Shown here one piece after another: positions 1 to 64,000 of a stretch of DNA of 64,000 bases. The notes below the pieces were generated by a model. The model worked only from the letters and a program-made list of their open reading frames with translations, did not search any database and was not told where the DNA came from. The position numbers and the translations under genes were made by a program. Location: positions 248,001 through 312,000 of the IMG/VR virus record IMGVR_UViG_3300032236_002285; one strand, written 5' to 3'. The number at the start of each line of letters is the position of its first letter. Positions within the stretch are counted from its first letter, which is position 1.

Positions 1-122
1 GTATCTATAGATGAAAGTGATGATTCTAAGAAATATTCATATCATGTTAAAAGAGGATTTTTAAGAACTGATAAATGTTATATTAAGATAGCCCCTATAA
101 GAATAGAAATTCAATTAGCATA

Positions 123-647
123 ATGAAACATATAAAGACATATAAACTATTTGAAAGTATTGATACTGATAAAATTTATAATAACATAGATACTTCTGAT
201 AATGATGTTTATTATCAAATACCATTCCAATGGTTTTATGACGGTAAAGAATTTGGTGATGACTTTAAGTTATTTCTTGGTGAAAGATTTATTTATGATT
301 ACATAAAAGATGAAGAAATAACAAAAGAATTAGAATCTGATTTAAGTAATGTTGATTTAAGTAAAGGGTGGGAATCTGATACATTTCATTCTGGTGATAA
401 TAAAGATAACATACACACTAAAAGGATTGCTAAATTAGTTCAGTCATTACAAAATAATGAGCCACTAAGACCTATATCTTTTTGGGTATCAGAAAATAGT
501 TATATGCATGATTGTTATAATTTCATAGAAGATGGAAATCATAGGTTAAGAGCTTTACAGTATTTAGGTTATGATTATTTCCCAGCTTATGTTTATGGTT
601 CTCATGAGAAGTTTATTTTAGAAGAATTAAAAAAATTAAATAGTTAA
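123..647 (+). CDS. ParB/Srx-like N-terminal domain protein with capsid-targeting-like N-terminus
   Basis: IEDGNHRLRAL motif typical of the ParB/sulfiredoxin fold; begins MKHIKTYKLFES. Confidence 0.55.
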   Translation: MKHIKTYKLFESIDTDKIYNNIDTSDNDVYYQIPFQWFYDGKEFGDDFKLFLGERFIYDYIKDEEITKELESDLSNVDLSKGWESDTFHSGDNKDNIHTKRIAKLVQSLQNNEPLRPISFWVSENSYMHDCYNFIEDGNHRLRALQYLGYDYFPAYVYGSHEKFILEELKKLNS

Positions 648-658
648 TATATACTATA

Positions 659-1132
659 ATGAAACATCTAAAGACATACAAGATATTTGAAAATATTGAT
701 ACGATAATAAATGATCTTAAAGATATCTTATTAGAGTTACAAGATAAGAACTTTAACATACGAATTGCGAGTATTGAACATCATGCTGGTGAAAATGCCT
801 TAGATATAACTATATCTAAAGATGGTGGTAATTTTGATTTCTGGACAGAAAGTAATATAGGTGAACTCACACCTTTCAATTTTATTGAGGTTAAAGAGGA
901 TCTAATAAGATTATTAGAATATGCTAATAGTGAAGGATGGTATGACTTTAACTTTGAAATTATTACACCATCAAACACATTAAATGGTAGTAAAAAATTT
1001 AATGATGGTACATACCAAGCTTCGGTGGAAGTTAAAGGTGATGAGATTGTAACTAATTACAGTTGGAATCAAGGTGAACCAATTAAAGATGATGAAAAGA
1101 TCCTTTGTGTTTATATTGGATTGTTGAAATAA
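659..1132 (+). CDS. hypothetical protein, MKHLKTYKIFE family (putative head-internal protein)
   Basis: N-terminal tag plus DLKDILLELQD, shared with the next ORF; TAATATATA at 645-653. Confidence 0.6.
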   Translation: MKHLKTYKIFENIDTIINDLKDILLELQDKNFNIRIASIEHHAGENALDITISKDGGNFDFWTESNIGELTPFNFIEVKEDLIRLLEYANSEGWYDFNFEIITPSNTLNGSKKFNDGTYQASVEVKGDEIVTNYSWNQGEPIKDDEKILCVYIGLLK

Positions 1133-1143
1133 TATATACTCTA

Positions 1144-1536
1144 ATGAAACATCTAAAATCATATAAAGTATTTGAGTCAACTGAGACAGAGCAAGACTTA
1201 AAAGATATCCTACTTGAGCTACAAGATGAAGGATATAAAGTTATACATAATGATGATGTTATGTTAGGGGTTACTGGTGAACCAGGAAATATTAAAGCTA
1301 TCTGGGTAAGAGATGTTAATAATCCAAGTTATAGTGAAGGTAAAGATTGGGAAGAGTTAAGAGATTACGCTTTAAGAATTAAAGATTACTTAGGTGATAA
1401 GTATTTGAGCTTTGCTTGGAGACCTATTCTTTTAGGAAGTCAAGGTAAAGAAAATCCTTATCATACTGTTAAGTTAAATGAAGATACCCAAATAGATGAA
1501 AAAATATACTCATTCGTAATAAAATACAAAGAATAA
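1144..1536 (+). CDS. hypothetical protein, MKHLKSYKVFE family (paralog of 659..1132)
   Basis: Start moved from 1105 to ATG 1144, 5 nt after TAATATATA (1130-1138); shares DLKDILLELQD. Confidence 0.65.
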   Translation: MKHLKSYKVFESTETEQDLKDILLELQDEGYKVIHNDDVMLGVTGEPGNIKAIWVRDVNNPSYSEGKDWEELRDYALRIKDYLGDKYLSFAWRPILLGSQGKENPYHTVKLNEDTQIDEKIYSFVIKYKE

Positions 1537-1566
1537 AAAAGCCCTCTTAATGAGGGCTTTCTTTTT
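1535..1566. terminator. bidirectional intrinsic terminator
   Basis: AAAGCCCTC-ttaat-GAGGGCTTT flanked by A/T runs, between convergent genes. Confidence 0.8.
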
Positions 1567-4501
1567 ATCTTAATAAAGTGATATTACCTTTCTTATAGAA
1601 TCTCTTACCTTTATATGAATAAGCTTCTGCTTCATAAACATAAACACCAATCGGACAAGGCTCACCTTTAAATCTACCATCCCAGCCTTCATCTATATTC
1701 TTTGTTTCAAATACCATCTGACCCCATCTATTGAATATTCTAAAATGATCCAATGTAGCAATACCATGATGTTGTACTTTAATTATATCATTAGGTGAAG
1801 AACCCGGTGAAAAAGCATTAGCCACATCAATATAAGAATCATCTTCTACAATCACAACAACTGTATCAGTTACTTCACAACCATATTCTGTTTTAGCATT
1901 GACAGTATAAATAATACTAGATTGTACTGAAGTAATAGGTGATGATATACAAGGATTACTTAAACCATTAAGCGGAAACCAATTAAAGTATAAACAATTA
2001 CCACCTGGTGTAAATTGATATGATTCACCTGGATATAATCTAATCGTATCTGGTAGATTAATACTTGCTAAGTTTTTAATCTCTACATTTACAAGAGTAG
2101 AATCTATACAACCTGTTACTTCTTGTGCCACGACTAAATAAGTAAAATTACCTGGAGGCCATACTGTTGGCTCTTGAGCCGTATCACTACTAATATATAA
2201 ATTAGGGTACCAATGAATCCAAGTTAAAGGAGCGGCAAAAGTACTTAATAACTTAGTAGAATCTCCAGGACACAATGGTTTTATTCCTAAAGGTTGGAAA
2301 AAATTACTTGCAATTACCGTATAAGTCGCATCATCACTTCCATTACATCCGATTGGTGTTGTTACCGTTAAGTTAACATTTTGACTCAATACACTATTAA
2401 AGATTGGATTCGCTATTGATGGGTTATTAAACGCACCTGAAGGTGTCCAAGTGTAAGTGTAAAAAGGATATGTTCCTGGTGTTATTATTGGATCACATTG
2501 AATTGTATCACCATTACATATTGTTCTGTCCGCCCCAATAAACACAGTTGGATTTGGTTGAACATCAATATAGATTGTCTTAATTGAATCTTTACATCCT
2601 GTCTTGGTTGCTTTGATTGTATATAACCTTGAGGTGTCAGGTGTAATCGTTGGTGACATTATGTTTGGATTACTCACAAATAAATTAGGTGTCCATTTAT
2701 AAGTATAACGATTATCACCAGTTACATTTATGTTAACCGTATTACCCTTACAAATCGCAGTATCTTTATTGTTTAGTTTGAACCCTTGTAATACTTTTAT
2801 TTTCAATGTATCATAACGAGCACATTGATTTAATCCATTTGGAGTTATCTTAACAATATAAGTCGTATCTTTTGTAGGAGTACAAATTGGATTATTAATA
2901 GTATCCTTATTCAAAAAAGTTGAAGGAAACCATTTAACACTAAAAATTGTGTTAGCACTTGGAATTAAATTAGTATTCAATAATAACGAGTTATTGATAC
3001 AAGTTACAGTATCTGGTCCCAAATTGAATATCGGTATTGGTGATACTGTTACGGTAGTCGTATCTTTGTATTTATCACAAACACCCATCAAATTACTTGT
3101 AACCACATATTGAGTTGTTACAGTTGGATTAGCAAATGGAGCAGGACAATTAGTACAAGTTAATGAAGTCACAGGCGAACCACCAGGTAAAACTGACCAA
3201 GTGAATTGGGTACCACCAGCAACTTGCAACATAGCATAATCACCAATACATATTATTGGATATGTGGTGATATGAGTTTGTTGCCAAATATAAATTGGTA
3301 CAATAAATGTTTGTGATACAGGAATACCAGGAGGTGTACAAGTAGAATCTTTAATAGTAAATGTTAATATCCTTAAACCTGTATCAATTAATGAAGGAGA
3401 CCAATTAAAACAAGTTCTAACTGAATCTGTAAATGGATGAGTTGTAGTAAGTGTTGAACCAGGAGTGGTAATGCTATTATTAGATGATACAACTAATATA
3501 GCATTTGAATTAGTTGATTTGGCATCAAAACAAAATGATATTGTATGACCACCACATCCTTCTATTCTACCATTGTTCCAAGTACCACCTACAATAGATA
3601 CTGTATCTAAATTCAAGGTTGGTGGAGGGATGGTACAAGCTTTAACAATAATTTGTATATCTCTCATCACAGAACCTATTAACACACCATTTCTCCATTC
3701 TTTTACAAAAACAGTAACAACTGCAACTTGTTGAATGTTAGGTGTAAATGATATCTGTCCTGTTGTTGGACTAATAGTAAATGTATTGTTTGTACTTAAT
3801 GGGTTATTAGTTAAGTTATAGGTTACGGGTGGTGAAGTTGTGTTTGTAAATCCTATGTCTGAACCCGCAATAACATTACAACCGGCTGAACTTGTTTTTG
3901 GTTGAATTATAGAAAATGACATTGAATCGTTATTAGGGTCAACAGCGCCATTATTATAGTTGTATGGCATATTAACACAAAGATAAGGTACTGGTTTTAC
4001 GGTAAAATAAGGTGATGAATTACCTTGAGCATATTGATTGTTAAGCATTGCTTCAACATACATATTCTGAGTACCAGGTTGATATAAATTAGTAATGGCA
4101 TTATTTCTAGCACCTTCAGAAATATAAAATTTCCATGAATTACATCTTGAAGGCAGTGTGATTGTGTTTTCATATATCCACTCTCTATAACCAGGGAAGG
4201 TACCACCGTTACAAGTACTTGGGTAACCAGGACAACCGGTACTTACTTCTTGTCCATTGGTTGGACTTGTAATTTTACTGAGTGTTATGTTAGTACACCA
4301 ATTAGTACAAGGATTAAAACAATAACATAAAACATCACTGGGTTCTGGAATACCAGTACAATCTCTATAAAATTTGAATGTAATTTTATATGTTGAATCT
4401 GATATCCAACTATAAAGTAGTTCACCGCCAGCGCAGTGAGATGCTTTGCTCACGTTAGCAAAGGAAAGTAGCATAATTAATGCTAAGAGTAATCGTTTCA
4501 T
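1565..4501 (-). CDS. secreted T9SS type-B cargo (gliding motility-associated C-terminal domain, Ig/PKD-like repeats)
   Basis: Sec signal peptide; SHCAGGELLY..FYRDC N-terminus; C-terminal NAFSP..IFNRWGQMVF..GWDGRFKG..GVYVY..GNITLLR (CHU_C / type-B CTD). Confidence 0.85.
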   Translation of the reverse strand: MKRLLLALIMLLSFANVSKASHCAGGELLYSWISDSTYKITFKFYRDCTGIPEPSDVLCYCFNPCTNWCTNITLSKITSPTNGQEVSTGCPGYPSTCNGGTFPGYREWIYENTITLPSRCNSWKFYISEGARNNAITNLYQPGTQNMYVEAMLNNQYAQGNSSPYFTVKPVPYLCVNMPYNYNNGAVDPNNDSMSFSIIQPKTSSAGCNVIAGSDIGFTNTTSPPVTYNLTNNPLSTNNTFTISPTTGQISFTPNIQQVAVVTVFVKEWRNGVLIGSVMRDIQIIVKACTIPPPTLNLDTVSIVGGTWNNGRIEGCGGHTISFCFDAKSTNSNAILVVSSNNSITTPGSTLTTTHPFTDSVRTCFNWSPSLIDTGLRILTFTIKDSTCTPPGIPVSQTFIVPIYIWQQTHITTYPIICIGDYAMLQVAGGTQFTWSVLPGGSPVTSLTCTNCPAPFANPTVTTQYVVTSNLMGVCDKYKDTTTVTVSPIPIFNLGPDTVTCINNSLLLNTNLIPSANTIFSVKWFPSTFLNKDTINNPICTPTKDTTYIVKITPNGLNQCARYDTLKIKVLQGFKLNNKDTAICKGNTVNINVTGDNRYTYKWTPNLFVSNPNIMSPTITPDTSRLYTIKATKTGCKDSIKTIYIDVQPNPTVFIGADRTICNGDTIQCDPIITPGTYPFYTYTWTPSGAFNNPSIANPIFNSVLSQNVNLTVTTPIGCNGSDDATYTVIASNFFQPLGIKPLCPGDSTKLLSTFAAPLTWIHWYPNLYISSDTAQEPTVWPPGNFTYLVVAQEVTGCIDSTLVNVEIKNLASINLPDTIRLYPGESYQFTPGGNCLYFNWFPLNGLSNPCISSPITSVQSSIIYTVNAKTEYGCEVTDTVVVIVEDDSYIDVANAFSPGSSPNDIIKVQHHGIATLDHFRIFNRWGQMVFETKNIDEGWDGRFKGEPCPIGVYVYEAEAYSYKGKRFYKKGNITLLR

Positions 4502-4577
4502 ATTTAAGGTTTTACATAAAGTTATGACACTACCATGACAATTCCAAAAATTATTTTTTTATTTAATATATACTTTA

Positions 4578-4979
4578 ATGAAACACTTAAAGAAATATAA
4601 TGAATCTGATCAAGAATTCACATTCATAGACATTATTGATATCCTACAAGATATCATTGATGAAGGTCATGATATTGTTATTTATTCAGCTACAGGTAAT
4701 TATTATACACCTGAAGATATTAATAAAAGAGGTGTAGAAACTGAATTCAGGTTTCAGAGATATGCTAATGAAAATAAAAAGTCATTTAAGATTCAAATCA
4801 ACTTCAAGATGAGTTTAGAGTATAGTTATCTTGTTGATTTCTTTGATGAGATGAAAGTACCTATCGCCAGATTTGAAGATACTGGATTTTATCTAAGCCA
4901 TATGGAACCAAAAGTAACTGACGAATCGGATCTCTATCGTTGTTATGGGGTTTACTACAATTTTGAATCAGATAATTAA
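4578..4979 (+). CDS. hypothetical protein, MKHLKKYNES family
   Basis: N-terminal tag; TAATATATA at 4564-4572. Confidence 0.6.
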   Translation: MKHLKKYNESDQEFTFIDIIDILQDIIDEGHDIVIYSATGNYYTPEDINKRGVETEFRFQRYANENKKSFKIQINFKMSLEYSYLVDFFDEMKVPIARFEDTGFYLSHMEPKVTDESDLYRCYGVYYNFESDN

Positions 4980-4983
4980 TAAG

Positions 4984-5577
4984 CTATAATCCAGATTTTT
5001 CTAAACAATCCTTTAAGAAAACCTTTGCTTCTTCTGGTGTTAAATCATTAGCATCTTTTCCACTTGGTACGGTATAAGCAAAATCACCAGCTTTAATTAG
5101 TCTTCTACCAGCCGCATCATTATCATAAATAACAATCTTCTTTTGTATTAAAGTTTTTAACCAAGATTTTAGTGAATCACTTGGGTTATTACAAAGAACA
5201 GCTATAGCCGGATAACCAGCTTCTTGAATTCTAGCCGCATCAAATATACCTTCAGTTATAAATACAAACTCATCACTCATAACATCTAAAGATTCTAATC
5301 CCCAAACAGCAATCTTTTTACCTTTACCTTCATCAGAAACCCAAGTGAAATATTTAGCCATTCTTGGATCTTCTAAATTGGATTGACCTGTTTTTTGATA
5401 ATCAGGATTGTATTTTTGATAACCCACCATTTGACCAGACAGGTTGTAAAGAAAGAAATAAGAATCTCCAGTATCTTCATCCATAATGACTCTAGTCTTC
5501 GTAGGATCAACGCCACGACCTTTTAGATGGTCTGTTAGACTACCTTCAAATTCTTCATATAGTTTTAAATATCTCAT
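4984..5577 (-). CDS. Toprim-domain (DnaG primase core-like) protein with N-terminal tag
   Basis: VFITEGIFDA and IYDNDAAG Toprim motifs; begins MRYLKLYEEFE; late motif at 5582-5590. Confidence 0.7.
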   Translation of the reverse strand: MRYLKLYEEFEGSLTDHLKGRGVDPTKTRVIMDEDTGDSYFFLYNLSGQMVGYQKYNPDYQKTGQSNLEDPRMAKYFTWVSDEGKGKKIAVWGLESLDVMSDEFVFITEGIFDAARIQEAGYPAIAVLCNNPSDSLKSWLKTLIQKKIVIYDNDAAGRRLIKAGDFAYTVPSGKDANDLTPEEAKVFLKDCLEKSGL

Positions 5578-5654
5578 AGTGTATATATTAATTTTAAATT
5601 AATACAAACTGGATGTATATACATTTATATATACTAAAAATATAATCTTACGAT

Positions 5655-5849
5655 ATGGCAGCACCTAAAGACAAAATGTTCTCACTACGAATTCCTGAAA
5701 AACTCTTAAATGAATATAGAGAGTTTTGTGAAGAAAATTCTATTAACATTTCTATGAGATTAAGAAAATTTATTGAAAGAGACCTTGAGGGTTATAGGGC
5801 TAAAAAGCTTCAACAACAAATACAAAGAAAAAATAATAATCAATCTTAA
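5655..5849 (+). CDS. ribbon-helix-helix (CopG/Arc-like) DNA-binding protein
   Basis: MFSLRIPEKLLNEYREFCEENSINISMRLRKFIE beta-helix-helix pattern. Confidence 0.6.
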   Translation: MAAPKDKMFSLRIPEKLLNEYREFCEENSINISMRLRKFIERDLEGYRAKKLQQQIQRKNNNQS

Positions 5850-5859
5850 TATATAGATT

Positions 5860-6903
5860 ATGAGATATATTAAAACATACGAGTCATATAAAACTAACAA
5901 ACTTCTTCAAGAAGATTTTGACAGAAAGATAACTATTCTACATAATGTAGAATTAGATGGTACAGATGAAGAACTTTTTAGAAGAATTTTTGACAAAGTT
6001 GTTGAATCTATCAAAGATGAATCTATTAAACAAGAAATCAAGAATTATGTTTCTGAAAATCAATTACTAAATGAAGGATTTTTTGATAAATTAAAAGAAA
6101 GATTTCCTAAAGCGGCTCAAGTTTCTAAATCACTTTCGGATAAAGCTGAAGGTATTTTAAGTAATATCTTACAAAAGGTTAAAGATGCTGTTTCTTTTGT
6201 TAAAAAGATTACTGAAGGTATATCAGAGTTTTTCAAAATGGCTATTGAAAAAGGTAAAGCTTTTTATATTGAGCAATTGAAAACTGGTCAGTTAAAATCA
6301 AAAGTAGATGAATTAGTTAAAACTAAAAAAGAAGGTCTGAAGACTGATTTATTTACAATTGAAAGTGTTCTTAATTTTTATAGAGTAGATTTTATGGGTA
6401 AGATTAATAATACTATTACAACCAATCTTACTAACTTCTTAAATAAAGAACAAACTCCAATTGCAGAATCTATGTTAAATGAAGGTGGTAATGTTATTTC
6501 TACTTTAGTTCATGGTATTGAAGCTATTCCACCATTCTCTTGGTTGGAAGCCCTTGCTAAATCTGGTGAAAAGGGTGCTGCCGCAGTTATTGCTGCTTTA
6601 AGCTCTTTAACTCAAAAATTAGGTGGTCATGCTTTTCAACTTCCAGTTGTTGCTATTTTAATTGGTTTACTTATAGAACAAATCATTAAAGGCCAAGCAG
6701 GTCACTGGTTATTAGAATTAGCTGGTCCTACTCCACTAGGAATGGCAATTAAAGGTATTAAAATGACAGCTTCTATAATAGCACTTATTGTTGCCATTGA
6801 TTCTGTTGTTGGTGGTCAATTGGGTATTGTTAATAATCATCACGATGACCACACCGAACACGGTGAACATGCAGAAACTGAGACTACTGAAAACACAGCA
6901 TAA
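5860..6903 (+). CDS. putative head-internal/ejection protein with hydrophobic C-terminal helices
   Basis: MRYIKTYES tag, repeated LLxE/LNE sites, hydrophobic C-terminal third, late motif at 5847-5855. Confidence 0.5.
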   Translation: MRYIKTYESYKTNKLLQEDFDRKITILHNVELDGTDEELFRRIFDKVVESIKDESIKQEIKNYVSENQLLNEGFFDKLKERFPKAAQVSKSLSDKAEGILSNILQKVKDAVSFVKKITEGISEFFKMAIEKGKAFYIEQLKTGQLKSKVDELVKTKKEGLKTDLFTIESVLNFYRVDFMGKINNTITTNLTNFLNKEQTPIAESMLNEGGNVISTLVHGIEAIPPFSWLEALAKSGEKGAAAVIAALSSLTQKLGGHAFQLPVVAILIGLLIEQIIKGQAGHWLLELAGPTPLGMAIKGIKMTASIIALIVAIDSVVGGQLGIVNNHHDDHTEHGEHAETETTENTA

Positions 6904-6905
6904 AT

Positions 6906-6937
6906 AAAAAGAGGAAGTTAAAAACTTCCTCTTTTTT
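6906..6937. terminator. bidirectional intrinsic terminator
   Basis: AAAAAGAGGAAGT-taaaa-ACTTCCTCTTTTT. Confidence 0.8.
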
Positions 6938-7271
6938 ATCTTATTAAAGTAACATAACCTTTTTGAGCCATCATAGTTCCATCACAATCATATGTGATAT
7001 ACCAGTTATAAATTCCTAAATCTTGAACAACTCCATTAAAAGTTCCATCCCATCTTTTATCATTTAATTGAGATTCAAAAACGGTTTGACCCCATTTATT
7101 TTTAATTATAAAATTTAATATTTTATAATGATTACCAATTGGTCCAAAGGAATCGTTTTTACCATCATTATTTGGTGTAAAAGCGGATGGTAATGATAAA
7201 ACACAAGATTGAGATCTACCTAAATTAATAACACCTATTAAAAGCGCTATCATAAGCAATGTTTTTTTCAT
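6936..7271 (-). CDS. stand-alone T9SS type-B C-terminal domain with signal peptide
   Basis: Signal peptide followed directly by LPSAFTPNNDGKNDSF..NKWGQTVF..WDGTFNG..GIYNW..GYVTLIR. Confidence 0.85.
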   Translation of the reverse strand: MKKTLLMIALLIGVINLGRSQSCVLSLPSAFTPNNDGKNDSFGPIGNHYKILNFIIKNKWGQTVFESQLNDKRWDGTFNGVVQDLGIYNWYITYDCDGTMMAQKGYVTLIR

Positions 7272-7364
7272 AAATTATAACGTTATTTTCTTTATATATA
7301 ATACTGATAATCAAATGTTTTTATATTTTTTTAAAACAAATTAGGTTATTTAAAATAAACATCC

Positions 7365-7504
7365 TATCTTTGTATAACAAAACGAAAAAATAAATTACAA
7401 ATTAAAAAAAGATTAAAAAAGATTAAAAAAATTAGGTAGAATTAAAACTTTTTCTTAATTTTGTATAAAATAAGTCAAAAGGGACAAAAACTTTTTAATA
7501 TATA
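7365..7504 (+). promoter_or_regulatory. promoter block of tRNA operon 1: two Bacteroidota sigma70-type -7 boxes and a late motif
   Basis: TATCTTTG 7365-7372, TAATTTTG 7456-7463, TAATATATA 7496-7504; 7441-7504 closely matches 23022-23086. Confidence 0.7.
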
Positions 7505-7509
7505 CAACA

Positions 7510-7617
7510 ATGACAACAATGAATTTAAATATGAATATGAATCTAACGGTGGTGCTTAATACATTATGTATTAGACGCTCTGAGGGCTTCGTCATATCTA
7601 AACGATTTGTTGACTAA
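7510..7617 (+). CDS. attenuator leader peptide 1, MTTMNLNMNMNLTVVLNTLCIRRSEGFVISKRFVD
   Basis: ATG 5 nt after the late motif; TAA at 7615-7617; overlaps the antiterminator strand 7579-7591. Confidence 0.7.
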   Translation: MTTMNLNMNMNLTVVLNTLCIRRSEGFVISKRFVD

Positions 7618-7649
7618 ATGTATAACAAATTTTATAAAGGATAAAATCG

Positions 7650-7682
7650 AAACCCTCAGACAAAAAATCTGAGGGTTTTTTT
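7650..7682 (+). terminator. attenuator terminator upstream of tRNA array 1
   Basis: AAACCCTCAGA-caaaaaa-TCTGAGGGTTT plus T-run; 5' arm can instead pair with 7579-7591 (12 of 13 bp). Confidence 0.85.
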
Positions 7683-7697
7683 ATATGTAATAAATTT

Positions 7698-7769
7698 GGG
7701 GTGGTAGCTTAATGGTGAAGCAATCGGCTGTTAACCGATAGATTATAGGTTCGAATCCTATCCACCCCG
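7698..7769 (+). tRNA. tRNA-Asn(GTT)
   Basis: GGGGTGG/CCACCCC acceptor; ATCGG-CTGTTAA-CCGAT; TTCGAAT T-loop. Confidence 0.9.
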
Positions 7770-7780
7770 CAAAAATAAAC

Positions 7781-7865
7781 TGGTAGGTACCCGAGCGGTC
7801 TTCAGGGACTAGTCTGATATACTAGGTGAGAAATCACGACGTGGGTTCAAATCCCACCCTACCAA
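7781..7865 (+). tRNA. tRNA-Ile(GAT) with long variable arm
   Basis: TGGTAGG/CCTACCA; CTAGT-CTGATAT-ACTAG; variable hairpin GTGA-GAAA-TCAC. Confidence 0.8.
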
Positions 7866-7871
7866 CAACAT

Positions 7872-7943
7872 TCACTGGTAGCTCAGAGGCAGAGCAACCG
7901 CCTGTTAAGCGGTAGGTCGGGATATCGTAATTCACCCAGTGAG
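7872..7943 (+). tRNA. tRNA-Asn(GTT), irregular T-arm
   Basis: TCACTGG/CCAGTGA, G73; CCGC-CTGTTAA-GCGG; T-stem poorly paired. Confidence 0.75.
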
Positions 7944-7949
7944 CAAAAC

Positions 7950-8028
7950 GCCTCAGTAGCCGAGGTCGCCTTCTAAGCGACTAATCGTAACGGAACTGAA
8001 AATGTAGGTTCGAATCCTACCTGGGGTA
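7950..8028 (+). tRNA. atypical tRNA-Arg(TCT): D-arm nearly absent, long variable region
   Basis: GCCTCAG/CTGGGGT; GTCGC-CTTCTAA-GCGAC; GTAGG-TTCGAAT-CCTAC. Confidence 0.65.
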
Positions 8029-8083
8029 CAAAAAAAAGGGACACTAGTCTTATTAATATATAAGTAAAATGTAGGTTTGTATT

Positions 8084-8914
8084 ATGTTAGACTTTGAAAA
8101 TATTCAAAAAGACTTTGAAAGTGGTCTTTTTTATCAAAAAGATATACTAATTAAGTATAGTATATCAATTAAAAAATTAAGAACTTTTGTAAAAAAAGGT
8201 TTATTGAATAAAGAAAATTGGAAATTAAAAAAATATGAAGTAAAAAGAGAAACAAAAAAGTTAATATCAGAAGGTAGAAAAAAATGGTTGAAAGAAAATA
8301 CATCTAAACATCCTTGGAGAAATGGAAATAAATCTAAGCCTTGTGAGGAGTTTAAGAAATTCTTAAAAAGTAGGAATATTTTCTTTTTGGAAGAGGTTAT
8401 GATTTCAAAAGAAAGATTCTATTCGGTTGATATTTTAATACCTGAGTTCACTTCGGTTGTAGAAATTAATGGTAATCAACATTATAAATCTAATGGAGAA
8501 CTTAAAGATTACTATAGTGAAAGAAATAGTTTTATAAAAAATAAAGGATGGTCGATATATGAAGTACACTACTCAATTGTTTATAATTTAGAAATGTGTG
8601 ATTCTATTTTAGAAAATATTAAAAATAATAATAAAATCGATATACCATTTTATATAAAAAATAAGAAAGAAAAAAAATATAAGAATAGGGAAGAGTACTG
8701 GAATAAAAGAAAAATTAATAAATTGAATAGTTATAGTGAAAGATTAAATGAATTAAAAAACAGTAGTATAGATTTTAAAAAGATTGGATGGGTTAAACTA
8801 GCATCTGAGATATTAAAAGTTAAAAATGTAAATAAACTATTAAAAGAAATCGATCCAGAATTTTATAAAAATTGTTATAAAAGAAAACAAAATGCCGAGG
8901 TGGTGGAATGGTAG
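8084..8914 (+). CDS. DUF559/Vsr-like PD-(D/E)XK homing endonuclease inserted in tRNA array
   Basis: FYSVDILIP..VVEINGNQHY..RNSFI..GWSIYEVHY; Lys-rich; last 21 nt overlap tRNA-Leu. Confidence 0.7.
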   Translation: MLDFENIQKDFESGLFYQKDILIKYSISIKKLRTFVKKGLLNKENWKLKKYEVKRETKKLISEGRKKWLKENTSKHPWRNGNKSKPCEEFKKFLKSRNIFFLEEVMISKERFYSVDILIPEFTSVVEINGNQHYKSNGELKDYYSERNSFIKNKGWSIYEVHYSIVYNLEMCDSILENIKNNNKIDIPFYIKNKKEKKYKNREEYWNKRKINKLNSYSERLNELKNSSIDFKKIGWVKLASEILKVKNVNKLLKEIDPEFYKNCYKRKQNAEVVEW

Positions 8915-8976
8915 ACACGCTAGCCTTAGAAGCTAGTACCCGCAAGGGTGTGTGGGTTCGAGTCCCACCCTCGGTA
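8894..8976 (+). tRNA. tRNA-Leu(TAG)
   Basis: GCCGAGG/CCTCGGT; CTAGC-CTTAGAA-GCTAG; type II variable arm. Confidence 0.9.
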
Positions 8977-9001
8977 CTGAAGTGAAACGAAAGTTCACTA
9001 C
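8977..9001 (+). repeat. 25-nt tRNA-Leu 3' trailer, copy 1
   Basis: CTGAAGTGAAACGAAAGTTCACTAC, identical to 9810-9834; GAAA-capped hairpin. Confidence 0.9.
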
Positions 9002-9010
9002 AAAAAAAAT

Positions 9011-9096
9011 TGATAGGTTGCCGTAGTGGCCGAACGGTCCGGACTGTTAATCCGGTGACGAATAGTCCATCGTGGGTTCGAATCCCACCCTGTCAG
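9011..9096 (+). tRNA. tRNA-Asn(GTT) with long variable region
   Basis: TGATAGG/CCTGTCA, G73; CCGGA-CTGTTAA-TCCGG. Confidence 0.8.
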
Positions 9097-9103
9097 CAAA
9101 TAT

Positions 9104-9175
9104 AGTCCTGTAGCTTAATGGGAAAGCGCTTGCCTTACATGCAAGAGAGAGTCGGATCGTTACCGACCAGGACTA
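9104..9175 (+). tRNA. tRNA-Val(TAC)
   Basis: AGTCCTG/CAGGACT; CTTGC-CTTACAT-GCAAG; T-loop ATCGTTA. Confidence 0.85.
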
Positions 9176-9181
9176 CAAAAT

Positions 9182-9255
9182 TGGACTGTAGCTCATTTGG
9201 TTAGAGCGCCACGCTGATACCGTGGAGGTGGTCGGATCGTAACCGACCAGTCCAA
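9182..9255 (+). tRNA. tRNA-Ile(GAT)
   Basis: TGGACTG/CAGTCCA; CCACG-CTGATAC-CGTGG; T-loop ATCGTAA. Confidence 0.85.
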
Positions 9256-9261
9256 CAACAA

Positions 9262-9345
9262 GGTACTATGGCCGAGTGGAGTCTTTAAGACGGGAGGCAG
9301 TGGTCTGCAAAACTTCTCACACTGGTTCGAATCCAGTTAGTACCT
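9262..9345 (+). tRNA. tRNA-Cys(GCA) with expanded D-loop
   Basis: GGTACTA/TAGTACC, U73; loop CTGCAAA; extra GTCT-TTA-AGAC hairpin in the D-loop. Confidence 0.75.
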
Positions 9346-9350
9346 CAAAC

Positions 9351-9422
9351 GCTTCTTAAGCATTAATGGTGATGCACTAGTCTTGTAAACTAGAGAAATC
9401 GGATCGTTACCGGTAAGAAGCT
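9351..9422 (+). tRNA. tRNA-Thr(TGT)
   Basis: GCTTCTT/AAGAAGC; CTAGT-CTTGTAA-ACTAG. Confidence 0.85.
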
Positions 9423-9428
9423 CTAAAT

Positions 9429-9500
9429 TGTTCTGTAGCTCAATGGTAGAGCGCTTCTGTGACATGGAAGAGGTAGTCGGATCGTTACCGACCAGGACAA
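9429..9500 (+). tRNA. tRNA-Val(GAC)
   Basis: TGTTCTG/CAGGACA; CTTCT-GTGACAT-GGAAG. Confidence 0.8.
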
Positions 9501-9525
9501 CAAAATAATGGATGGTGATTAAGAG

Positions 9526-9598
9526 TGTTACTTCGTGAAATGGTATACACATTTGTCTTAAAAACAAACTTTTGAGGGTTCAAGTCCCTCAGTAAAAT
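9526..9598 (+). tRNA. degenerate tRNA-Leu(TAA)-like element lacking the variable arm
   Basis: Leu-type D-arm GTGAAATGGTATACAC; TTTGT-CTTAAAA-ACAAA; GAGGG-TTCAAGT-CCCTC; acceptor stem has a mismatch. Confidence 0.55.
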
Positions 9599-9625
9599 CA
9601 CTCTTTGAACTTTCCTCCATTATAT

Positions 9626-9709
9626 GCCGATGTGGCTCAGTGGCGACAGCACTGGTTTTGTAAACCAGAGACGAATAGTCCAACGGGGGTTCGAGTCCCT
9701 CCATCGGCT
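9626..9709 (+). tRNA. tRNA-Thr(TGT) with long variable region
   Basis: GCCGATG/CATCGGC; CTGGT-TTTGTAA-ACCAG. Confidence 0.85.
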
Positions 9710-9724
9710 CAAAATAAATCACCT

Positions 9725-9809
9725 GCCTGGGTGGTGGAACGGTAGACACGCTGGACTTAAAATCCAGTGGGCAGTAATGCCCGTGAGGGTTCGAGTCCCT
9801 CTCCAGGTA
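9725..9809 (+). tRNA. tRNA-Leu(TAA)
   Basis: GCCTGGG/TCCAGGT; CTGGA-CTTAAAA-TCCAG; type II arm. Confidence 0.9.
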
Positions 9810-9834
9810 CTGAAGTGAAACGAAAGTTCACTAC
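9810..9834 (+). repeat. 25-nt tRNA-Leu 3' trailer, copy 2
   Basis: Identical to 8977-9001. Confidence 0.9.
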
Positions 9835-9840
9835 TAAATT

Positions 9841-9911
9841 ATTGGGATAGTTTAATGGTAAATCGTGGGCCTGATATGCCCGTGTTCTTGGTTCGATTCC
9901 AGGTCTCAATA
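9841..9911 (+). tRNA. tRNA-Ile(GAT)
   Basis: ATTGGGA/TCTCAAT; TGGGC-CTGATAT-GCCCG. Confidence 0.8.
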
Positions 9912-9916
9912 CAAAC

Positions 9917-9988
9917 TTCGATATGGCCTATTGGTAGGGTGCAGGGGGACATGTTCCTGAGGACTTGGTTCGATTCCAGGTATCGATA
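9917..9988 (+). tRNA. tRNA-like element, anticodon undetermined (8-nt loop GGACATGT)
   Basis: Acceptor, D- and T-arms present (CTTGG-TTCGATT-CCAGG); non-canonical anticodon loop. Confidence 0.5.
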
Positions 9989-9995
9989 CAAACAT

Positions 9996-10082
9996 CGCGG
10001 GGTAGAGTAGAGGTCAAACTCACTGGGCTCATAACCCAGGGTTGCGCAAGTGACACGTCAGGTTCGAATCCTGCCCCCGCTA
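9996..10082 (+). tRNA. initiator-type tRNA-Met(CAT) with long variable arm
   Basis: Unpaired C1:U72; three consecutive G-C pairs in CTGGG-CTCATAA-CCCAG; extra GTTGC-GCAA-GTGAC hairpin. Confidence 0.8.
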
Positions 10083-10088
10083 CAACAA

Positions 10089-10161
10089 GCAGTCATCGTA
10101 TAGTAGGTGATTACACCACCTTGGTACGGTGGAGATTCCGGTTCGAATCCGGGTGATTGCT
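10089..10161 (+). tRNA. tRNA-Thr(GGT)
   Basis: GCAGTCA/TGATTGC; CCACC-TTGGTAC-GGTGG. Confidence 0.85.
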
Positions 10162-10166
10162 CAAAT

Positions 10167-10247
10167 GCCCAGATGGTGGAATGGTATACACGCCAGTCTA
10201 AGAAGCTGGTTCCTTCGGGATTGAGAGTTCGAGTCTCTCTCTGGGCA
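10167..10247 (+). tRNA. tRNA-Leu(AAG)
   Basis: GCCCAGA/TCTGGGC; CCAGT-CTAAGAA-GCTGG; Leu-type D-arm and variable arm. Confidence 0.85.
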
Positions 10248-10255
10248 CAACATAC

Positions 10256-10340
10256 GCCGGTGTGATCCGATGTGGTAATGGAGTTCGGCTCATATCCGAA
10301 TTGGTTTATCCTATTGCTGGTTCGACTCCAGCCACCGGTA
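10256..10340 (+). tRNA. tRNA-CAT (elongator Met or lysidine Ile2), long variable region
   Basis: GCCGGTG/CACCGGT; TTCGG-CTCATAT-CCGAA. Confidence 0.75.
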
Positions 10341-10345
10341 CAAAT

Positions 10346-10426
10346 GTCAGAATGGTGGAATGGTATACACGCTAGTTTCAAAAACTAGTGCCGAAAGGTA
10401 TGAGAGTTCAAATCTCTCTTCTGATA
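10346..10426 (+). tRNA. tRNA-Leu(CAA)
   Basis: GTCAGAA/TTCTGAT; CTAGT-TTCAAAA-ACTAG. Confidence 0.88.
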
Positions 10427-10448
10427 CTCGATAAAATAAAAAATAAAA

Positions 10449-10730
10449 ATGGAAAAGATTATCGACATCGTTAGAGATAACGTTGCAAGATTCGACTGGG
10501 CTTCTGAAGGAGTCCTCTACTACAAAGTAGAAACTGAAAAATATATCTATCACTTCCCAGTAGATATGAATAACAAAGAAGATGTGGGAACAGCTAATTT
10601 TGAATCAGAACATAAGGCTATAAATCTTATGAGATATTTAAGAAAAGCATCAGAAAACTTAGAAAAAATTAAAAACGATTCAGGTACGCCTGATTGGAAA
10701 AAGACATTAAGAGTTACACAAAAAGTATGA
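10449..10730 (+). CDS. hypothetical phage protein
   Basis: 93-aa ORF; its TGA overlaps the LeuRS ATG (ATGA). Confidence 0.6.
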   Translation: MEKIIDIVRDNVARFDWASEGVLYYKVETEKYIYHFPVDMNNKEDVGTANFESEHKAINLMRYLRKASENLEKIKNDSGTPDWKKTLRVTQKV

Positions 10731-11992
10731 AAGATGAAAAGTATATATGCGTTATGTTTCCTTACCCAAGTGGTTCGGGATTGCATGTAGGTCACTTTTA
10801 TAATTATGCTATAATTGATTCTTATTGTAGATACTTTAAATACAAAGGTCAACAAGTTTTTCAACCTTTTGGTTATGATGCCTTTGGTTTGCCGGCTGAA
10901 AACTATGCTAGAAAAGTAGGTCGTGATGCTAAAGATGTTACCTATGAAAACATCAGTCAATTTAGAAAACAGATGGAAAAGATGGATACCAACTATCAAG
11001 AAATGTTGGTAACATCTGATCCTTCTTATCAAAAATGGACACAATGGTTGTTTTTGAAATTGAAAGAACATGGCTTGGCTTATAAAAAAGATGGTGAAGT
11101 AAATTGGTGTCCTTCTTGTGAAACCGTATTGGCTCGTGAACAAGTTAAATCTGATTGTTGTGAAAGATGTTCAACTAAGGTAGAAATGAAAACAATGAAT
11201 CAGTGGTACTTTAAGATTACTGATTATAAAGAACGTTTGATTAAAAACTTGGATTGGATAGATTATCCAAAATCAACTATTAACGCGCAAAGAATGTGGT
11301 TGGAAAACTTGCACGATTGGTGTGTTTCTCGTCAAAGAAAATGGGGCTGTCCAATTCCAATAGAAGGTGAAACCGATACAATGGATACATTTGTAGATTC
11401 TTCATTTTACTATGTTAGATATTGTGATGCTACTAATGATAATGAATTGTGTGCTAAAGATAAATATAAACAAGTAGATGTTTATGTTGGTGGTAATGAA
11501 CACGCTTGTATGCACTTGATTTATGCTCGTTTTATTAATATGTTTTTGTATGATATTGGTGTTGTTTCAGAGGAAGAACCATTTAAGAAAGTTATACATC
11601 AAGGTATAATTTTGAACGAAGGTGAAAAAATGTCTAAAACAAAAGGTAATGTTATTAATCCAGATGATTATGACTCTGATGAATTGAGATTTTATATGAT
11701 GTTTATTGGTCATTATTTTGATGGTGGTTCTTGGTCTGACCAAAATATAGCTGGTATTAAAAGATTTATTAGTCGTTTTAAGGAGTGGATGTCAAGAGAA
11801 GGTTCTGATACTTTTGATATTGAATCATTTAAGAAAAAAATATTTAACTACACTGAGAGTTTTAAGTTTAATAAAGTTGTTAGTGAGTTTATGACAATAG
11901 TTAATCAAAATAGAACTAAAAACATAACACCTGAGATAAAAAAAGAATTGATTGAATTGATTAAGGTGTATATGCCTGGAATTAAAATTTAA
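10727..11992 (+). CDS. leuS: minimal leucyl-tRNA synthetase lacking the CP1 editing domain
   Basis: MFPYPSGSGLHVGH (HIGH), FGYDAFGLPAENYA, DWCVSRQRKWG, ETDTMDTFVDSSFYY, EKMSKTKGN; about 421 aa; start moved to ATG 10727. Confidence 0.9.
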   Translation: MKDEKYICVMFPYPSGSGLHVGHFYNYAIIDSYCRYFKYKGQQVFQPFGYDAFGLPAENYARKVGRDAKDVTYENISQFRKQMEKMDTNYQEMLVTSDPSYQKWTQWLFLKLKEHGLAYKKDGEVNWCPSCETVLAREQVKSDCCERCSTKVEMKTMNQWYFKITDYKERLIKNLDWIDYPKSTINAQRMWLENLHDWCVSRQRKWGCPIPIEGETDTMDTFVDSSFYYVRYCDATNDNELCAKDKYKQVDVYVGGNEHACMHLIYARFINMFLYDIGVVSEEEPFKKVIHQGIILNEGEKMSKTKGNVINPDDYDSDELRFYMMFIGHYFDGGSWSDQNIAGIKRFISRFKEWMSREGSDTFDIESFKKKIFNYTESFKFNKVVSEFMTIVNQNRTKNITPEIKKELIELIKVYMPGIKI

Positions 11993-11995
11993 ATT

Positions 11996-12024
11996 AAAAA
12001 AGTCCTCTATTTTAGAGGACTTTT
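11996..12024. terminator. bidirectional intrinsic terminator
   Basis: AAAAGTCCTCT-atttt-AGAGGACTTTT. Confidence 0.75.
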
Positions 12025-12077
12025 AATTTATTTAAGATTTTAAATATACACAATAAATGTTTATCACTATCATATCT

Positions 12078-12347
12078 TTATTTATCAGCTATAGTTAGTT
12101 TTAATCTTATTGTTGTATTTTCATCTGTGATATTACCAGTAGTTACTCTAACACCTTTTACCCAAACTTCTGACTCATTTACTTTAAAAGCATTAGTAAG
12201 ATTTAATCTACTAATTGATTGAGTTAAAAAATCGGCTACTGATAAGTCAGTATCTAACTTCATATCAAATGAAGGTGATGGGTAAGAACTTTTATTGCTC
12301 TTTGAATCTACATAAGTAATATCTGATTTAACGTGAAATAGTTTCAT
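12078..12347 (-). CDS. hypothetical protein
   Basis: 89-aa ORF co-oriented with the upstream 743-aa gene. Confidence 0.55.
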   Translation of the reverse strand: MKLFHVKSDITYVDSKSNKSSYPSPSFDMKLDTDLSVADFLTQSISRLNLTNAFKVNESEVWVKGVRVTTGNITDENTTIRLKLTIADK

Positions 12348-12368
12348 ATTTATTTTTATTATTTTTTA

Positions 12369-14600
12369 TTACCAAGTTATATCATTAATTTGATAATTAA
12401 TACTACCTAAGCCAGAACCTGTAGTAAATGTTTTAAGGGTATTACCTGAACCAAGAACATAAGTGTAGTTATTTGAATTATCGTGGAATGATGCAATTAA
12501 ACGACCATTGTAATAATCATAACTATCATTGTGTTCAAATCCATTAATAATATCTAAAGTGTTACCACTAAAGTCTAAAAGTTTAACACTCCAACTACCA
12601 GAATATGTTCCACTTGTATTGCTATATATACCCATAATCCTATCCAAACCAATTATAAAATAACTAGAGTTCATTGAATCACTACTTACTTCAAACTTAC
12701 TAGACATGCTATTTTTATTAACAAGTCTGTAATAAGGACTACCTGAGTTATAAATAATAGTAGTATTATCAGTGTAATCAAAATCTGAACCTTGTTGTGT
12801 TTCGGTCCAACCATAAGCAACATTGTCAAAAGTACTAAATGATCCACTTAATTTATTACTATACCAATCATTACCATCACCATCGGTGAACATAAATACA
12901 TCCCCAAGAGAATAGCCTATATTACTTGGTGATGTTCCATTCATAGTTTGTTCATCTAATTTAGTACCACTTGAATTAAAAGTTAAAGCAGTTGTACCAC
13001 CTGAGTTATTAACATAAACAGCATAGTATTTATCATCACCACCTGATAGATATTGAAAAGAAGAAAAATCTGTTAATGCAAAGTCTATATTACTTGTGCG
13101 TGATAAATACTTAATACTATAAACATCACCAGAACCATCATTAGTTCTAACTGATAAATATATACCATCTTTAGTTATTCTATTACTCCACTCATAATAG
13201 TTATTGTTACCACTATTAGAAAGTGCAACCGTTGTAAAATCATGACCTGGATATTTCATTAATGCTGTCCAGTTGGCTGAATAATCTGTTAATAAAATAA
13301 ATAAGTTTTCAGTAGATACCGGATCATCAGGATCGGTAGCATCTATATAATCCGCAAAAGCATATTGATCATTAAATAAAGAACTATCATAGGTATGATA
13401 ATCAAAAGTATCTGCATCACCATCATACACAACATAAGTATTTTGACTACCTGTATATGGACTATATAATTTGTAATAAAATTTATTATTACCATAAAAG
13501 TCGAAATTATGATTACCATATTGATAATCTGATGTTGATCCTAAATCAGCATAAACATTTATTCTTCTAATAGATGTACCACTAGTACTATAAACATCAA
13601 TATAATCTAAATAGCTATATGTAGTATCATAGTTAAAGAAAGCGATAACGTTTGATCTATAACCAACAACATAAGAACCGTGTCTATCTGATGTGTAAAC
13701 TAAACTCACAGCACCTGTATTAGTGTCAATTAAATAAGTATCATGATAACTAGATTGATAAACTCTAAAAAGAACGACATTACCGCTTCTTGAATAGTAA
13801 TCATAAGAGCCACCAAACCAATAAGTTTGAGAGTTAGGAACATTAAAAGTAGTTTTTTCTGACAAACCTGTATAAGTTATATAATCATAACCACCAGATA
13901 AATCATCTACAACAAATGTTATACCTTTTTTATAATTATGATAATCCCAACTGGCTACATTACTATCATAAGTATCTGAATATTGAATCACCCCATCAGG
14001 ACCAACAAATACCATTTTATACATATTACTATCACTATCATTAGTAAAGGTATACATTATATATCTTCCATCAACGGTATCATAGTATTGATAATTCCAG
14101 TCACTAGATGATAATCCAGAATCAATATCAGATATTAAAGTATCAGTTGTATAATTCATAACTGAAAATCCAAAATTTCCACTATTCATTACATAGTTAA
14201 AGAAAATTGCATCTCCTGAATTAAAATTACTAATGATGGTTCCATAGTTAGGAGAACTATTAAGCCAAGTTTTAGCATCATCAACATTTGAAAAAGTACC
14301 AGGACTTCCAGGTAATCTATTAATTAAGTGTAAAAGATCTGAATTTGTTTTTGTTGGAGTTTTCCAAAATGTCGGTTTATTAGGATCTGCGATACCTTTA
14401 CCACCAGCAGTTGTTCTACCTGCTAAGTTTGTTGAAGTTGTATCTGAATAAATAACATACCCTGATACATCATCAAGACCTGCTATCCAACCACCTGTTG
14501 TGTAATCAACTGCACCAGTTGCAACTGCTAAATTTCCTATTTGAGTAGCACCAGTAATTGGTGTTTTACTTGGATTGTACTTTACATCATATTTTGCCAT
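12369..14600 (-). CDS. putative virion structural protein (beta-rich, Ser/Tyr/Asp/Asn-rich; tail fibre/appendage-like)
   Basis: 743 aa, composition typical of fibre or propeller proteins; late motif at 14629-14637. Confidence 0.45.
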   Translation of the reverse strand: MAKYDVKYNPSKTPITGATQIGNLAVATGAVDYTTGGWIAGLDDVSGYVIYSDTTSTNLAGRTTAGGKGIADPNKPTFWKTPTKTNSDLLHLINRLPGSPGTFSNVDDAKTWLNSSPNYGTIISNFNSGDAIFFNYVMNSGNFGFSVMNYTTDTLISDIDSGLSSSDWNYQYYDTVDGRYIMYTFTNDSDSNMYKMVFVGPDGVIQYSDTYDSNVASWDYHNYKKGITFVVDDLSGGYDYITYTGLSEKTTFNVPNSQTYWFGGSYDYYSRSGNVVLFRVYQSSYHDTYLIDTNTGAVSLVYTSDRHGSYVVGYRSNVIAFFNYDTTYSYLDYIDVYSTSGTSIRRINVYADLGSTSDYQYGNHNFDFYGNNKFYYKLYSPYTGSQNTYVVYDGDADTFDYHTYDSSLFNDQYAFADYIDATDPDDPVSTENLFILLTDYSANWTALMKYPGHDFTTVALSNSGNNNYYEWSNRITKDGIYLSVRTNDGSGDVYSIKYLSRTSNIDFALTDFSSFQYLSGGDDKYYAVYVNNSGGTTALTFNSSGTKLDEQTMNGTSPSNIGYSLGDVFMFTDGDGNDWYSNKLSGSFSTFDNVAYGWTETQQGSDFDYTDNTTIIYNSGSPYYRLVNKNSMSSKFEVSSDSMNSSYFIIGLDRIMGIYSNTSGTYSGSWSVKLLDFSGNTLDIINGFEHNDSYDYYNGRLIASFHDNSNNYTYVLGSGNTLKTFTTGSGLGSINYQINDITW

Positions 14601-14696
14601 AGTGATTAAAATTTTTTATTTTATAGATTATATATTAAAATACCAAATAAACATTTTACAATCTCAGTTTTTTTCCATAAATTTGTAATCTAATTA

Positions 14697-14834
14697 ATGA
14701 GTATTTGTACAAAACTACAAACAATAACAGGTATACATAGATATCTTTTCAGACTACTATTTGTGATATGGTTCATCAATAGCGCATGGGCTTTATTTTG
14801 GTATATAGTGATTGGATTAATTATAGAAGATTAA
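14697..14834 (+). CDS. small predicted membrane protein (45 aa), not in the ORF track
   Basis: MSICTKLQTITGIHRYLFRLLFVIWFINSAWALFWYIVIGLIIED; TAAATTTG box at 14678-14685. Confidence 0.5.
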   Translation: MSICTKLQTITGIHRYLFRLLFVIWFINSAWALFWYIVIGLIIED

Positions 14835-14866
14835 TAAATTTATATTAAAAAATAATATATATGGAC

Positions 14867-16486
14867 ATGAAATACATTAAAACTAGAAATAGATTTCTTG
14901 CTGAATCAAAAGGTGAAATGAGCGACAACGCTCTTCATACACTTGCGACTCATGATGATGGACAATCTCCTGATGTTCAAAAAAGTTTGGATGCACTTGA
15001 CGAGGTTTCTCCTAAAGGTAAAGTGGTAACTCGTTTTGCTCCTTCACCAACAGGATTTTTACATATCGGAGGTGTTCGTACAGCTCTTTACAACTACTTG
15101 TTTGCTAAAAAACACGGTGGTATCTTTTATGTTCGTATTGAAGATACTGACCAAAAACGTTTTGTAGGCGATGCTGAAAAATATATTCAAGACGCTTTAG
15201 AATGGTGTGGTATTGACCCAGATTATGCACCTTGGAAAGGTGGTCCTAATGGACCTTACCGCCAATCGGAAAGAGATTATTCTGGTCATATTCAAACTCT
15301 TTTAGATAAGGGTATGGCTTACTATGCTTTTGATACAGAAGATGATATGGTTAAAGTAAGAGCTGAAAATGCTCACTTTGCTTACGATACTAAAACTCGT
15401 ATGTCAATGAAGAACTCACTCTCTTTATCTAAAGAAGAAGTTGATGCACTTCTTGCTGCTAATACTCCATTTGTAATTCGCTTCAAAACACCAGAAAATA
15501 GAACTATCACCGTTAATGATGTAATTCGTGGTGAAGTTAGTTTGAATACAAATCAAACTGATGATAAAGTTTTGGTTAAATCAAATGGTATTCCTACATA
15601 TCATATGGCTAACGTATGTGACGACCACGATATGGGAACTACTCACGTTATTCGTGGTGAAGAATGGTTGCCTTCAACTCCACTTCACTTAATGTTATAT
15701 GAAGCATTTGGTTGGGAAGCTCCTACATTTGCTCACCTACCTCTAATTTTGAATCCTGATGGTAAAGGTAAGTTGTCTAAACGTAAAGCTTTAGCTTTAG
15801 GTATTCCAGCTTTCCCAATGGGTGGTGAAGGTGAAGATGATAAAGGTCAAAAAGTAAAGTATCTTGGTTTCAAAGATGAAGGTTTTGAACCACAAGCTAT
15901 GTTGAATTTCTTGGTGCTTTTAGGTTGGTCCCCAACAGATACTCAAGAACTTATGACTATGGCTGACATGATTTCTAAATTTGACTTAGCTCATGTTCAT
16001 AAGGCTGGTGCTCGTTTTGATGTTGAAAAAGCTAAACACTTTAATGCTCAACACTTGAACACTTATAGAAGTGATGAAGAAATTCTTTCACATATTGATA
16101 TGGGTGATACCTATCATTACTCACCAGAAAATCTTTCTAAGATTGTGGATATCTGTAAAAAGAGAGCAGTCTTTACTAAAGATTTACAAGCTGTTGCTGA
16201 TATCTTCTTTAAGCCAATTGTGATTAAAGAAACAGATGTTAAGTTATTAACTGATGATTACAAAAAAGTATTCTCAGTTTTTGTAACTAAGTCAATTGAT
16301 TGGACGGCTGAAACTATTAAACAAACAATTCACGACATTTGTCAAGAAATAGGTGTTAAAATGGGTAAGATAATGCCTGCTTTAAGATTGGCTATTGCTG
16401 GTGGATTACCAGGTCCAGATTTGGCAACAACAATGGAAATAATTGGTAGGGATGAAACCTTAATAAGAATTAAAAACACTTTATAA
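14867..16486 (+). CDS. gltX: glutamyl-tRNA synthetase with ~50-aa N-terminal extension carrying the capsid-targeting-like tag
   Basis: VVTRFAPSPTGFLHIGG, RIEDTD, HVIRGEEW, KLSKRK; starts MKYIKTRNRFLAES 5 nt after TAATATATA (14853-14861). Confidence 0.92.
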   Translation: MKYIKTRNRFLAESKGEMSDNALHTLATHDDGQSPDVQKSLDALDEVSPKGKVVTRFAPSPTGFLHIGGVRTALYNYLFAKKHGGIFYVRIEDTDQKRFVGDAEKYIQDALEWCGIDPDYAPWKGGPNGPYRQSERDYSGHIQTLLDKGMAYYAFDTEDDMVKVRAENAHFAYDTKTRMSMKNSLSLSKEEVDALLAANTPFVIRFKTPENRTITVNDVIRGEVSLNTNQTDDKVLVKSNGIPTYHMANVCDDHDMGTTHVIRGEEWLPSTPLHLMLYEAFGWEAPTFAHLPLILNPDGKGKLSKRKALALGIPAFPMGGEGEDDKGQKVKYLGFKDEGFEPQAMLNFLVLLGWSPTDTQELMTMADMISKFDLAHVHKAGARFDVEKAKHFNAQHLNTYRSDEEILSHIDMGDTYHYSPENLSKIVDICKKRAVFTKDLQAVADIFFKPIVIKETDVKLLTDDYKKVFSVFVTKSIDWTAETIKQTIHDICQEIGVKMGKIMPALRLAIAGGLPGPDLATTMEIIGRDETLIRIKNTL

Positions 16487-16517
16487 AAAAAGCCTCTGAT
16501 TTTTCAGAGGCTTTTTT
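16485..16517. terminator. bidirectional intrinsic terminator
   Basis: AAAAAAGCCTCTGA-tttt-TCAGAGGCTTTTTT. Confidence 0.8.
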
Positions 16518-16518
16518 A

Positions 16519-18798
16519 CTATTCAAATAGTGGGAATTTTGGCAAATATAGTCTCGTAGTGGCGTTATCTGCAAATATCATATATTTAGAATCATCTCTA
16601 ATAACATATTGATTAAGTATTTTATTATGAACATCAGATGGTATAATATCTGTAAACATTCTAATATTAGTTATTCTCATATCAGAAGCAAGTATATCAA
16701 GATTTGTATTTTCAAGTTGATATTCAATTGGTATAATATTTTGAGTACTATTATACTCTAATCTAAGTATAGTTGATGTTAAATTAGGAGCATCACTTTC
16801 CTCTTCTACATTTCTCTTATAGATGAATTGACTCATAGTTCTTTGTCTTTGGTCTATATTAAGAACATAACAATACCAAACATCTTCTTGAAGTGCTGTA
16901 TTATCACTTGATGCATGTCCTAATAGATCATAGTTATAAGTATTTGAATTTAAAGTAACTTGTATAGCATCATTTACCAAATTAACTTTCCAACCTAGTG
17001 AGTTAGTAACATCATAATAGTTCATAAAGTTATAAACCTCATCTGTTATATAATTATTAATCTTAAACCAAAGCATATATCCAATATTATCAGATACTTT
17101 AAGAATTGGATCAAAGTTTTGATAGGTAACTGCAACTTGCTGATAATTTACGGTAGACAAGTCATAATTAGCCTTACTAATAATAGTTGAAGAGTTTTCA
17201 ATTAATTCTTTATCAATTGTTGCATTATAACTTAATCTAATAGGATCGGATGATAATGGTGTAAATTGTTGCTTATTAGCAATTGAAGCTTTATCTTGAG
17301 CATTCTCAATGCCAAATAACTCATCAATAGTAGAGTTCTTGGTAAGTTGTTGTAACTTGTCTTTGATTTCCTGAGTACCAGCTTTGACATTTGCTTTTTG
17401 AGTGTATTTCTTCAATATCAATTTATAGTAAATAGCTGAGTTATTGAAGTTTCTAAATTGCTGAGCATGGTCAACTTGAAACATTCTATTAACATCACAG
17501 AAATACAAGAAATCTTCTTTTGAAGGTCTTCTTTGAGGTCCAAAAATTTCTTTGAATTGCTTTTTAGTTATATGAACCGTCATGTTTTCAAATAAACTTA
17601 AATCAAATTGATTCATTACTATTTGAGAATCTGGGAAATTATTACCATCAACTGCTACTTTTAAGTTACCTTCACATACTACATTATATAATTGATACTC
17701 ATGCATTGTATGGTCTTGACCTCTTTTATCTGGATCAGTAACAAAGTAAATAACTCTATGTCCAAACATTTGCTCAGAATCAGCACTTAATTTATTCAAT
17801 AAATCCATAGCAGTGTTTTGCTTGTAAGGATTAAATAAGTTAGCTTTATCTTGAGAATTCAATTGTGGTAAAGTTGAACCATTACCAGTTGTATCACAAG
17901 CACCAGAAGAATTTGAAATACCACCACCAACACCAGTACCTGAACCATTTGTATTATCAGCAGGTATAAAATTACCACTTGGATCCACATAACCTACTAA
18001 GTTAGATTGACAACACTCTCTAATACCATAAAGATTAGTTTTGAAATAATCTTGACTGACATTTTGAAAATCACCAATTAAATTAATATCTTGAATACTT
18101 TTAACTGATTGAGAGTTATTTGTTATTGAGTATTCTATTTGGAAAAATCTAATAGGATTAATTCTAACCGTTGTTATATTTTCTTTAGTAAATGGTTCCC
18201 AATTAGACCAAGTTCTTGAATTATCTTGTGAGAATCTATATTTAATATCAACATCAACCGTTCCTGTTGCTGATATAATTTCTAAGTCACTTATATTAAA
18301 AACTTTATAAATAAATGGAGCTTTCCAAATAATATTATCACCAGGCACTAAACTAATAGTACTAACACCATCACCAGCATTTTCAGCAACAACTCTTTCG
18401 AGTTTACCGCCAATTGAGTATTCTAAAATTCTAATAGCACCAACAGCAGATGAACCAGATCTAACCCATTTAATATCTAAATAAAGTGGGTCTTTGGTAT
18501 CAATAGTTGGGAAGTTATCAATAGCTCTTTTTAGATCAAACCAATCAGTCCAAGCATTACCATCTCTTGATATGCGATAATAGTTTTTCAAAAATCTAGT
18601 ATCAGTCATACCTAAAGTATCATACTTAAATGTTGTTAATTCTTTAACATTTTGTAAATTAACAAAACTTATTGTATATTCGGATCCGATTGAATTGAAA
18701 TATGGCGTCGCATCAACTGAATTGACTTGAGCATTTATATCAAATTTATCAGATATATCAATGGTGCCGTTTTCTAAGTTTGAAACTATTTGTTGCAT
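16519..18798 (-). CDS. neck/head-closure (T4 gp14-like domain) multidomain structural protein
   Basis: Central FGHRVIYF..FDLSLFENMTVHITKKQF..RRPSKEDFLYF..MFQV resembles gp14; LamG-like C-terminus; late motif at 18803-18811. Confidence 0.55.
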   Translation of the reverse strand: MQQIVSNLENGTIDISDKFDINAQVNSVDATPYFNSIGSEYTISFVNLQNVKELTTFKYDTLGMTDTRFLKNYYRISRDGNAWTDWFDLKRAIDNFPTIDTKDPLYLDIKWVRSGSSAVGAIRILEYSIGGKLERVVAENAGDGVSTISLVPGDNIIWKAPFIYKVFNISDLEIISATGTVDVDIKYRFSQDNSRTWSNWEPFTKENITTVRINPIRFFQIEYSITNNSQSVKSIQDINLIGDFQNVSQDYFKTNLYGIRECCQSNLVGYVDPSGNFIPADNTNGSGTGVGGGISNSSGACDTTGNGSTLPQLNSQDKANLFNPYKQNTAMDLLNKLSADSEQMFGHRVIYFVTDPDKRGQDHTMHEYQLYNVVCEGNLKVAVDGNNFPDSQIVMNQFDLSLFENMTVHITKKQFKEIFGPQRRPSKEDFLYFCDVNRMFQVDHAQQFRNFNNSAIYYKLILKKYTQKANVKAGTQEIKDKLQQLTKNSTIDELFGIENAQDKASIANKQQFTPLSSDPIRLSYNATIDKELIENSSTIISKANYDLSTVNYQQVAVTYQNFDPILKVSDNIGYMLWFKINNYITDEVYNFMNYYDVTNSLGWKVNLVNDAIQVTLNSNTYNYDLLGHASSDNTALQEDVWYCYVLNIDQRQRTMSQFIYKRNVEEESDAPNLTSTILRLEYNSTQNIIPIEYQLENTNLDILASDMRITNIRMFTDIIPSDVHNKILNQYVIRDDSKYMIFADNATTRLYLPKFPLFE

Positions 18799-18853
18799 GA
18801 CTTATATATTAAAAAAGCAATTCCGGATATTAATTAAAATAATTCTATATAAA

Positions 18854-18885
18854 TTTGGATATTGTGGATAAGTAATGTATATTTG
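18854..18885 (+). promoter_or_regulatory. Bacteroidota sigma70-type promoter
   Basis: TTTG (18854) - 20 nt - TATATTTG (18878-18885). Confidence 0.75.
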
Positions 18886-18910
18886 TATTTAGAAAAATCA
18901 TAACCCTAAA

Positions 18911-20146
18911 ATGATGAATATAAAAGACAAGTTTATTGAGTTAACAAGTAGAACATATCCTCACGGAACTGAGGAAGATGTTTTTCCTTTGTTAAACCCT
19001 GAACTACAAAAAGATGAGTTTAATAACCTTTTTATTAAAATTGGTGAAAGTGATGTTATGTTTACATCGCACTTAGATACTGCAACATCTGCACTTACCT
19101 CTGTTAGTCACGTTTTTGATGGTAACATAATTAAGACAGATGGTAAATCTATTTTAGGTGCTGATGATAAAGCAGGTGTTACTATTATGCTTTATATGAT
19201 TGAAAATAAAATCCCAGGACTTTATTACTTTTTCTTAGGTGAAGAAGTAGGTTGTATTGGTTCTAAGAAAGTTTCTAATAAATATAAAACTGAAAAACTT
19301 GAAGGTATCAATAAAGTAATTTCATTTGACCGTAGAGGTACCGACTCTGTTATTACTTTTCAATCTAGTCAAAGATGTTGCTCTGATAAATTTGGTGAAG
19401 AATTATCTAAACAATTAAATTTAGCAAATGATACTTTTTCATATAAGAATGACCCAACTGGTATCTTAACTGACTCTATTCAATTTATTAGCATTTATCC
19501 AGAGTGTACTAACATTTCTGTTGGTTATCGTTCAGAACACACATTTGCTGAACAACAAGATATTGAACACTTGACTAAATTAGCTGAGGCTTGTTTGAAA
19601 GTAGATTGGAATGGTTTACCTGTTGAAAGAGATCCTTCTAAAACTGAATACAAATCATACGGTGGTTACGGTGGATATGGTTGGAGTGATTGGGATGATT
19701 ATGACTACGGTTATAAAACAACTACCAATAACACTTCAAAGTGGAATTGGAATAAAAATGTAACACCAAAGACTGATAAAATTTGGTTCCACGATAAGAA
19801 ATATAACTATGTTTCTAATGTAGAACTTGATTCTTTAACTAAAAAAGTTATATCAGTTGATTTGTGTAAAGAACGTGTTGAGTATGAAAAGATGATAGTT
19901 GAAGATTTATTAATGTCATTGGATTTAAGTTATAAAGATTTTACTTGGGATGGTTTTAAGTTGAAAGTATTCTATAAGCAAAATGCTGGTGACCACACAA
20001 CAGAGTGTGATCGTAATGACTTGTTAGAATATTTACCTGAACTTGACTATTCAAATGGTGATGATTTAGGTGATTATAAGAGTAACACAAATGAATTTGA
20101 TGATTTTACTGATTCTTCAGAATTTAATTACTCAGAATTTGACTAA
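18911..20146 (+). CDS. M28/M20-family zinc peptidase
   Basis: FTSHLDT, ILGADDKAG, FFLGEEVGCIGS, ISFDRRG metal-binding motifs. Confidence 0.8.
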   Translation: MMNIKDKFIELTSRTYPHGTEEDVFPLLNPELQKDEFNNLFIKIGESDVMFTSHLDTATSALTSVSHVFDGNIIKTDGKSILGADDKAGVTIMLYMIENKIPGLYYFFLGEEVGCIGSKKVSNKYKTEKLEGINKVISFDRRGTDSVITFQSSQRCCSDKFGEELSKQLNLANDTFSYKNDPTGILTDSIQFISIYPECTNISVGYRSEHTFAEQQDIEHLTKLAEACLKVDWNGLPVERDPSKTEYKSYGGYGGYGWSDWDDYDYGYKTTTNNTSKWNWNKNVTPKTDKIWFHDKKYNYVSNVELDSLTKKVISVDLCKERVEYEKMIVEDLLMSLDLSYKDFTWDGFKLKVFYKQNAGDHTTECDRNDLLEYLPELDYSNGDDLGDYKSNTNEFDDFTDSSEFNYSEFD

Positions 20147-20185
20147 TAAAGAGCCAGAAAACTGGCTCTTTTTAAATATTATATT

Positions 20186-20635
20186 ATGAAAACAATAGCA
20201 ATCTACGCTGGAAGTTTTAACCCATTTCACATCGGACATCTTAATATAGTTGAGAAAGCCGAAAAAATATTTGGTAGTGGTAATGTTGTTATCGCTATAG
20301 GAGTTAACCCAGAAAAGCCAAAATCTGATATTGAAATCAGATGTCAAGAAATCAGTAAAAAGATTAATCGTCAAGTTATTTACTATACTAAATTTCTTCA
20401 TGAACTAATTGAAGATTATGAAAAATCTGGTTATAGTGTTGTACTTATAAGAGGTTTAAGAAATGGTGACGACTTAGCTTATGAAGATAACCAACTTAAA
20501 TTTATCAATGATTTCAAAAAAGATATCAATGTTGTTTTCTTTCGCTGTGATGAAGAATTTAAACACATTAGTTCTTCTGCTATTAGAAATCTACAATCTT
20601 TCCGACCAGGTTCCGGTGATAAATATTTAGTATAA
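20186..20635 (+). CDS. coaD: pantetheine-phosphate adenylyltransferase
   Basis: AIYAGSFNPFHIGH, LIRGLRNGDDLAYE, ISSSAIR. Confidence 0.8.
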   Translation: MKTIAIYAGSFNPFHIGHLNIVEKAEKIFGSGNVVIAIGVNPEKPKSDIEIRCQEISKKINRQVIYYTKFLHELIEDYEKSGYSVVLIRGLRNGDDLAYEDNQLKFINDFKKDINVVFFRCDEEFKHISSSAIRNLQSFRPGSGDKYLV

Positions 20636-20883
20636 TGAGGGATATTGAGGGTAGATATTTATCTGATAATGAAATTGAAGCAATTAATTCTTATTTATTA
20701 CAAAATGGTTGCTCAACTATTAATGGCACACCAAATATAACAAATATACACTTTACTAATGGTTTTTATAAAACCGAATTTTCAGAGGCTAACAAAGCAA
20801 CATTAAGTTACCTTGAAGTACCTGAAAACTGGGTTAAGTCATTTATAAGAGATAAGAAAATAAATAAAATAATAAATGGATAA
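20635..20883 (+). CDS. hypothetical protein with C-terminal RDKKINKI motif
   Basis: Translationally coupled to neighbours; shared C-terminal motif. Confidence 0.55.
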   Translation: MRDIEGRYLSDNEIEAINSYLLQNGCSTINGTPNITNIHFTNGFYKTEFSEANKATLSYLEVPENWVKSFIRDKKINKIING

Positions 20884-21286
20884 GCAAAGATACTTCAATG
20901 TAATAAAAAACTATAAGAAAATGTGTTCAAACCTTATAGCAAGTATTTCATCATATAATTGGTCTGACGAATTTTGTAGAAAAGAAGTTAAAGAACTTTA
21001 TGCAAAACTAATTAAAGAATTTGAAAATGTTGACTTCACTCAATTCACACTTGAAGAACTAAAGCAACTTGATTTTAATATGTTGGATGATGATACAATC
21101 TTAATGCCAGTTTGGGCAATTGATTGTTTACCAGATGGTGCTATTGTAATGAGTATTAATGGTGATGAAATCACTTTTGATAAATCTAAAGGTTTAGATA
21201 AAGATGTAAGATTTGGATGTACCGCCTATGGATTTTCTAAATCTCAATTAAGAGATTCTGCTATTGAGCAAGTTTTAGGTAAGTAG
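20876..21286 (+). CDS. hypothetical protein with C-terminal RDSAIEQVL motif
   Basis: Operon position; shared C-terminal motif. Confidence 0.6.
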   Translation: MDKQRYFNVIKNYKKMCSNLIASISSYNWSDEFCRKEVKELYAKLIKEFENVDFTQFTLEELKQLDFNMLDDDTILMPVWAIDCLPDGAIVMSINGDEITFDKSKGLDKDVRFGCTAYGFSKSQLRDSAIEQVLGK

Positions 21287-21287
21287 T

Positions 21288-21692
21288 ATGAAAGAAGTAG
21301 AATTGCTAAAATTAGGGTACATAGTACATGCCGTTAGACAAGATAAAAAAAATCTTATAATGGTTGCTTTCAATGGTGGTCCATTATTTGACTATTATAT
21401 TTCAATTTTAACTAGTCAATGTGATGATTACGAATATCTAAAAACTGATAAGTCTATTATTGGTGGTATAAATTTAAACTTGATGAATCGAAAAGATTTA
21501 GAAACATTCAAGTGTGTACCAGATGATAATCCAATTGTAGGTAAAAACTTTACAGTAAATAATCATTATTGGAGTACATCAGAAGTTAAAAAGATAATAA
21601 ATAATAATATTATAATAACTAAAAACTCAGTCTATGCCATTCATGATATTTCTGAGTTAAGAGATAAAAAAATAAATGATTTAGGTATATGA
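21288..21692 (+). CDS. hypothetical protein with C-terminal RDKKINDLGI motif
   Basis: Operon position; shared C-terminal motif. Confidence 0.6.
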   Translation: MKEVELLKLGYIVHAVRQDKKNLIMVAFNGGPLFDYYISILTSQCDDYEYLKTDKSIIGGINLNLMNRKDLETFKCVPDDNPIVGKNFTVNNHYWSTSEVKKIINNNIIITKNSVYAIHDISELRDKKINDLGI

Positions 21693-22243
21693 TTAATTAT
21701 ATTCCAACAAATAGAAACAATCCAAGATTAGCAAATGTAGGTAGTGCTTGGGGTAATATTCCTACAATAATAAAAGACATAATTGATAGGTTTAATTTAA
21801 AACAAGATTTAGCTCTTGAATTTGGCGTTGAGTATGGTTATTCAACTTCAGCGTTAGCTAACTATTTTAATAATGTAATTGGTGTTGATACTTTTGAAGG
21901 AGATCCACACTCTGGATTTAAAATAAATCATCTTGAAACAACTACTGAAAATCTTAAAGATTTTAGTAATATTCAATTAGTTAAATCAGATTACAGAGAT
22001 TATATTAAAGATAATAATAATATGTATGATATGATTCATATTGATATTATACACACTTACAATGAAACATTTGAATGCGGTGAGTGGGCAATAAATCACT
22101 CAAAGTGTGTTGTTTTTCATGATACACTTTCATTTTATGAAATAATGAGAGTTTGTGAAGATCTATCAGCAAAACACAACCTTGATTTTTACAATTATGA
22201 GGAATCTTATGGTTTAGGTATTTTAATTAATAATAATCTATAA
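21689..22243 (+). CDS. class I SAM-dependent methyltransferase (Methyltransf_24-like)
   Basis: ALEFGVEYGYST, IGVDTF, YDMIHIDIIHTY, VVFHD. Confidence 0.8.
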   Translation: MINYIPTNRNNPRLANVGSAWGNIPTIIKDIIDRFNLKQDLALEFGVEYGYSTSALANYFNNVIGVDTFEGDPHSGFKINHLETTTENLKDFSNIQLVKSDYRDYIKDNNNMYDMIHIDIIHTYNETFECGEWAINHSKCVVFHDTLSFYEIMRVCEDLSAKHNLDFYNYEESYGLGILINNNL

Positions 22244-22310
22244 ACTAAATAAAGAATAAAAGTATAACAAATGGCAATAATGCCATAATTAAAAATAAAC
22301 AAGAATAAAA

Positions 22311-22502
22311 ATGAAAACAGGAACAGTAAAGTTCTACAATGAGGCTAAAGGATTTGGTTTCATCACAGACGAAAACGGAACTGACGTGTTTGTACACGCT
22401 ACAGGACTAAAAGATGAAATCAGAGAAAATGATTCAGTTAGCTTTGAAGTAACAGAAGGTAAAAAAGGATTAAATGCAATTAATGTAACAGTTAATGCTT
22501 AA
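22311..22502 (+). CDS. cspA: cold-shock protein
   Basis: GTVKFYNEAKGFGFI..DVFVH (RNP1/RNP2). Confidence 0.95.
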   Translation: MKTGTVKFYNEAKGFGFITDENGTDVFVHATGLKDEIRENDSVSFEVTEGKKGLNAINVTVNA

Positions 22503-22521
22503 TATATTTTTAGTACTAATT

Positions 22522-22551
22522 AAAACCCTTAGATTTATCTGAGGGTTTTTT
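22522..22551 (+). terminator. intrinsic terminator
   Basis: AAAACCCTTAGA-ttta-TCTGAGGGTTTTTT. Confidence 0.8.
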
Positions 22552-22576
22552 GTTTATAAAAATTAATATATAATGT

Positions 22577-22951
22577 ATGAAATATTTACAAACAATAAAC
22601 GAATATCAAAGAACTGTAGGTTTTAGATATTCTGAACCAAAAGAAAAATATAAAGTATCTTTATTATGTAAAGGTCAAGATATCAATGAAGATAAGATAA
22701 ATGAAGGTTTATCAAAAGTTAGTGAATTGACTTATGACTCAAAGTCTATTGAAGTAAATTTACTTGATGAAGGTATGATTGCTGAACTACCAGAAATTGG
22801 ATCTGTAGAGATTAGCGCAATTGTTAGTTTTAATGTAACTCTTTACAATGAGAAAGAAGTAAATGGTGTTGTTAGTGAATTAGGTCAAAAGTTATCAAAA
22901 TTTGATATTGAAATATTAGATTTTAAATCAAAAGAAAATTTGGAAGATTAA
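22577..22951 (+). CDS. hypothetical protein, MKYLQTINEY tag family
   Basis: Late motif at 22564-22572; N-terminal tag. Confidence 0.6.
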   Translation: MKYLQTINEYQRTVGFRYSEPKEKYKVSLLCKGQDINEDKINEGLSKVSELTYDSKSIEVNLLDEGMIAELPEIGSVEISAIVSFNVTLYNEKEVNGVVSELGQKLSKFDIEILDFKSKENLED

Positions 22952-23086
22952 AATATTATTTCTATCTTTGTATTCACAAAACAAAAAAGAATTAAAAAAA
23001 AATTAAAAAAATATTTGACAAATTAAAACTTTGTTGTATATTTGTATAAAATAAGAACAAAAGGAACAAAAACTTTTTAATATATA
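22939..23086 (+). promoter_or_regulatory. promoter block of tRNA operon 2: two sigma70-type promoters and a late motif
   Basis: TTTG22939/TATCTTTG22963; TTTG23014/TATATTTG23037; TAATATATA 23078-23086; homologous to 7441-7504. Confidence 0.75.
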
Positions 23087-23091
23087 CAGAA

Positions 23092-23190
23092 ATGAAAAAC
23101 TTAAACTTAAATATCGTTAACCCTCAACCGCAAGTTGTAATCGATCAGGATCCTGGTTCGAAAGGGGCTAACTATGTGGTTTTAAGTTAA
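23092..23190 (+). CDS. attenuator leader peptide 2, MKNLNLNIVNPQPQVVIDQDPGSKGANYVVLS
   Basis: ATG 5 nt after the late motif; TAA at 23188-23190; Pro/Gln/Asp-rich core. Confidence 0.6.
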   Translation: MKNLNLNIVNPQPQVVIDQDPGSKGANYVVLS

Positions 23191-23213
23191 AGATATTATA
23201 ACTATGAAACATT

Positions 23214-23246
23214 ACCCAGTTAGTCGAAAGATTAACTGGGTTTTTT
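23214..23246 (+). terminator. attenuator terminator upstream of the Asp/Pro tRNA block
   Basis: ACCCAGTTAGTC-gaaa-GATTAACTGGGT plus T-run; 23166-23173 GGCTAACT can pair with 23218-23225. Confidence 0.85.
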
Positions 23247-23257
23247 GTTTTAGATAC

Positions 23258-23329
23258 AGTCCGTGGGTATGTTGGTATGAATAACCTCCTGTCACGGGGA
23301 AGAAGCCGGTTCGATTCCGGTACGGACTG
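23258..23329 (+). tRNA. tRNA-Asp(GTC)
   Basis: AGTCCGT/ACGGACT, G73; loop CTGTCAC. Confidence 0.85.
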
Positions 23330-23334
23330 CAAAA

Positions 23335-23408
23335 CGAGAAGTGACTAAGGTTTTAAGCACGCGCCGTCTGGAGCGGTGAGTTAGCAGGTTCGATTCCTGT
23401 CTTCTCGA
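23335..23408 (+). tRNA. tRNA-Pro(TGG)-like with atypical anticodon loop
   Basis: C1:G72 and A73 (CGAGAAG/CTTCTCG-A); CGCCG-TCTGGAG-CGGTG has C33 and A37. Confidence 0.6.
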
Positions 23409-23471
23409 CAACAAGTAGCTTTTGAGGCGAAAAATACTCTTTAGAGAATAGAGTAAAACAATTCTCAAAAT

Positions 23472-23544
23472 GGTCTCGTGGTTGAATGGTTACAATACCA
23501 CCCTGTCACGGTGCGAGATGCCGGTTCGATTCCGGTCGAGACCG
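23472..23544 (+). tRNA. tRNA-Asp(GTC)
   Basis: GGTCTCG/CGAGACC, G73; loop CTGTCAC. Confidence 0.9.
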
Positions 23545-23549
23545 CAAAA

Positions 23550-23620
23550 GGACATATAGCTTAAAAGGAAAGAGTACCTCCAGTGGGAGGGGAGTCTTGG
23601 TTCAAGTCCAGGTATGTCCG
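23550..23620 (+). tRNA. tRNA-like element, anticodon undetermined (shortened loop)
   Basis: GGACATA/TATGTCC, G73; D- and T-arms intact; CCTCC-AGTG-GGAGG. Confidence 0.5.
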
Positions 23621-23626
23621 CAAAAA

Positions 23627-23698
23627 GGTCTATTAGGGTAGTGGTTATCCTTCCCGACTGTCTATCGGGAGACACCGGTTCGAATCCGGTATAGACCG
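23627..23698 (+). tRNA. tRNA-Asp(GTC)
   Basis: GGTCTAT/ATAGACC; CCCGA-CTGTCTA-TCGGG. Confidence 0.88.
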
Positions 23699-23745
23699 CA
23701 AATGGGCTTTTCAAGACAAAAAGTTTGTAGATTACTTAATGAAAC

Positions 23746-23820
23746 GGTCTAGTGGTGAAGTGGCTATCATATCTGCCTGTCACGCAGAAGTAGAGGGATC
23801 GAAACCCTTCTAGACCGCCA
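23746..23820 (+). tRNA. tRNA-Asp(GTC), CCA encoded
   Basis: GGTCTAG/CTAGACC-GCCA; TCTGC-CTGTCAC-GCAGA. Confidence 0.9.
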
Positions 23821-23826
23821 AAAATT

Positions 23827-23901
23827 CGGGGTGTAGCGTAGTCCGGTTATCGCGCATGCTTTGGGAGCATGAAATCGTAGGTTCGAATCCTGCCACCCCG
23901 A
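23827..23901 (+). tRNA. tRNA-Pro(TGG)
   Basis: CGGGGTG/CACCCCG-A; CATGC-TTTGGGA-GCATG. Confidence 0.92.
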
Positions 23902-23932
23902 CAAAGAAACAAAATATTAATAAATAGAAATT

Positions 23933-23986
23933 ATGAGAACAACAACACAATACCAGCAACAACAACAAATTAATCCAACGGATTGA
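23933..23986 (+). CDS. attenuator leader peptide 3, MRTTTQYQQQQQINPTD
   Basis: Six Gln codons (CAA x5, CAG x1) in 17; TGA lies inside segment 2 of a 1:2/2:3/3:4 hairpin set. Confidence 0.85.
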   Translation: MRTTTQYQQQQQINPTD

Positions 23987-24014
23987 TAACGGTATCGTAT
24001 TGTCTAAACTTTAC

Positions 24015-24048
24015 AAACCCTATTCAATCTGATTGAGTAGGGTTTTTT
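24015..24048 (+). terminator. attenuator terminator upstream of tRNA-Gln x3 and glnS
   Basis: AAACCCTATTCAA-tctga-TTGAGTAGGGTTT plus T-run, ending 2 nt before tRNA-Gln. Confidence 0.88.
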
Positions 24049-24050
24049 AT

Positions 24051-24121
24051 TGTCTGATGGTGTAGTGGTAGCACAAGGGTCTTTGATCCCCTTAGTTCAG
24101 GTCCGATTCCTGATCAGACAA
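24051..24121 (+). tRNA. tRNA-Gln(TTG)
   Basis: TGTCTGA/TCAGACA; loop CTTTGAT; T-loop TCCGATT. Confidence 0.8.
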
Positions 24122-24128
24122 CAAATAT

Positions 24129-24210
24129 TGAGGAATAGAATAATGGCAGTTCACCCGCCTTTGAAGCGGAGAGAGAAATCTCAGTGTAGGTTCGAGTCCT
24201 ACTTCCTCAA
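24129..24210 (+). tRNA. tRNA-Gln(TTG) with long variable arm
   Basis: TGAGGAA/TTCCTCA; CCGC-CTTTGAA-GCGG; GAGA-GAAA-TCTC arm. Confidence 0.82.
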
Positions 24211-24216
24211 CAAAAT

Positions 24217-24288
24217 TGCTTTATAGTATATGGGTTAACATATCTGTCTTTGAAACAGATGAACTTGGTTCGAGTCCAAGTGGAGCAA
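24217..24288 (+). tRNA. tRNA-Gln(TTG)
   Basis: TGCTTTA/TGGAGCA; TCTGT-CTTTGAA-ACAGA. Confidence 0.85.
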
Positions 24289-24306
24289 CAAAAAATAATA
24301 ACTACT

Positions 24307-25911
24307 ATGAATTTCATTGAAGAAAAAATAATTGAAAAAGGTAATCTTGATAAACTAACATTGAGATTTCCACCAGAACCAAATGGCTATTTACATATTG
24401 GTCACGCTAAATCCATTATCTTAAATTTTGGTTTAGCTGAAAAATATAATAGACCTTGTAACTTGAGATTTGATGATACTAACCCAACTACCGAAGATAC
24501 TCACTTTGTTGAGTCAATTATAAAAGATATAGAATGGTTAGGTTACAAACCCGCCAATATTTTCTATACATCTGATTATTTTGATTTTCTTTATGAATGT
24601 GCTATTACTTTAATTAAAAAAGGATTAGCTTATGTTGATGATTCAACATCAGAAGAAATTGCTAACTTAAAAGGAACACCAACTTCACCTGGTAAAGATT
24701 CACCTTATAAGTCAAGAAGTGTTGATGAAAATTTAGACCTATTTAATAGAATGAGATTAGGTGAATTTGTAGAAGGTTCTAAAATTCTTAGAGCTAATAT
24801 TGATATGACTTCTCCTAATATGATTTTAAGAGATCCAGTTCTTTATAGAATAATATCTAAGTCACACCACAGAACTGGTGATACTTGGAAGATTTATCCA
24901 ATGTATGACTTTGCTCATCCACTTTCAGATTATAAAGAAGGTATTACCGATTCTTTATGTACTTTAGAATTTGAAGTTCACAGACCTTTATATATGTGGG
25001 TTTTAGAAAATTGTGATTTAGAAAATCCGCTTCCAGAAGAAACTGAGTTTGCTCGTTTGAACATTGACTATACGGTTATGTCAAAGAGAAAATTAAAAAG
25101 ATTAGTTGAAGAAGGATTTGTAGATGGTTGGGATGATCCAAGAATGCCAACTATTTCTGGTTTAAGAAGAAGAGGTTTTACTCCAAATGCTATTAAAGAT
25201 TTTTGTGATAGAATTTCTGTTACAAGAAAAGATGGTATTGTTTCTTATTTACTTTTAGAAGAATGTTTAAGAACTGATTTGAACATAGTTACCAATAGAT
25301 TAATGGGTGTTATGGATCCAGTTAAGTTAGTTATTACTAATTGGGATAGCGGAACTGAAATGGTTGAAGTTGAAAATAATCCTGGTGATGAAAGTGCTGG
25401 TACAAGAATGATTCCTTTTAGTGGTGAACTATTTATTGAAAGAGAAGATTTCAGAGAAGAAGCTAATAATAAATTTCATAGATTGAAATTAGGTGGTGAA
25501 GTAAGATTAAAAGGCGCTTATGTTATTATGGCTAACGAAGTTATCAAAGATGAATTTGGAGAAATCACTGAGATTAGATGTACTTACGATCCTTTAACAA
25601 GATCAGGTATGTCTATTGAAAGAAAGATTAAAGGAACTATTCACTGGGTATCTGCTGAACACGGAGTTAGAATGAATGTAAATGAATATGATAGATTATT
25701 TAATGATGGATCACCAGATAAAAATGAAGATGATTTTATCAATTATATCAACCCAGATTCACTTATAATTAATGATAAGGCAATCTTTGAACCTCACGTT
25801 TTAAACGTCAAGGAACCAGTTCAAATGATGAGAAAAGGGTATTATATTTTAGATACTGATGGTAAAAGTTTCAATAAAACGGTAAGTTTAAAAGAAGGTT
25901 GGGTAGGTTAA
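24307..25911 (+). CDS. glnS: glutaminyl-tRNA synthetase
   Basis: RFPPEPNGYLHIGHAKS, RFDDTNP, IYPMYDFAH, SLCTLEF, VMSKRKL, GWDDPRMPTISGLRRRG; start moved to ATG 24307 (ORF-track start lies inside a tRNA). Confidence 0.95.
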   Translation: MNFIEEKIIEKGNLDKLTLRFPPEPNGYLHIGHAKSIILNFGLAEKYNRPCNLRFDDTNPTTEDTHFVESIIKDIEWLGYKPANIFYTSDYFDFLYECAITLIKKGLAYVDDSTSEEIANLKGTPTSPGKDSPYKSRSVDENLDLFNRMRLGEFVEGSKILRANIDMTSPNMILRDPVLYRIISKSHHRTGDTWKIYPMYDFAHPLSDYKEGITDSLCTLEFEVHRPLYMWVLENCDLENPLPEETEFARLNIDYTVMSKRKLKRLVEEGFVDGWDDPRMPTISGLRRRGFTPNAIKDFCDRISVTRKDGIVSYLLLEECLRTDLNIVTNRLMGVMDPVKLVITNWDSGTEMVEVENNPGDESAGTRMIPFSGELFIEREDFREEANNKFHRLKLGGEVRLKGAYVIMANEVIKDEFGEITEIRCTYDPLTRSGMSIERKIKGTIHWVSAEHGVRMNVNEYDRLFNDGSPDKNEDDFINYINPDSLIINDKAIFEPHVLNVKEPVQMMRKGYYILDTDGKSFNKTVSLKEGWVG

Positions 25912-26288
25912 ACTGCCTCCCATCTACCATCTGATAAAAATCTATATGAACCAATAAACTCAAATTTTGCCCATTGTTCCGGTGATATTAAAGAAAGAAA
26001 TTCTTCTCCATTTTTGGAGTAAAGATGATAAACTTCACCAGATATTGGTTCAAAATTATGCTTTGCTTTATAAAGTCTTTCATTTATTTTAATTTCAAGC
26101 ATTAGTGATTCGTATTCTTTAGCCATTTCTTCAAAACGAGCAGAGTAATATTTTTTTACTTTGCTTGTTTTTTCCAGCCTAAAAAGGTCGATGTTATCCG
26201 GTGAAAATTTTTGCGAGCCGATTTCCGTTGGATAGGTTTTAACCATTCTATCCACAACATAACTCATTGGTAATTTCTTATCTTGCAT
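25908..26288 (-). CDS. DUF2452-like protein
   Basis: TYPTEIGSQKF..FEPISGEVYHLY..FLSLISPEQW pattern recalled from Bacteroidota DUF2452. Confidence 0.55.
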   Translation of the reverse strand: MQDKKLPMSYVVDRMVKTYPTEIGSQKFSPDNIDLFRLEKTSKVKKYYSARFEEMAKEYESLMLEIKINERLYKAKHNFEPISGEVYHLYSKNGEEFLSLISPEQWAKFEFIGSYRFLSDGRWEAV

Positions 26289-26397
26289 ACAATTATATTA
26301 ATAATAACTATAATGTTTTTATAAGGTTATCATGATGTTTCATGAATTTAAATTTCCTATATTGTAAAATTATTATTATATTTGTGAATATATACAA

Positions 26398-26853
26398 TTG
26401 ATGCTCTGCGTTTATAAAATTAAATTTAATAAGTCACCTTTTGACCTTAATGATGACTATGAAAGACTTTCTGACATAGATAAGGAAAAGATTGCTGATA
26501 TGGAAGCAGAGTCATTTTTGGATTACGAGGAAGATGGTAGATATGCTTTCTTTATCATTGCTGAGCCAACTGAAGTTAAAAAATATACAAATGTTCTTAG
26601 TGAAAATTTAGTTCAATTTGAATTAAATAATATGTCTGATGATATATTAAAGGGAAATTTTAATATTGAAGACTCGGTTGGAAGTAAAGTAAAAACAATC
26701 AACTCGATGAAATATTCATTTTTTGTTGACGATTTGAAAGATTGGATATACAACAATTTAGATATTGATACTATATTAGATAGAATATCTTCTGTTGGAA
26801 TGGCATCTTTAACAGACGTAGAAAAGAAATTTTTAAAGAATTATAACTTATGA
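26398..26853 (+). CDS. hypothetical protein with C-terminal DUF6576-like helix bundle
   Basis: LDIDTILDRISSVGMASLTDVEKKFL. Confidence 0.5.
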   Translation: MMLCVYKIKFNKSPFDLNDDYERLSDIDKEKIADMEAESFLDYEEDGRYAFFIIAEPTEVKKYTNVLSENLVQFELNNMSDDILKGNFNIEDSVGSKVKTINSMKYSFFVDDLKDWIYNNLDIDTILDRISSVGMASLTDVEKKFLKNYNL

Positions 26854-27263
26854 ACTTATTTTTAGATGATATTAGAATTCCTGGAATGGCACACAATGCT
26901 AAGAAAGGATTAGGTCTTGACTATCTACCTACTAATAAATGGGTTATTGCTCGTGATTATTTTGAATTTGTTAATATAGTTGATAAACACTTTGACGAAA
27001 TTGAATTAGTTTCATTTGACCATGATTTGGCTTGTGTTAAAGATGGTATAGAATATACTGGTAAAACTGCTGTTGATTATTTAATCAACTATTGCTTAGA
27101 ACATAGTAAACAATTTCCTGATTGGTATGCTCATACTGATAACACTTCTGGTCGTCAAAACATCATTGGTGCTATTACCAACTATTTAAAAGTAGTTGAA
27201 GGCAAAGACCTTTCAGATTTTAGATATTATCATAATGGTATTGTTAATGGAAAATTTGTATGA
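26850..27263 (+). CDS. cyclic-phosphate-processing receiver-like domain protein
   Basis: LFLDDIRIP..SFDHDL..TG..HTDN motif pattern. Confidence 0.65.
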   Translation: MNLFLDDIRIPGMAHNAKKGLGLDYLPTNKWVIARDYFEFVNIVDKHFDEIELVSFDHDLACVKDGIEYTGKTAVDYLINYCLEHSKQFPDWYAHTDNTSGRQNIIGAITNYLKVVEGKDLSDFRYYHNGIVNGKFV

Positions 27264-27571
27264 ACTTTATCACAAAACACTTAATTGAAAAAATTGGCGA
27301 ACAGATTAGACAAAAACAATCTATTCTAAAACATAACCACTTTTATTACTTTGATGAACCTATTAAAGATGGTAAAAAGCATAAAAGAGTTATAGATAGA
27401 GTTGATAGGTCTTATCCTTACGTTAAGAATGAAATTTTACCAATTACTTGGTATGCTTTAGATGCTTCTTCTTTAAGAGAGCTTTACATGAAATTAAAAT
27501 ATAACCAGTTTTACATCTATAAAAAATTAGAAGATGGTAAAAGCTATAAAACAAGAATTAAAAACAAATGA
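27260..27571 (+). CDS. hypothetical protein
   Basis: Overlapping start/stop within an operon. Confidence 0.55.
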   Translation: MNFITKHLIEKIGEQIRQKQSILKHNHFYYFDEPIKDGKKHKRVIDRVDRSYPYVKNEILPITWYALDASSLRELYMKLKYNQFYIYKKLEDGKSYKTRIKNK

Positions 27572-28278
27572 TAGTAGGAAAAAGCTTTAAATATTGCACT
27601 GATTATGATTACAACACATATCGTGATTGTAGTAATCATGGGTGTGATGATGAAGGAATTTGTCGTTGTGGAACTATTGAAAATGCTCATATCATTTCAG
27701 TAAACATACCTTCAATGGTTGATGAAATATATTCAGAATATTTTGATAATAGTTTAGCTTCTAAAAGAAACTCTACTATCAATAATATATTAGGTGGTGT
27801 TTCTAAAGAAATTGATATTTATACCATTGATAGGATTTTAAGAATCAATGGTGCCTATGAACCATCTAATTGGGATATTCAAATTTGTGGTGGATATTAT
27901 GGTCAAGAAATTGACGATATTCTTTTAGAAGATAGTATTGCTAGAAAAGTTGAGGACCAAATCAATGAAGCTTTTTCAATTATTGATTTAACATCAAGAG
28001 TTGAATATCTTTTAACTTTGGAATATGGAGAGGTTTTACCTGCTTTAAAAGGTCGTCAATATTCAATTGAAATGGTTGAAAGAGATAGTATCATTTTTGG
28101 TTCAGATGAACATTATAGAAAAGTAAATACTAAAAACCTTGACCATTATTCTGATAAGAATTATGAAGGTATTAGAGGTATTGCTTTAGTTAAAGACAAT
28201 AAATTCAGATTGATTGATGGTTATCACCGTTGTTCAACATCTGAGAACATTAAGATTAAACTTTTAATCGCAAAATAA
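27568..28278 (+). CDS. protein with C-terminal ParB-like nuclease motif
   Basis: FRLIDGYHR. Confidence 0.5.
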   Translation: MIVGKSFKYCTDYDYNTYRDCSNHGCDDEGICRCGTIENAHIISVNIPSMVDEIYSEYFDNSLASKRNSTINNILGGVSKEIDIYTIDRILRINGAYEPSNWDIQICGGYYGQEIDDILLEDSIARKVEDQINEAFSIIDLTSRVEYLLTLEYGEVLPALKGRQYSIEMVERDSIIFGSDEHYRKVNTKNLDHYSDKNYEGIRGIALVKDNKFRLIDGYHRCSTSENIKIKLLIAK

Positions 28279-28721
28279 TGATTGATTTTTTTCATAGTGG
28301 AAGTCAAGTAGGATTTGTAATCAACGGTGTTGGTGGTGCAATCCTACTTTTTTATATATTGATAGAACTATCTATGGTGGTTGTAACTGGTACATTTTTA
28401 TGGCGTAAGTTATTAATTGCTTTTAATGTTCATAGACAAGTAAAGTCAACTATCCCAAGGTGGTGGAAGATTGATAGAATATCAATTATAACAATTGTTA
28501 AGAAAAAGAATAATCTTTTATCTTGGGATTACGAATGTTATGTTCATGTTAGTTCTAATTATATTGAGGGAGTTTGGACAAATGACCATGTAAAAACTAA
28601 TAGTTGGGGAAAAATTTTAAAGTGTGACCTTTTTGATGATATTAAAACTATTGATTCAAGACACGGTGATAAAGTAAAACAGTATAATAGAGATAATACA
28701 TTAGATAAACTTGGAATTTAG
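28278..28721 (+). CDS. membrane protein with C-terminal RDNTLDKLGI motif
   Basis: N-terminal hydrophobic helix; shared C-terminal motif. Confidence 0.55.
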   Translation: MIDFFHSGSQVGFVINGVGGAILLFYILIELSMVVVTGTFLWRKLLIAFNVHRQVKSTIPRWWKIDRISIITIVKKKNNLLSWDYECYVHVSSNYIEGVWTNDHVKTNSWGKILKCDLFDDIKTIDSRHGDKVKQYNRDNTLDKLGI

Positions 28722-30613
28722 TTCCAAGTTTCATTATCTAAGTCTTCTTTTCTATCTTCACACTTAGCTCTTAACATAGAAATTCTATCTCTATATTCTT
28801 GTTCTTCTTTATTGTCAAACTTGATTCTTAACTGACCTTTATCATTTAAGATATCGTCATACTTATTATATAATTTATCAACTCTTTCAATAAGAACATC
28901 TAAGAACTCACTAATACTTTCAGTATAAGTAAACCAATCAATTACTCTTTTCTCTTCACCATCAACAGATTGTTCTATTAAAGCATAACCTAAAGCTTTA
29001 GCATCTATTTCAGTTAGATATTCAACTCCTGTTATATCAACAGCATTACTATCTTTAGCTTCTTCTATCTTATAAACCTCAGTTGCGAATTTCTTAGGAA
29101 TGTAATTACCTTTATAATCAACAACTAATAAATCTTGACTTATGTAACTATAGCTAGACCAGTCGCTAAATTTATCAGATATTTTATCAAACCAAAACCA
29201 ATCAGTGTCTATTAGAGTAATATTGTTATCACCTTCATACATATATTTATCACCAGGACTTGGTACATCACCATCACTATAAATCTCAGTAACTACTCTT
29301 ACAGCGGTTTGATCGTATAACATTCTACGTTCAATATCAGACCAAACACCATCATCTACATGGAAATATTCATCATGATCTTCATCATAGAATATATCAT
29401 CATAGTCTTCTGGGTACCAACCTTGTCTTCTTCTACTACTTGCTCTTCTAACTTCAACCGATCTATCCAGGATTAAATAATCATCAAGAGGGTCTGACCA
29501 AATAGCATCATCTTCAGAAATTCTTCTATCATACCATTCAGAGTAAACACCACCTTCAATTTCTTGATATCCACCACCAGTATCTTCTAAAATATACTGA
29601 CCTTCATAGTCTTTATCTTGTTCATCATCATTGTGTAAAATGCCATTACTAACATCATATCTTCTAAAAGTATCCATATAAGGGTATCTGTTGTAATCTT
29701 TATCTTTAACCTTAACCGTCATCTGAACATTTTTAACTTCATCATTTATAGTAACCGTTGAATAACTATGATGGTTATTATATGATTTATAACACCAACC
29801 TTGTTCTTTAGCATAGTTTTTGAATTTTTGAACATCAGAGTCTTTAATAGTATATTGTCTATCCATAAAATACTCAACACCTTCAATAACATCACTACCT
29901 CTTTTTATAGATGATAATTTCCAAACCAAAGCTCTGCCTAATATTTTATCATCTTCTTTAAGTATTAATAATTTACAAACATCTTGGTTTTGAGTATAGA
30001 TTCCAAATAAACCTCTTTTTTTAGCCATACAAGATGAACCTAATGTACCACCTTCTTCTTTATAATTCTCATACCAGTACCAATATTCAATATCTTCGCC
30101 TTCAACTAAATCAAAATGCTCTCCAGTTTTTTCTAAAGAAGCTTTAAATGAATTTACAAAATCTTGTCTTTGTTTATCATTATATTTTCCGGGAAATAGT
30201 TTATTAACAAACTTACCTAATGCTACTTCGTTTCTTGATTTAGTAAATACTCCAGAAGCGTCAGGTGTTTTATTCATATCAAACTCATGTAAGTCATTTG
30301 AATAAGTCTGAGGATCTGGCATTGCCTTGTTATCAATGTTTATAGACCAATCTATATCAGGATATTTAGCATTAATCAACGGCTTAGCATTTCTCATTGT
30401 TATAAAAGAAAGATAACCTTCTTTACCTAAATCAATAAAAGTCATATCAGGCTTTACATCGGTACCTTCTGAATTTAATAATTCAGCCGCAATATCATTA
30501 TTCTTTATTCTACTAAGAGCTTTTCTAACATTTGGTGAGTAATACAAAAAAGACTCATTGATAGCCTTTTCTAATAATAAATCTTCAATAAAACTATTAT
30601 AATTTGAAATCAT
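28718..30613 (-). CDS. large putative head-internal protein (tag family)
   Basis: MISNYNSFIEDLLLEKAINES; late motif at 30620-30628; LGSSCM..GRALVW..MDRQY core; acidic C-terminal half. Confidence 0.5.
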   Translation of the reverse strand: MISNYNSFIEDLLLEKAINESFLYYSPNVRKALSRIKNNDIAAELLNSEGTDVKPDMTFIDLGKEGYLSFITMRNAKPLINAKYPDIDWSINIDNKAMPDPQTYSNDLHEFDMNKTPDASGVFTKSRNEVALGKFVNKLFPGKYNDKQRQDFVNSFKASLEKTGEHFDLVEGEDIEYWYWYENYKEEGGTLGSSCMAKKRGLFGIYTQNQDVCKLLILKEDDKILGRALVWKLSSIKRGSDVIEGVEYFMDRQYTIKDSDVQKFKNYAKEQGWCYKSYNNHHSYSTVTINDEVKNVQMTVKVKDKDYNRYPYMDTFRRYDVSNGILHNDDEQDKDYEGQYILEDTGGGYQEIEGGVYSEWYDRRISEDDAIWSDPLDDYLILDRSVEVRRASSRRRQGWYPEDYDDIFYDEDHDEYFHVDDGVWSDIERRMLYDQTAVRVVTEIYSDGDVPSPGDKYMYEGDNNITLIDTDWFWFDKISDKFSDWSSYSYISQDLLVVDYKGNYIPKKFATEVYKIEEAKDSNAVDITGVEYLTEIDAKALGYALIEQSVDGEEKRVIDWFTYTESISEFLDVLIERVDKLYNKYDDILNDKGQLRIKFDNKEEQEYRDRISMLRAKCEDRKEDLDNETWN

Positions 30614-30692
30614 ACAAACTATATATTAATTTTATATTGGTAAATTAATAAATATATCATATCTTTGTAAGACAAAAAATTATACACAATTA

Positions 30693-31298
30693 ATGGCAAC
30701 TATAAAAAAGTTCAACCAATTTAACACATCTGAATGGATAGGACCTTTAACAATCCTCGATATTAAGGATAATATCGTTTATACTAACTTTGGTAATTTC
30801 TCTAATAAGTCAGAAAATAAATTAACTATAGGCTACTCTTATATTTTAAGAGTTGTAGGTAATGATATTGTTGATACAGGAATGTCCTGTGTTGACTTAG
30901 TTGTTTTAGTAGATACTGGAACAAATTATAAAATTCTTTCTATTAAGCGTGGTAAAGAACCATTCAAAGGAATGTGGGCTAATCCAGGTGGTAACATTGA
31001 TGAAGGTGAGATACCTTTAGATGCCGCAATCCGTGAGTTAGAAGAAGAAACAGGACTTCTTATACATCCTAGAGACTTTACTTACGTTGGTGCCTTTGAT
31101 AAGCCTTATCGTGACCCTAGAAATAAAAACTGTGTTAGTCATGCTTTTGCTACTGTCTTAGATGAAATCCCAGAAGTTGTAGCTGGTGATGATGCTACAG
31201 AATGTACTTGGAATGATGTTAGTTATGACGGTGATGTAACCGTTGATATGGCATTTGACCACGCAGAAATAATTAAAAAATCAATTCAATCAATTTAA
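30693..31298 (+). CDS. NUDIX hydrolase
   Basis: PGGNIDEGEIPLDAAIRELEEETG Nudix box; MAFDHAEII. Confidence 0.9.
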   Translation: MATIKKFNQFNTSEWIGPLTILDIKDNIVYTNFGNFSNKSENKLTIGYSYILRVVGNDIVDTGMSCVDLVVLVDTGTNYKILSIKRGKEPFKGMWANPGGNIDEGEIPLDAAIRELEEETGLLIHPRDFTYVGAFDKPYRDPRNKNCVSHAFATVLDEIPEVVAGDDATECTWNDVSYDGDVTVDMAFDHAEIIKKSIQSI

Positions 31299-31299
31299 T

Positions 31300-31788
31300 A
31301 TGAATTTAAAATACTTAAAAGAACCATTTGTTATTATCCTTATCGGACCACCTCTTTCGGGTAAATCAACTTGGATTAGAGAAAACTTTCCAACGACTGA
31401 AGTAATTAGTCGTGATGAAACCGTTATGGAAGTATATGGTTCAAGAAACTATACAGAAGCATTTAACAATGTTGATCAAAAAGAAGTAGATAGAGTTTTA
31501 ACTCAAAAGTTTATTGATGCTAATGAGGCTAAGAAAAATGTGATTGTTGATATGACTCATATGGCTTCTAAACGTAGAAAGCAAAATCTAAACTATTTTT
31601 CTGATGATTACTATAAGTTGGGTGTTATCTTTCCTATTTTATCAGATGAAGAATATGAAAGAAGAAACAAAAAAAGAATTGAAGAGGAAAACAAAGATCT
31701 TCCAATGAGAATTGTAAAGAATATGATTTCTTCTTATCAACCAATTCAACCAGATGAAGATTTTAACAAAGTAATAACATTAAAATAA
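31300..31788 (+). CDS. P-loop kinase, AAA_33 / T4 polynucleotide-kinase-like
   Basis: LIGPPLSGKSTW..ISRD..VIVDMT..RR. Confidence 0.75.
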   Translation: MNLKYLKEPFVIILIGPPLSGKSTWIRENFPTTEVISRDETVMEVYGSRNYTEAFNNVDQKEVDRVLTQKFIDANEAKKNVIVDMTHMASKRRKQNLNYFSDDYYKLGVIFPILSDEEYERRNKKRIEEENKDLPMRIVKNMISSYQPIQPDEDFNKVITLK

Positions 31789-31793
31789 AATAT

Positions 31794-32120
31794 ATGTCAA
31801 GTACATTCGACGCATTGGTAGAAGCTATACAGGCTTCTGGTAAAAAATTTAACGAGATTGGTAAAGAATCTATTTTTGCTTATCTTCAAAAACAAGGTGA
31901 ACCTAAAAGCACATGGGATTCTACTTATCAAAAACTAAATGATATGTTTACTCCAACTAAAAAGAAATCTAACTTATCAAGTGCTGGAAATTCTGGAACT
32001 TCTATGATGGTAGATACACATGTGTCTGTTGTTGATTATTCAGACTCATCACACAATGATGTTAAGACTAGACAACCAAGGAAGTCAATTTTTTCTGAGA
32101 TAAAGAAAGTAGCTGGGTAA
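31794..32120 (+). CDS. hypothetical protein
   Basis: 108-aa ORF in operon; hairpin terminator at 32133-32167. Confidence 0.55.
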   Translation: MSSTFDALVEAIQASGKKFNEIGKESIFAYLQKQGEPKSTWDSTYQKLNDMFTPTKKKSNLSSAGNSGTSMMVDTHVSVVDYSDSSHNDVKTRQPRKSIFSEIKKVAG

Positions 32121-32216
32121 AAGAAATTATTTAATCATAGGCATACTATAAGTGTGCCTATGATTTTGTATTTTAAAAAGTATTTATTATATTTGTATTT
32201 CAAATAAAATATATAC

Positions 32217-32579
32217 ATGACTGATTTTATCTCTACATACTCTCTGAACACTAATGAAATTAACAAATTGGTTGATTTTGATTGTGTAAAATCAGATAGA
32301 TGGATTGATTTAGTACTTGAAAATGAAGGTCAATTTAGTAGAACTGGTGAGTTCATGGCATTCGATATAGATGGTGTGGAATTAGTTATATTTTATAATT
32401 TATCTGTATATGGTAAAATAGAATATGATAGAGGTGATTATTGGACACCACCATATTGTGATGTTGATATCACTGGTGAATCTATTGATGTGAATCAAGT
32501 TATCTTAGATAACTATGATATTGAGTTAACAAAAGAACTCAAAGATTCATTTTCAAAAGTAATTAAAAATAATTTATAA
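32217..32579 (+). CDS. hypothetical protein
   Basis: TATATTTG box ~20 nt upstream. Confidence 0.55.
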   Translation: MTDFISTYSLNTNEINKLVDFDCVKSDRWIDLVLENEGQFSRTGEFMAFDIDGVELVIFYNLSVYGKIEYDRGDYWTPPYCDVDITGESIDVNQVILDNYDIELTKELKDSFSKVIKNNL

Positions 32580-32581
32580 TT

Positions 32582-32908
32582 ATGGCAAATGTTTATTTTG
32601 ATAAGGAAAATTACGGTAACTGGGTAGTTTATGAATTAGAAGACTACTATAATTTTAAAGCCGTTAACTATCAAACAAATGAAGAATCAAATCATATTTT
32701 ATCTTGGTCTAGAAATTATGATGAATCTGATTTAAGTGATAATGTAGATAGAATCTATGATGTAGAAATAGATGAAGTAAAATATTATTTTCTTTTTTGT
32801 AAAAATAATAAAGGCTGGGATTTAATCTCAGAAGATCCAAGTAAATTAGAACTACTTATAAAAGAAAAAGGTTTATTTTTTACTGGTGAGACTAAGATAG
32901 TTGAGTAA
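32582..32908 (+). CDS. hypothetical protein
   Basis: Co-oriented acidic ORF. Confidence 0.5.
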   Translation: MANVYFDKENYGNWVVYELEDYYNFKAVNYQTNEESNHILSWSRNYDESDLSDNVDRIYDVEIDEVKYYFLFCKNNKGWDLISEDPSKLELLIKEKGLFFTGETKIVE

Positions 32909-33730
32909 GTTATCCATCAATTGGTCAGCTCTTTCAAAAAATTCTTTATTCTTTAATACTTTTATATTCGCTGTATAATAGTCAACTCCTTTATTTACAT
33001 AAAATGATTGTACCAATTCATCAGGTACATAAACACCGGAATACTTTAATTGATTTATAAAAGGCATAACAACATTTTTAGGATTGTGTGAAAAGCCATC
33101 ATCCATAATATCATATGAATCCGGTAATTCTCTATCGTGATAATCATCGGCACCATCATCACCATGTACATAAAACCCCGCAACTTTACCTTCTAAATGA
33201 TTTCTTAAAAGACTATCAAATTTTCTAGACTTTGATAGTTTACCAGTCACCTCGGCATTTTTAATATTCTCTCTACCCAATACATTAATAGCATCCCAAA
33301 CATTCATAGTTAAGTTAGAACAAACTAAACGATCAAACATTGTTTTAACTTGAGCTGATAAAGAATGCCAATGAACAGGTGAAACAATTATAAAAGCATC
33401 ACATTCTTGTAATAGATTATAAACATCTAATTCGTGTAGTAAGTCAGGTACTTTTTGGTCACCTTTGTTATAACAAGAACAAGGAAAGTGACAATGATAA
33501 CCACCCGCAGTTGAAACACAACCTTTACAAGGTTGAATAGTTGGCTTCTTATATTGATTAACAGAAAGGTCTATAAGTTTGAAGTTAATAAAAGGAGACC
33601 ACTCTTCTAAAATATAATCAACAATAACATGACTTTTAGAGTCCATGCCAGGACAAGTATCTTTATCTCTTGGAGAACCTTGAAATAAAACGACATTTGG
33701 TTTTTTGTCACCGAGCTTTCTAATAATCAT
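32873..33730 (-). CDS. flavodoxin-fold NADPH-dependent FMN reductase / iron-sulfur flavoprotein
   Basis: FQGSPR, IQPCKGC..HCHFPCSC, DAFIIVSPVHWHSLSAQVKTMFDRL; late motif at 33736-33744. Confidence 0.8.
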   Translation of the reverse strand: MIIRKLGDKKPNVVLFQGSPRDKDTCPGMDSKSHVIVDYILEEWSPFINFKLIDLSVNQYKKPTIQPCKGCVSTAGGYHCHFPCSCYNKGDQKVPDLLHELDVYNLLQECDAFIIVSPVHWHSLSAQVKTMFDRLVCSNLTMNVWDAINVLGRENIKNAEVTGKLSKSRKFDSLLRNHLEGKVAGFYVHGDDGADDYHDRELPDSYDIMDDGFSHNPKNVVMPFINQLKYSGVYVPDELVQSFYVNKGVDYYTANIKVLKNKEFFERADQLMDNLLNYLSLTSKK

Positions 33731-33767
33731 ATTTGTATATATTAATTATTTTTACTATCTTTGCCTT

Positions 33768-34196
33768 ATGAAAGTTAGTTTTGATTTTGATAATACGTTA
33801 TCTCGAAAGGATGTTCAAGAGTTTGCCAAAGAGTTGGTGAATGAAGGGCACGAAGTTTGGATTGTTACTTCTAGGTTTGATGATGAAACTGCTGAAAAAA
33901 ACCTTAATAAATCTGGTCTTTTTGCCGGTGTTGTTAATCAAAACCAAAAACTTTTTAAGGTTGCTGAACAATGTGGCATTAAAAAAGAGAATATTCAATT
34001 TACTTGTATGGAATCTAAATCTTTATTTTTAGAAGGTAAAGGATTTATATTTCATTTAGATGATGATGATATTGAGTTGATGGATATTCATGAAAATAAT
34101 AAATTTACTGGTTATAAATGTTTTCCAGTTCATGTTGACCATTTTGAGTGGAAAGAAACTTGTAAAGATATTTTGAAAAAAAGTTTGGCGGAATAA
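33768..34196 (+). CDS. HAD-superfamily-like protein
   Basis: MKVSFDFDNTL (DxD), IVTSR, HLDDD; start moved to ATG 33768. Confidence 0.7.
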   Translation: MKVSFDFDNTLSRKDVQEFAKELVNEGHEVWIVTSRFDDETAEKNLNKSGLFAGVVNQNQKLFKVAEQCGIKKENIQFTCMESKSLFLEGKGFIFHLDDDDIELMDIHENNKFTGYKCFPVHVDHFEWKETCKDILKKSLAE

Positions 34197-34214
34197 AAAA
34201 TTGTTGTATCTTTG
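34184..34214 (+). promoter_or_regulatory. Bacteroidota sigma70-type promoter
   Basis: TTTG (34184) - 19 nt - TATCTTTG (34207-34214). Confidence 0.7.
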
Positions 34215-34249
34215 TGTAACAAAAAGAGAACACAATGATTAAATAATAA

Positions 34250-34354
34250 ATGAAAACAATTTTCGTAATTAAATTATTTGTAATTCTAGGAATTACAAGT
34301 ATGGGTCCGAAAAACTATTCTTACTCTATAACATTGGCGACACGGTGCCGATAA
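34250..34354 (+). CDS. small ORF, 34 aa with hydrophobic N-terminus
   Basis: MKTIFVIKLFVILGITSMGPKNYSYSITLATRCR, first ORF after the promoter. Confidence 0.35.
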   Translation: MKTIFVIKLFVILGITSMGPKNYSYSITLATRCR

Positions 34355-34456
34355 TGGAAGAAAAACAAATTAGAGTGGATATTTATCCAAATTCTAAAAA
34401 GTGATAAAAATTTGCGGTTTTTTACAACTTTTGAAAATCGTAAAGTATAACATAAA

Positions 34457-34605
34457 GAGTTTTCGTAGTGGTTAACTCTTAATTCCTCCAACTGAGGGGT
34501 CTGTTTTTACAGGGTGGGTACTAAACCCCACGCAAAGTTTTCGTAGTGGTTAACTTACCTCTGAACAGAGGGGTCTGTTTTTACAGGGTGGATACCTAAC
34601 TCCAC
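34457..34605 (+). ncRNA. tandem pair of ~73-nt four-hairpin structured RNA repeats
   Basis: Copies 34457-34531 and 34535-34605; invariant TTCGTAGTGGTT loop and GAGGGGTCTGTTTTTACAGGGTGG core; compensatory stem changes. Confidence 0.65.
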
Positions 34606-34620
34606 ACTAAAATTAATTCT

Positions 34621-34731
34621 ATGAATGACACGGAAATGTATGCTTTAATAGCAACTCCTGTTATATTGTTTGGTTCAATAGCAATCGCAGTGTATAAGGA
34701 AAAGAGAGCCAAGAGAAAGAAAGGCGTTTAA
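34621..34731 (+). CDS. small single-pass membrane peptide (36 aa)
   Basis: MNDTEMYALIATPVILFGSIAIAVYKEKRAKRKKGV, followed by terminator at 34730-34757. Confidence 0.55.
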   Translation: MNDTEMYALIATPVILFGSIAIAVYKEKRAKRKKGV

Positions 34732-34791
34732 TCCCATCTAAGATGGGATTTTTTTTGTAAAACTTTTTAATAATTTTTAATATTAACATTA

Positions 34792-35241
34792 ATGGATTTA
34801 CTAACATCAGAAATAGATATTTTACTTCTTATATTACCTAGAATTTTAGTAGCCACAATATGTGGATTTCTTGTAGGTTGGGATAGAGAAAAGAAAAAGA
34901 AAGTAGCCGGTTTAAGAACAATGGTTCTTATTAGCGTTGGTACTTGTATATTTGTTTTATCAGCTCTTGTTTGTTCAAAAATGTATAATATATCAGACCC
35001 ATCCAGAATTATATCAACTATTATAACTGGTATAGGATTTTTAGGTGCTGGTGTTATTATGAAACATGATGATAAAATTGTTGGTGTAACAACCGCTTCT
35101 TTTATATGGGTAATCGCGGGTATAGGTATTATGGCTGGTCTTGGAATAATTATTATGCCAATTGTTTTGACTTTTGGACTTTTATTCATATCTTCGTATT
35201 TCGAAAAATTAGAAAAGTACATACAAAGAAAAAATCAATAG
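34792..35241 (+). CDS. MgtC/SapB family membrane protein
   Basis: GFLVGWDRE..AGLRTMVLISVG..DPSRIISTIITGIGFLGAGVI..GVTTAS. Confidence 0.9.
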   Translation: MDLLTSEIDILLLILPRILVATICGFLVGWDREKKKKVAGLRTMVLISVGTCIFVLSALVCSKMYNISDPSRIISTIITGIGFLGAGVIMKHDDKIVGVTTASFIWVIAGIGIMAGLGIIIMPIVLTFGLLFISSYFEKLEKYIQRKNQ

Positions 35242-35730
35242 ATGAAATTAGAAATCGAACGCAAATTTCTATTGAAGGCTATGCCTGATATAGATCCTAC
35301 CGAGGTTGTTAAAATTGACCAATACTATTTTAAAAATTCAAAAGGTGTTTGGGAACGAGCTCGATCATGGGAGTCTAATAAGAATGGTAAAAAATATATT
35401 CACACGGTTAAAAAAAGCATTTCTAAAGGTGTAAACCTTGAAGATGAAAAAGCATTAACTGATGTTGAGTTTGTTGATTTTAAAAATAAGTGTTTATCAA
35501 AAACACTTGAGTCTAAATTCATTTCCAAAGAAAGATGGATTTATCCAGATGGTAAACTTTATTGGGAAGTTGATATTTTTAATAGTGGTCACCATTTAAT
35601 TGTAGCAGAGATTGAAATACCTACAAAAAGCTATAAATTGACTATTCCGGATTTTATTAAAGATAAAATGCTGTTAGAAGTAACAGGATTAAAACAATTC
35701 AGTAATAGAAACCTTTCTAATAAAATCTAA
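35242..35730 (+). CDS. CYTH-domain (triphosphate tunnel metalloenzyme) protein
   Basis: LEIERKFL, KERWIY, WEVDIF, VAEIE. Confidence 0.85.
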   Translation: MKLEIERKFLLKAMPDIDPTEVVKIDQYYFKNSKGVWERARSWESNKNGKKYIHTVKKSISKGVNLEDEKALTDVEFVDFKNKCLSKTLESKFISKERWIYPDGKLYWEVDIFNSGHHLIVAEIEIPTKSYKLTIPDFIKDKMLLEVTGLKQFSNRNLSNKI

Positions 35731-35740
35731 TATAAAAAAC

Positions 35741-36274
35741 ATGAGTAATAAATTAGAATTAAGAATGTATGGTCTTGTACCATATAATATTTCACCAATT
35801 CAACAAGCTATCCAATTTGGACACGCTGTTGTTGAGTATGGTCAAAAAATGAAATACTTAGGTGAACATAAGCAGTCACTGAATACTCAGTACAATGATT
35901 GGGCTGATAACTGGAAAACATTTATCATCTTAAATGGTGGTACGACAAATCATAAAACTTCCTTAGAAAATGGATTACCATTTGGTAGTCTGAATAACCA
36001 CTTACTTACTTTATCTGAAAATGATGTTGAGCTTGCTCATTTTAGTGAGCCAGATTTGGGTGACCAATTAACTGCGGTTGTTTTCATTGTTGATGAAAGA
36101 GTATTTAATAAAAAGAAATATCCGGATTTTGGATTTGACTATGATGAAATAAATGAATGCTTTGTTAGAAATACTAATTTTGGTCTAAAGCCAGACTCTG
36201 CTTGGAAAGAAAGTATAGGTGGTGCTAAAAATGTCTTCCTAAGAGACTTTTTGAAAAACTTTAGATTAGCTTAA
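35741..36274 (+). CDS. peptidyl-tRNA hydrolase 2 (PTH2)-like protein
   Basis: AIQFGHAV, KTFIILNGG, FSEPDLGDQLTAV. Confidence 0.6.
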   Translation: MSNKLELRMYGLVPYNISPIQQAIQFGHAVVEYGQKMKYLGEHKQSLNTQYNDWADNWKTFIILNGGTTNHKTSLENGLPFGSLNNHLLTLSENDVELAHFSEPDLGDQLTAVVFIVDERVFNKKKYPDFGFDYDEINECFVRNTNFGLKPDSAWKESIGGAKNVFLRDFLKNFRLA

Positions 36275-36276
36275 CT

Positions 36277-36624
36277 ATGGCTGAAAGTTGGATAAAGATT
36301 AATGATGAAATATTTTACACTAAAGATATATCAATTCAATTAAGTATTGGATCACATGCTTCTTTATCATTGACATTTGATATTAATAAATATCCAAGCT
36401 ATTCAAATATATTTTTTACTAAATATGATGGTCGTGAAAAATTTAATATTGTAGGTAAAGATTTTGAAGCAAAAGGAACTATAATTAAAACAATTGATAT
36501 TGATAAAAGTACAATGATTGTATCTGTTAGATGTGATTTGCTTAATCATAAAGATATTTCAGAAAGAAGAGAAGAAATTCTTGATAAAGTACTAAACAAC
36601 CCTGAAAATAATAATATAAAATAA
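36277..36624 (+). CDS. hypothetical protein with RREEILDKVL motif
   Basis: Operon position; shared C-terminal motif. Confidence 0.55.
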   Translation: MAESWIKINDEIFYTKDISIQLSIGSHASLSLTFDINKYPSYSNIFFTKYDGREKFNIVGKDFEAKGTIIKTIDIDKSTMIVSVRCDLLNHKDISERREEILDKVLNNPENNNIK

Positions 36625-36642
36625 ACAAGTAAAATTTAAAAT

Positions 36643-38775
<2,133 letters not shown>

Positions 38776-38800
38776 ACTTCCTTCTGTTCATATCAAAGAT

Positions 38801-38832
38801 AAGAGAGAGTTGAAAAACTCTCTCTTTTTATT
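38801..38832 (+). terminator. intrinsic terminator
   Basis: AAGAGAGAGT-tgaaaa-ACTCTCTCTT plus T-run. Confidence 0.75.
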
Positions 38833-38866
38833 TTAAACAATTATTATAATAATCAGTATAAACAAT

Positions 38867-39451
38867 ATGGTACTTTACATTTTTATAACACATCAGAAAA
38901 ACATAAATAACTGCTATAATAGAATCTTTAATATGATGAAGGATGATTTTATAGTCGTTCAGGGTGGATTTGCTAAAGATGAATATGATGAGGACAAAAA
39001 AATACTGAAATTGAATTGTAATGATTTATATGTAGGTCTGCCGGAAAAAGTTATGAAAACATTTCATTATTTAATTAGTGATGATAGATTTAGTAAATAT
39101 ACACACTTTTGTAAATTGGATGATGATATGATAGTTACTAAAAGATTTGAAAATTTAACTGATGATTATTTAGGTAATGTTTCTTATCAAGAGGGTAATA
39201 GAAATTGGCACATTGGTAGATGTGGTAATTTTTGGGATAAGATTCCATATTTAGGTAAATTTGTACCTTGGTGTATGGGTGGGTTTGGTTATGTTGTTTC
39301 AAGAAAAGCTTTGCAAAAAGTATTACCAAATTTTAACTATTTAGATCATATTTATGAAGATCTATACATGGGTATTATTTTAAATAATTCAGGCATACTA
39401 CCTAAAATGATAAATACAAAAGAATATCTGATAAGCCCAGACCATAAATAA
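38867..39451 (+). CDS. glycosyltransferase, GT31 (galactosyltransferase/Fringe)-like
   Basis: GLPEKV, CKLDDD (DxD), WCMGGFGYVVS, YEDLYMG. Confidence 0.7.
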   Translation: MVLYIFITHQKNINNCYNRIFNMMKDDFIVVQGGFAKDEYDEDKKILKLNCNDLYVGLPEKVMKTFHYLISDDRFSKYTHFCKLDDDMIVTKRFENLTDDYLGNVSYQEGNRNWHIGRCGNFWDKIPYLGKFVPWCMGGFGYVVSRKALQKVLPNFNYLDHIYEDLYMGIILNNSGILPKMINTKEYLISPDHK

Positions 39452-39462
39452 GTAAAATAGTA

Positions 39463-40485
39463 ATGATTAAAATTTATACCTATGCTCATAAAAGACCAGA
39501 TTTTATCGCAATTCAATTTGACTCTATTTCTAAATACCTTAAAGACGACTATGAATATGTTGTTTTTAACAACGCTATAGATGATGAAAATTTAAGTTCT
39601 CAAATAGAAAAAGAATGTCAAAAGATTAATATAAAATGTATAAAAGTACAGCTACAAGAAGATATTAATAATCAAAATTTTATTGATGGTTCTGAGATAC
39701 AATTTATAAATAACAATGGTAATTACAAATACGCTAATCCAAATGTTGCTTGTTCTTACCCTCTTATTTGGTCTTTTAAAAATATTATATCTAAAGATGA
39801 TAATGAAAATATAATTGTTATCATTGATTCTGATATGTTTTTTAGTAGAGATATCTCTATTAAAGATTTAATGACCGGTTATGATATAGCCTTTATTCCT
39901 CAATATAGAAATAATGATGTTCACTATATGTGGAATGGGTTTGTTATTATAGATGGTAGTAAAAATAATTTAAATGAAATAAACTGGTTTTGTGGAAGAG
40001 TTAATGGCCAACCTGTTGATGTTGGTGGACAAACTCATTTTTATCTTAAAAATAATCCTCAATTAAAAATAATGTATTTAGAGTTTTGGAATCTAAATGA
40101 ATTTAATAATGATGAATATAGATCACATCTAAATGGTAATATGTGCGTTCTTTTTTCTTTGAAAGACAATGAAGTTGTAGATTTTACTCCAATAGATAGT
40201 AGGTTTACTGATAATAATAAATTATTTGATTACGAAATAGATAAAGATAGTTTTGATGAGTATATAAAATACTATACAGATAATATTAAATATATTAAAA
40301 ACTCTGTAGAATCATTTAACTTTCCAAAACCAGAGCATATAGATTTTATAAAATGTTATAATAAAAAAATAGAAGACTCTTTTATTTTTCATTACAAGAG
40401 TGGTAGTAACTATCTAAACTTCCAAGATAATAATTATAATAAGTTAAAGACTAATGCTCTTAAAAAATTAATTGAATCACTATGA
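39463..40485 (+). CDS. putative GT-A fold glycosyltransferase
   Basis: YVVFNNA, IIDSDMFF (DxD), HYMWNG, DVGGQ. Confidence 0.6.
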   Translation: MIKIYTYAHKRPDFIAIQFDSISKYLKDDYEYVVFNNAIDDENLSSQIEKECQKINIKCIKVQLQEDINNQNFIDGSEIQFINNNGNYKYANPNVACSYPLIWSFKNIISKDDNENIIVIIDSDMFFSRDISIKDLMTGYDIAFIPQYRNNDVHYMWNGFVIIDGSKNNLNEINWFCGRVNGQPVDVGGQTHFYLKNNPQLKIMYLEFWNLNEFNNDEYRSHLNGNMCVLFSLKDNEVVDFTPIDSRFTDNNKLFDYEIDKDSFDEYIKYYTDNIKYIKNSVESFNFPKPEHIDFIKCYNKKIEDSFIFHYKSGSNYLNFQDNNYNKLKTNALKKLIESL

Positions 40486-41186
40486 TATTTTTTTCAATTG
40501 CCATACCCACTTATGAAATGAAAGGTAAAGGTGTTGAGTATTTAAGACAAAGCTTTCAAATATTAAAAAATCAAACATTTAAGGATTTTGAAATTGTTAT
40601 ATCCGACCATAGTAAAAATGATGATATAAAAAACTTATGTGAAGAGTGGAAAGATACTTTAGATATTAAATACTTCCAAAATACAAAAGATATAGGTAGC
40701 TCTTCATCAAATATAAACAATGCTATTATTAATTCTAAAGGTGAATGGGTTAAAATATTATTTCAAGATGACTTTTTATATAATGATCAATCATTAGAAA
40801 ACACTCATAAAGTAATTATTGAAAATTCTGATAAAAAATGGTTTGCTTCATCATGTGAACACAGCAATGATGGTAATACTTTTTATCGACCACTTTATCC
40901 AAAATGGGATGATAGAATGTTATATGGTTTTAATAGCATTAGCTCACCTAGTGTTATAACTATTAAAAATGATAGCACAAGATTATTTTTTGATAAAGAT
41001 TATATATGGTTAATGGATTGTGACTATTATCAAAGATACTTTAATAAGTTTGGTCTACCAACTATTATACCCGATATAACCGTGGTTAATAGAACATGGG
41101 GTGACCAGTTAACAAATACTATTCCTGATTCTGTTAAAAAGAATGAACATTATCAGATATTAAAAAAACATAGAATTATATGGTAA
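40482..41186 (+). CDS. glycosyltransferase family 2
   Basis: SIAIPTY, IVISDHS, ILFQDDF, WLMDCD. Confidence 0.85.
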   Translation: MIFFSIAIPTYEMKGKGVEYLRQSFQILKNQTFKDFEIVISDHSKNDDIKNLCEEWKDTLDIKYFQNTKDIGSSSSNINNAIINSKGEWVKILFQDDFLYNDQSLENTHKVIIENSDKKWFASSCEHSNDGNTFYRPLYPKWDDRMLYGFNSISSPSVITIKNDSTRLFFDKDYIWLMDCDYYQRYFNKFGLPTIIPDITVVNRTWGDQLTNTIPDSVKKNEHYQILKKHRIIW

Positions 41187-41836
41187 ATAAAATTAATTTA
41201 AATAACGTAACAATAGTCTCTGTTGCTTGTGTTAGACCATTAGAAACATTAAAGGCTATTAAATATTCAATGAATGGAATTGAGTTTAATAAAGCAATGT
41301 TATTAACAAATCATAATATAACAGACAATGAAGTTGAAATAGTTAATATTAATAATCTAGATTATGAAGGCTACAATCGGTTCATTGTTTATGATTTACA
41401 CAAATATATTGAAACAGAATTTGCTTTAATTGTTCAAGATGATGGATATGTTATCAACCCTAATATGTGGCAAGATGATTTTTTAAAATACGATTACATA
41501 GGTGCTCCTTGGGGGTTGCCTAGTGATAATTTTAGTTTTAGAGATCCATTTGGTAATTTAATTAGAGTTGGTAATGGTGGTTTTTCTTTAAGAAGTAAAA
41601 AGATATTATCACTTCCTACTCAACTAGGATTAGAATGGAAAAGCTATTTTGGTTTTTATAACGAAGATGGGTTTTTTACTTGTCACAATAGACATCATTT
41701 TGAAAAAGAAGGTTGTGTATTTGCTCCAATTGATGTTGCTAAGTATTTCTCACATGAAGCAGAGATACCAGAAACAATAGGTATCCAACCATTTGGATTT
41801 CATGGTAAATGGTCAAAATATTTAAGAATGTTATAA
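41180..41836 (+). CDS. DUF5672-family putative glycosyltransferase
   Basis: LIVQDDG, YDYIGAPW, VGNGGFSLRS, NED, FSHE, PFGFH. Confidence 0.8.
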   Translation: MVNKINLNNVTIVSVACVRPLETLKAIKYSMNGIEFNKAMLLTNHNITDNEVEIVNINNLDYEGYNRFIVYDLHKYIETEFALIVQDDGYVINPNMWQDDFLKYDYIGAPWGLPSDNFSFRDPFGNLIRVGNGGFSLRSKKILSLPTQLGLEWKSYFGFYNEDGFFTCHNRHHFEKEGCVFAPIDVAKYFSHEAEIPETIGIQPFGFHGKWSKYLRML

Positions 41837-41838
41837 AT

Positions 41839-42768
41839 ATGTTAACAGCAACAATGACAGGTAATTTAGGCAACCATATGTGGAATTATGTTCTATGTAG
41901 AGTTGTCGCTGAGAAATTAGGATATGAATGGGGTGTTAATCCTGTTCCAACACATGATTATCATAATGGTTCAAACCAAATGTACTTCATGAATGTTGAT
42001 TTTGGTAAAGAAGTAGAGGTTATTGGTAAAAACGAAAGAGGTCTTAATGTTTATAAAAACATACCTAATGAGTATTATGATAGTCCAAAAAAATATAATT
42101 ACATCGGTAATGAGTGTTGGATAAATCTTTATGATTCTAATGTATTTAATGTACAAGATAATACAATGATTCATTTAATATCACAATCAGAAGATTATTT
42201 AATAGATAGAAAAAGTGAAATACAATCTTGGTTTAATATTAAAGATGAATATAAAAACGAATATAATAATAGACTACTCGAATCTGGTATAAATTTAGAT
42301 GATAATTTATGTGTTATAAATTTCAGAGGTGGTGAGTTTTTATCAGTTCATAATTTAGTTCCTAGACCTGAGTATTGGAGAGATTGTATCAATCATATGA
42401 AATCTATAAATCCAAATATGAACTTTATAATAATAACAGATGATGTTAGATCCGCTACTAGATATATCGGAAATTACCCTTGTTATCATTTTGATATTGG
42501 AATGGATTTTTATATTATAAACCAATCAAAATATTCTATATTGAGTAATTCCAGTTTTGGCTGGTGGGCTTCTTGGTTAAATATTAAATCAAATTTAACA
42601 ATTGGTCCAAAATATTGGGCAAGACATAACATAAGTGATGGTTATTGGTCATTAGGTGACCAGTATGTAAGAGGTTGGTATTATATGGGTAGAGATGGAT
42701 TACTATATGACTATGATGCTTGTAAAAAAGAATCTAATGAATACTATAAAAATAAAAATTTAATATAA
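41839..42768 (+). CDS. alpha-1,2-fucosyltransferase (GT11)-like
   Basis: GNLGNHMW, INFRGGEF, IITDD, SNSSFGWWASWL; start moved to ATG 41839. Confidence 0.8.
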   Translation: MLTATMTGNLGNHMWNYVLCRVVAEKLGYEWGVNPVPTHDYHNGSNQMYFMNVDFGKEVEVIGKNERGLNVYKNIPNEYYDSPKKYNYIGNECWINLYDSNVFNVQDNTMIHLISQSEDYLIDRKSEIQSWFNIKDEYKNEYNNRLLESGINLDDNLCVINFRGGEFLSVHNLVPRPEYWRDCINHMKSINPNMNFIIITDDVRSATRYIGNYPCYHFDIGMDFYIINQSKYSILSNSSFGWWASWLNIKSNLTIGPKYWARHNISDGYWSLGDQYVRGWYYMGRDGLLYDYDACKKESNEYYKNKNLI

Positions 42769-43637
42769 TGAGAAAAATTTATGATTGCTTTCTATTCTTT
42801 AATGAATTGGATTTACTTGAGATGAGATTAAACATTATGGATCCATATGTTGATTATTTTGTAATCACTGAAGCCTCAGTAACACATAGCGGAATACCTA
42901 AACCTTATAACTTTGAGGCAAATAAAGAAATGTTTTCTAAGTTTCTACATAAAATAATTTATATAAAAAACGATGACATTCCAAATGACTTTGTTAATTT
43001 ACCTCAAATTGAAAATCCAGATTCATATGAAGGACAATGTGTTAAAAAAATACATGAACTAATTGAATCTCAAAATGGATTATTCAATAGACAAACTGAA
43101 CCTTATTTTGGTAGAGACTTCTTTCAAAAAGAATCTATTCGTAAAGGCTTAGAAAATTGTCAAGATAATGATATTATAATCTCATCTGACTTAGATGAAA
43201 TACCAAACCCAGAGATATTAAAAAATATAGATGAGTATTTAGATAAGGCAAAGTTTTTCACGTTTGTTCAAAAAACATATTATTACTATTTGAACTTCTT
43301 AAAAGAATCTAATTGGAAAGGATCTAGATTAGCTTTATATAAAGATGTTAAAGACTACTCTTACAACAAATTAAGAGCTCAACAAAATTATGATTTAGAA
43401 AATGGTGGTTGGCATTTTAGTTTTATGGGTGGACCAGAAAGAGTTAGAACAAAGATAGCCTCATACTCACATCAAGATTTAAATAACCAATATGTTATGG
43501 CTAGTGTTGAAAGTAATATTGAAAAAGGTATGGATCCATTTTTTAGAGGTGGTTTAGCAAAAGTAGAAATAGATAATACATATCCAGAATATCTTTTAAA
43601 TAATTTAGATAGATACTCACATATGATTAAAAAATAA
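42768..43637 (+). CDS. glycosyltransferase family 17 (GlcNAc-transferase-like)
   Basis: IYDCFLFFNELDLLEMRL, SDLDEIP, GGWHFSFMG. Confidence 0.85.
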   Translation: MRKIYDCFLFFNELDLLEMRLNIMDPYVDYFVITEASVTHSGIPKPYNFEANKEMFSKFLHKIIYIKNDDIPNDFVNLPQIENPDSYEGQCVKKIHELIESQNGLFNRQTEPYFGRDFFQKESIRKGLENCQDNDIIISSDLDEIPNPEILKNIDEYLDKAKFFTFVQKTYYYYLNFLKESNWKGSRLALYKDVKDYSYNKLRAQQNYDLENGGWHFSFMGGPERVRTKIASYSHQDLNNQYVMASVESNIEKGMDPFFRGGLAKVEIDNTYPEYLLNNLDRYSHMIKK

Positions 43638-43648
43638 AAATATTAAAA

Positions 43649-44167
43649 ATGAATAATTACGACATTTTATCAGAAAACTCCGAGCATCACTGGCCTTTAC
43701 TAAATACTAATAATGAAGTTTTATTAGATTTAGGTTGTGGAAGACACTGGGCATTTGAATTAGAAGATTCAAGTCCTGTTTATTTAGGTAAAGAAGCATT
43801 AAAAGTTATAGCAATAGATGCTTCACCACAAGAAATAGACTATTTTAACTCCGCTGATTTAGATAAAGATAAGTTTACTTTTCTTTGTATGAAGATACAA
43901 TCTAAGCAAGATATACTTAATTTGATTGGTGAGTATAAACCAACCGTTTTAAAATGTGATATTGAAGGATTTGAGACAAATTTTTATGACATAACAAAAG
44001 AAGAAATGTCTAATATAAAAGAAATAGGAATGGAGTACCATAATTATGATATTTTAGATAAAATATCAAATAAGCTTATTGAGTGGGGATTTGATATTCA
44101 CACAAAAGCAAGATTTGCTTTTGTTGATGCTCCTCAAATGGGTGTTTTGTTCTGTAAAAGAAAATAA
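43649..44167 (+). CDS. FkbM-like methyltransferase-fold protein
   Basis: LLDLGCG, VIAIDA, LKCDIEG, MEYH. Confidence 0.6.
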   Translation: MNNYDILSENSEHHWPLLNTNNEVLLDLGCGRHWAFELEDSSPVYLGKEALKVIAIDASPQEIDYFNSADLDKDKFTFLCMKIQSKQDILNLIGEYKPTVLKCDIEGFETNFYDITKEEMSNIKEIGMEYHNYDILDKISNKLIEWGFDIHTKARFAFVDAPQMGVLFCKRK

Positions 44168-44176
44168 AATTAAAAT

Positions 44177-45169
44177 ATGAACATTAAAAGAATTATTATT
44201 TGGGGTCATTGTATAAACGGTAATACTGCCGGTAGCCATAGTTGGATACACAGAGGTTACTATCTGGCATTTAAAAAATTAGGTTATGAAACACATTGGA
44301 TTGACAATTTATCAACAATTGATCAAAATGATTTATCCGGAACTTTATTTTTTACAGAAGGTACTGCATCAGGTACTATGCCTGTAAGAGAGGATTGTTA
44401 TTATGTTTTACATCATATTGATAACAATCCTTTTATTCAAAAAGGTGCTAAGTATGTTAATCTTTGTAACTATTTACATGTTGAGTTAAATGAAGGTAGA
44501 AATTGGAACTACCCTGGTTCATCTATTGAAAAAATAAAAGATTATGTTTACTATGATATTAATAGTAAGGCTATTTATCAACCTTGGGCAACAGACCTTT
44601 TACCGGAACAAATAGAAGAAAATATAGCAAACTTTGATATTAACAAGAAAGAAATAAACTTTGTTGGTAGTGTTTGGTCAGAAAATATCAACGAAATAAT
44701 GCCATTTTTTATGGATTGTTTTAAGCGAGATATTAAGTTAAATATCTATGGTTGGTTTCAATTTCCAAATCTTATGAAATCATATACAAACATTTCTCAT
44801 ATGGCACCTTGTGGAACTAGTGAAGAAGTAGCAATTAATCTTATTAAATCTTCTTTAATATATCCTGATGTTAGAGGTGAGTTACACAGAAGAGTTGGAT
44901 ATATCCCATGTAGAACATTTAAGAATATAAGTTATGGTTGTATACCTTGTACTAATTCTTTGCCAGTTTATGAATTCTTTGATAAGATTTTACCATATTC
45001 TGAAAATACAGGTGAGTTTATTCAAAAGTCGATAGACTATTTAACAAATGATAAAAATAAAGAAAAATCAATTTATCTAATGAATAAGGTTAAAGAACAT
45101 CACACCTATATTAACAGAGCATTGGATTTATTAGATTTTATAAAAGTTATCTATAATAATGGAGAATAA
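44177..45169 (+). CDS. putative GT-B glycosyltransferase (CgeB-like C-terminus)
   Basis: FVGSVW, YIPCRTFKNISYG, HTYINRA. Confidence 0.6.
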   Translation: MNIKRIIIWGHCINGNTAGSHSWIHRGYYLAFKKLGYETHWIDNLSTIDQNDLSGTLFFTEGTASGTMPVREDCYYVLHHIDNNPFIQKGAKYVNLCNYLHVELNEGRNWNYPGSSIEKIKDYVYYDINSKAIYQPWATDLLPEQIEENIANFDINKKEINFVGSVWSENINEIMPFFMDCFKRDIKLNIYGWFQFPNLMKSYTNISHMAPCGTSEEVAINLIKSSLIYPDVRGELHRRVGYIPCRTFKNISYGCIPCTNSLPVYEFFDKILPYSENTGEFIQKSIDYLTNDKNKEKSIYLMNKVKEHHTYINRALDLLDFIKVIYNNGE

Positions 45170-46217
45170 AATAGCAATTATAACAGGTTCAGCTGGGCTT
45201 ATAGGTTCACAAGCATGTGACTTTTTTAGTAAGAAAGGATATAAAATTATTGGCATAGATAACGATATGAGAGCTTATTTCTTTGGTGAAGGTTCTTCTA
45301 CTAAAGACTCATTAAAGTCTCTTAAATCGAAAATAAATGACTATGAACACTATAATATAGATATCAGAGACTATCAAAAACTAAGTGAAGTATTTAGTAA
45401 CTACTCATCTGATATTGATATTGTAATTCACACAGCGGCTCAACCATCACATGACTGGGCGGCTAACGAGCCTTTAACAGATTTTAGTATTAATGCTACT
45501 GGAACAATGAATATGTTAGAAGTAACAAGATTGAATTGTCCTAAAGCTACATTTATCTTTACATCAACTAATAAAGTTTATGGTGATACACCTAATTATT
45601 TAGACTTGATTGAAACAGATACTAGATGGGAATTAATTGATGGTAGTATAAATGAAACCATGTCTATTGATAATACTAAACATTCTGTATTTGGTGCTTC
45701 TAAAGTAGCTGCTGATGTTATGTGTCAAGAATATGGTAAATACTTTGGAATGAATATTGGTATTTTCAGAGGTGGTTGTTTAACTGGACCAAATCATGCC
45801 GGTGCTGAATTACACGGCTTTCTTTCTTATTTAGTTAAGTGTATTGTTAATGATAAACCATATACAATCTTTGGTTACAAAGGCAAACAAGTAAGAGATA
45901 ATATTCACTCTTGGGATTTAGTTAATATGTTCTGGGAATTTCATCAGAATCCAAAACAAGGTGAGGTTTATAATGCTGGTGGTGGTAGAGATAACTCTAC
46001 TTCTATATTAGAAGCGATTGACACAATTAATAAAATTGCGGGAACTAATTGGTCTAATTACACTATATCTGAACAAAATAGAATTGGCGATCATATTTGG
46101 TATATTTCTGATTTAACAAAATTTAGAACTCATTACCCAAATTGGAATATAACTATTGACTTAGAAGAAACCATTAGACAAATGGTTGATTTTGAAAAAA
46201 GTAAATTAAATAAATGA
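45159..46217 (+). CDS. NAD-dependent nucleotide-sugar epimerase (CDP-paratose/tyvelose epimerase-like)
   Basis: ITGSAGLIG, HTAAQPSH, TSTNKVYG, FGASK, GKQVRDN. Confidence 0.85.
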   Translation: MENKIAIITGSAGLIGSQACDFFSKKGYKIIGIDNDMRAYFFGEGSSTKDSLKSLKSKINDYEHYNIDIRDYQKLSEVFSNYSSDIDIVIHTAAQPSHDWAANEPLTDFSINATGTMNMLEVTRLNCPKATFIFTSTNKVYGDTPNYLDLIETDTRWELIDGSINETMSIDNTKHSVFGASKVAADVMCQEYGKYFGMNIGIFRGGCLTGPNHAGAELHGFLSYLVKCIVNDKPYTIFGYKGKQVRDNIHSWDLVNMFWEFHQNPKQGEVYNAGGGRDNSTSILEAIDTINKIAGTNWSNYTISEQNRIGDHIWYISDLTKFRTHYPNWNITIDLEETIRQMVDFEKSKLNK

Positions 46218-47044
46218 TTATAGTAAAACTAATGGGTGGTATGGGTAACCAAATGTTTCAATACGCATTTGGTAGAGCGTTGTCCTTAAAATATAATACA
46301 CCATTAAAGATTGATTTATCATTCTTGAAAAACAGAAATATGGGTCCTGGCTTTATTTATCGTGATTATGATTTAAATCTTTTTAATGTATATGAGGATT
46401 TCAATGTTAATTATAATGGTGTTGCTGTTGCGAGTGAACCATTTTTTCATTATTCAAATGAGTTGGTTAATGCCATTGCTCAAGTAAAAGATAGAAATAT
46501 TTTAATTGATGGCTATTGGCAATCACCAAAATACTTTTTAGGATTAGACTCTCAAATTAGAAAAGATTTTGAATTTAAAAATAAAGTTGATGATAGTAAA
46601 GATGATAATATACTAAATATGGTTAATCTCATAACCAATTCAAACTCTGTTATGATAAACGTAAGAAGAACAGATTATCTAAATACAAATCATCATGGTG
46701 TTATGGGTTTAGAATATATTAATAATTCGGTTAATATTATTAAAAGTAAAGTAGAAAATCCTAAGTTTTTTATATTCTCTGATGATATTGATTGGTGTAA
46801 AAGTAATATAGTTTTAGATAATATGGTCATAGTTGATCACTCATATAAAGGTGATAGATTTTCATACTATTTACAATTAATGATGATGTGTAAAAACTTT
46901 ATTATACCCAATAGCACATTTGCTTGGTGGGCCGCTTGGTTGAATCAGTATGAAGATAAAATTGTAATAGCTCCTAAGAAGTGGCTAGCGAGTGATAAAA
47001 TAAATACAAATGATATAATACCAAGTGATTGGATAAGAATATAA
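46214..47044 (+). CDS. alpha-1,2-fucosyltransferase (GT11)
   Basis: GGMGNQMFQYA, GYWQS, NVRRTDY, FSDD, NSTFAWWAAWL. Confidence 0.88.
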   Translation: MIIVKLMGGMGNQMFQYAFGRALSLKYNTPLKIDLSFLKNRNMGPGFIYRDYDLNLFNVYEDFNVNYNGVAVASEPFFHYSNELVNAIAQVKDRNILIDGYWQSPKYFLGLDSQIRKDFEFKNKVDDSKDDNILNMVNLITNSNSVMINVRRTDYLNTNHHGVMGLEYINNSVNIIKSKVENPKFFIFSDDIDWCKSNIVLDNMVIVDHSYKGDRFSYYLQLMMMCKNFIIPNSTFAWWAAWLNQYEDKIVIAPKKWLASDKINTNDIIPSDWIRI

Positions 47045-47052
47045 AAATTAAA

Positions 47053-48045
47053 ATGAAAAAAATATTTATTACGGGTTGTGCCGGTTTACTGGGTGCTAAT
47101 TTTTCCAGATATCTACTAGATAAAGGATATTTTGTTGTAGGAGTTGATAACTTTTTTGGAGGTTATAAAGACTTTTTACCAAATCATGAAAACTTTAAAT
47201 TTTATGAAATTGATCTTTATGATAACAAATCAATATCAGAACTTTTTGAAAAATACGAATTTGATTGTGTATATCATTTTGCTGCTTATGCTGCAGAGGG
47301 GTTATCACCTTTCATAAGAAGATTTAATTATATAAACAATGTTGTTAACTCAATGTCAGTTATAAATGAATGTATTAATAGAGATATTAAAATTATATTC
47401 ACATCATCTATGGCTGTCTATGGTGGTCAAACTCCACCATTTGATGAGTCTATGCTTCCTAGCCCTGTTGACTCATATGGTATAGCTAAGTTTTCAGTTG
47501 AACAAGATTTAGCTTGTGGTGCTTCTCAATTTAATTTAAGATATAACATTATCAGACCTCATAATGTACTTGGTACTTATCAAAATATTTGGGATAAATA
47601 TAGAAATGTAATTGGTATTTTTATTAGACAATCATTGAATAATCAACCCATTACAATCTATGGTGATGGTCTTCAAACAAGAGCATTTTCTGATATTAAA
47701 TACTATATGAAACCATTTGAAATGTTAATTGATGGATTTGATGGAGAAACTTTTAATATAGGAGCAGACAAATACTATACAATTTTAGAGGTTGCTAATA
47801 AGGTTAAATCGATCGCGGATAAATATGGCTACAAAACAGACATTGTTCATCTTGAACCAAGACATGAAGTAAAACACGCTTATTGTGACCACACTAAAGC
47901 AAAAGATAAATTAAACTTTATTGATGATACAAATATTGATGTTTTAATTGAAGATATGTTTATTTGGGCAATGAAACAACCTAAAAGAGAAGTTAAAAAA
48001 ATTGAATATGAAGTAACTAATAAAATATATTCATATTGGAAATAA
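47053..48045 (+). CDS. NAD-dependent epimerase/dehydratase (GalE-like)
   Basis: ITGCAGLLG, TSSMAVYG, YGIAK (YxxxK), RAFSDI; start moved to ATG 47053. Confidence 0.88.
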   Translation: MKKIFITGCAGLLGANFSRYLLDKGYFVVGVDNFFGGYKDFLPNHENFKFYEIDLYDNKSISELFEKYEFDCVYHFAAYAAEGLSPFIRRFNYINNVVNSMSVINECINRDIKIIFTSSMAVYGGQTPPFDESMLPSPVDSYGIAKFSVEQDLACGASQFNLRYNIIRPHNVLGTYQNIWDKYRNVIGIFIRQSLNNQPITIYGDGLQTRAFSDIKYYMKPFEMLIDGFDGETFNIGADKYYTILEVANKVKSIADKYGYKTDIVHLEPRHEVKHAYCDHTKAKDKLNFIDDTNIDVLIEDMFIWAMKQPKREVKKIEYEVTNKIYSYWK

Positions 48046-48051
48046 ATTATT

Positions 48052-49503
48052 ATGATTAAAGAAAAAGATATAGTATTTGTAACAACTACTCTTTATACTA
48101 AGTGGTTGGGTTATCAAAAAAGAATAATTAAAGAATTATTTCCAGATAGTCATCATATAATAGTTGATGGTAGAAATAATTGGCCAAACTCTTGGTTTTA
48201 TTGGATAGATGAGGTTAAAAAGTGTGATCAGAAATACTACATTCACATTGATGAAGATTTTTTTATAACAAGTAAAGATGAACTTTTGAAGGTTATTGAA
48301 AAAATGGATTCAGAAAGTATAGATTTAATTGGTTGTCCAGATGGTCACCATCATTTTAGAGGAGCAAATCCAGTAGCTATCAATACATTTTTAATGTTTG
48401 GTAGAGTAGATGATATTAAAAGAATTAATACAGATTTAAAAAACATGAGATTTAATCTTACTTCTTTTGACGGTTCTACTTATTCGTGGCAAAATAGTTA
48501 TGGTATTAGGTTCAAAGAATCTTATAAATCTGATTTTAATTATCAATTTGATAAACAAGGTGGTTCAAACTTTATAAATGAGCATGAGCCTTACTATGCC
48601 TTTTTGTGGACAATGAAAGAACTGGGTTGTAAATTTGATTATTTGTTTCCTTACTTTGATGAGAGATTTAAATCAACTAATGCTAGATTAACTACAGACT
48701 CACCTGACATTGGTATACACATGTGGTATACTAGAAACTGGCACGAAACATTTGATGTTCATGGATTACCAAATCGTGAGAGATATGAAAGAGTTGAAAA
48801 GGTTTTATTAGATAATAAGAAAATAAATATTTATATCAATGTTGCTATTATTGGTAGTGTAAATTACATACTATCTGAATTATTAAATACTATATTCAAA
48901 AGTGGTTTATATTTTGCTTGTAATAAGATAGTGCTAATTTGTAATGGTGATTTTAATCAAATATCACTAAACTTAAATATTCCAAAAATTGAAATTGTTA
49001 AAGCAAATTCTGATATATCTAAATGTGAATTTCCTACATTAGATAGAATTTGGAATGATTGTCAACAAGAAGAACTAATAGTTTTATACTTACATACTAA
49101 AGGTGTTACTAAACCAGGTCAACAAACAATACAAGATTGGACAAACTTACTTTCTTATTTTAATATAGGAAAGTGGCAAGATAGGTTTTATGATTTAAAT
49201 GATTATGATTGTTCGGGTATAAATTTTGGAGGTAACAAAGAAGATATTAATGAAAATCCTGAAACTTGGGGATACGGTAAAGCACCTGTTCATTATAGTG
49301 GAAACTTCTGGTGGTCTAAATCATCTCATATTAAAAAGCTACCTAATCCTATAAGTTGGCTACCTGATAACAATTATAGAAAATGGAGAGTTATGGCTGA
49401 GATGTGGTTGTGTCAAATAGATGGTGATTACAAATCTGCATGGCAGTCAAATGTAAATCACTATAAACAAAATTACCCAAAAAATTTATATGAATCAAAT
49501 TAA
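48052..49503 (+). CDS. two-domain putative glycosyltransferase
   Basis: N-terminal HIDEDFF (DxD) domain; C-terminal LYLHTKG..HYSGNFWW..AEMW domain. Confidence 0.6.
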   Translation: MIKEKDIVFVTTTLYTKWLGYQKRIIKELFPDSHHIIVDGRNNWPNSWFYWIDEVKKCDQKYYIHIDEDFFITSKDELLKVIEKMDSESIDLIGCPDGHHHFRGANPVAINTFLMFGRVDDIKRINTDLKNMRFNLTSFDGSTYSWQNSYGIRFKESYKSDFNYQFDKQGGSNFINEHEPYYAFLWTMKELGCKFDYLFPYFDERFKSTNARLTTDSPDIGIHMWYTRNWHETFDVHGLPNRERYERVEKVLLDNKKINIYINVAIIGSVNYILSELLNTIFKSGLYFACNKIVLICNGDFNQISLNLNIPKIEIVKANSDISKCEFPTLDRIWNDCQQEELIVLYLHTKGVTKPGQQTIQDWTNLLSYFNIGKWQDRFYDLNDYDCSGINFGGNKEDINENPETWGYGKAPVHYSGNFWWSKSSHIKKLPNPISWLPDNNYRKWRVMAEMWLCQIDGDYKSAWQSNVNHYKQNYPKNLYESN

Positions 49504-49717
49504 AACAGGAGCTGGTGGTGAAATCTATTCAAATCCAGAAGCAGATAAATTAAGTGAGCACTACGGTATTGATATAGCTGATCAATTAACATCTATGTTA
49601 TCGGCTGAATTAGCCAAAAGTATTGATAGAGATATTCTAAGAAGTTTAGGTTTAGAACCAGATAGAAATAAAAGAAGGATAAATTCTATTAATAAGATAT
49701 TTAAAGACGTTGAATAA
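49490..49717 (+). CDS. 75-aa protein containing a T4 gp23 major-capsid-like helix
   Basis: EHYGIDIADQLTSMLSAELAKSIDRDILRSL resembles the gp23 HGLDAE.ELANILS.EI..EINREVVR segment. Confidence 0.45.
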   Translation: MNQIKTGAGGEIYSNPEADKLSEHYGIDIADQLTSMLSAELAKSIDRDILRSLGLEPDRNKRRINSINKIFKDVE

Positions 49718-50300
49718 TAGTTGGTAAAGAACCAAGTTCAAGTACTTTAGATTTATCCAATAAGAACTCAATATCATAAAAGTTAAAGTGAAATGTCATT
49801 GTAAATTCTTTAGCATTCACTTTTTGTTGTGAATAGTTAAATGTATTATCTGAAAGACCTTTAAGAACTATTTCATAGAATCTAATTACATAAATAGCGT
49901 CTCTGTGTATATCAACACAAGTAATTGTAAAAGGATTAACCCAAGCATTTTCAACATCTAAATAGTGTTTAGTTAAAATATCAAACATTAACCAATAGTT
50001 CAAATCAGCATCAACAGATCTAAATGTGACATTTAACTCATGAGTTGTTGTGATATCTTGAACATTTTTAGCTGGTTTGAATTCTCTAATTTTACCTCTC
50101 ATATTAGTTTGTTTAGGCATATCAAAACTAATTCCTGGAAAATTAACAGACTTAATAGTTGAGTTAATATAATCAATTACATTCTCATACTGAACCCAAT
50201 TTTTTTCTAATATTGGTGTATAAGTTTGAATAACATCATGTTCCACAAAATCACTTGGTAAGTTAAATATAAACTGACTCCCTTGACTACTTAATCTCAT
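49701..50300 (-). CDS. tail tube / tube-associated (T4 gp19/gp54-like) structural protein
   Basis: TIKSVNFPGISF..ELNVTF..LNYWLMF..FTITC..EFTMTFHFNFY pattern; size fits. Confidence 0.5.
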   Translation of the reverse strand: MRLSSQGSQFIFNLPSDFVEHDVIQTYTPILEKNWVQYENVIDYINSTIKSVNFPGISFDMPKQTNMRGKIREFKPAKNVQDITTTHELNVTFRSVDADLNYWLMFDILTKHYLDVENAWVNPFTITCVDIHRDAIYVIRFYEIVLKGLSDNTFNYSQQKVNAKEFTMTFHFNFYDIEFLLDKSKVLELGSLPTIIQRL

Positions 50301-50316
50301 TTATTATTGTTATTTT

Positions 50317-52206
50317 TTATCCAGTAAGACCTGTTGCTGATGTCGCTGATGATATTGCATTATTTGATAATACACCTGGTTTAGATACCGGTATAGACTC
50401 AGTTGTTATTGCTCTTCTAGTAACTACAGCAGTTTCTTTAGGTAAATTAGGATCTTTAATAATTGTTGGGTTAGCACTAGCCGCTTGATTCAATCCAGCA
50501 ACATTAGCAACATTATCATGTACTCTAAATAAACCAGTATAAATAACAGATGTGATATTTTGAACATAACTAGTAATATAAAAAACATTAATACCTGATT
50601 CGTAAATCTTTTTAAGATCAGGATATTTATTTTGTGTAACTTTAAAGGCTAATTGACCAATTGATAAGTCAATTGAACCAGATTCTGTATAAAGTGGAAA
50701 TTCAAAATATTTAGAATCCGTTTTGAATACCAACTTAATATCACCATAAGTAGTTAGATTCAAGTAGTTAGGTTTAAGAACATCACCATTAGCTATATAA
50801 AAATTAACAATATTATCAAATGGGTATAGAACAATAGTAATTTTACCATTTCCATAGAATGTTGTATTATTAAATAAAGCATTATCTGATTTACCAACAA
50901 TATTAGCTCTGTCTATTAAAACAGGGAATGGAACATTAACCGTTTCAACCTTTACATTATTAGTATTAGTGCTAGGAATAACTCTACCTGTTGATGCTTT
51001 ACTAACAGAGTTAGGTAAAGTTATCTGACCCATTGAGTTTGATAAACCTACTAATGAAGGATCAATATTAGATTTAATATTATAGATTTTTGGTTTATGA
51101 GCATTTGATAAATTAATCTTAGTTAGATTTAAAGCATATTTAGATACTTCATCTTGTAGCATACCATAAGAAGCTCTTCTAATAATATAAGAATCATCTA
51201 CAGCATCTATTAATCTCATTTCAACATCTATAATAGCTGTTGTAGTTGAATATTTAATAATCGGTCTATATTCAACGGTTTCATTAAAGTTTTCATTTTG
51301 AGTAACCGTTGTTGTTTTACCTCTAATATTTTGTTCATACATTGTTATATTATACTGAACATAATACCTATGACCAATATTATAAGACTCTTCTATAAAC
51401 TGGTTAAACCCACCAATTGTATCATTGTAAGTTCCGTATATTTCAAAGAAATCACCATTAGCTGAATGTGCTACAACCAAACCAAGTCTTTCAAATTCTG
51501 GAGTTTGTGGAAGAGTTGTTGTTACTTTAGATGCTAAAAGGTAGCTAGTTATACCATTTATTGTTTGTATATTATTTATAAAGTGAAAATCAATAAATAT
51601 TGGTGATGTTGAATTCATACCACCACCATTGGTAAGATTAGCATTTATACTATTCTCTTTTGGAAGATTATTGGTCTTTTGAGAAGCAATATCACTTAAA
51701 GCAGGTACTAAAATAGTTATATTTTTACCCCATTGTTTTTCTTGAAAAAGAAGTGGAGGTGTTGTAAAATTTAACAAGTATTGCTGACTAACATCAGTCA
51801 TATCAAAGTAAAAATTAGAAACATCAAATGTTCTTTGGTTTGAAACATCAAACCCATATACTTTAATATAAAAACCTAAATATTCACCAAATGTCCAGTT
51901 TATTGGAACGTGAATTTTAATAGTATCAAATCTAGTTGGGGTACCAGAAGCATACTCTTTTAATTGTAAAAATGAATAATAAGATGGATTTACTTTTGCG
52001 TATTTCTGACTTACTGAATCAACTCTAAATAATTGATTACCTAATGTGTTTGCAGTAACAGATGAGCTACCTGATATAAAAGATTGGCTTCTGTCTCTAG
52101 AATCTACCAAAACATCATAAGATTCACTTAATAAATTACCGTCATCATAAATGTATTCAAGTAAAATATTTTTATCTAGTTTTATAAATTTAGAAATTTT
52201 AGCCAT
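50317..52206 (-). CDS. putative structural protein
   Basis: 629 aa, beta-rich; late motif at 52227-52235; adjacent to the tube-like gene. Confidence 0.45.
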   Translation of the reverse strand: MAKISKFIKLDKNILLEYIYDDGNLLSESYDVLVDSRDRSQSFISGSSSVTANTLGNQLFRVDSVSQKYAKVNPSYYSFLQLKEYASGTPTRFDTIKIHVPINWTFGEYLGFYIKVYGFDVSNQRTFDVSNFYFDMTDVSQQYLLNFTTPPLLFQEKQWGKNITILVPALSDIASQKTNNLPKENSINANLTNGGGMNSTSPIFIDFHFINNIQTINGITSYLLASKVTTTLPQTPEFERLGLVVAHSANGDFFEIYGTYNDTIGGFNQFIEESYNIGHRYYVQYNITMYEQNIRGKTTTVTQNENFNETVEYRPIIKYSTTTAIIDVEMRLIDAVDDSYIIRRASYGMLQDEVSKYALNLTKINLSNAHKPKIYNIKSNIDPSLVGLSNSMGQITLPNSVSKASTGRVIPSTNTNNVKVETVNVPFPVLIDRANIVGKSDNALFNNTTFYGNGKITIVLYPFDNIVNFYIANGDVLKPNYLNLTTYGDIKLVFKTDSKYFEFPLYTESGSIDLSIGQLAFKVTQNKYPDLKKIYESGINVFYITSYVQNITSVIYTGLFRVHDNVANVAGLNQAASANPTIIKDPNLPKETAVVTRRAITTESIPVSKPGVLSNNAISSATSATGLTG

Positions 52207-52254
52207 CAGATAGATATCTTTTGGTTTATATATTAAAAAAGAAAACCTTTCTTA

Positions 52255-52668
52255 TTAAGAAAGGCCCTCTTTTATTAATCTATCTTTAACAGATTCTACT
52301 ATTTGATCTTCTGTTAGACTTGGATGGTTATCAACTATCTGTCGATATAATTCCATCTCTTCTTTGGCTAACTTTTCTATCTCTACATTTATTGGATTTA
52401 CAAGATTCTCCAATCTTTTTCCTTCTTCCTCAACTTCATCAATAATTTTAAGTAGTTTTTCAAAAACTTCTACTTGACTCATATTGTTGTTTTTCTTCTT
52501 TGCGCTTTCCTCAACTTCTTTATTAAAGTCATCAAGTTTCTTAACGGTTTCTTCTAATCTATCAGAAACCTGTAAAGCTCTTGCTCTGTAAAGATCTAAA
52601 TTATTTATTAGTTTCAAATAGGTTCTCCTAATAGAGATAGCCATCTGTAAGTATTTTTCATCTACCAT
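52255..52668 (-). CDS. hypothetical coiled-coil protein
   Basis: Heptad-rich 137-aa ORF. Confidence 0.6.
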   Translation of the reverse strand: MVDEKYLQMAISIRRTYLKLINNLDLYRARALQVSDRLEETVKKLDDFNKEVEESAKKKNNNMSQVEVFEKLLKIIDEVEEEGKRLENLVNPINVEIEKLAKEEMELYRQIVDNHPSLTEDQIVESVKDRLIKEGLS

Positions 52669-53555
52669 TATTTAGAAACTTCTTTTTTAGCTCTAGGTTT
52701 TCTAGTAGTTTTTGGTGCTTCAGTTTCAGTTTTATTAACTTGAGTAACTGAATCGGTTATTTGTGAATTTACATCTTTAACCACCTCAGCGCCATAAACC
52801 AATTCCTTAATCTTTTGTTTAATCATATCTTCAATAATTTGAGGATTTCTTAAAAGATTATCAGTAAATTCTGCTGCTAAGAAGTCAATTATACTTGTAT
52901 TATAAGAATCTTCCATCATCTCGATAAAGTCAGGACGTGGAATTTTATTTTTAATCTCAAGAGATATTGAAAAATCTTTAGATCTTTTAACATTCTTAAA
53001 CATAGTTATAATAGGATCTTCCTGAGCAATTGGTTGTTGAAATGTTTGAACTGGTCTAGAAACTGGTTGCTGAACTTGTTCAACTCTACTAACCTCAACC
53101 TTTTGAACTTCTTCAGATTCAGGATTTAATAATTTATTAAATGCTTCATTTTGTTTATTAACAGCATCTTGTGTATTGGTAGCACCATATTTTCTAGCTA
53201 ATTCAGCTCTTTCGTCTTCTTCAGTAGTCATTATTATAGCACTTTCATTCATTGCTGGTTTAGCAATGTTAGAATTAATACCATCGACATTTATCATAAC
53301 TTCTCCGGCATTTATATCATCTCTAATTTTATCCACAGGAATACTTTTAATTTTTTCAGCTAAGCTGTTATAAGCGCCTTGATTATTAAAAAAATTAGAA
53401 ACATCAATTTGTTCAGTATATAAATCAGGATTTAGAAGATTGGAAACTTTTTCTTTTCCTTTATTTTCAAGAATAGCAATATCTTCAAATGCGTCAATAA
53501 CTCTTATAGACTCACCAGTTCTGTTATTCTTAAATGTTTTATTACTAATGCTCAT
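52668..53555 (-). CDS. hypothetical protein
   Basis: 295-aa ORF coupled to the downstream gene. Confidence 0.6.
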   Translation of the reverse strand: MSISNKTFKNNRTGESIRVIDAFEDIAILENKGKEKVSNLLNPDLYTEQIDVSNFFNNQGAYNSLAEKIKSIPVDKIRDDINAGEVMINVDGINSNIAKPAMNESAIIMTTEEDERAELARKYGATNTQDAVNKQNEAFNKLLNPESEEVQKVEVSRVEQVQQPVSRPVQTFQQPIAQEDPIITMFKNVKRSKDFSISLEIKNKIPRPDFIEMMEDSYNTSIIDFLAAEFTDNLLRNPQIIEDMIKQKIKELVYGAEVVKDVNSQITDSVTQVNKTETEAPKTTRKPRAKKEVSK

Positions 53556-53601
53556 ATTGAAATATTATTTTTATTTTTATAGTATTTTTTATACTAAAAG
53601 T

Positions 53602-54270
53602 TTATTGAAAATCAACTCTGTCTTTTTTAATCACTCTATTTATGTATGAATTTAGTGGTTGTAAGTTTGTATAATGATTTAATTTTATTACATCATCTTC
53701 TGATTTAGCAGTTGATAGTGGTATTATATGATCAATATCCCAGAATGTTCCGTGGTTTTCCCAAGTCATTTCTGATGTAAATTTTTCTTCAATATAATTT
53801 TTGAAAAAAGTTACATCACAGCCTAAAATTTCAAATGTTTTTGATTTTTTTGTATAGTTTTTATTTTTGAATGCTTTTCTTATCATAGAGGATATTGAGA
53901 ATTTCAATTTAAATAAAGGATCTGATTTTCTTCTTTCTCTCTGATAGTTTGATTTATATTCTGTAATCTTCTCTTTATTTAACTTAGCGTGTTCGGATTT
54001 ATACTTTTTTATTTTTTCTTTGTTGTTTGTAGCATAATTCTTTTGATAATCCAACTTACTATCTCTGTTTGATTTATAGTTTTCTTTTAACCTTTCAAGA
54101 ATTTCATCTTTATTTGAGTCATAATAATTACTCATGTATTCTTTAATTTTTTCTGAGTTTTTCTGTCTATGATTTTTTTTATACTCAAACATGCATTTTT
54201 TACAAGAGTTTCTACCCCTAACAAAAAGATCTATTTCTTTTTCCTCTCCACATTTTATACACTTTTTCAT
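53602..54270 (-). CDS. HNH homing endonuclease
   Basis: N-terminal CxxC..CxxC; TWENHGTFWDIDHIIPL..NHYTNLQPL..N; start moved to ATG 54270. Confidence 0.85.
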   Translation of the reverse strand: MKKCIKCGEEKEIDLFVRGRNSCKKCMFEYKKNHRQKNSEKIKEYMSNYYDSNKDEILERLKENYKSNRDSKLDYQKNYATNNKEKIKKYKSEHAKLNKEKITEYKSNYQRERRKSDPLFKLKFSISSMIRKAFKNKNYTKKSKTFEILGCDVTFFKNYIEEKFTSEMTWENHGTFWDIDHIIPLSTAKSEDDVIKLNHYTNLQPLNSYINRVIKKDRVDFQ

Positions 54271-54341
54271 AAAGTATATATAAAAAAAATAAGGGTTCCT
54301 TGAAAAAAGAACCACTTATTTTTGATTGATTGACTTTTTGA

Positions 54342-55310
54342 TTATAAATCAGCAAAGAAATCATCTTCATCAGCTGAAGCACTTGTAGTTGCCGCTGGTT
54401 TACCAGAGAAGTTATCTTCAAAATCAAAATCATCAGATGATGGTTTTGCCTCTTGTTTAGGGTTAGAGAAAGAAGAAGAAGCTTTACCAGTTAAGAAGTT
54501 TGAAATCTCAGTGATTTTAGCTTGTTGCTCTTCAGTCAATTTCTTTGGAGCAAATTCTTCTAAATCGTGGTCACGGTCTAATAAGAAATCTTTGATTTTA
54601 CTTTGAACACCAGCTTCAATTTTACCATCGTTAAGAGGAGCATTTTTGAAAGCTTGTTTCTCTTTGAAATAAATTGGAAGAGAAGTTGTTTCTGGTTTGA
54701 ACATACTCATTTTGTAGTCAGGGTATGTTTCGTCACCTGTTTGGATTTCTTTAACAACTAATACAAAATCTTTACCAGCTGCTAAGTCAAATACGTTACA
54801 ACCTACACCAGAGATTTCACCATTCTTTTCAGCCATGATTTTATCTTTGATAGTTTTACCATATTGGAAGATTAAAATCTTACCAACTAATTCTGGTTGT
54901 TGTTCGTCTTCGATAACTAATACATAAGAGTAGTATTTCTTAGAGTACTTTAATTGCTTTGATTTTTCAATCAAAATCGCATTTTTTGAATTTTGCATTT
55001 GGTAATACAAATCAGTCAAAGGACACTTCTCGTTGAAGTTCTTTGGTGAATCAAACCAACCGCTTAATTCTTTAGGTTGTTTAATATCAACATAGTGAGT
55101 AATTTTCTCAATTGCTGATTGACCAACTTTACCTTCTTTGGTCAAGTTAGGAAGTAATCTTACTACAGATCTCCATCCTCTTTTTTTGTCTTTCACTTTT
55201 GAAAGATCTACACGATAAATACCATCGTTGTTGTTGTTTGCTTTCGCCTCATTAAGGAAGTCCATTTTGCTGTCTAAACCGCCATTAAATAAATCATCTA
55301 ATTCTGCCAT
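54342..55310 (-). CDS. single-stranded DNA-binding protein, T4 gp32-like
   Basis: VVRLLP, KCPLTD, KYYSYVLVIED..GKILIFQYGKTI, FDLAAGKDFVL, YPDY, acidic C-terminal tail DDFFADL. Confidence 0.85.
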   Translation of the reverse strand: MAELDDLFNGGLDSKMDFLNEAKANNNNDGIYRVDLSKVKDKKRGWRSVVRLLPNLTKEGKVGQSAIEKITHYVDIKQPKELSGWFDSPKNFNEKCPLTDLYYQMQNSKNAILIEKSKQLKYSKKYYSYVLVIEDEQQPELVGKILIFQYGKTIKDKIMAEKNGEISGVGCNVFDLAAGKDFVLVVKEIQTGDETYPDYKMSMFKPETTSLPIYFKEKQAFKNAPLNDGKIEAGVQSKIKDFLLDRDHDLEEFAPKKLTEEQQAKITEISNFLTGKASSSFSNPKQEAKPSSDDFDFEDNFSGKPAATTSASADEDDFFADL

Positions 55311-55528
55311 GATTGCTTTTTATTTTTTTTGTTTATCAAATACATTATTGTATCTGATTAATATTTATATTATAGGATTAAAAAAAGTTTTAAGATTGTT
55401 TGGAAGTGTGGTTAATATTTAATATATTATTGGAAATTTGAAAAAATTCCACACTTTTTATAGAAAAAAAATTATTAAAAGTTCAATAAAATCTTGAGAG
55501 ATCAATCATTAACATCGGTATCATCATA

Positions 55529-56104
55529 TTAAATGAAATAACCTTTTAAGAAATCAATTAATCTATTACCAACTTCAATTTTCTCTTCGTTTGGATTCCA
55601 CATTGGTCTTTCATAAGCCCAATTTGCCAAAACCTGAGCTTTTGTAAGATATTCTACAGCATCTTCTAAAATAGTAATAATTTGTTCTGGTTCAACATTT
55701 TCACCTTCCTCAATATGCTTTTTAAGATCTTCAACAGAATCATCAAATCCCATTTCAATAGTACCTATAATAGCTTGAAATGCTACTTGTAAGGCTTGCA
55801 TATTATATTCGGATTTAAGTTTCTCTAACTTGTTATCCATAACTAAAACTCTAAATTTAAATTGATCCTCATCTGATAAATCATACTTATCAACCATGTC
55901 TTCAATGATACTTAGAATATCTTCACCATCAGAGACTCTATACATAAACTCTTGTTTATTTGACTTTGGTAAAGCTTTAGCAAATTGCTCAGCTTGATAT
56001 CCAATATTATATTTATCGGGGTTAGCATTATATGATTTTATAGTTGATTTAAAATCATCAGATAATGATTCAATAAATAATTTAAAGTTTTTTATATTTT
56101 TCAT
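55529..56104 (-). CDS. hypothetical protein, MKNIKNFKLFIES tag family
   Basis: N-terminal tag. Confidence 0.6.
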   Translation of the reverse strand: MKNIKNFKLFIESLSDDFKSTIKSYNANPDKYNIGYQAEQFAKALPKSNKQEFMYRVSDGEDILSIIEDMVDKYDLSDEDQFKFRVLVMDNKLEKLKSEYNMQALQVAFQAIIGTIEMGFDDSVEDLKKHIEEGENVEPEQIITILEDAVEYLTKAQVLANWAYERPMWNPNEEKIEVGNRLIDFLKGYFI

Positions 56105-56889
56105 TTTGATTTAATTACTTTTATTCTTTCCAATTGATACTTCATAATATCAACTTCTTGATTCTGTTTTAAGAAATCAACTATTTTTTGATACATCTGT
56201 ATGGTAATCCTGCAGTCTGTAAGAGCATCGTGATAGTTTGTCATATTAATTCCAAGCGCTGGTCCTACTTTAGACATTGATGATGATATTAATCCACCAT
56301 CTCTATCAGATGTTCCAATAAAATTAATTATATCTTTATATTTAACATCAGTTTCAGCCAATGCTTGTAATAGTGGTAGGTAGTATAATTGAATTAACAT
56401 CTTAGTGTCAAATACTTCATTCTTAATTTTATGACCATATCTACCAGATAACATAGCCATATCAAAAGCAGCATTTTGTGCTATAAGTAAACAAGGTTCG
56501 TAATTACCAACCCAATCAAAGAACTGATCTAATATTTCTTGTTCATTTTTATATTTGAACTTACCGGAACCATAATGATTGAATCCTAAAACCCATTTAG
56601 TTTTATCACCAGGTTTACTAAATTTTGACTTAGTTTCATCAGTTAGTTTAATCTTCTCATCAAATAAACCTAATTCTTTGAATGTATTTGAATTAAAATT
56701 ATAATCAGTAGACAAACAAGATACTTGAGTTAATTGTTGTTTCTTAGGACCACCCAACCCAGTCGTCTCGGTATCTATGAACAACCACTTTAAATTAGAT
56801 TTTGACTCAATCCAATTGAGAATCTCTGGTATACTTTTATACCACATCTTATTCTCATTAATTAATTCACTATATTTTAATATTTTCAT
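56101..56889 (-). CDS. DEDDh 3'-5' exonuclease (DnaQ-like) with N-terminal tag
   Basis: FIDTETTG, AQNAAFD, HDALTDC; MKILKYSELINE; late motif at 56894-56902. Confidence 0.8.
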   Translation of the reverse strand: MKILKYSELINENKMWYKSIPEILNWIESKSNLKWLFIDTETTGLGGPKKQQLTQVSCLSTDYNFNSNTFKELGLFDEKIKLTDETKSKFSKPGDKTKWVLGFNHYGSGKFKYKNEQEILDQFFDWVGNYEPCLLIAQNAAFDMAMLSGRYGHKIKNEVFDTKMLIQLYYLPLLQALAETDVKYKDIINFIGTSDRDGGLISSSMSKVGPALGINMTNYHDALTDCRITIQMYQKIVDFLKQNQEVDIMKYQLERIKVIKSK

Positions 56890-56984
56890 AAACTATATAT
56901 TAAAACCTATACTATGTTTTTTATTTTGGGTTGATACAGAAAGACATTAAAAAATTAATATATAAGTAAAATAGAATTTTATAT

Positions 56985-57746
56985 ATGAAAAATTGTTTAA
57001 AGTGTAATGAGGATATAACAAAAAGAGGTGCTAGATTTAAATATTGTAAAGAATGTTCAGAGATATCAAAAAAAGAATCTTATAAAAAATATCTAAGTAG
57101 TGAAGATGTTAAAATTTCAAAAAATAAATATAGCAAAGAATATTACAAAGAAAATAAAGACAAATTAAAACCAGTTAGAAAAAAATGGAGGGAAACTAAT
57201 TCACAAAAAGAGAAAAATTACAATAAAGATAGATATCAATCATTTGATAAAGAAAGATTATCAAACTACTACACCGAGAATAAAGAAGAAATAAATAGAA
57301 AAAAATTAGAATATAGAAAAACTGAAGAGTATAAAAAATGGATATCTGAATATAGAATAAAAAATGCTCATAAGCAAAGATATAGAGATTCATTAAAATC
57401 TGTTATTAGGCGACTTAACCGTGATAAAAATGATTATACAAATAATCTATTAGGATATAGTGATTTAGAATTTAAGTTACATATAGAAAGCCAATTCACT
57501 GAAAAAATGAGTTGGTCTGAAAGAAAATCATTTGAAATTGACCATATCATACCAATAGTTGCTTTTATAGAAAATACTCCTTTGTCTATTGTTAGTTCTT
57601 TAGAAAATTTAAGACCAATGGATCCTGAAGATAATATTAAAAAATATACATCTCTGGATTATAACTATATTGAATTGTATGAAAAATATATTGAATTTTT
57701 AACGGATGATTATAAGAGTAAGGTATTGGATTATATTTCAAAGTAA
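56985..57746 (+). CDS. HNH homing endonuclease
   Basis: N-terminal CxxC..CxxC; FEIDHIIPI..SLENLRPM..NIKK. Confidence 0.8.
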   Translation: MKNCLKCNEDITKRGARFKYCKECSEISKKESYKKYLSSEDVKISKNKYSKEYYKENKDKLKPVRKKWRETNSQKEKNYNKDRYQSFDKERLSNYYTENKEEINRKKLEYRKTEEYKKWISEYRIKNAHKQRYRDSLKSVIRRLNRDKNDYTNNLLGYSDLEFKLHIESQFTEKMSWSERKSFEIDHIIPIVAFIENTPLSIVSSLENLRPMDPEDNIKKYTSLDYNYIELYEKYIEFLTDDYKSKVLDYISK

Positions 57747-58276
57747 ATCTTTTCACCATTTGATAGTGAATAACAAATTTTATTTACATTCTTAACTTCG
57801 TATTTATAATCGGGTTTTACATATTTCTTACCAGTTCCTTTCTTAACATAAGAAATTGTAATATGTGGCTTGTAATCAGGGAATTGATCCGAGTTAGGAA
57901 ATTTAGACAACTCATCGTGTAAATGTTGTAAAGCACCATCCGGTATTACATTAAACTTAACAACATCAAATTTATCGTTTTTTTCAAATATACCTATACC
58001 ATCTACTTTAATATTAATATCATCTGAATAGTTCTCAAATACTGATTTAACCATTTCAGGAGTTACATCATCATGTAAACCATATAAAATAGTAACATGT
58101 GGATTATCTTGAATGCCTTTAGGATCATCATTTTCATCACCGTAAAATATGTCTTCTGGATCAATAGATGATGTTATTTCATCCCAGTTACTTACCGGAA
58201 TATTAATCATTACACAGCCATATTTATGACCGTTAATTGATTCATTTACAAATTGTATATAGTTTTTAATTATCAT
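57731..58276 (-). CDS. 2H phosphoesterase, T4 gp57B/Acb1-like, with N-terminal tag
   Basis: Two HxT motifs, PHVTILY and FPDYKPHITISY; begins MIIKNYIQFVNES. Confidence 0.75.
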   Translation of the reverse strand: MIIKNYIQFVNESINGHKYGCVMINIPVSNWDEITSSIDPEDIFYGDENDDPKGIQDNPHVTILYGLHDDVTPEMVKSVFENYSDDINIKVDGIGIFEKNDKFDVVKFNVIPDGALQHLHDELSKFPNSDQFPDYKPHITISYVKKGTGKKYVKPDYKYEVKNVNKICYSLSNGEKIYFEI

Positions 58277-58704
58277 ATTTTACCTTGTATTATTATTCTA
58301 TTAGTTTCCCATAAATTATTATATGAAAATTCGAAATCAAGTCCAGTTTCATCGTGCAATCTTTTTATAGCGATTATAAAATCCTGATAATCTTCTGAAG
58401 AAAAATTCACAGAATTGGTTGTTGTTCTTTTTTCCCAAGAAATATCACCACTAGAGTTTATCTCTCCTGTAAATTCAAATTTCTTATAATTATAAGGATC
58501 ATACGAAAATATATGATCCTTTTCTCGTTTTTTCATTATATATTTGAAATGTGGCATTGGATGATATGATAAATTATTATCTGGGTCTTGTGACCAATAC
58601 CAACCATTATCTTCAAACTCTTGAAAACAATCTTTAATAGTATCAAAAACTTGTTGATAGATTTTTTCCTCTATTGATTCATTAAATCTTTTAAGATATT
58701 TCAT
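58273..58704 (-). CDS. hypothetical protein, MKYLKRFNES tag family
   Basis: Start moved to ATG 58704, 7 nt from the late motif (58712-58720). Confidence 0.65.
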   Translation of the reverse strand: MKYLKRFNESIEEKIYQQVFDTIKDCFQEFEDNGWYWSQDPDNNLSYHPMPHFKYIMKKREKDHIFSYDPYNYKKFEFTGEINSSGDISWEKRTTTNSVNFSSEDYQDFIIAIKRLHDETGLDFEFSYNNLWETNRIIIQGKI

Positions 58705-58841
58705 ATATCTATATATATTATTTGTTGTAATCAAATTTATTTTATATCTTTGTAATGTTAATTTCTTCTTAGATAGAATTTAATTGGTGGCACAAGGACG
58801 GACTCGAACCCAGATTGTTAAACAAATTAAATTAAAGAATT

Positions 58842-59930
58842 ATGAGTAATTTTAAAGTATCTAAAGAAAAAATCGAGCTCTTCGTTCACCCGAACGCTGA
58901 CGCTCTTGAACTCGCAAAAATTGGTTCTTACCAAGTAGTAGTTCAAAAAGGTCTTTACACGACCGGTGATGAGGTAATCTTCGCACCTGAAAAATCTGTT
59001 CTAACCGGACAGCTTAAATCAGAGTACGAAAAATATCTTTCTGGTCCAAATAAAGATAGGGTAAAGGCGGTTCGTCTTAGAAATGAAATCTCTTCTGGGA
59101 TTATCATTCCAAAAGAATTAGTTCCTAACTTTGAAAGCTATACGGTTGGTGTAGATATTTCAGAGGATTTAGGAATCACTAAATACGAACCACCAATTCC
59201 AGTTCACTTGGCTGGAAGTGTGACAAGATTTGATATGCCACACATCGGAAATCACGACTGCGAACATGCAAATGTTTATGTTAATGATTTAGTACCAGGT
59301 GAAAGAGTTGTTATCACTGAGAAAGTACATGGGTCTCAATTCATCTTAGCACATGAGATTGAAACTGAGAAAACGATTGTAAGTTCTAAGGGTATGTTAA
59401 AAGCCGGATTGTCTTTACAAGATGAAGAAGGTAACACATACTGGGTAGCGGCTAGGAACGATAATATCATTGGTAGAATTAGAAATAATTTTACAGAAGG
59501 TGTTGTTCAAGTGTTTGGTGAGGTTATTCCAGTTCAAAGTGGATATAACTACGGACAAACAAAACCAACCGCAAGGTTGTTTGATGTTAGGGTAAATGGC
59601 AAATCCATTCCTTACGATATGGTACCTGATGAATTGAGAGAGTTGTGGGTACCAATCATTTACGATGGTACTCTTAATTTAGAATCTAAAGAAGTAGTTC
59701 TTTATGAAGATGAATCAAGAGGAATCCGTAAGACAAGAGTTGACTTCATCCTTCCAAAAGATGTCGTAGAACTTTGTAAGGGAAAAGAGTTAGTGTCTGG
59801 TCAAGAATTACATATCCGTGAAGGTGTTGTACTTCGTCCTTACATTGACCGTGATGCTAAAGATGGTACTAAACTTAGGTTGAAAATCATCAACCCGGCA
59901 TACAAGGAATCCGGAGAAGAAATTAACTAA
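58842..59930 (+). CDS. RNA ligase, DRB0094/Rnl5-like with N-terminal tRNA-binding OB domain
   Basis: HPNADALEL..VVQKG..LRNEISSG (OB domain); TEKVHGS (motif I), VFGE, LFDV, REGVVL, LKIIN. Confidence 0.85.
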   Translation: MSNFKVSKEKIELFVHPNADALELAKIGSYQVVVQKGLYTTGDEVIFAPEKSVLTGQLKSEYEKYLSGPNKDRVKAVRLRNEISSGIIIPKELVPNFESYTVGVDISEDLGITKYEPPIPVHLAGSVTRFDMPHIGNHDCEHANVYVNDLVPGERVVITEKVHGSQFILAHEIETEKTIVSSKGMLKAGLSLQDEEGNTYWVAARNDNIIGRIRNNFTEGVVQVFGEVIPVQSGYNYGQTKPTARLFDVRVNGKSIPYDMVPDELRELWVPIIYDGTLNLESKEVVLYEDESRGIRKTRVDFILPKDVVELCKGKELVSGQELHIREGVVLRPYIDRDAKDGTKLRLKIINPAYKESGEEIN

Positions 59931-59933
59931 AAG

Positions 59934-59962
59934 AAAAACCCACTCATTTGAGTGGGTTTTTT
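59934..59962. terminator. bidirectional intrinsic terminator
   Basis: AAAAACCCACTCA-tt-TGAGTGGGTTTTT between convergent genes. Confidence 0.75.
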
Positions 59963-60252
59963 TATTCTTCGTCTTTGTGAATTAATTTAATTTCATCTTG
60001 CCATCCTTCTGGAAGTTCTTCCTCTTCTTCTGTATCAAAATCAAAACCCATTGAAACAAGATAATTCATTACTGAGTTTATCATAATATCATCAGCACCT
60101 CTTTCTTTCATATAATCTTCAAAATCTTCTACCGTATAAGAACCTTTCTCAGCTCTTAACTCTTCTAATTTAGGTAATATATCTACTGCGATATCTTCAT
60201 GAATATCAGAATCTATTTTACCGTATGCTTCAAATGTTTTTAAGTATTTCAT
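59962..60252 (-). CDS. acidic hypothetical protein, MKYLKTFEAY tag family
   Basis: N-terminal tag. Confidence 0.6.
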   Translation of the reverse strand: MKYLKTFEAYGKIDSDIHEDIAVDILPKLEELRAEKGSYTVEDFEDYMKERGADDIMINSVMNYLVSMGFDFDTEEEEELPEGWQDEIKLIHKDEE

Positions 60253-60261
60253 ATAACTATA

Positions 60262-60780
60262 TTATTTTTTTGACCAGATAGATTTATTAAAAACCTTTTC
60301 AGCTTCAGACTTTATTACAGAATACAATTGAGAGAATTTATTTAAATCAAATGGCGCTTCTTCGTCTGATTCAAAGTAACAATTTTGTATAAACTCTAAA
60401 GGTGGACAAGCCGCAACAACTCTATTGATATATTCTTCTTCATCAAAATCTCTATTGTGAATACTACTATCAATATTCATTAAGTTTCTGTATTTCTCAC
60501 GGTTATAAGTTCCTATTTGTTGCATTATAGGATCTAATAAGATTGAAATATCAACTATTGTTTGAGTTAAGTTTTGCTCTTTACTCGTAGCTTGTGTTAA
60601 CAATAATAAGCCGGTAAATGCTCTAGATAAAACTAAGTGTGGTACAACATTTGTACCACGAACCGTGCCTTTCCATTTTAACTCATGTTTAAATTGGTCA
60701 TTATATACAACAAAACTATCATTTATATAATCATCAAGTGTATATTTTGATGATTCATTAAATCTCTTTAAGTGTTTCAT
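60262..60780 (-). CDS. hypothetical protein, MKHLKRFNES tag family
   Basis: N-terminal tag. Confidence 0.6.
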   Translation of the reverse strand: MKHLKRFNESSKYTLDDYINDSFVVYNDQFKHELKWKGTVRGTNVVPHLVLSRAFTGLLLLTQATSKEQNLTQTIVDISILLDPIMQQIGTYNREKYRNLMNIDSSIHNRDFDEEEYINRVVAACPPLEFIQNCYFESDEEAPFDLNKFSQLYSVIKSEAEKVFNKSIWSKK

Positions 60781-60782
60781 AA

Positions 60783-61301
60783 TTATTTCTTCTTTTTTGA
60801 TTCACCTGAAAATGGAGACATTAAATGTTTAAGATTCCAAGAAGGTACAAATTTTTTATTATGCTTTTCAAAGTCTTCATATGATTCAATTCCTGTATCA
60901 ATAGGATTTTCAATATATTGAATATTAGCACCTTGTTTATTCATATCAGAGATTCTGTTACCAATGTCGGTTTTAGCTGACATCTTCATAACTCTTTTAA
61001 GTTGATCTACCGTATGTTGTCTAGGTAAAGCTTCATTTGTTTGTTCAACAACATCAATTGTACCATCATCATTAAATTGAGCCAACCAAGGTCCGTTACA
61101 AATTATAATTGATTGACCTACTAGCTCTGGGTTAATGTTTTCTGGTCCGAATTCCTTAACACTTTTAACACCATCTTCATCTATAACAAAGTGAAAGTCA
61201 TCTCCTTTATTTTTATCAAGAAGTCCTTTGATTCTACCTGCTACAGATATAAATTCAGTTACACCACCAATTGGTTTAAGTCTAGCTCTAATAATTTTCA
61301 T
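60783..61301 (-). CDS. hypothetical late protein
   Basis: Late motif at 61306-61314. Confidence 0.6.
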   Translation of the reverse strand: MKIIRARLKPIGGVTEFISVAGRIKGLLDKNKGDDFHFVIDEDGVKSVKEFGPENINPELVGQSIIICNGPWLAQFNDDGTIDVVEQTNEALPRQHTVDQLKRVMKMSAKTDIGNRISDMNKQGANIQYIENPIDTGIESYEDFEKHNKKFVPSWNLKHLMSPFSGESKKKK

Positions 61302-61343
61302 AAAGTATATATTAAATAAAAAAACTCAATCTTTTAATTGAGT

Positions 61344-62441
61344 TTAAATAGTGTTTATCCAACAATAGTCATCATACTTAAACCAGTAAAATGCTCTGTT
61401 ATTTCTTCTTAGTAAGTTAAAATAAAAATCTTTATTTTCATCTGTTTCAGTTAAAATAAAAACTTTTTTATTATTTATATCTGGTTCTATTTTTGACTTA
61501 CCGCAAATAACAATGTTATCTGATTTAGAATTAACTGAGTCAAATGTAATTTCTATATCAGGAAATAATTCTATTAAAAGTCTTCTTTTAACCAATAAAT
61601 TGGAAAATCCATAAATATCTATAGACTTTACATTTTTCCAATCAAGTGTTAAAAAGTTGTAACAATCTAGTTCAAAATCACAACCATCACCGGTGAAAAA
61701 GTAAGGAAAATAAAAAAAATCTCTTTTATTTTTTTGATACCATTTATCAAACTCATCATCTATCTGCTTAATTTGACTAACTTCTTCAGGTGTTCTTTCT
61801 TTTGTACTATTAGATACTTTATCAGTTTCATACTCAACATAACATCTTGGTAAACAAAGTACATCACCTTTTGTACTTAAATATTTAACAATATATTGGT
61901 CATTCATTCTAATCATTTTACTATCATCAGTAAATACATCAGACCAATCTATTTTAATTTTACTCCTCCAAACTCTACCTAAAAAGCTGAGAGCTGGCAT
62001 AACTCTACCTTTGTCAATAAAGGGATTTAAAAAAGGCGTATGAACAAAGTATCTTTTTAATTTACCTGACTTTTTTATCCATTTTGAAGCAGATAAAATA
62101 CAAACAACTTCCGGAAATTTATCAAACCAAATTTGACAATGTTCTAGATATGATGGATGATATAAATCATCACCGTCTATGTGAAATATAAATTCACCTT
62201 TAGCATATAAAGAAGGATTTCTATAGAATTCTCTCTTCTCAGTTTGTATAATTCTTCTAACCCTTTTATCTTTTTTAGATATCTCTAATAAAGTTTTATC
62301 AGTTTCTGGATTATCTGAAAAATCATCAGTGACAACCCATTCCCAATCTACATTTTGAGTTTTAGCACACTCATATAATCTGTAGATGTAAGATGGATCG
62401 TCACCGAAGAAAGATGTTACAATAGAGAATTTAGGACTCAT
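61344..62441 (-). CDS. glycosyltransferase family 2
   Basis: SIVTSF, VVTDDFS, FHIDGDD. Confidence 0.75.
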   Translation of the reverse strand: MSPKFSIVTSFFGDDPSYIYRLYECAKTQNVDWEWVVTDDFSDNPETDKTLLEISKKDKRVRRIIQTEKREFYRNPSLYAKGEFIFHIDGDDLYHPSYLEHCQIWFDKFPEVVCILSASKWIKKSGKLKRYFVHTPFLNPFIDKGRVMPALSFLGRVWRSKIKIDWSDVFTDDSKMIRMNDQYIVKYLSTKGDVLCLPRCYVEYETDKVSNSTKERTPEEVSQIKQIDDEFDKWYQKNKRDFFYFPYFFTGDGCDFELDCYNFLTLDWKNVKSIDIYGFSNLLVKRRLLIELFPDIEITFDSVNSKSDNIVICGKSKIEPDINNKKVFILTETDENKDFYFNLLRRNNRAFYWFKYDDYCWINTI

Positions 62442-62444
62442 TAA

Positions 62445-63401
62445 TTAAAAATCGTCATCTAATTTATCAAAGTCAATAGCCTTGTCTGATACTTTTTGAT
62501 ATTCAGCAACTCTTTTCTCAAAGAAGTTAGTTTTACCTTGTAAAGAAATCATATCCATAAAGTCAAAAGGATTTTCAACATTATAAACCTTTTTACAACC
62601 TAAAGCACTCATCCAAAAATCAGCAACATACTCAATATATTGTTCCATCAATCTAGAATTCATACCAATTAAAGATACTGGTAAAGACTCAGTGATGAAT
62701 TCTCTTTCGATATCAACAGCTGAGCAAATAATTTCTTGAATTCTTTCAGCACTTACTTTGTTTTGAATATATCTATTGTGTAACAAAGTAGCAAATTGAC
62801 AATGTAAGCCTTCATCTCTTGAGATTAACTCATTAGAGAAAGTTAAACCTGGCATTAAACCTCTTTTCTTTAACCAGAAGATAGAACAGAATGAACCAGA
62901 GAAAAAGATACCTTCAACAGCAGCAAATGCGATTAATCTTTCAGCAAATGATTCAGAGTTAATCCACTTCAAAGCCCAATCAGCTTTCTTCATAATAGAA
63001 GGGAAGTTGTCAATTGCGTGAAACAATCTATCTTTTTCAGCTGAATCTTTGATATAAGTATCAATTAAAAGAGAGTATGTTTCAGAGTGAACATTCTCCA
63101 TCGCAATTTGAAAACCATAGAAAGATTTTGCTTCTGGGTACTGAACTTCTTTTAGGAAGTTTTCGGCTAAGTTTTCATTTACAATACCGTCAGATGCGGC
63201 AAAGAATGCTAAAACCATTTTAATAAAATGCTGTTCATCGGCATTTAATTTTTCATTCCAATCGGTTAAGTCTTGAGCTAAATCAATTTCCTCGGCAGTC
63301 CAAAAGCTCATCTCAGCCGTCTTATACATTTCCCAAATATCGTGATATTTTAAGGGAAACATTACAAATCTGTCTTTGTTTTCTTGTAGTATGTGTTCCA
63401 T
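62445..63401 (-). CDS. nrdB: ribonucleotide reductase class Ia beta subunit
   Basis: [60 protein letters not shown]. Confidence 0.97.
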
Positions 63402-63535
63402 ATTTTTAATTTATTTGTATTTATTTATATAGGTATTTATTAATAATGTTTAGTTTCTTTTTTATTTAATCCAAACTTACTATATTTGTACTTTATAACA
63501 TTTAAAAGTTGAATACCGCAGAAACAAATAAAAAA

Positions 63536-64000
63536 ATGAAATGGACGAATAAGCGATCGAGAATAGTCGATGCGCTTGAAAGTAACGCGCATGAGAATAA
63601 ATTGGAAAGTATGATAAGTAACTTATCACTTTTGAACTCAGATGAATTTTCAAAAGTAAAAAATCGACTACTTTTCTTGGCTTTAAAAAATGCTTCAAAA
63701 GAGTGTGCTGAATTTCTTTTAAGTAAAGAATCAAAGTTTAACTCTATTGATATATTGCGTAAGTGTGACTGGACTAAAATGGTTGAGGTATTTAATTTAT
63801 TAAAACTTCATGAAGATAAAGACGACTCAGGAAATCATAAATCACTTCAAAAAGCATATCTAATAAATCGTTTAGTTGATCCTTCAAAAGTAGATGCTAA
63901 TAAAGAAAGAGTTGATTTCTTATTCAAGTTAATATCTGATGGATTTTTTACGGCTGAACAAGTTAGAGACCAAATAGAAGAAAACTACAAAGGTAAGCCT
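63536..64000 (+). CDS. hypothetical helical protein, truncated by window end
   Basis: ATG 63536 after TATATTTG (63481); open frame to 64000; one ankyrin-like LLFLALKN..CAEFLL segment. Confidence 0.55.
   Translation, partial: MKWTNKRSRIVDALESNAHENKLESMISNLSLLNSDEFSKVKNRLLFLALKNASKECAEFLLSKESKFNSIDILRKCDWTKMVEVFNLLKLHEDKDDSGNHKSLQKAYLINRLVDPSKVDANKERVDFLFKLISDGFFTAEQVRDQIEENYKGKP

Follow-up and report, generated by a model that had tools for sequence, protein, structure and literature searches.

A new four-hairpin RNA in the genomes of jumbo phages

Two tandem units of about 75 nt in a jumbo phage genome are members of a strongly covarying small RNA family which, as far as Rfam 15 and the searchable literature show, is undescribed. 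The family is found at one locus per genome in huge freshwater phages, usually wedged between tRNA-like genes just behind the GOLLD RNA, and so looks like a stand-alone RNA gene rather than a riboswitch for the peptide gene that happens to lie next to it in the genome where it was first seen. We identified 71 distinct instances in 68 distinct loci of IMG/VR and metagenome contigs, plus one in the published 634.8-kb huge phage LR745206.1, whereas an exact-word scan of 185,579 bacterial and archaeal genomes yielded no true instance. The starting point was a 64,000-nucleotide stretch (hereafter the window) of the 476,236-bp virus record IMGVR_UViG_3300032236_002285, a genome that we refer to as G000; relatives are labelled L for individual loci and G or W for the other phage sequences compared. 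The features of the window relevant here are as follows.

34407..34451 (+), conserved block of ~45 nt immediately 5' of the array, promoter-like by inference only
34456..34534 (+), motif copy 1 (type A, with a 7-bp P1 and a UAAU linker): P1 34455-34461/34474-34480, invariant loop 34462-34473, P2 34485-34488/34494-34497, P3 34501-34504/34509-34512, P4 34514-34518/34527-34531
34534..34608 (+), motif copy 2 (type B, with a 5-bp P1): P1 34535-34539/34552-34556, loop 34540-34551, P2 34558-34562/34567-34571, P3 34575-34578/34583-34586, P4 34588-34592/34601-34605
34621..34731 (+), gene for a 36-aa single-pass membrane peptide, co-transcribed behind the array in this lineage only
34730..34758 (+), intrinsic terminator (9-bp stem followed by a T-run) ending the motif-plus-peptide transcript
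34792..35241 (+), MgtC-family membrane protein gene, a syntenic neighbour and not part of the RNA
35242..35730 (+), CYTH/triphosphate-tunnel enzyme gene, a syntenic neighbour and not part of the RNA

The original prediction described two copies of a four-hairpin RNA with compensatory differences, and this observation was confirmed: every stem that it listed is present. In copy 1, P1 is GAGTT/AACTC (extendable to 7 bp), P2 is CCTC/GAGG, P3 is CTGT-TTTT-ACAG and P4 is GTGGG/CCCAC; in copy 2, P1 is AAGTT/AACTT, P2 is CCTCT/AGAGG, P3 is the same and P4 is GTGGA/TCCAC. P1 encloses the 12-nt loop TTCGTAGTGGTT in both copies. The copies are 74% identical and their differences at P1 and P4 (G-C against A-U in each case) are compensatory. 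RNAfold returned exactly these eight hairpins on the + strand (-50.4 kcal/mol, z = -2.37), while the - strand folded less well (z = -1.34). The two long invariant blocks occur nowhere else in the window, and a covariance model (R1, described below) found only these two copies in the whole of G000, with scores of 77.7 bits (E = 2.8e-13) for copy 1 and 90.8 bits (E = 7.9e-17) for copy 2. A weak R1 hit at 34256-34321 (+) (11.6 bits, E = 1), starting AATTTTCGTAAT about 135 nt upstream of the array, is either chance or a decayed third copy. The ATG of the 36-aa ORF is at 34621, 15 nt after P4, as predicted. The "host-type promoter" that was placed upstream was not confirmed as stated, since a sigma-70 scan found nothing directly upstream of the array. 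Instead, the ~45-nt block is shared by at least eight related loci, preceding the array in L008, L055, L057, L125 and L133 and a tRNA-Met plus motif array in L139, and it therefore looks like a phage-specific promoter-like element, although promoter function is unproven.

Since the window alone gives only modest statistics, the case rests on relatives. An exact scan for the 17-nt P1 word found 15 IMG/VR loci, 14 of them true, 99 metagenome stretches, and 27 stretches in the 185,579 prokaryote genomes. All 27 of the latter, and about a third of the metagenome stretches, lack the rest of the motif and are chance or coding matches. Seventy distinct instances were aligned, RNAalifold returned the four predicted helices from this alignment, and the covariance model R1 was built from it. 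Re-searching the loci with R1 gave 100 hits, 71 of them distinct. In the alignment of these 71, 98.7% of helix cells form standard pairs and 12 of 18 pairs show changes on both sides (156 cells); none of 500 shuffles reached any of the five measures used, and sliding the 3' partners reduced pairing to 34-62%. G-U/U-G cells number 33 against 3 for A-C/C-A, which indicates that selection acts on the RNA of the + strand and not on DNA. The conserved unpaired positions are the whole P1 loop, the junction GUC before P3 and the P4 loop UAC(C/U)..AA, while P2-P4 otherwise drift.

An 18-nt stretch covering the P1 loop is identical in 69 of the 71 distinct instances, and the other two carry a single A-to-G change that turns a U-A pair of P1 into U-G. 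Because most instances were first seeded with the exact 17-mer, divergent loop variants could have been missed outside the loci examined, but the invariance of the loop is not an ascertainment artefact, as loci ascertained without the loop still have it. A scan seeded on P4 returned four loci, all with the exact loop. Eighty loci retrieved through the neighbouring CYTH protein, blind to the RNA, gave motif hits in 12 loci at E ≤ 1, again all with the exact loop. The CYTH proteins of motif-bearing loci are only 53-83% identical to that of the window, so the loop is far more conserved than its surroundings, which points to one specific, highly conserved partner. The invariant block ends in the 6-nt palindrome GUUAAC (GTTAAC, in the regions of 34474-34479 and 34552-34557), which straddles the border of the P1 loop and stem and could in principle mediate RNA-RNA dimerisation. 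Naturally truncated units also exist and could serve as natural deletion mutants: L110:1009-1069 lacks P2 entirely, and L065:3084-3147 and the third unit of L113 lack the P1 loop.

A match to a known Rfam family had been named beforehand as grounds for rejecting the prediction, and none was found. At the gathering threshold Rfam 15 gave only tRNAs in the window, and at E ≤ 10 the region 34200-34800 gave 11 sub-threshold hits (RatA, LhrC, rliD and others), all attributable to chance; the same was true of a relative. None of these hits was to a tRNA or to a known self-cleaving ribozyme (hammerhead, twister, twister-sister, pistol, hatchet, HDV, hairpin, VS or glmS). ARAGORN found 27 tRNAs in the window but no tRNA or tmRNA at this site. 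In L004 the flanking tRNA-like gene scores 41.6 bits as tRNA while the motif scores nothing. No GOLLD match was found in the window or in the whole of G000. Papers on GOLLD and ROOL mention tRNA neighbourhoods but no such downstream element.

We next examined the genomic context of the 68 distinct loci. Forty-eight have one copy of the motif, 16 have two and 4 have three. The 5' neighbour is the 3' end of a tRNA or tRNA-like gene in 34 loci, a ~50-nt acceptor-plus-T-arm minihelix directly behind GOLLD in 19, and only a promoter-like block in 15, such that a tRNA(-like) 3' end precedes the motif in 53 of 68. In some loci (L004:873-949, L006:851-925, L002, L054 and L056) the tRNA directly behind GOLLD is a tRNA-Glu paralogue with one extra U in the anticodon loop (CUUUUCAG), called "tRNA-???" with 4- or 2-nt anticodons by ARAGORN; in others it is reduced to the minihelix. 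The 3' neighbour is a ~105-125-nt tRNA-like gene beginning GGCCCGTTCGTCTA in 41 loci, an intrinsic terminator in about 13 and, only in the window's own lineage, a small ORF in about 9. The 3' tRNA-like gene (for example L016:7780-7905 (-), L003:5886-6010 and L004:1027-1150, with about 40 other loci) is a second undescribed RNA. It is Glu-like, with acceptor GGCCCGT/ACGGGCT and a normal T-arm, but two extra hairpins, one with a GNRA loop, are inserted in its D-loop and it has an aberrant UUUUC anticodon loop, the anticodon arm having a 4-nt UUUC loop or an 8-nt CUUUUCGG loop. It is not detected by Rfam or ARAGORN.

GOLLD was found by Rfam immediately upstream of the motif in 8 of the 14 IMG/VR loci, and an nhmmer profile of these GOLLDs found its 3' domain ending 55-112 nt before the first motif copy in about 50 of the loci examined (that is, 55-112 nt beyond model position 416), usually with a tRNA(-Glu/Met)-like gene between the two. 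The published 634,780-bp huge phage LR745206.1 has the order GOLLD, motif, CYTH. The five huge-phage genomes of more than 634 kb in that study were predicted to infect Bacteroidetes and cluster within the Mahaphage clade (PMC7162821), which fits the TAnnTTTG-type promoter boxes that we see before mgtC and CYTH in relatives. There is one motif locus per genome in five genomes of 262-436 kb and in G000. The element is nevertheless optional: a 508-kb relative has GOLLD and both tRNA-like genes, joined by a plain 17-nt spacer, and no motif; LR756502.1 shows no motif within the 5.5-kb locus examined around its GOLLD; and only 12 of about 30 close CYTH loci carry the motif.

The window has an exceptional version of this arrangement. 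G000 lacks GOLLD and both aberrant tRNA-like genes, with only a normal tRNA-Glu elsewhere, and only the window's lineage has lost GOLLD and placed a conserved 31-36-aa membrane peptide gene behind the array. This peptide exists in eight distinct conserved versions (core EIYAAIATPVVLL plus a basic tail), each followed by a terminator, and has a weak hit to phrog_22320. In the terminator scan, four terminator-like sites were found against 0.2 expected in shuffles, and equivalent terminators follow the non-coding RNA cluster in related loci. Intermediate architectures link the window's layout to the GOLLD layout by deletions: L049 has GOLLD, a tRNA-like gene, the motif and the peptide, and L091 has two motif copies, a stump of the second tRNA-like gene and the peptide. 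The type A and type B copies are orthologous across phages, with type A first copies in L008, L057, L133 and others, and the tandem state is therefore maintained and not a recent duplication. Downstream, a conserved gene string at 34792-38775 (+) comprises the MgtC-family protein (Pfam MgtC, E = 4.5e-33), the CYTH/triphosphate-tunnel enzyme, a 177-aa protein (phrog_3668 "hydrolase"), a 115-aa ORF and a 710-aa ClpB/ClpC-like double-AAA ATPase. MgtC and CYTH recur behind the cluster in dozens of relatives, the MgtC gene for instance in L004, L012, L016 and L162. The CYTH assignment rests on a weak Pfam hit over the full length and on a family profile that hits PDB 3TYP and 2FBL; this gene lies within ~1 kb downstream of the motif in 48 distinct versions.

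The interpretation offered in the original prediction, a new cis-regulatory tandem aptamer, ribozyme or protein-sponge RNA, was only partly supported. That the element is a selected RNA structure, arranged in tandem and absent from Rfam, holds; a cis-regulatory tandem aptamer for the downstream peptide gene is not supported; no known self-cleaving class matches, although a new ribozyme class cannot be excluded; and a protein sponge remains compatible with the invariant loop and multi-copy arrays and is close to the reading that we prefer. What could not be seen from the window is that the element belongs to the GOLLD/tRNA-like non-coding RNA cluster of huge phages.

What our analyses establish is a conserved, strand-specific, structured RNA gene of about 76 nt with four consecutive, unnested hairpins, occupying a single locus in a clade of 260-635-kb phages as 1-3 tandem copies, normally within a cluster ordered GOLLD, tRNA-like gene, motif, second tRNA-like gene and terminator. 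The mechanism, by contrast, is inferred from sequence alone, as are expression, processing and any binding, since all the runs found to hold the sequence are DNA runs. In the explanation that we tentatively favour, while regarding it as somewhat less likely than not, the RNA would be transcribed as part of a polycistronic tRNA-type precursor and set free as a stable ~75-80-nt molecule by the enzymes that trim the flanking tRNA(-like) genes. It would then act in trans, P2-P4 being a scaffold and the invariant P1 loop the recognition surface for one highly conserved partner, most likely a tRNA-binding protein or enzyme of the host or phage. In that case the RNA would be a possibly tRNA-derived mimic or decoy, whose dose is raised by the tandem copies.

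The relation to tRNA deserves careful wording. The motif lives in tRNA arrays, is of tRNA size, and has four arms in the order D-like, stem-loop, extra stem-loop and 5-bp stem with a loop starting U-A-C. The P1 loop is collinear with tRNA positions about 7-25 (UUCGU..AGUGGUUA..AC), the U8-to-D-arm segment of the neighbouring tRNA-Glu-like genes, and TTCGT-AGTGGTTA-AC matches the 5' part of the tRNA-like gene in L002 at 15 of 15 positions with two 2-nt gaps, which remove two D-stem pairs. The loop carries the D-loop signature (A14..G18 G19..A21): it contains UAGUGGUUAA, identical to the D-loop of the window's own tRNA-Asp. tRNA ancestry or mimicry is therefore plausible, but it rests on one short collinear match, and the RNA fails every other tRNA criterion. 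It has no acceptor stem, both flanks being A-rich (..AAAG and ACUAAA) and not complementary, with no covarying terminal helix in either alignment. The P2 loops are 4-6 nt and variable, so there is no 7-nt anticodon loop, and the P4 loop is 8 nt, UAC(C/U)N(A/N)A(C/A), with a variable fifth position and without the U54-A58 spacing of a canonical T-loop.

We also searched for a partner of the P1 loop. No complement of 11 nt or more was found in the 476-kb phage genome beyond the motif's own antisense and one isolated 11-mer, the 10-11-mer matches being no more than chance, and no 17-nt complement was found in conserved RNAs of the 185,579 genomes, searches which would not reveal short seeds in the host. 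Pairing with the 3' end of the upstream tRNA looked good for CCGCUAC and GACUAC ends but failed for CCUC, ACUC and CUUC ends, and was rejected. Pairing with GOLLD was also rejected: a 9-bp complement exists in four GOLLDs, but this only good complement lies inside GOLLD's own first helix and varies (CACUAC, CACGAC, CACAAC, CACUCC) while the loop is invariant. Nor is there a link to a phage GluRS, which is present in G000, G001, G003 and W01, and absent in G002, G004 and G005, which all have the motif, and is also present in motif-less G007 and W02.

Among the alternatives, the one that survives best, although we consider it unlikely, is a processing or punctuation element, a structured spacer that directs or insulates RNase P/Z/E cleavage of the flanking aberrant tRNA-like RNAs and GOLLD, or protects their ends, with no trans function of its own. 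The motif sits exactly between a tRNA(-like) 3' end and the 5' end of the next tRNA-like gene, with linkers of only 3-4 nt and 4-8 nt, and in L169 the same two tRNA-like genes are joined by a plain 17-nt spacer, so that the motif occupies a spacer position. However, a spacer would not need an invariant 18-nt block, the array persists with its own promoter-like block in genomes where GOLLD and both flanking tRNA-like genes are gone, and arrays of 2-3 copies sit back to back without tRNAs between them.

Less likely still is that the RNA is a partner, adaptor or cargo of the GOLLD nanocage, its invariant loop docking onto GOLLD or onto whatever GOLLD binds. The close linkage in about 50 loci, including LR745206.1, speaks for this, as does the finding that GOLLD forms a 14-mer cage with covalently linked tRNAs, proposed to be exposed when the cage opens (bioRxiv 10.1101/2024.12.08.627333). 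Against it, G000 has the motif but no GOLLD, G007 and the examined locus of LR756502.1 have GOLLD but no motif, and the loop complement in GOLLD varies as described above. The motif is, moreover, a separate element beyond the 3' end of the GOLLD model, about 76 nt against more than 400 nt, although both are found in the same phages and the same transcription-unit neighbourhood, share the tRNA association and have unknown functions.

A cis-regulatory leader (tandem aptamer, riboswitch or mRNA stabiliser) controlling the small membrane peptide and the downstream mgtC gene, the main idea of the original prediction, appears very unlikely. In the window and about 8 further distinct loci the array does end 15-20 nt before a conserved small ORF on the same transcript, and in the window P2 plus the U-rich P3 loop scores as terminator-like. 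However, about 54 of 68 loci have no ORF between the motif and the next tRNA-like gene or terminator, the terminator-like U-run is private to the window's P3 loop, no alternative (switching) pairing is conserved, and with 48 of 68 loci being single copy, tandem cooperativity is not a family feature. The family shows that a tandem structured RNA upstream of an ORF need not be a riboswitch.

A new self-cleaving ribozyme or other catalytic RNA that cuts the tandem or tRNA-linked precursor into units is also very unlikely. The conserved nucleotides are concentrated in unpaired regions, and units sit head to tail and next to RNAs that must be cut out, but the supported structure is four separate hairpins with no multi-helix junction or pseudoknot. 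The only extra covarying pair, J3/4 with the last P4-loop base (GC 47, UA 10), may be a lineage effect, since the UA cases are one lineage, and we make no claim for it. A decaying tRNA pseudogene or DNA-level repeat (recombination site, origin or mobile element) without RNA function, suggested by the D-loop-like sequence, tRNA neighbourhood and truncated copies, is strongly disfavoured by the compensatory changes in all four helices, the 33:3 excess of G-U over A-C, the single undispersed locus per genome and the retention of orthologous type A and type B copies. Some probability remains for an explanation that we have not considered.

The most far-reaching possibility compatible with the data, which we regard as unlikely, is that the motif is a new class of minimal, acceptor-less tRNA mimic that huge phages of Bacteroidota deploy in trans, either as a decoy that titrates a host tRNA-directed enzyme or defence nuclease, or as the adaptor that links cargo to the GOLLD nanocage. 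If so, it would give the first experimental handle on what the GOLLD/tRNA-like RNA module does. GOLLD is one of the largest and most ornate bacterial and phage RNAs, with a solved cage structure but unknown function, and a small, very well-defined RNA that travels with it and with two aberrant tRNA-like genes, and can also stand alone, offers a tractable 76-nt entry point for pull-downs, probing, deletion and co-assembly. It also adds a family missing from Rfam to the annotation of jumbo phage genomes.

Other systems offer partial parallels. The T4 species 1/2 RNAs (rnaC/rnaD) are small, stable, structured phage RNAs of unknown function embedded in a tRNA operon and released by tRNA processing, but they are 120-140 nt, end in tRNA-like acceptor structures and are not known to be related to the motif in sequence or structure. 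The E. coli 3'ETS-leuZ sponge is likewise cut out of the spacer or trailer of a tRNA precursor and acts in trans by binding other molecules, but it is unstructured apart from its terminator and works by base pairing with sRNAs, whereas no pairing target was found for the motif in the searches above. Multi-copy tandem sRNA families such as LhrC1-5 and Qrr share an invariant single-stranded loop while their stems drift; the weak LhrC hit (17 bits against a gathering score of 110) is chance, and the motif has no Rho-independent terminator within each unit and no known target.

The phage encodes its own glutamate-tRNA ligase at 14861-16486 (+) (TIGR00464, 436 bits) and glutamine-tRNA ligase at 24250-25911 (+) (TIGR00440, 668 bits), the latter right after three tRNA-Gln genes. 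Two dense tRNA arrays at 7698-10427 and 23258-24289 (+) hold 27-29 genes, several of which are odd, namely "tRNA-???" genes with anticodons acat and gt, and Ile, Asn, Thr and Met genes of 84-87 nt, lengths normally seen only in class II tRNAs.

What the first reader, a model, noticed from the sequence alone, without database searches (positions are those of the whole stretch)
57731..58276. Acb1-like 2H phosphoesterase with packaging tag: possible pre-loaded anti-CBASS enzyme
Seen: two HxT motifs, with FPDYKPHITISY close to the T4 gp57B/Acb1 second motif as I recall it (FDDYTPHITLSY), plus N-terminal MIIKNYIQFVNES. Established: Acb1 degrades CBASS cyclic oligonucleotides. Inference: delivery from the capsid would neutralise immune second messengers before phage gene expression.
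Basis: partly seen in the sequence, partly recalled or inferred. Interest (0 to 1): 0.7.

Follow-up and report, generated by a model that had tools for sequence, protein, structure and literature searches.

The report
Leader-tagged 2H phosphoesterase of a huge phage
A 476-kb freshwater phage encodes an intact 2H phosphodiesterase that is only a distant cousin of the anti-CBASS enzyme Acb1, and its N-terminal "tag" is real and sits on about one in eight of the phage's proteins, but whether that tag loads proteins into the capsid is still unproven.

Summary
Window 57731-58276 (-) encodes a 181-aa protein with H60-V-T62 and H138-I-T140. A confident model has the 2H fold.

It is not a T4-type Acb1. 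It passes Pfam Acb1 narrowly (30.9 bits) but scores higher on the generic 2H model (41.6). T4-type Acb1 proteins score 11-22 bits against its family profile. 2H domains inside large "polyvalent" phage proteins score 148 bits or more; 16 of 56 of those also carry a CCA-adding tRNA enzyme and 6 an ADP-ribosyltransferase. In a sister phage the gene is fused to a DEDDh exonuclease; here an HNH gene separates the two. The substrate is open: I favour RNA/tRNA 2',3'-cyclic-phosphate ends over CBASS signals.

The tag is the stronger result. About 77 of 622 genes start with M-K-[HY]-L-K-x-[FY], usually followed by hydrophobic-x-Glu. It almost never occurs at internal Met, it is selected at protein level, a sister phage shares it, and the Maribacter phage ortholog lacks it. 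Tagged genes are enriched for a promoter-like motif that also precedes the capsid and protease genes. The tag is not statistically the T4 capsid-targeting sequence, and there are no virion data.

The parts
57731..58276 (-). 2H phosphoesterase gene, 181 aa, stop codon included
58238..58276 (-). N-terminal leader, residues 1-13 (MIIKNYIQFVNES): the one-residue-shorter variant of the genome-wide tag, ending in V-N-E followed by S
   Evidence: Residues 1-15 have pLDDT below 50, with a helix at 6-14. All compact 2H structures align from model residue 18 onward. The leader is conserved in 196 homologues. The short variant occurs at 10 N-termini against 1 internal site.
58091..58099 (-). HxT motif 1 (H60-V-T62)
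   Evidence: Read from the sequence; H60 and T62 are invariant in alignment A1.
57857..57865 (-). HxT motif 2 (H138-I-T140), within PDYKPHITISY
   Evidence: Read from the sequence; H138 and T140 are invariant; aligns to H113-x-T115 of Acb1.
57821..57844 (-). Basic loop KKGTGKKY (residues 145-152), a hallmark of this 2H subfamily that T4-type Acb1 lacks
   Evidence: G147, G149 and Y152 are invariant and K150, K151 nearly so. The same motif appears in the consensus of the multidomain relatives and is absent from the Acb1 alignment A3.
58273..58704 (-). Upstream tagged gene of unknown function (starts MKYLKRFNES). Its stop overlaps the 2H start in ATGA, which suggests translational coupling. It is fused to the 2H domain in relative P0128.
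58709..58722 (-). Promoter-like element TAATATATATAG, starting 16 nt before the ATG of the tagged gene and so heading the two-gene unit
56985..57746 (+). HNH-like endonuclease gene lying between the 2H gene and the exonuclease gene; its 3' end overlaps the 2H 3' end by 16 nt
   Evidence: Weak Pfam HNH hit, E 0.053. In LR745206 and in P0125 the 2H and exonuclease form one ORF with no such insert.
56101..56889 (-). DEDDh (RNase T/DnaQ-like) 3'-5' exonuclease; it is the C-terminal half of a 2H-exonuclease fusion in sister phages
   Evidence: PF00929 at 35.2 bits; 65% identical to residues 222-474 of P0125; fused ORF at L027:8001-9317.
58842..59930 (+). ATP-dependent RNA ligase of the DRB0094 type with an N-terminal OB domain, transcribed divergently. 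The adjacency to the 2H gene is not conserved in relatives.
   Evidence: TIGR02306 at 254.5 bits, above the cut-off of 151; PF09414 and PF21189; absent from the neighbourhoods in L009 and L011; metatranscriptome contigs cover it alone and their flanks differ.
55529..56104 (-). Tagged gene of unknown function (starts MKNIKNFKLFIES), downstream of the exonuclease
59962..60780 (-). Two further tagged genes of unknown function (MKYLKTFEAY at 59962-60252; MKHLKRFNES at 60262-60780)
123..6903 (.). Array of six tagged genes: 123-647, 659-1132, 1144-1536, 4578-4979 and 5860-6903 on the plus strand, 4984-5577 on the minus strand. Untagged genes lie between them.

Best explanation
The gene encodes a catalytically intact, stand-alone member of the phage 2H phosphoesterase subfamily whose domain also occurs inside large multidomain 'polyvalent' phage proteins. 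It belongs to a 476-kb, 30% G+C freshwater phage with a T4-type capsid gene. A gene with a type IX secretion domain suggests a Bacteroidota host. The gene is translated in tandem with an upstream gene of unknown function. It is the ancestral partner of a DEDDh 3'-5' exonuclease: the two are one protein in a sister phage and are separated here by an HNH endonuclease gene.

Inferred function: it is a counter-defence enzyme acting on 2',3'-cyclic-phosphate chemistry. I favour healing of RNA and tRNA 3' ends cut by host metal-independent RNases, working with the exonuclease and with the phage's CCA-adding enzyme, kinases and RNA ligase. Acb1-like destruction of cyclic-oligonucleotide signals comes second.

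The first 12-13 residues are not part of the enzyme. They are one copy of a clade-wide N-terminal leader carried by about 77 of 622 proteins: an amphipathic M-K-[HY]-L-K-x-[FY] helix followed by hydrophobic-x-Glu and then usually Ser. Inferred role of the leader: a targeting propeptide that brings proteins into the assembling prohead and is removed after the Glu by the T4-like prohead protease. On that reading this enzyme, and the equally tagged CCA-adding enzyme, would enter the cell with the DNA.

Shown: the fold, the intact active-site motifs, the subfamily kinship, the gene fusions, and the existence, position-specificity and protein-level conservation of the leader. Inferred: the substrate, the cleavage and the packaging.
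For: Enzyme identity: two HxT motifs; Pfam 2H hits; a confident 2H model.

Subfamily: a profile built on the family finds 5345 clusters. 2H domains inside multidomain proteins score 148 bits or more and share every hallmark motif, including PDYxPHxTIAYVKKGxGKKY. T4-type Acb1 proteins score 11-22 bits.

Fusion partners among 56 multidomain relatives: PolyA_pol (CCA-adding) 16, ART-PolyVal 6, tRNA_lig_CPD 3, and Mom, SAM lyase and an ADP-ribosyl toxin domain 1 each. The 2H-exonuclease fusion is seen in P0125 and LR745206.

RNA toolkit in the same genome: a DRB0094-type RNA ligase next door, a CCA-adding enzyme, two P-loop kinases and 53 tRNA genes. The protein gives a weak NCBIfam hit to ThpR, and T4 Acb1 gives none.

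Leader: positional enrichment; synonymous codon use at tag positions equals genome usage; present in sister phage LR745206 (66 pattern matches against 4 for the control) and absent from Maribacter phage Molly (0 against 1), whose 2H ortholog starts directly at strand 1. In fusions the leader sits only at the extreme N-terminus. A hydrophobic-x-Glu ends at residues 7-15 in 60 of 77 tagged proteins against 130 of 545 untagged (p 4e-20), and the next residue is most often Ser.

Head module and expression: a Gp23-type capsid protein (91.8 bits) whose N-terminal propeptide aligns with that of T4 gp23 and contains I-N-E-N, and a weak S77 protease match. The promoter-like motif WATATATAV precedes the capsid and protease genes and 36 of 77 tagged genes, against 115 of 545 untagged (p 4e-6).

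Literature: T4 internal proteins are diverse defence proteins that share only a capsid-targeting sequence (PMC3012670). Polyvalent-type 2H domains are predicted to be injected (PMC5512222).
Against: There is no biochemical or proteomic evidence for any step.

Against RNA repair: the RNA ligase adjacency is not conserved in relatives. Iyer et al. argued that this kind of 2H is not linked to RNA ligases and may instead degrade nucleotide signals or act as an RNase.

Against packaging: a position matrix built from the leader does not recover the T4 capsid-targeting sequences (ipI rank 19, ipIII 215, ipII 506 of 1992) and no T4 N-terminus reaches 6 bits. Seventy-seven cargo species is far more than in T4. 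Tagged proteins are acidic (-3.8 net charge per 100 aa, against -1.1 for the rest), unlike the basic T4 internal proteins. The protease match is below Pfam's cut-off. The temporal class of the promoter-like motif is unknown. In the cultured megaphage G, the annotated Acb1 was not found in the proteome.
Confidence: 0.4

Rival explanations
1. One reading: an Acb1-like enzyme that opens CBASS or type III CRISPR cyclic oligonucleotides, delivered pre-made from the capsid.
For: Pfam Acb1 is above its cut-off, 30.9 against 27. The second motif, PDYKPHITISY, is close to PDYRPHITLSY of phage FBB1 and FDDYTPHITLSY of T4. Among structural matches, Acb1 has the highest sequence identity (21-22%) and is aligned almost end to end. 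Profile-profile comparison gives probability 95.4%. Many divergent phage 2H enzymes do cleave cyclic messengers (bioRxiv 10.1101/2025.08.21.671373). Iyer et al. 2017 predicted signal degradation by injected 2H domains. A virion protein that blocks CBASS has been reported (bioRxiv 10.1101/2025.07.23.666291).
Against: The profile alignment covers only Acb1 columns 40-121. The lid and the adenine contact (E141, W147) have no counterpart, and in the model the C-terminus is a beta-hairpin. The family profile scores Acb1 proteins at 11-22 bits. The Pfam Acb1 model also hits 2H domains fused to CCA-adding enzymes, so it is not specific. Two structural groups of phage 2H enzymes cleaved none of 18 messengers tested. 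In T4 the CBASS signal arises late, which weakens the case for pre-loading.
Confidence: 0.3
2. The N-terminal extension is a substrate lid of the enzyme, as in phage BCSR5 PDE-9 or the penguinpox cGAMP phosphodiesterase, and not a targeting signal.
For: PDE-9 uses residues 1-15 as a lid, and lids are modelled with low confidence. Here residues 1-15 have pLDDT below 50 and include the aromatic residues Y6 and F9. The protein has no Acb1-type C-terminal lid.
Against: The same leader heads about 77 unrelated proteins, most without any known domain. The Maribacter phage ortholog has no leader. In fusion P0128 the 2H domain keeps only 'VNES' and the leader moves to the new N-terminus.
Confidence: 0.1
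3. The leader is real but has nothing to do with the capsid. It could be a signal for another compartment or partner, a degron for a phage-encoded Clp-type unfoldase, a stabilising or expression-enhancing start, or a recombination handle for gene shuffling.
For: It is present on ordinary cytoplasmic enzyme types: the CCA-adding enzyme and a P-loop kinase with a weaker match. The number of tagged proteins is large and they are acidic. The T4 capsid-targeting sequences are not recovered. A ClpA/B-like AAA+ protein is encoded in the window. Tagged genes form tandem arrays.
Against: Synonymous codon use at tag positions matches the genome, which argues against a nucleotide-level element. The conserved hydrophobic-x-Glu-Ser end fits a protease site. 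Tagged genes share a promoter-like motif with the capsid and protease genes. The same domain types occur in proteins predicted to be injected.
Confidence: 0.35
4. The 2H domain is itself a nuclease, a Usb1-like 3' exoribonuclease that attacks host RNA rather than repairing phage-needed RNA.
Against: Sequence identity to Usb1 is 6-7%. The recurrent fusion with CCA-adding enzymes fits repair better than attack.
Confidence: 0.1

Closest known systems
2H phosphoesterase domains of phage polyvalent proteins and their solo counterparts (Iyer, Burroughs, Anand, de Souza, Aravind 2017, PMC5512222)
   Same: Same sequence subfamily: 148 bits or more against the family profile, and shared YGC[VL]M, PHxTxLYG, FENxxFDVVKF and PDYxPHxTIAYVKKGxGKKY motifs. 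Some relatives carry ART-PolyVal, Mom or SAM-lyase domains. That paper predicts this kind of 2H is injected with the DNA and acts in counter-defence.
   Different: Here the domain stands alone behind a short leader instead of being fused into a giant protein or to MuF or portal domains. I found no MuF or ART-PolyVal in this genome. The frequent fusion to CCA-adding enzymes is not mentioned in that paper ('CCA' occurs 0 times).
Acb1 (T4 gp57B, Erwinia phage FBB1; PDB 7T26/7T27; Pfam PF23474)
   Same: 2H fold, the HxT/HxT tetrad, the PDYxPHIT motif with F132 aligned to F107, small size and phage origin.
   Different: No alignable C-terminal lid, E141 or W147. An extra KKGxGKKY loop and a roughly 30-residue insertion after strand 1. 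Distant by profile score. The neighbours are tRNA and RNA enzymes.
T4 capsid-targeting sequence of internal proteins IPI-III, cleaved by gp21 after (I/L)-x-Glu
   Same: About 10-13 N-terminal residues beginning M-K-x-hydrophobic-[KQ]-x-F and ending in hydrophobic-x-Glu. It sits on diverse, fast-evolving, mostly orphan proteins arranged in arrays, in a phage with a gp23-type capsid protein.
   Different: The likeness is not statistical. There are about 77 carriers instead of a handful, the carriers are acidic, and they include enzymes such as a CCA-adding enzyme. Cleavage and packaging are untested.
ThpR/LigT RNA 2',3'-cyclic phosphodiesterase and the CPD domain of tRNA ligase
   Same: 2H fold, a weak TIGR02258 hit at 30.2 bits, and a context of RNA ligase, kinase and CCA-adding enzyme.
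   Different: Far below the equivalog cut-off of 65.7 bits, and the RNA ligase linkage is not conserved in relatives.
Phage BCSR5 2H PDE-9 (PDB 9Q2G/9Q2Y)
   Different: There the extension is an enzyme-specific lid. Here it is a proteome-wide leader.

Membership tests
2H phosphoesterase superfamily | Two H-x-T/S motifs | tested here: met
   H60-V-T62 and H138-I-T140, invariant in 48 aligned homologues.
2H phosphoesterase superfamily | Two-lobed 2H alpha/beta fold | tested here: met
Acb1 (PF23474, T4 gp57B type) | Score above Pfam's gathering threshold and best-scoring family | tested here: inconclusive
   30.9 bits against a cut-off of 27, but PF13563 scores 41.6. The Acb1 model also hits CCA-fused 2H domains.
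Acb1 (PF23474, T4 gp57B type) | Aromatic base clamp Y12, W74, F107 (Hobbs 2022, PMC9117128) | tested here: inconclusive
   F107 aligns with F132. In the profile alignment W74 falls beside the invariant F97-E98. The Y12 strand is outside the aligned region, where Y19 is a candidate.
Acb1 (PF23474, T4 gp57B type) | C-terminal lid (residues 145-152, W147) and adenine contact E141 | tested here: not met
   The profile alignment ends at Acb1 column 121. The C-terminus here is modelled as two beta-strands and has no Trp.
Acb1 (PF23474, T4 gp57B type) | Close kinship with validated Acb1 proteins | tested here: not met
   T4 and FBB1-type proteins score 11-22 bits against the family profile, compared with 117 for the Maribacter phage ortholog and 148 or more for polyvalent-type domains. 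phmmer against PDB 7T26 gives E 0.12.
Acb1 (PF23474, T4 gp57B type) | Cleaves 3'3'-cGAMP or cA3 3' of adenosine via a cyclic-phosphate intermediate | not testable with these tools
   Needs an enzyme assay.
ThpR/LigT (TIGR02258) | Equivalog-level score | tested here: not met
   30.2 bits against a cut-off of 65.7.
Polyvalent-protein-type phage 2H domain (Iyer 2017) | Same sequence subfamily as 2H domains embedded in polyvalent proteins | tested here: met
   Shared hallmark motifs in the consensus of 56 multidomain relatives, 6 of them with ART-PolyVal.
Polyvalent-protein-type phage 2H domain (Iyer 2017) | Not linked to RNA ligase genes | tested here: inconclusive
   No ligase within 6 kb in two relatives. 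A divergently transcribed DRB0094-type ligase lies next to the two-gene unit here.
T4-type capsid-targeting sequence | Short N-terminal peptide of the M-K-x-hydrophobic-[KQ]-x-F type, present only at N-termini | tested here: met
   67 of 622 N-termini reach 6 bits or more against 2 of 2420 internal Met, plus 10 of the short variant. The regular expression also matches T4 ipI.
T4-type capsid-targeting sequence | Sequence likeness to the T4 sequence beyond the loose pattern | tested here: not met
   Matrix ranks in T4: ipI 19, ipIII 215, ipII 506 of 1992.
T4-type capsid-targeting sequence | Ends in a hydrophobic-x-Glu site for a gp21-type protease | tested here: met
   V10-N11-E12 followed by S13 here; 60 of 77 tagged against 130 of 545 untagged proteins. 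The gp21 specificity I/L-x-E is taken from PMC12991175. Actual cleavage was not tested.
T4-type capsid-targeting sequence | Phage has a gp23-type capsid protein and a gp21-type prohead protease | tested here: inconclusive
   Gp23 at 91.8 bits is met. Peptidase_S77 scores only 20.5-22.9 bits, below the cut-off of 27.
T4-type capsid-targeting sequence | The carrier is found, trimmed, inside virions | not testable with these tools
   The phage is uncultured and no proteome is available.

The most novel reading that the evidence does not exclude
A clade of freshwater huge phages uses one universal N-terminal leader to load some seventy different, mostly orphan proteins into the capsid for co-injection. 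The cargo would include a ready-made RNA-end and nucleotide-signal toolkit: the 2H phosphodiesterase (with or without its exonuclease), a CCA-adding enzyme and possibly a kinase. This would be the functional equivalent of a 'polyvalent protein' broken into individually addressed parts.
Probability: 0.3. Interest if true: 0.85.

Novelty: new variant of a known kind. Interest (0 to 1): 0.58.

Why it matters
If the leader is a packaging signal, it gives a sequence-only way to read the injected proteome of uncultured huge phages. About 12% of their genes would be in it, almost all of unknown function. It would also show that enzymes acting on tRNA ends or immune nucleotides can be delivered before any phage gene is expressed. 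If the leader is something else, it is still an unexplained, strongly selected address label on one protein in eight. For the enzyme itself, the result warns against naming every phage 2H protein that passes the Pfam Acb1 model an anti-CBASS nuclease. This subfamily travels with CCA-adding enzymes and a 3'-5' exonuclease.

Tried and rejected
- Full-text search for the leader strings (MKYLK, MKHLK and others) returned only unrelated papers.
- A position matrix from the leader, applied to every Met of the T4 genome, did not bring the T4 internal proteins to the top. I therefore dropped the claim that the tag 'is' the T4 capsid-targeting sequence.
- Complex prediction of the protease domain with residues 1-40 of the 2H protein gave no verdict. 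It counts neither for nor against.
- An ESM Atlas search with the upstream tagged gene returned only viral hypothetical proteins.
- Contigs from four freshwater metatranscriptomes, laid on window 56000-60000, cover the RNA ligase gene only. Nothing usable lies on the 2H gene, so there is no evidence on expression or transcript ends.
- No ART-PolyVal or MuF domains were found in this genome.
- RNA ligase adjacency as an argument for an RNA-repair operon was down-weighted, because two relatives lack it.
- My first version of the promoter motif missed the capsid and protease genes. After widening it to WATATATAV they carry it.
- The Burroughs and Aravind 2016 RNA-repair paper is not held. What I say about it and about 'Swiss Army Knife' repair proteins rests on my own knowledge and on the annotation of the Molly record.
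Full report
THE OBSERVATION. Window 57731-58276 on the minus strand is an ATG-started ORF of 181 aa. Read directly from the DNA, it carries H60-V-T62 (nt 58091-58099) and H138-I-T140 (nt 57857-57865), and it begins MIIKNYIQFVNES. That string is exactly what the T4 57B gene encodes, and 9 of its 12 residues match FPDYKPHITISY. The description is correct.

THE GENOME. The window is part of a single 476,236-bp contig with 29.9% G+C. About 93% of it is coding under the standard bacterial code. It has a T4 Gp23-type major capsid protein (91.8 bits), a weak match to the T4 prohead protease family, a gp32 homologue, two aminoacyl-tRNA synthetases in the window, and 53 tRNA genes. A 978-aa protein with a type IX secretion CHU_C domain suggests a Bacteroidota host. 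The nearest records are uncultured phages of 634-642 kb. Public runs that hold the sequence are mostly freshwater metagenomes.

IS IT AN ACB1? Hobbs et al. define Acb1 by four things: the HxT/HxT tetrad, an aromatic clamp (Y12, W74, F107, W147), E141 contacting adenine, and a C-terminal lid at residues 145-152 (PMC9117128). I aligned 20 T4-type Acb1 proteins and compared the two family profiles. The probability is 95.4% and E is 1.8e-8, but the alignment covers only Acb1 columns 40-121. The tetrad and F107 (aligned with F132) are there. The strand carrying Y12 and the whole lid region do not align, and the C-terminus here is modelled as a beta-hairpin without Trp. Against a profile of this family, T4-type Acb1 proteins score 11-22 bits, the Maribacter phage ortholog 117, and many other proteins 148 or more. 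NCBIfam gives a weak ThpR hit (30.2 bits, cut-off 65.7), while T4 Acb1 hits nothing. I therefore do not file it as a member of the T4-type Acb1 family. That lowers the claim 'it is an Acb1' but does not exclude 'it works like one'.

ITS TRUE RELATIVES. The profile search found 5345 clusters. Fifty-seven of the best 150 are longer than 300 aa. A Pfam census of 56 of them found 16 with a CCA-adding tRNA nucleotidyltransferase head domain (15 also with its RNA-binding domain), 6 with ART-PolyVal, 3 with a second tRNA-ligase-type CPD domain, and single cases of Mom, SAM lyase and an ADP-ribosyl toxin domain. Their 2H domains share every hallmark of this protein, including a basic KKGxGKKY loop that Acb1 lacks. 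These are the 'polyvalent proteins' of Iyer et al. 2017. That paper predicts such proteins are packaged and injected with the DNA. It also states that their 2H domains and the solo counterparts were never seen with RNA ligases, and so may act as RNases or degrade nucleotide signals (PMC5512222). A later review of jumbo phages assigns 2H enzymes both to counter-signalling and to RNA repair (PMC7824862).

GENE CONTEXT. The stop codon of the upstream gene (58273-58704, starting MKYLKRFNES, no known domain) overlaps the 2H start in ATGA. One relative, P0128, fuses the two. Downstream on the same strand lies a DEDDh exonuclease (56101-56889). Between the 2H gene and the exonuclease, on the other strand, is an HNH-like gene (56985-57746). 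In LR745206 a single 438-aa ORF encodes leader, 2H and exonuclease. P0125 has the same architecture, and its exonuclease part is 65% identical to the window's. So the endonuclease gene sits where a linker lies in other phages. A DRB0094-type RNA ligase (254.5 bits) is transcribed divergently from the two-gene unit. Two relatives have no ligase near their 2H gene: the conserved order there is RNR small subunit, then 2H, then gp32. Metatranscriptome contigs cover the ligase alone, and their flanks differ from the window. The genome also has one CCA-adding enzyme, two P-loop kinases and no second 2H gene.

SUBSTRATE. I read the recurrent fusions to a CCA-adding enzyme and to an RNase T-like exonuclease, the basic loop, and the phage's heavy investment in tRNAs as favouring RNA 3' ends with cyclic phosphate. 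I give that about 0.4, Acb1-like cleavage of cyclic oligonucleotides about 0.3, and the rest to Usb1-like nuclease action or something unknown.

THE LEADER. Scanning all 622 predicted genes, M-[KRIN]-x-[ILVMF]-[KRQ]-x-[FY] occurs at 49 first-Met and 5 early-Met positions, and once deep inside a protein, among 3508 Met in all. A position matrix built from these gives 67 N-termini at 6 bits or more against 2 of 2420 internal Met. A variant one residue shorter, to which the 2H protein belongs, heads 10 more genes against 1 internal site. Among them are the CCA-adding enzyme (MKLKRYNQFLES) and a protein with a DxDxT motif but only a borderline Pfam match, to DUF2608. Synonymous codon use at the conserved positions equals genome usage, so selection acts on the peptide. 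All 196 close homologues of the 2H protein keep the leader, and some have the full-length form. The Maribacter phage ortholog starts directly before strand 1. A DNA pattern for the leader matches 40 times here (reversed-pattern control 5), 66 times in LR745206 (control 4), 0 times in Molly (control 1) and 8 times in T4 (control 1, ipI included). Forty-nine of 54 tagged proteins have no Pfam domain. Tagged genes cluster: 39 of 77 have a tagged neighbour against 17.8 expected. The leader ends in hydrophobic-x-Glu at residues 7-15 in 60 of 77 cases against 130 of 545 (p 4e-20), and the next residue is most often Ser.

IS THE LEADER A PACKAGING SIGNAL? Five points favour it. First, T4 internal proteins are diverse defence proteins that share only an N-terminal capsid-targeting sequence (PMC3012670), and gp21 cuts after I/L-x-Glu (PMC12991175). 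Second, T4 ipI starts MKTFKEF. Third, the capsid protein's propeptide aligns with that of T4 gp23 and contains I-N-E-N, like the V-N-E-S here. Fourth, a sharply positioned upstream element WATATATAV (155 of its 232 genomic copies lie within 60 nt before a start codon, on the sense strand) precedes the capsid and protease genes, and it precedes 36 of 77 tagged genes against 115 of 545 others (p 4e-6). The two-gene unit holding the 2H gene has it. Fifth, the domain types that are tagged here occur elsewhere in proteins predicted to be injected.

Six points count against it. The matrix ranks T4 ipI 19th, ipIII 215th and ipII 506th of 1992. There are 77 carriers. They are acidic. The protease match is below threshold. 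The timing of the promoter-like element is unknown. There are no proteomic data, and phage G's annotated Acb1 was not in its proteome. I put packaging at about 0.4-0.45. The joint claim 'pre-loaded anti-CBASS enzyme' comes to about 0.15.

A rival reading for the leader on this protein alone is a substrate lid, as in PDE-9. The proteome-wide distribution makes that unlikely as its main role.

NOVELTY. The enzyme is a new member of a described subfamily. The idea of an injected 2H enzyme that destroys immune nucleotides was published as a prediction in 2017. I could not find the proteome-wide leader of this huge-phage clade described anywhere, nor the fact that it labels stand-alone versions of polyvalent-protein domains. 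I rate the whole as a new variant of a known kind.

Noticed in passing
window 56101-58276; L027:8001-9317: An HNH-like endonuclease gene (56985-57746, plus strand) lies exactly where sister phages have the linker of a single 2H-exonuclease protein, so the fusion appears split by a mobile endonuclease. A similar HNH-like gene (53602-54315) flanks gp32 on the other side.
   Followed up: partly
whole genome; in the window e.g. 58709-58722 (-): The promoter-like element WATATATAV has 232 copies in the genome, and 155 of them lie within 60 nt upstream of a start codon on the sense strand. They fall into two sharp spacing classes, 10-14 nt and 25-34 nt. The near class would imply leaderless or nearly leaderless mRNAs. 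gp32 and the RNR small subunit instead have TATAAATA-like elements.
   Followed up: partly
window 7698-10427 and 23258-24289 (genome 255698-258427 and 271258-272289): The genome has 53 tRNA genes with many duplicates (Lys x4, Glu x4, Asp x4, Gln x3). Several isoacceptors that are normally short are 83-88 nt long, and ARAGORN reports two odd genes with 4-nt or 2-nt anticodons. These may be intron-bearing or decoy tRNAs.
   Followed up: no
window 58812-59940: In four freshwater metatranscriptome assemblies, contigs about 93-95% identical cover the RNA ligase gene alone and continue into unlike sequence on both sides. The ligase therefore sits in other contexts in relatives and is well represented in RNA libraries.
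   Followed up: partly
genome 378728-379897 (L022:5505-6674): The phage's CCA-adding enzyme (PolyA_pol, 105 bits) carries the same short leader variant as the 2H protein (MKLKRYNQFLES) and lies inside an array of nine tagged genes.
   Followed up: partly
proteins P0184, P0217, P0237, P0239, P0242, P0257, P0268, P0270: Large multidomain relatives from other viruses share a different conserved N-terminal motif, roughly (I/L)-x-R-E-I-W-x-L-N-E. It again ends in hydrophobic-N-Glu and may be an analogous leader in another clade.
   Followed up: no
T4 record: L033 (gene 61.1, start at 19130) and L001 (ipI, start at 73878; 57B): T4 gp61.1 begins with the same 21 nucleotides and the same residues MKTFKEF as internal protein I. 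T4-type Acb1 proteins share a conserved N-terminus, M-K-F-x-D-F-S, before strand 1; the crystallised FBB1 chain (P0330, 144 aa) is 8 residues shorter than the full-length protein (P0326, 152 aa), but I did not check which end is missing.
   Followed up: no
window 1565-4501 (-): A 978-aa protein carries a C-terminal CHU_C type IX secretion domain, a hint that the host is a member of the Bacteroidota.
   Followed up: no
window 36643-38775 (+); 14861-16486 (+); 24250-25911 (+): The window encodes a ClpA/ClpB-like double AAA+ unfoldase and two class I Glu/Gln-type aminoacyl-tRNA synthetases.
   Followed up: no
window 123-1536 and relatives (C-terminal half of P0053): A family of small acidic proteins with a 'LELxDxG(F/Y)' motif is repeated in tandem behind the leader. 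In some relatives it is fused to the C-terminus of the 2H domain. Its fold and function are unknown.
   Followed up: no
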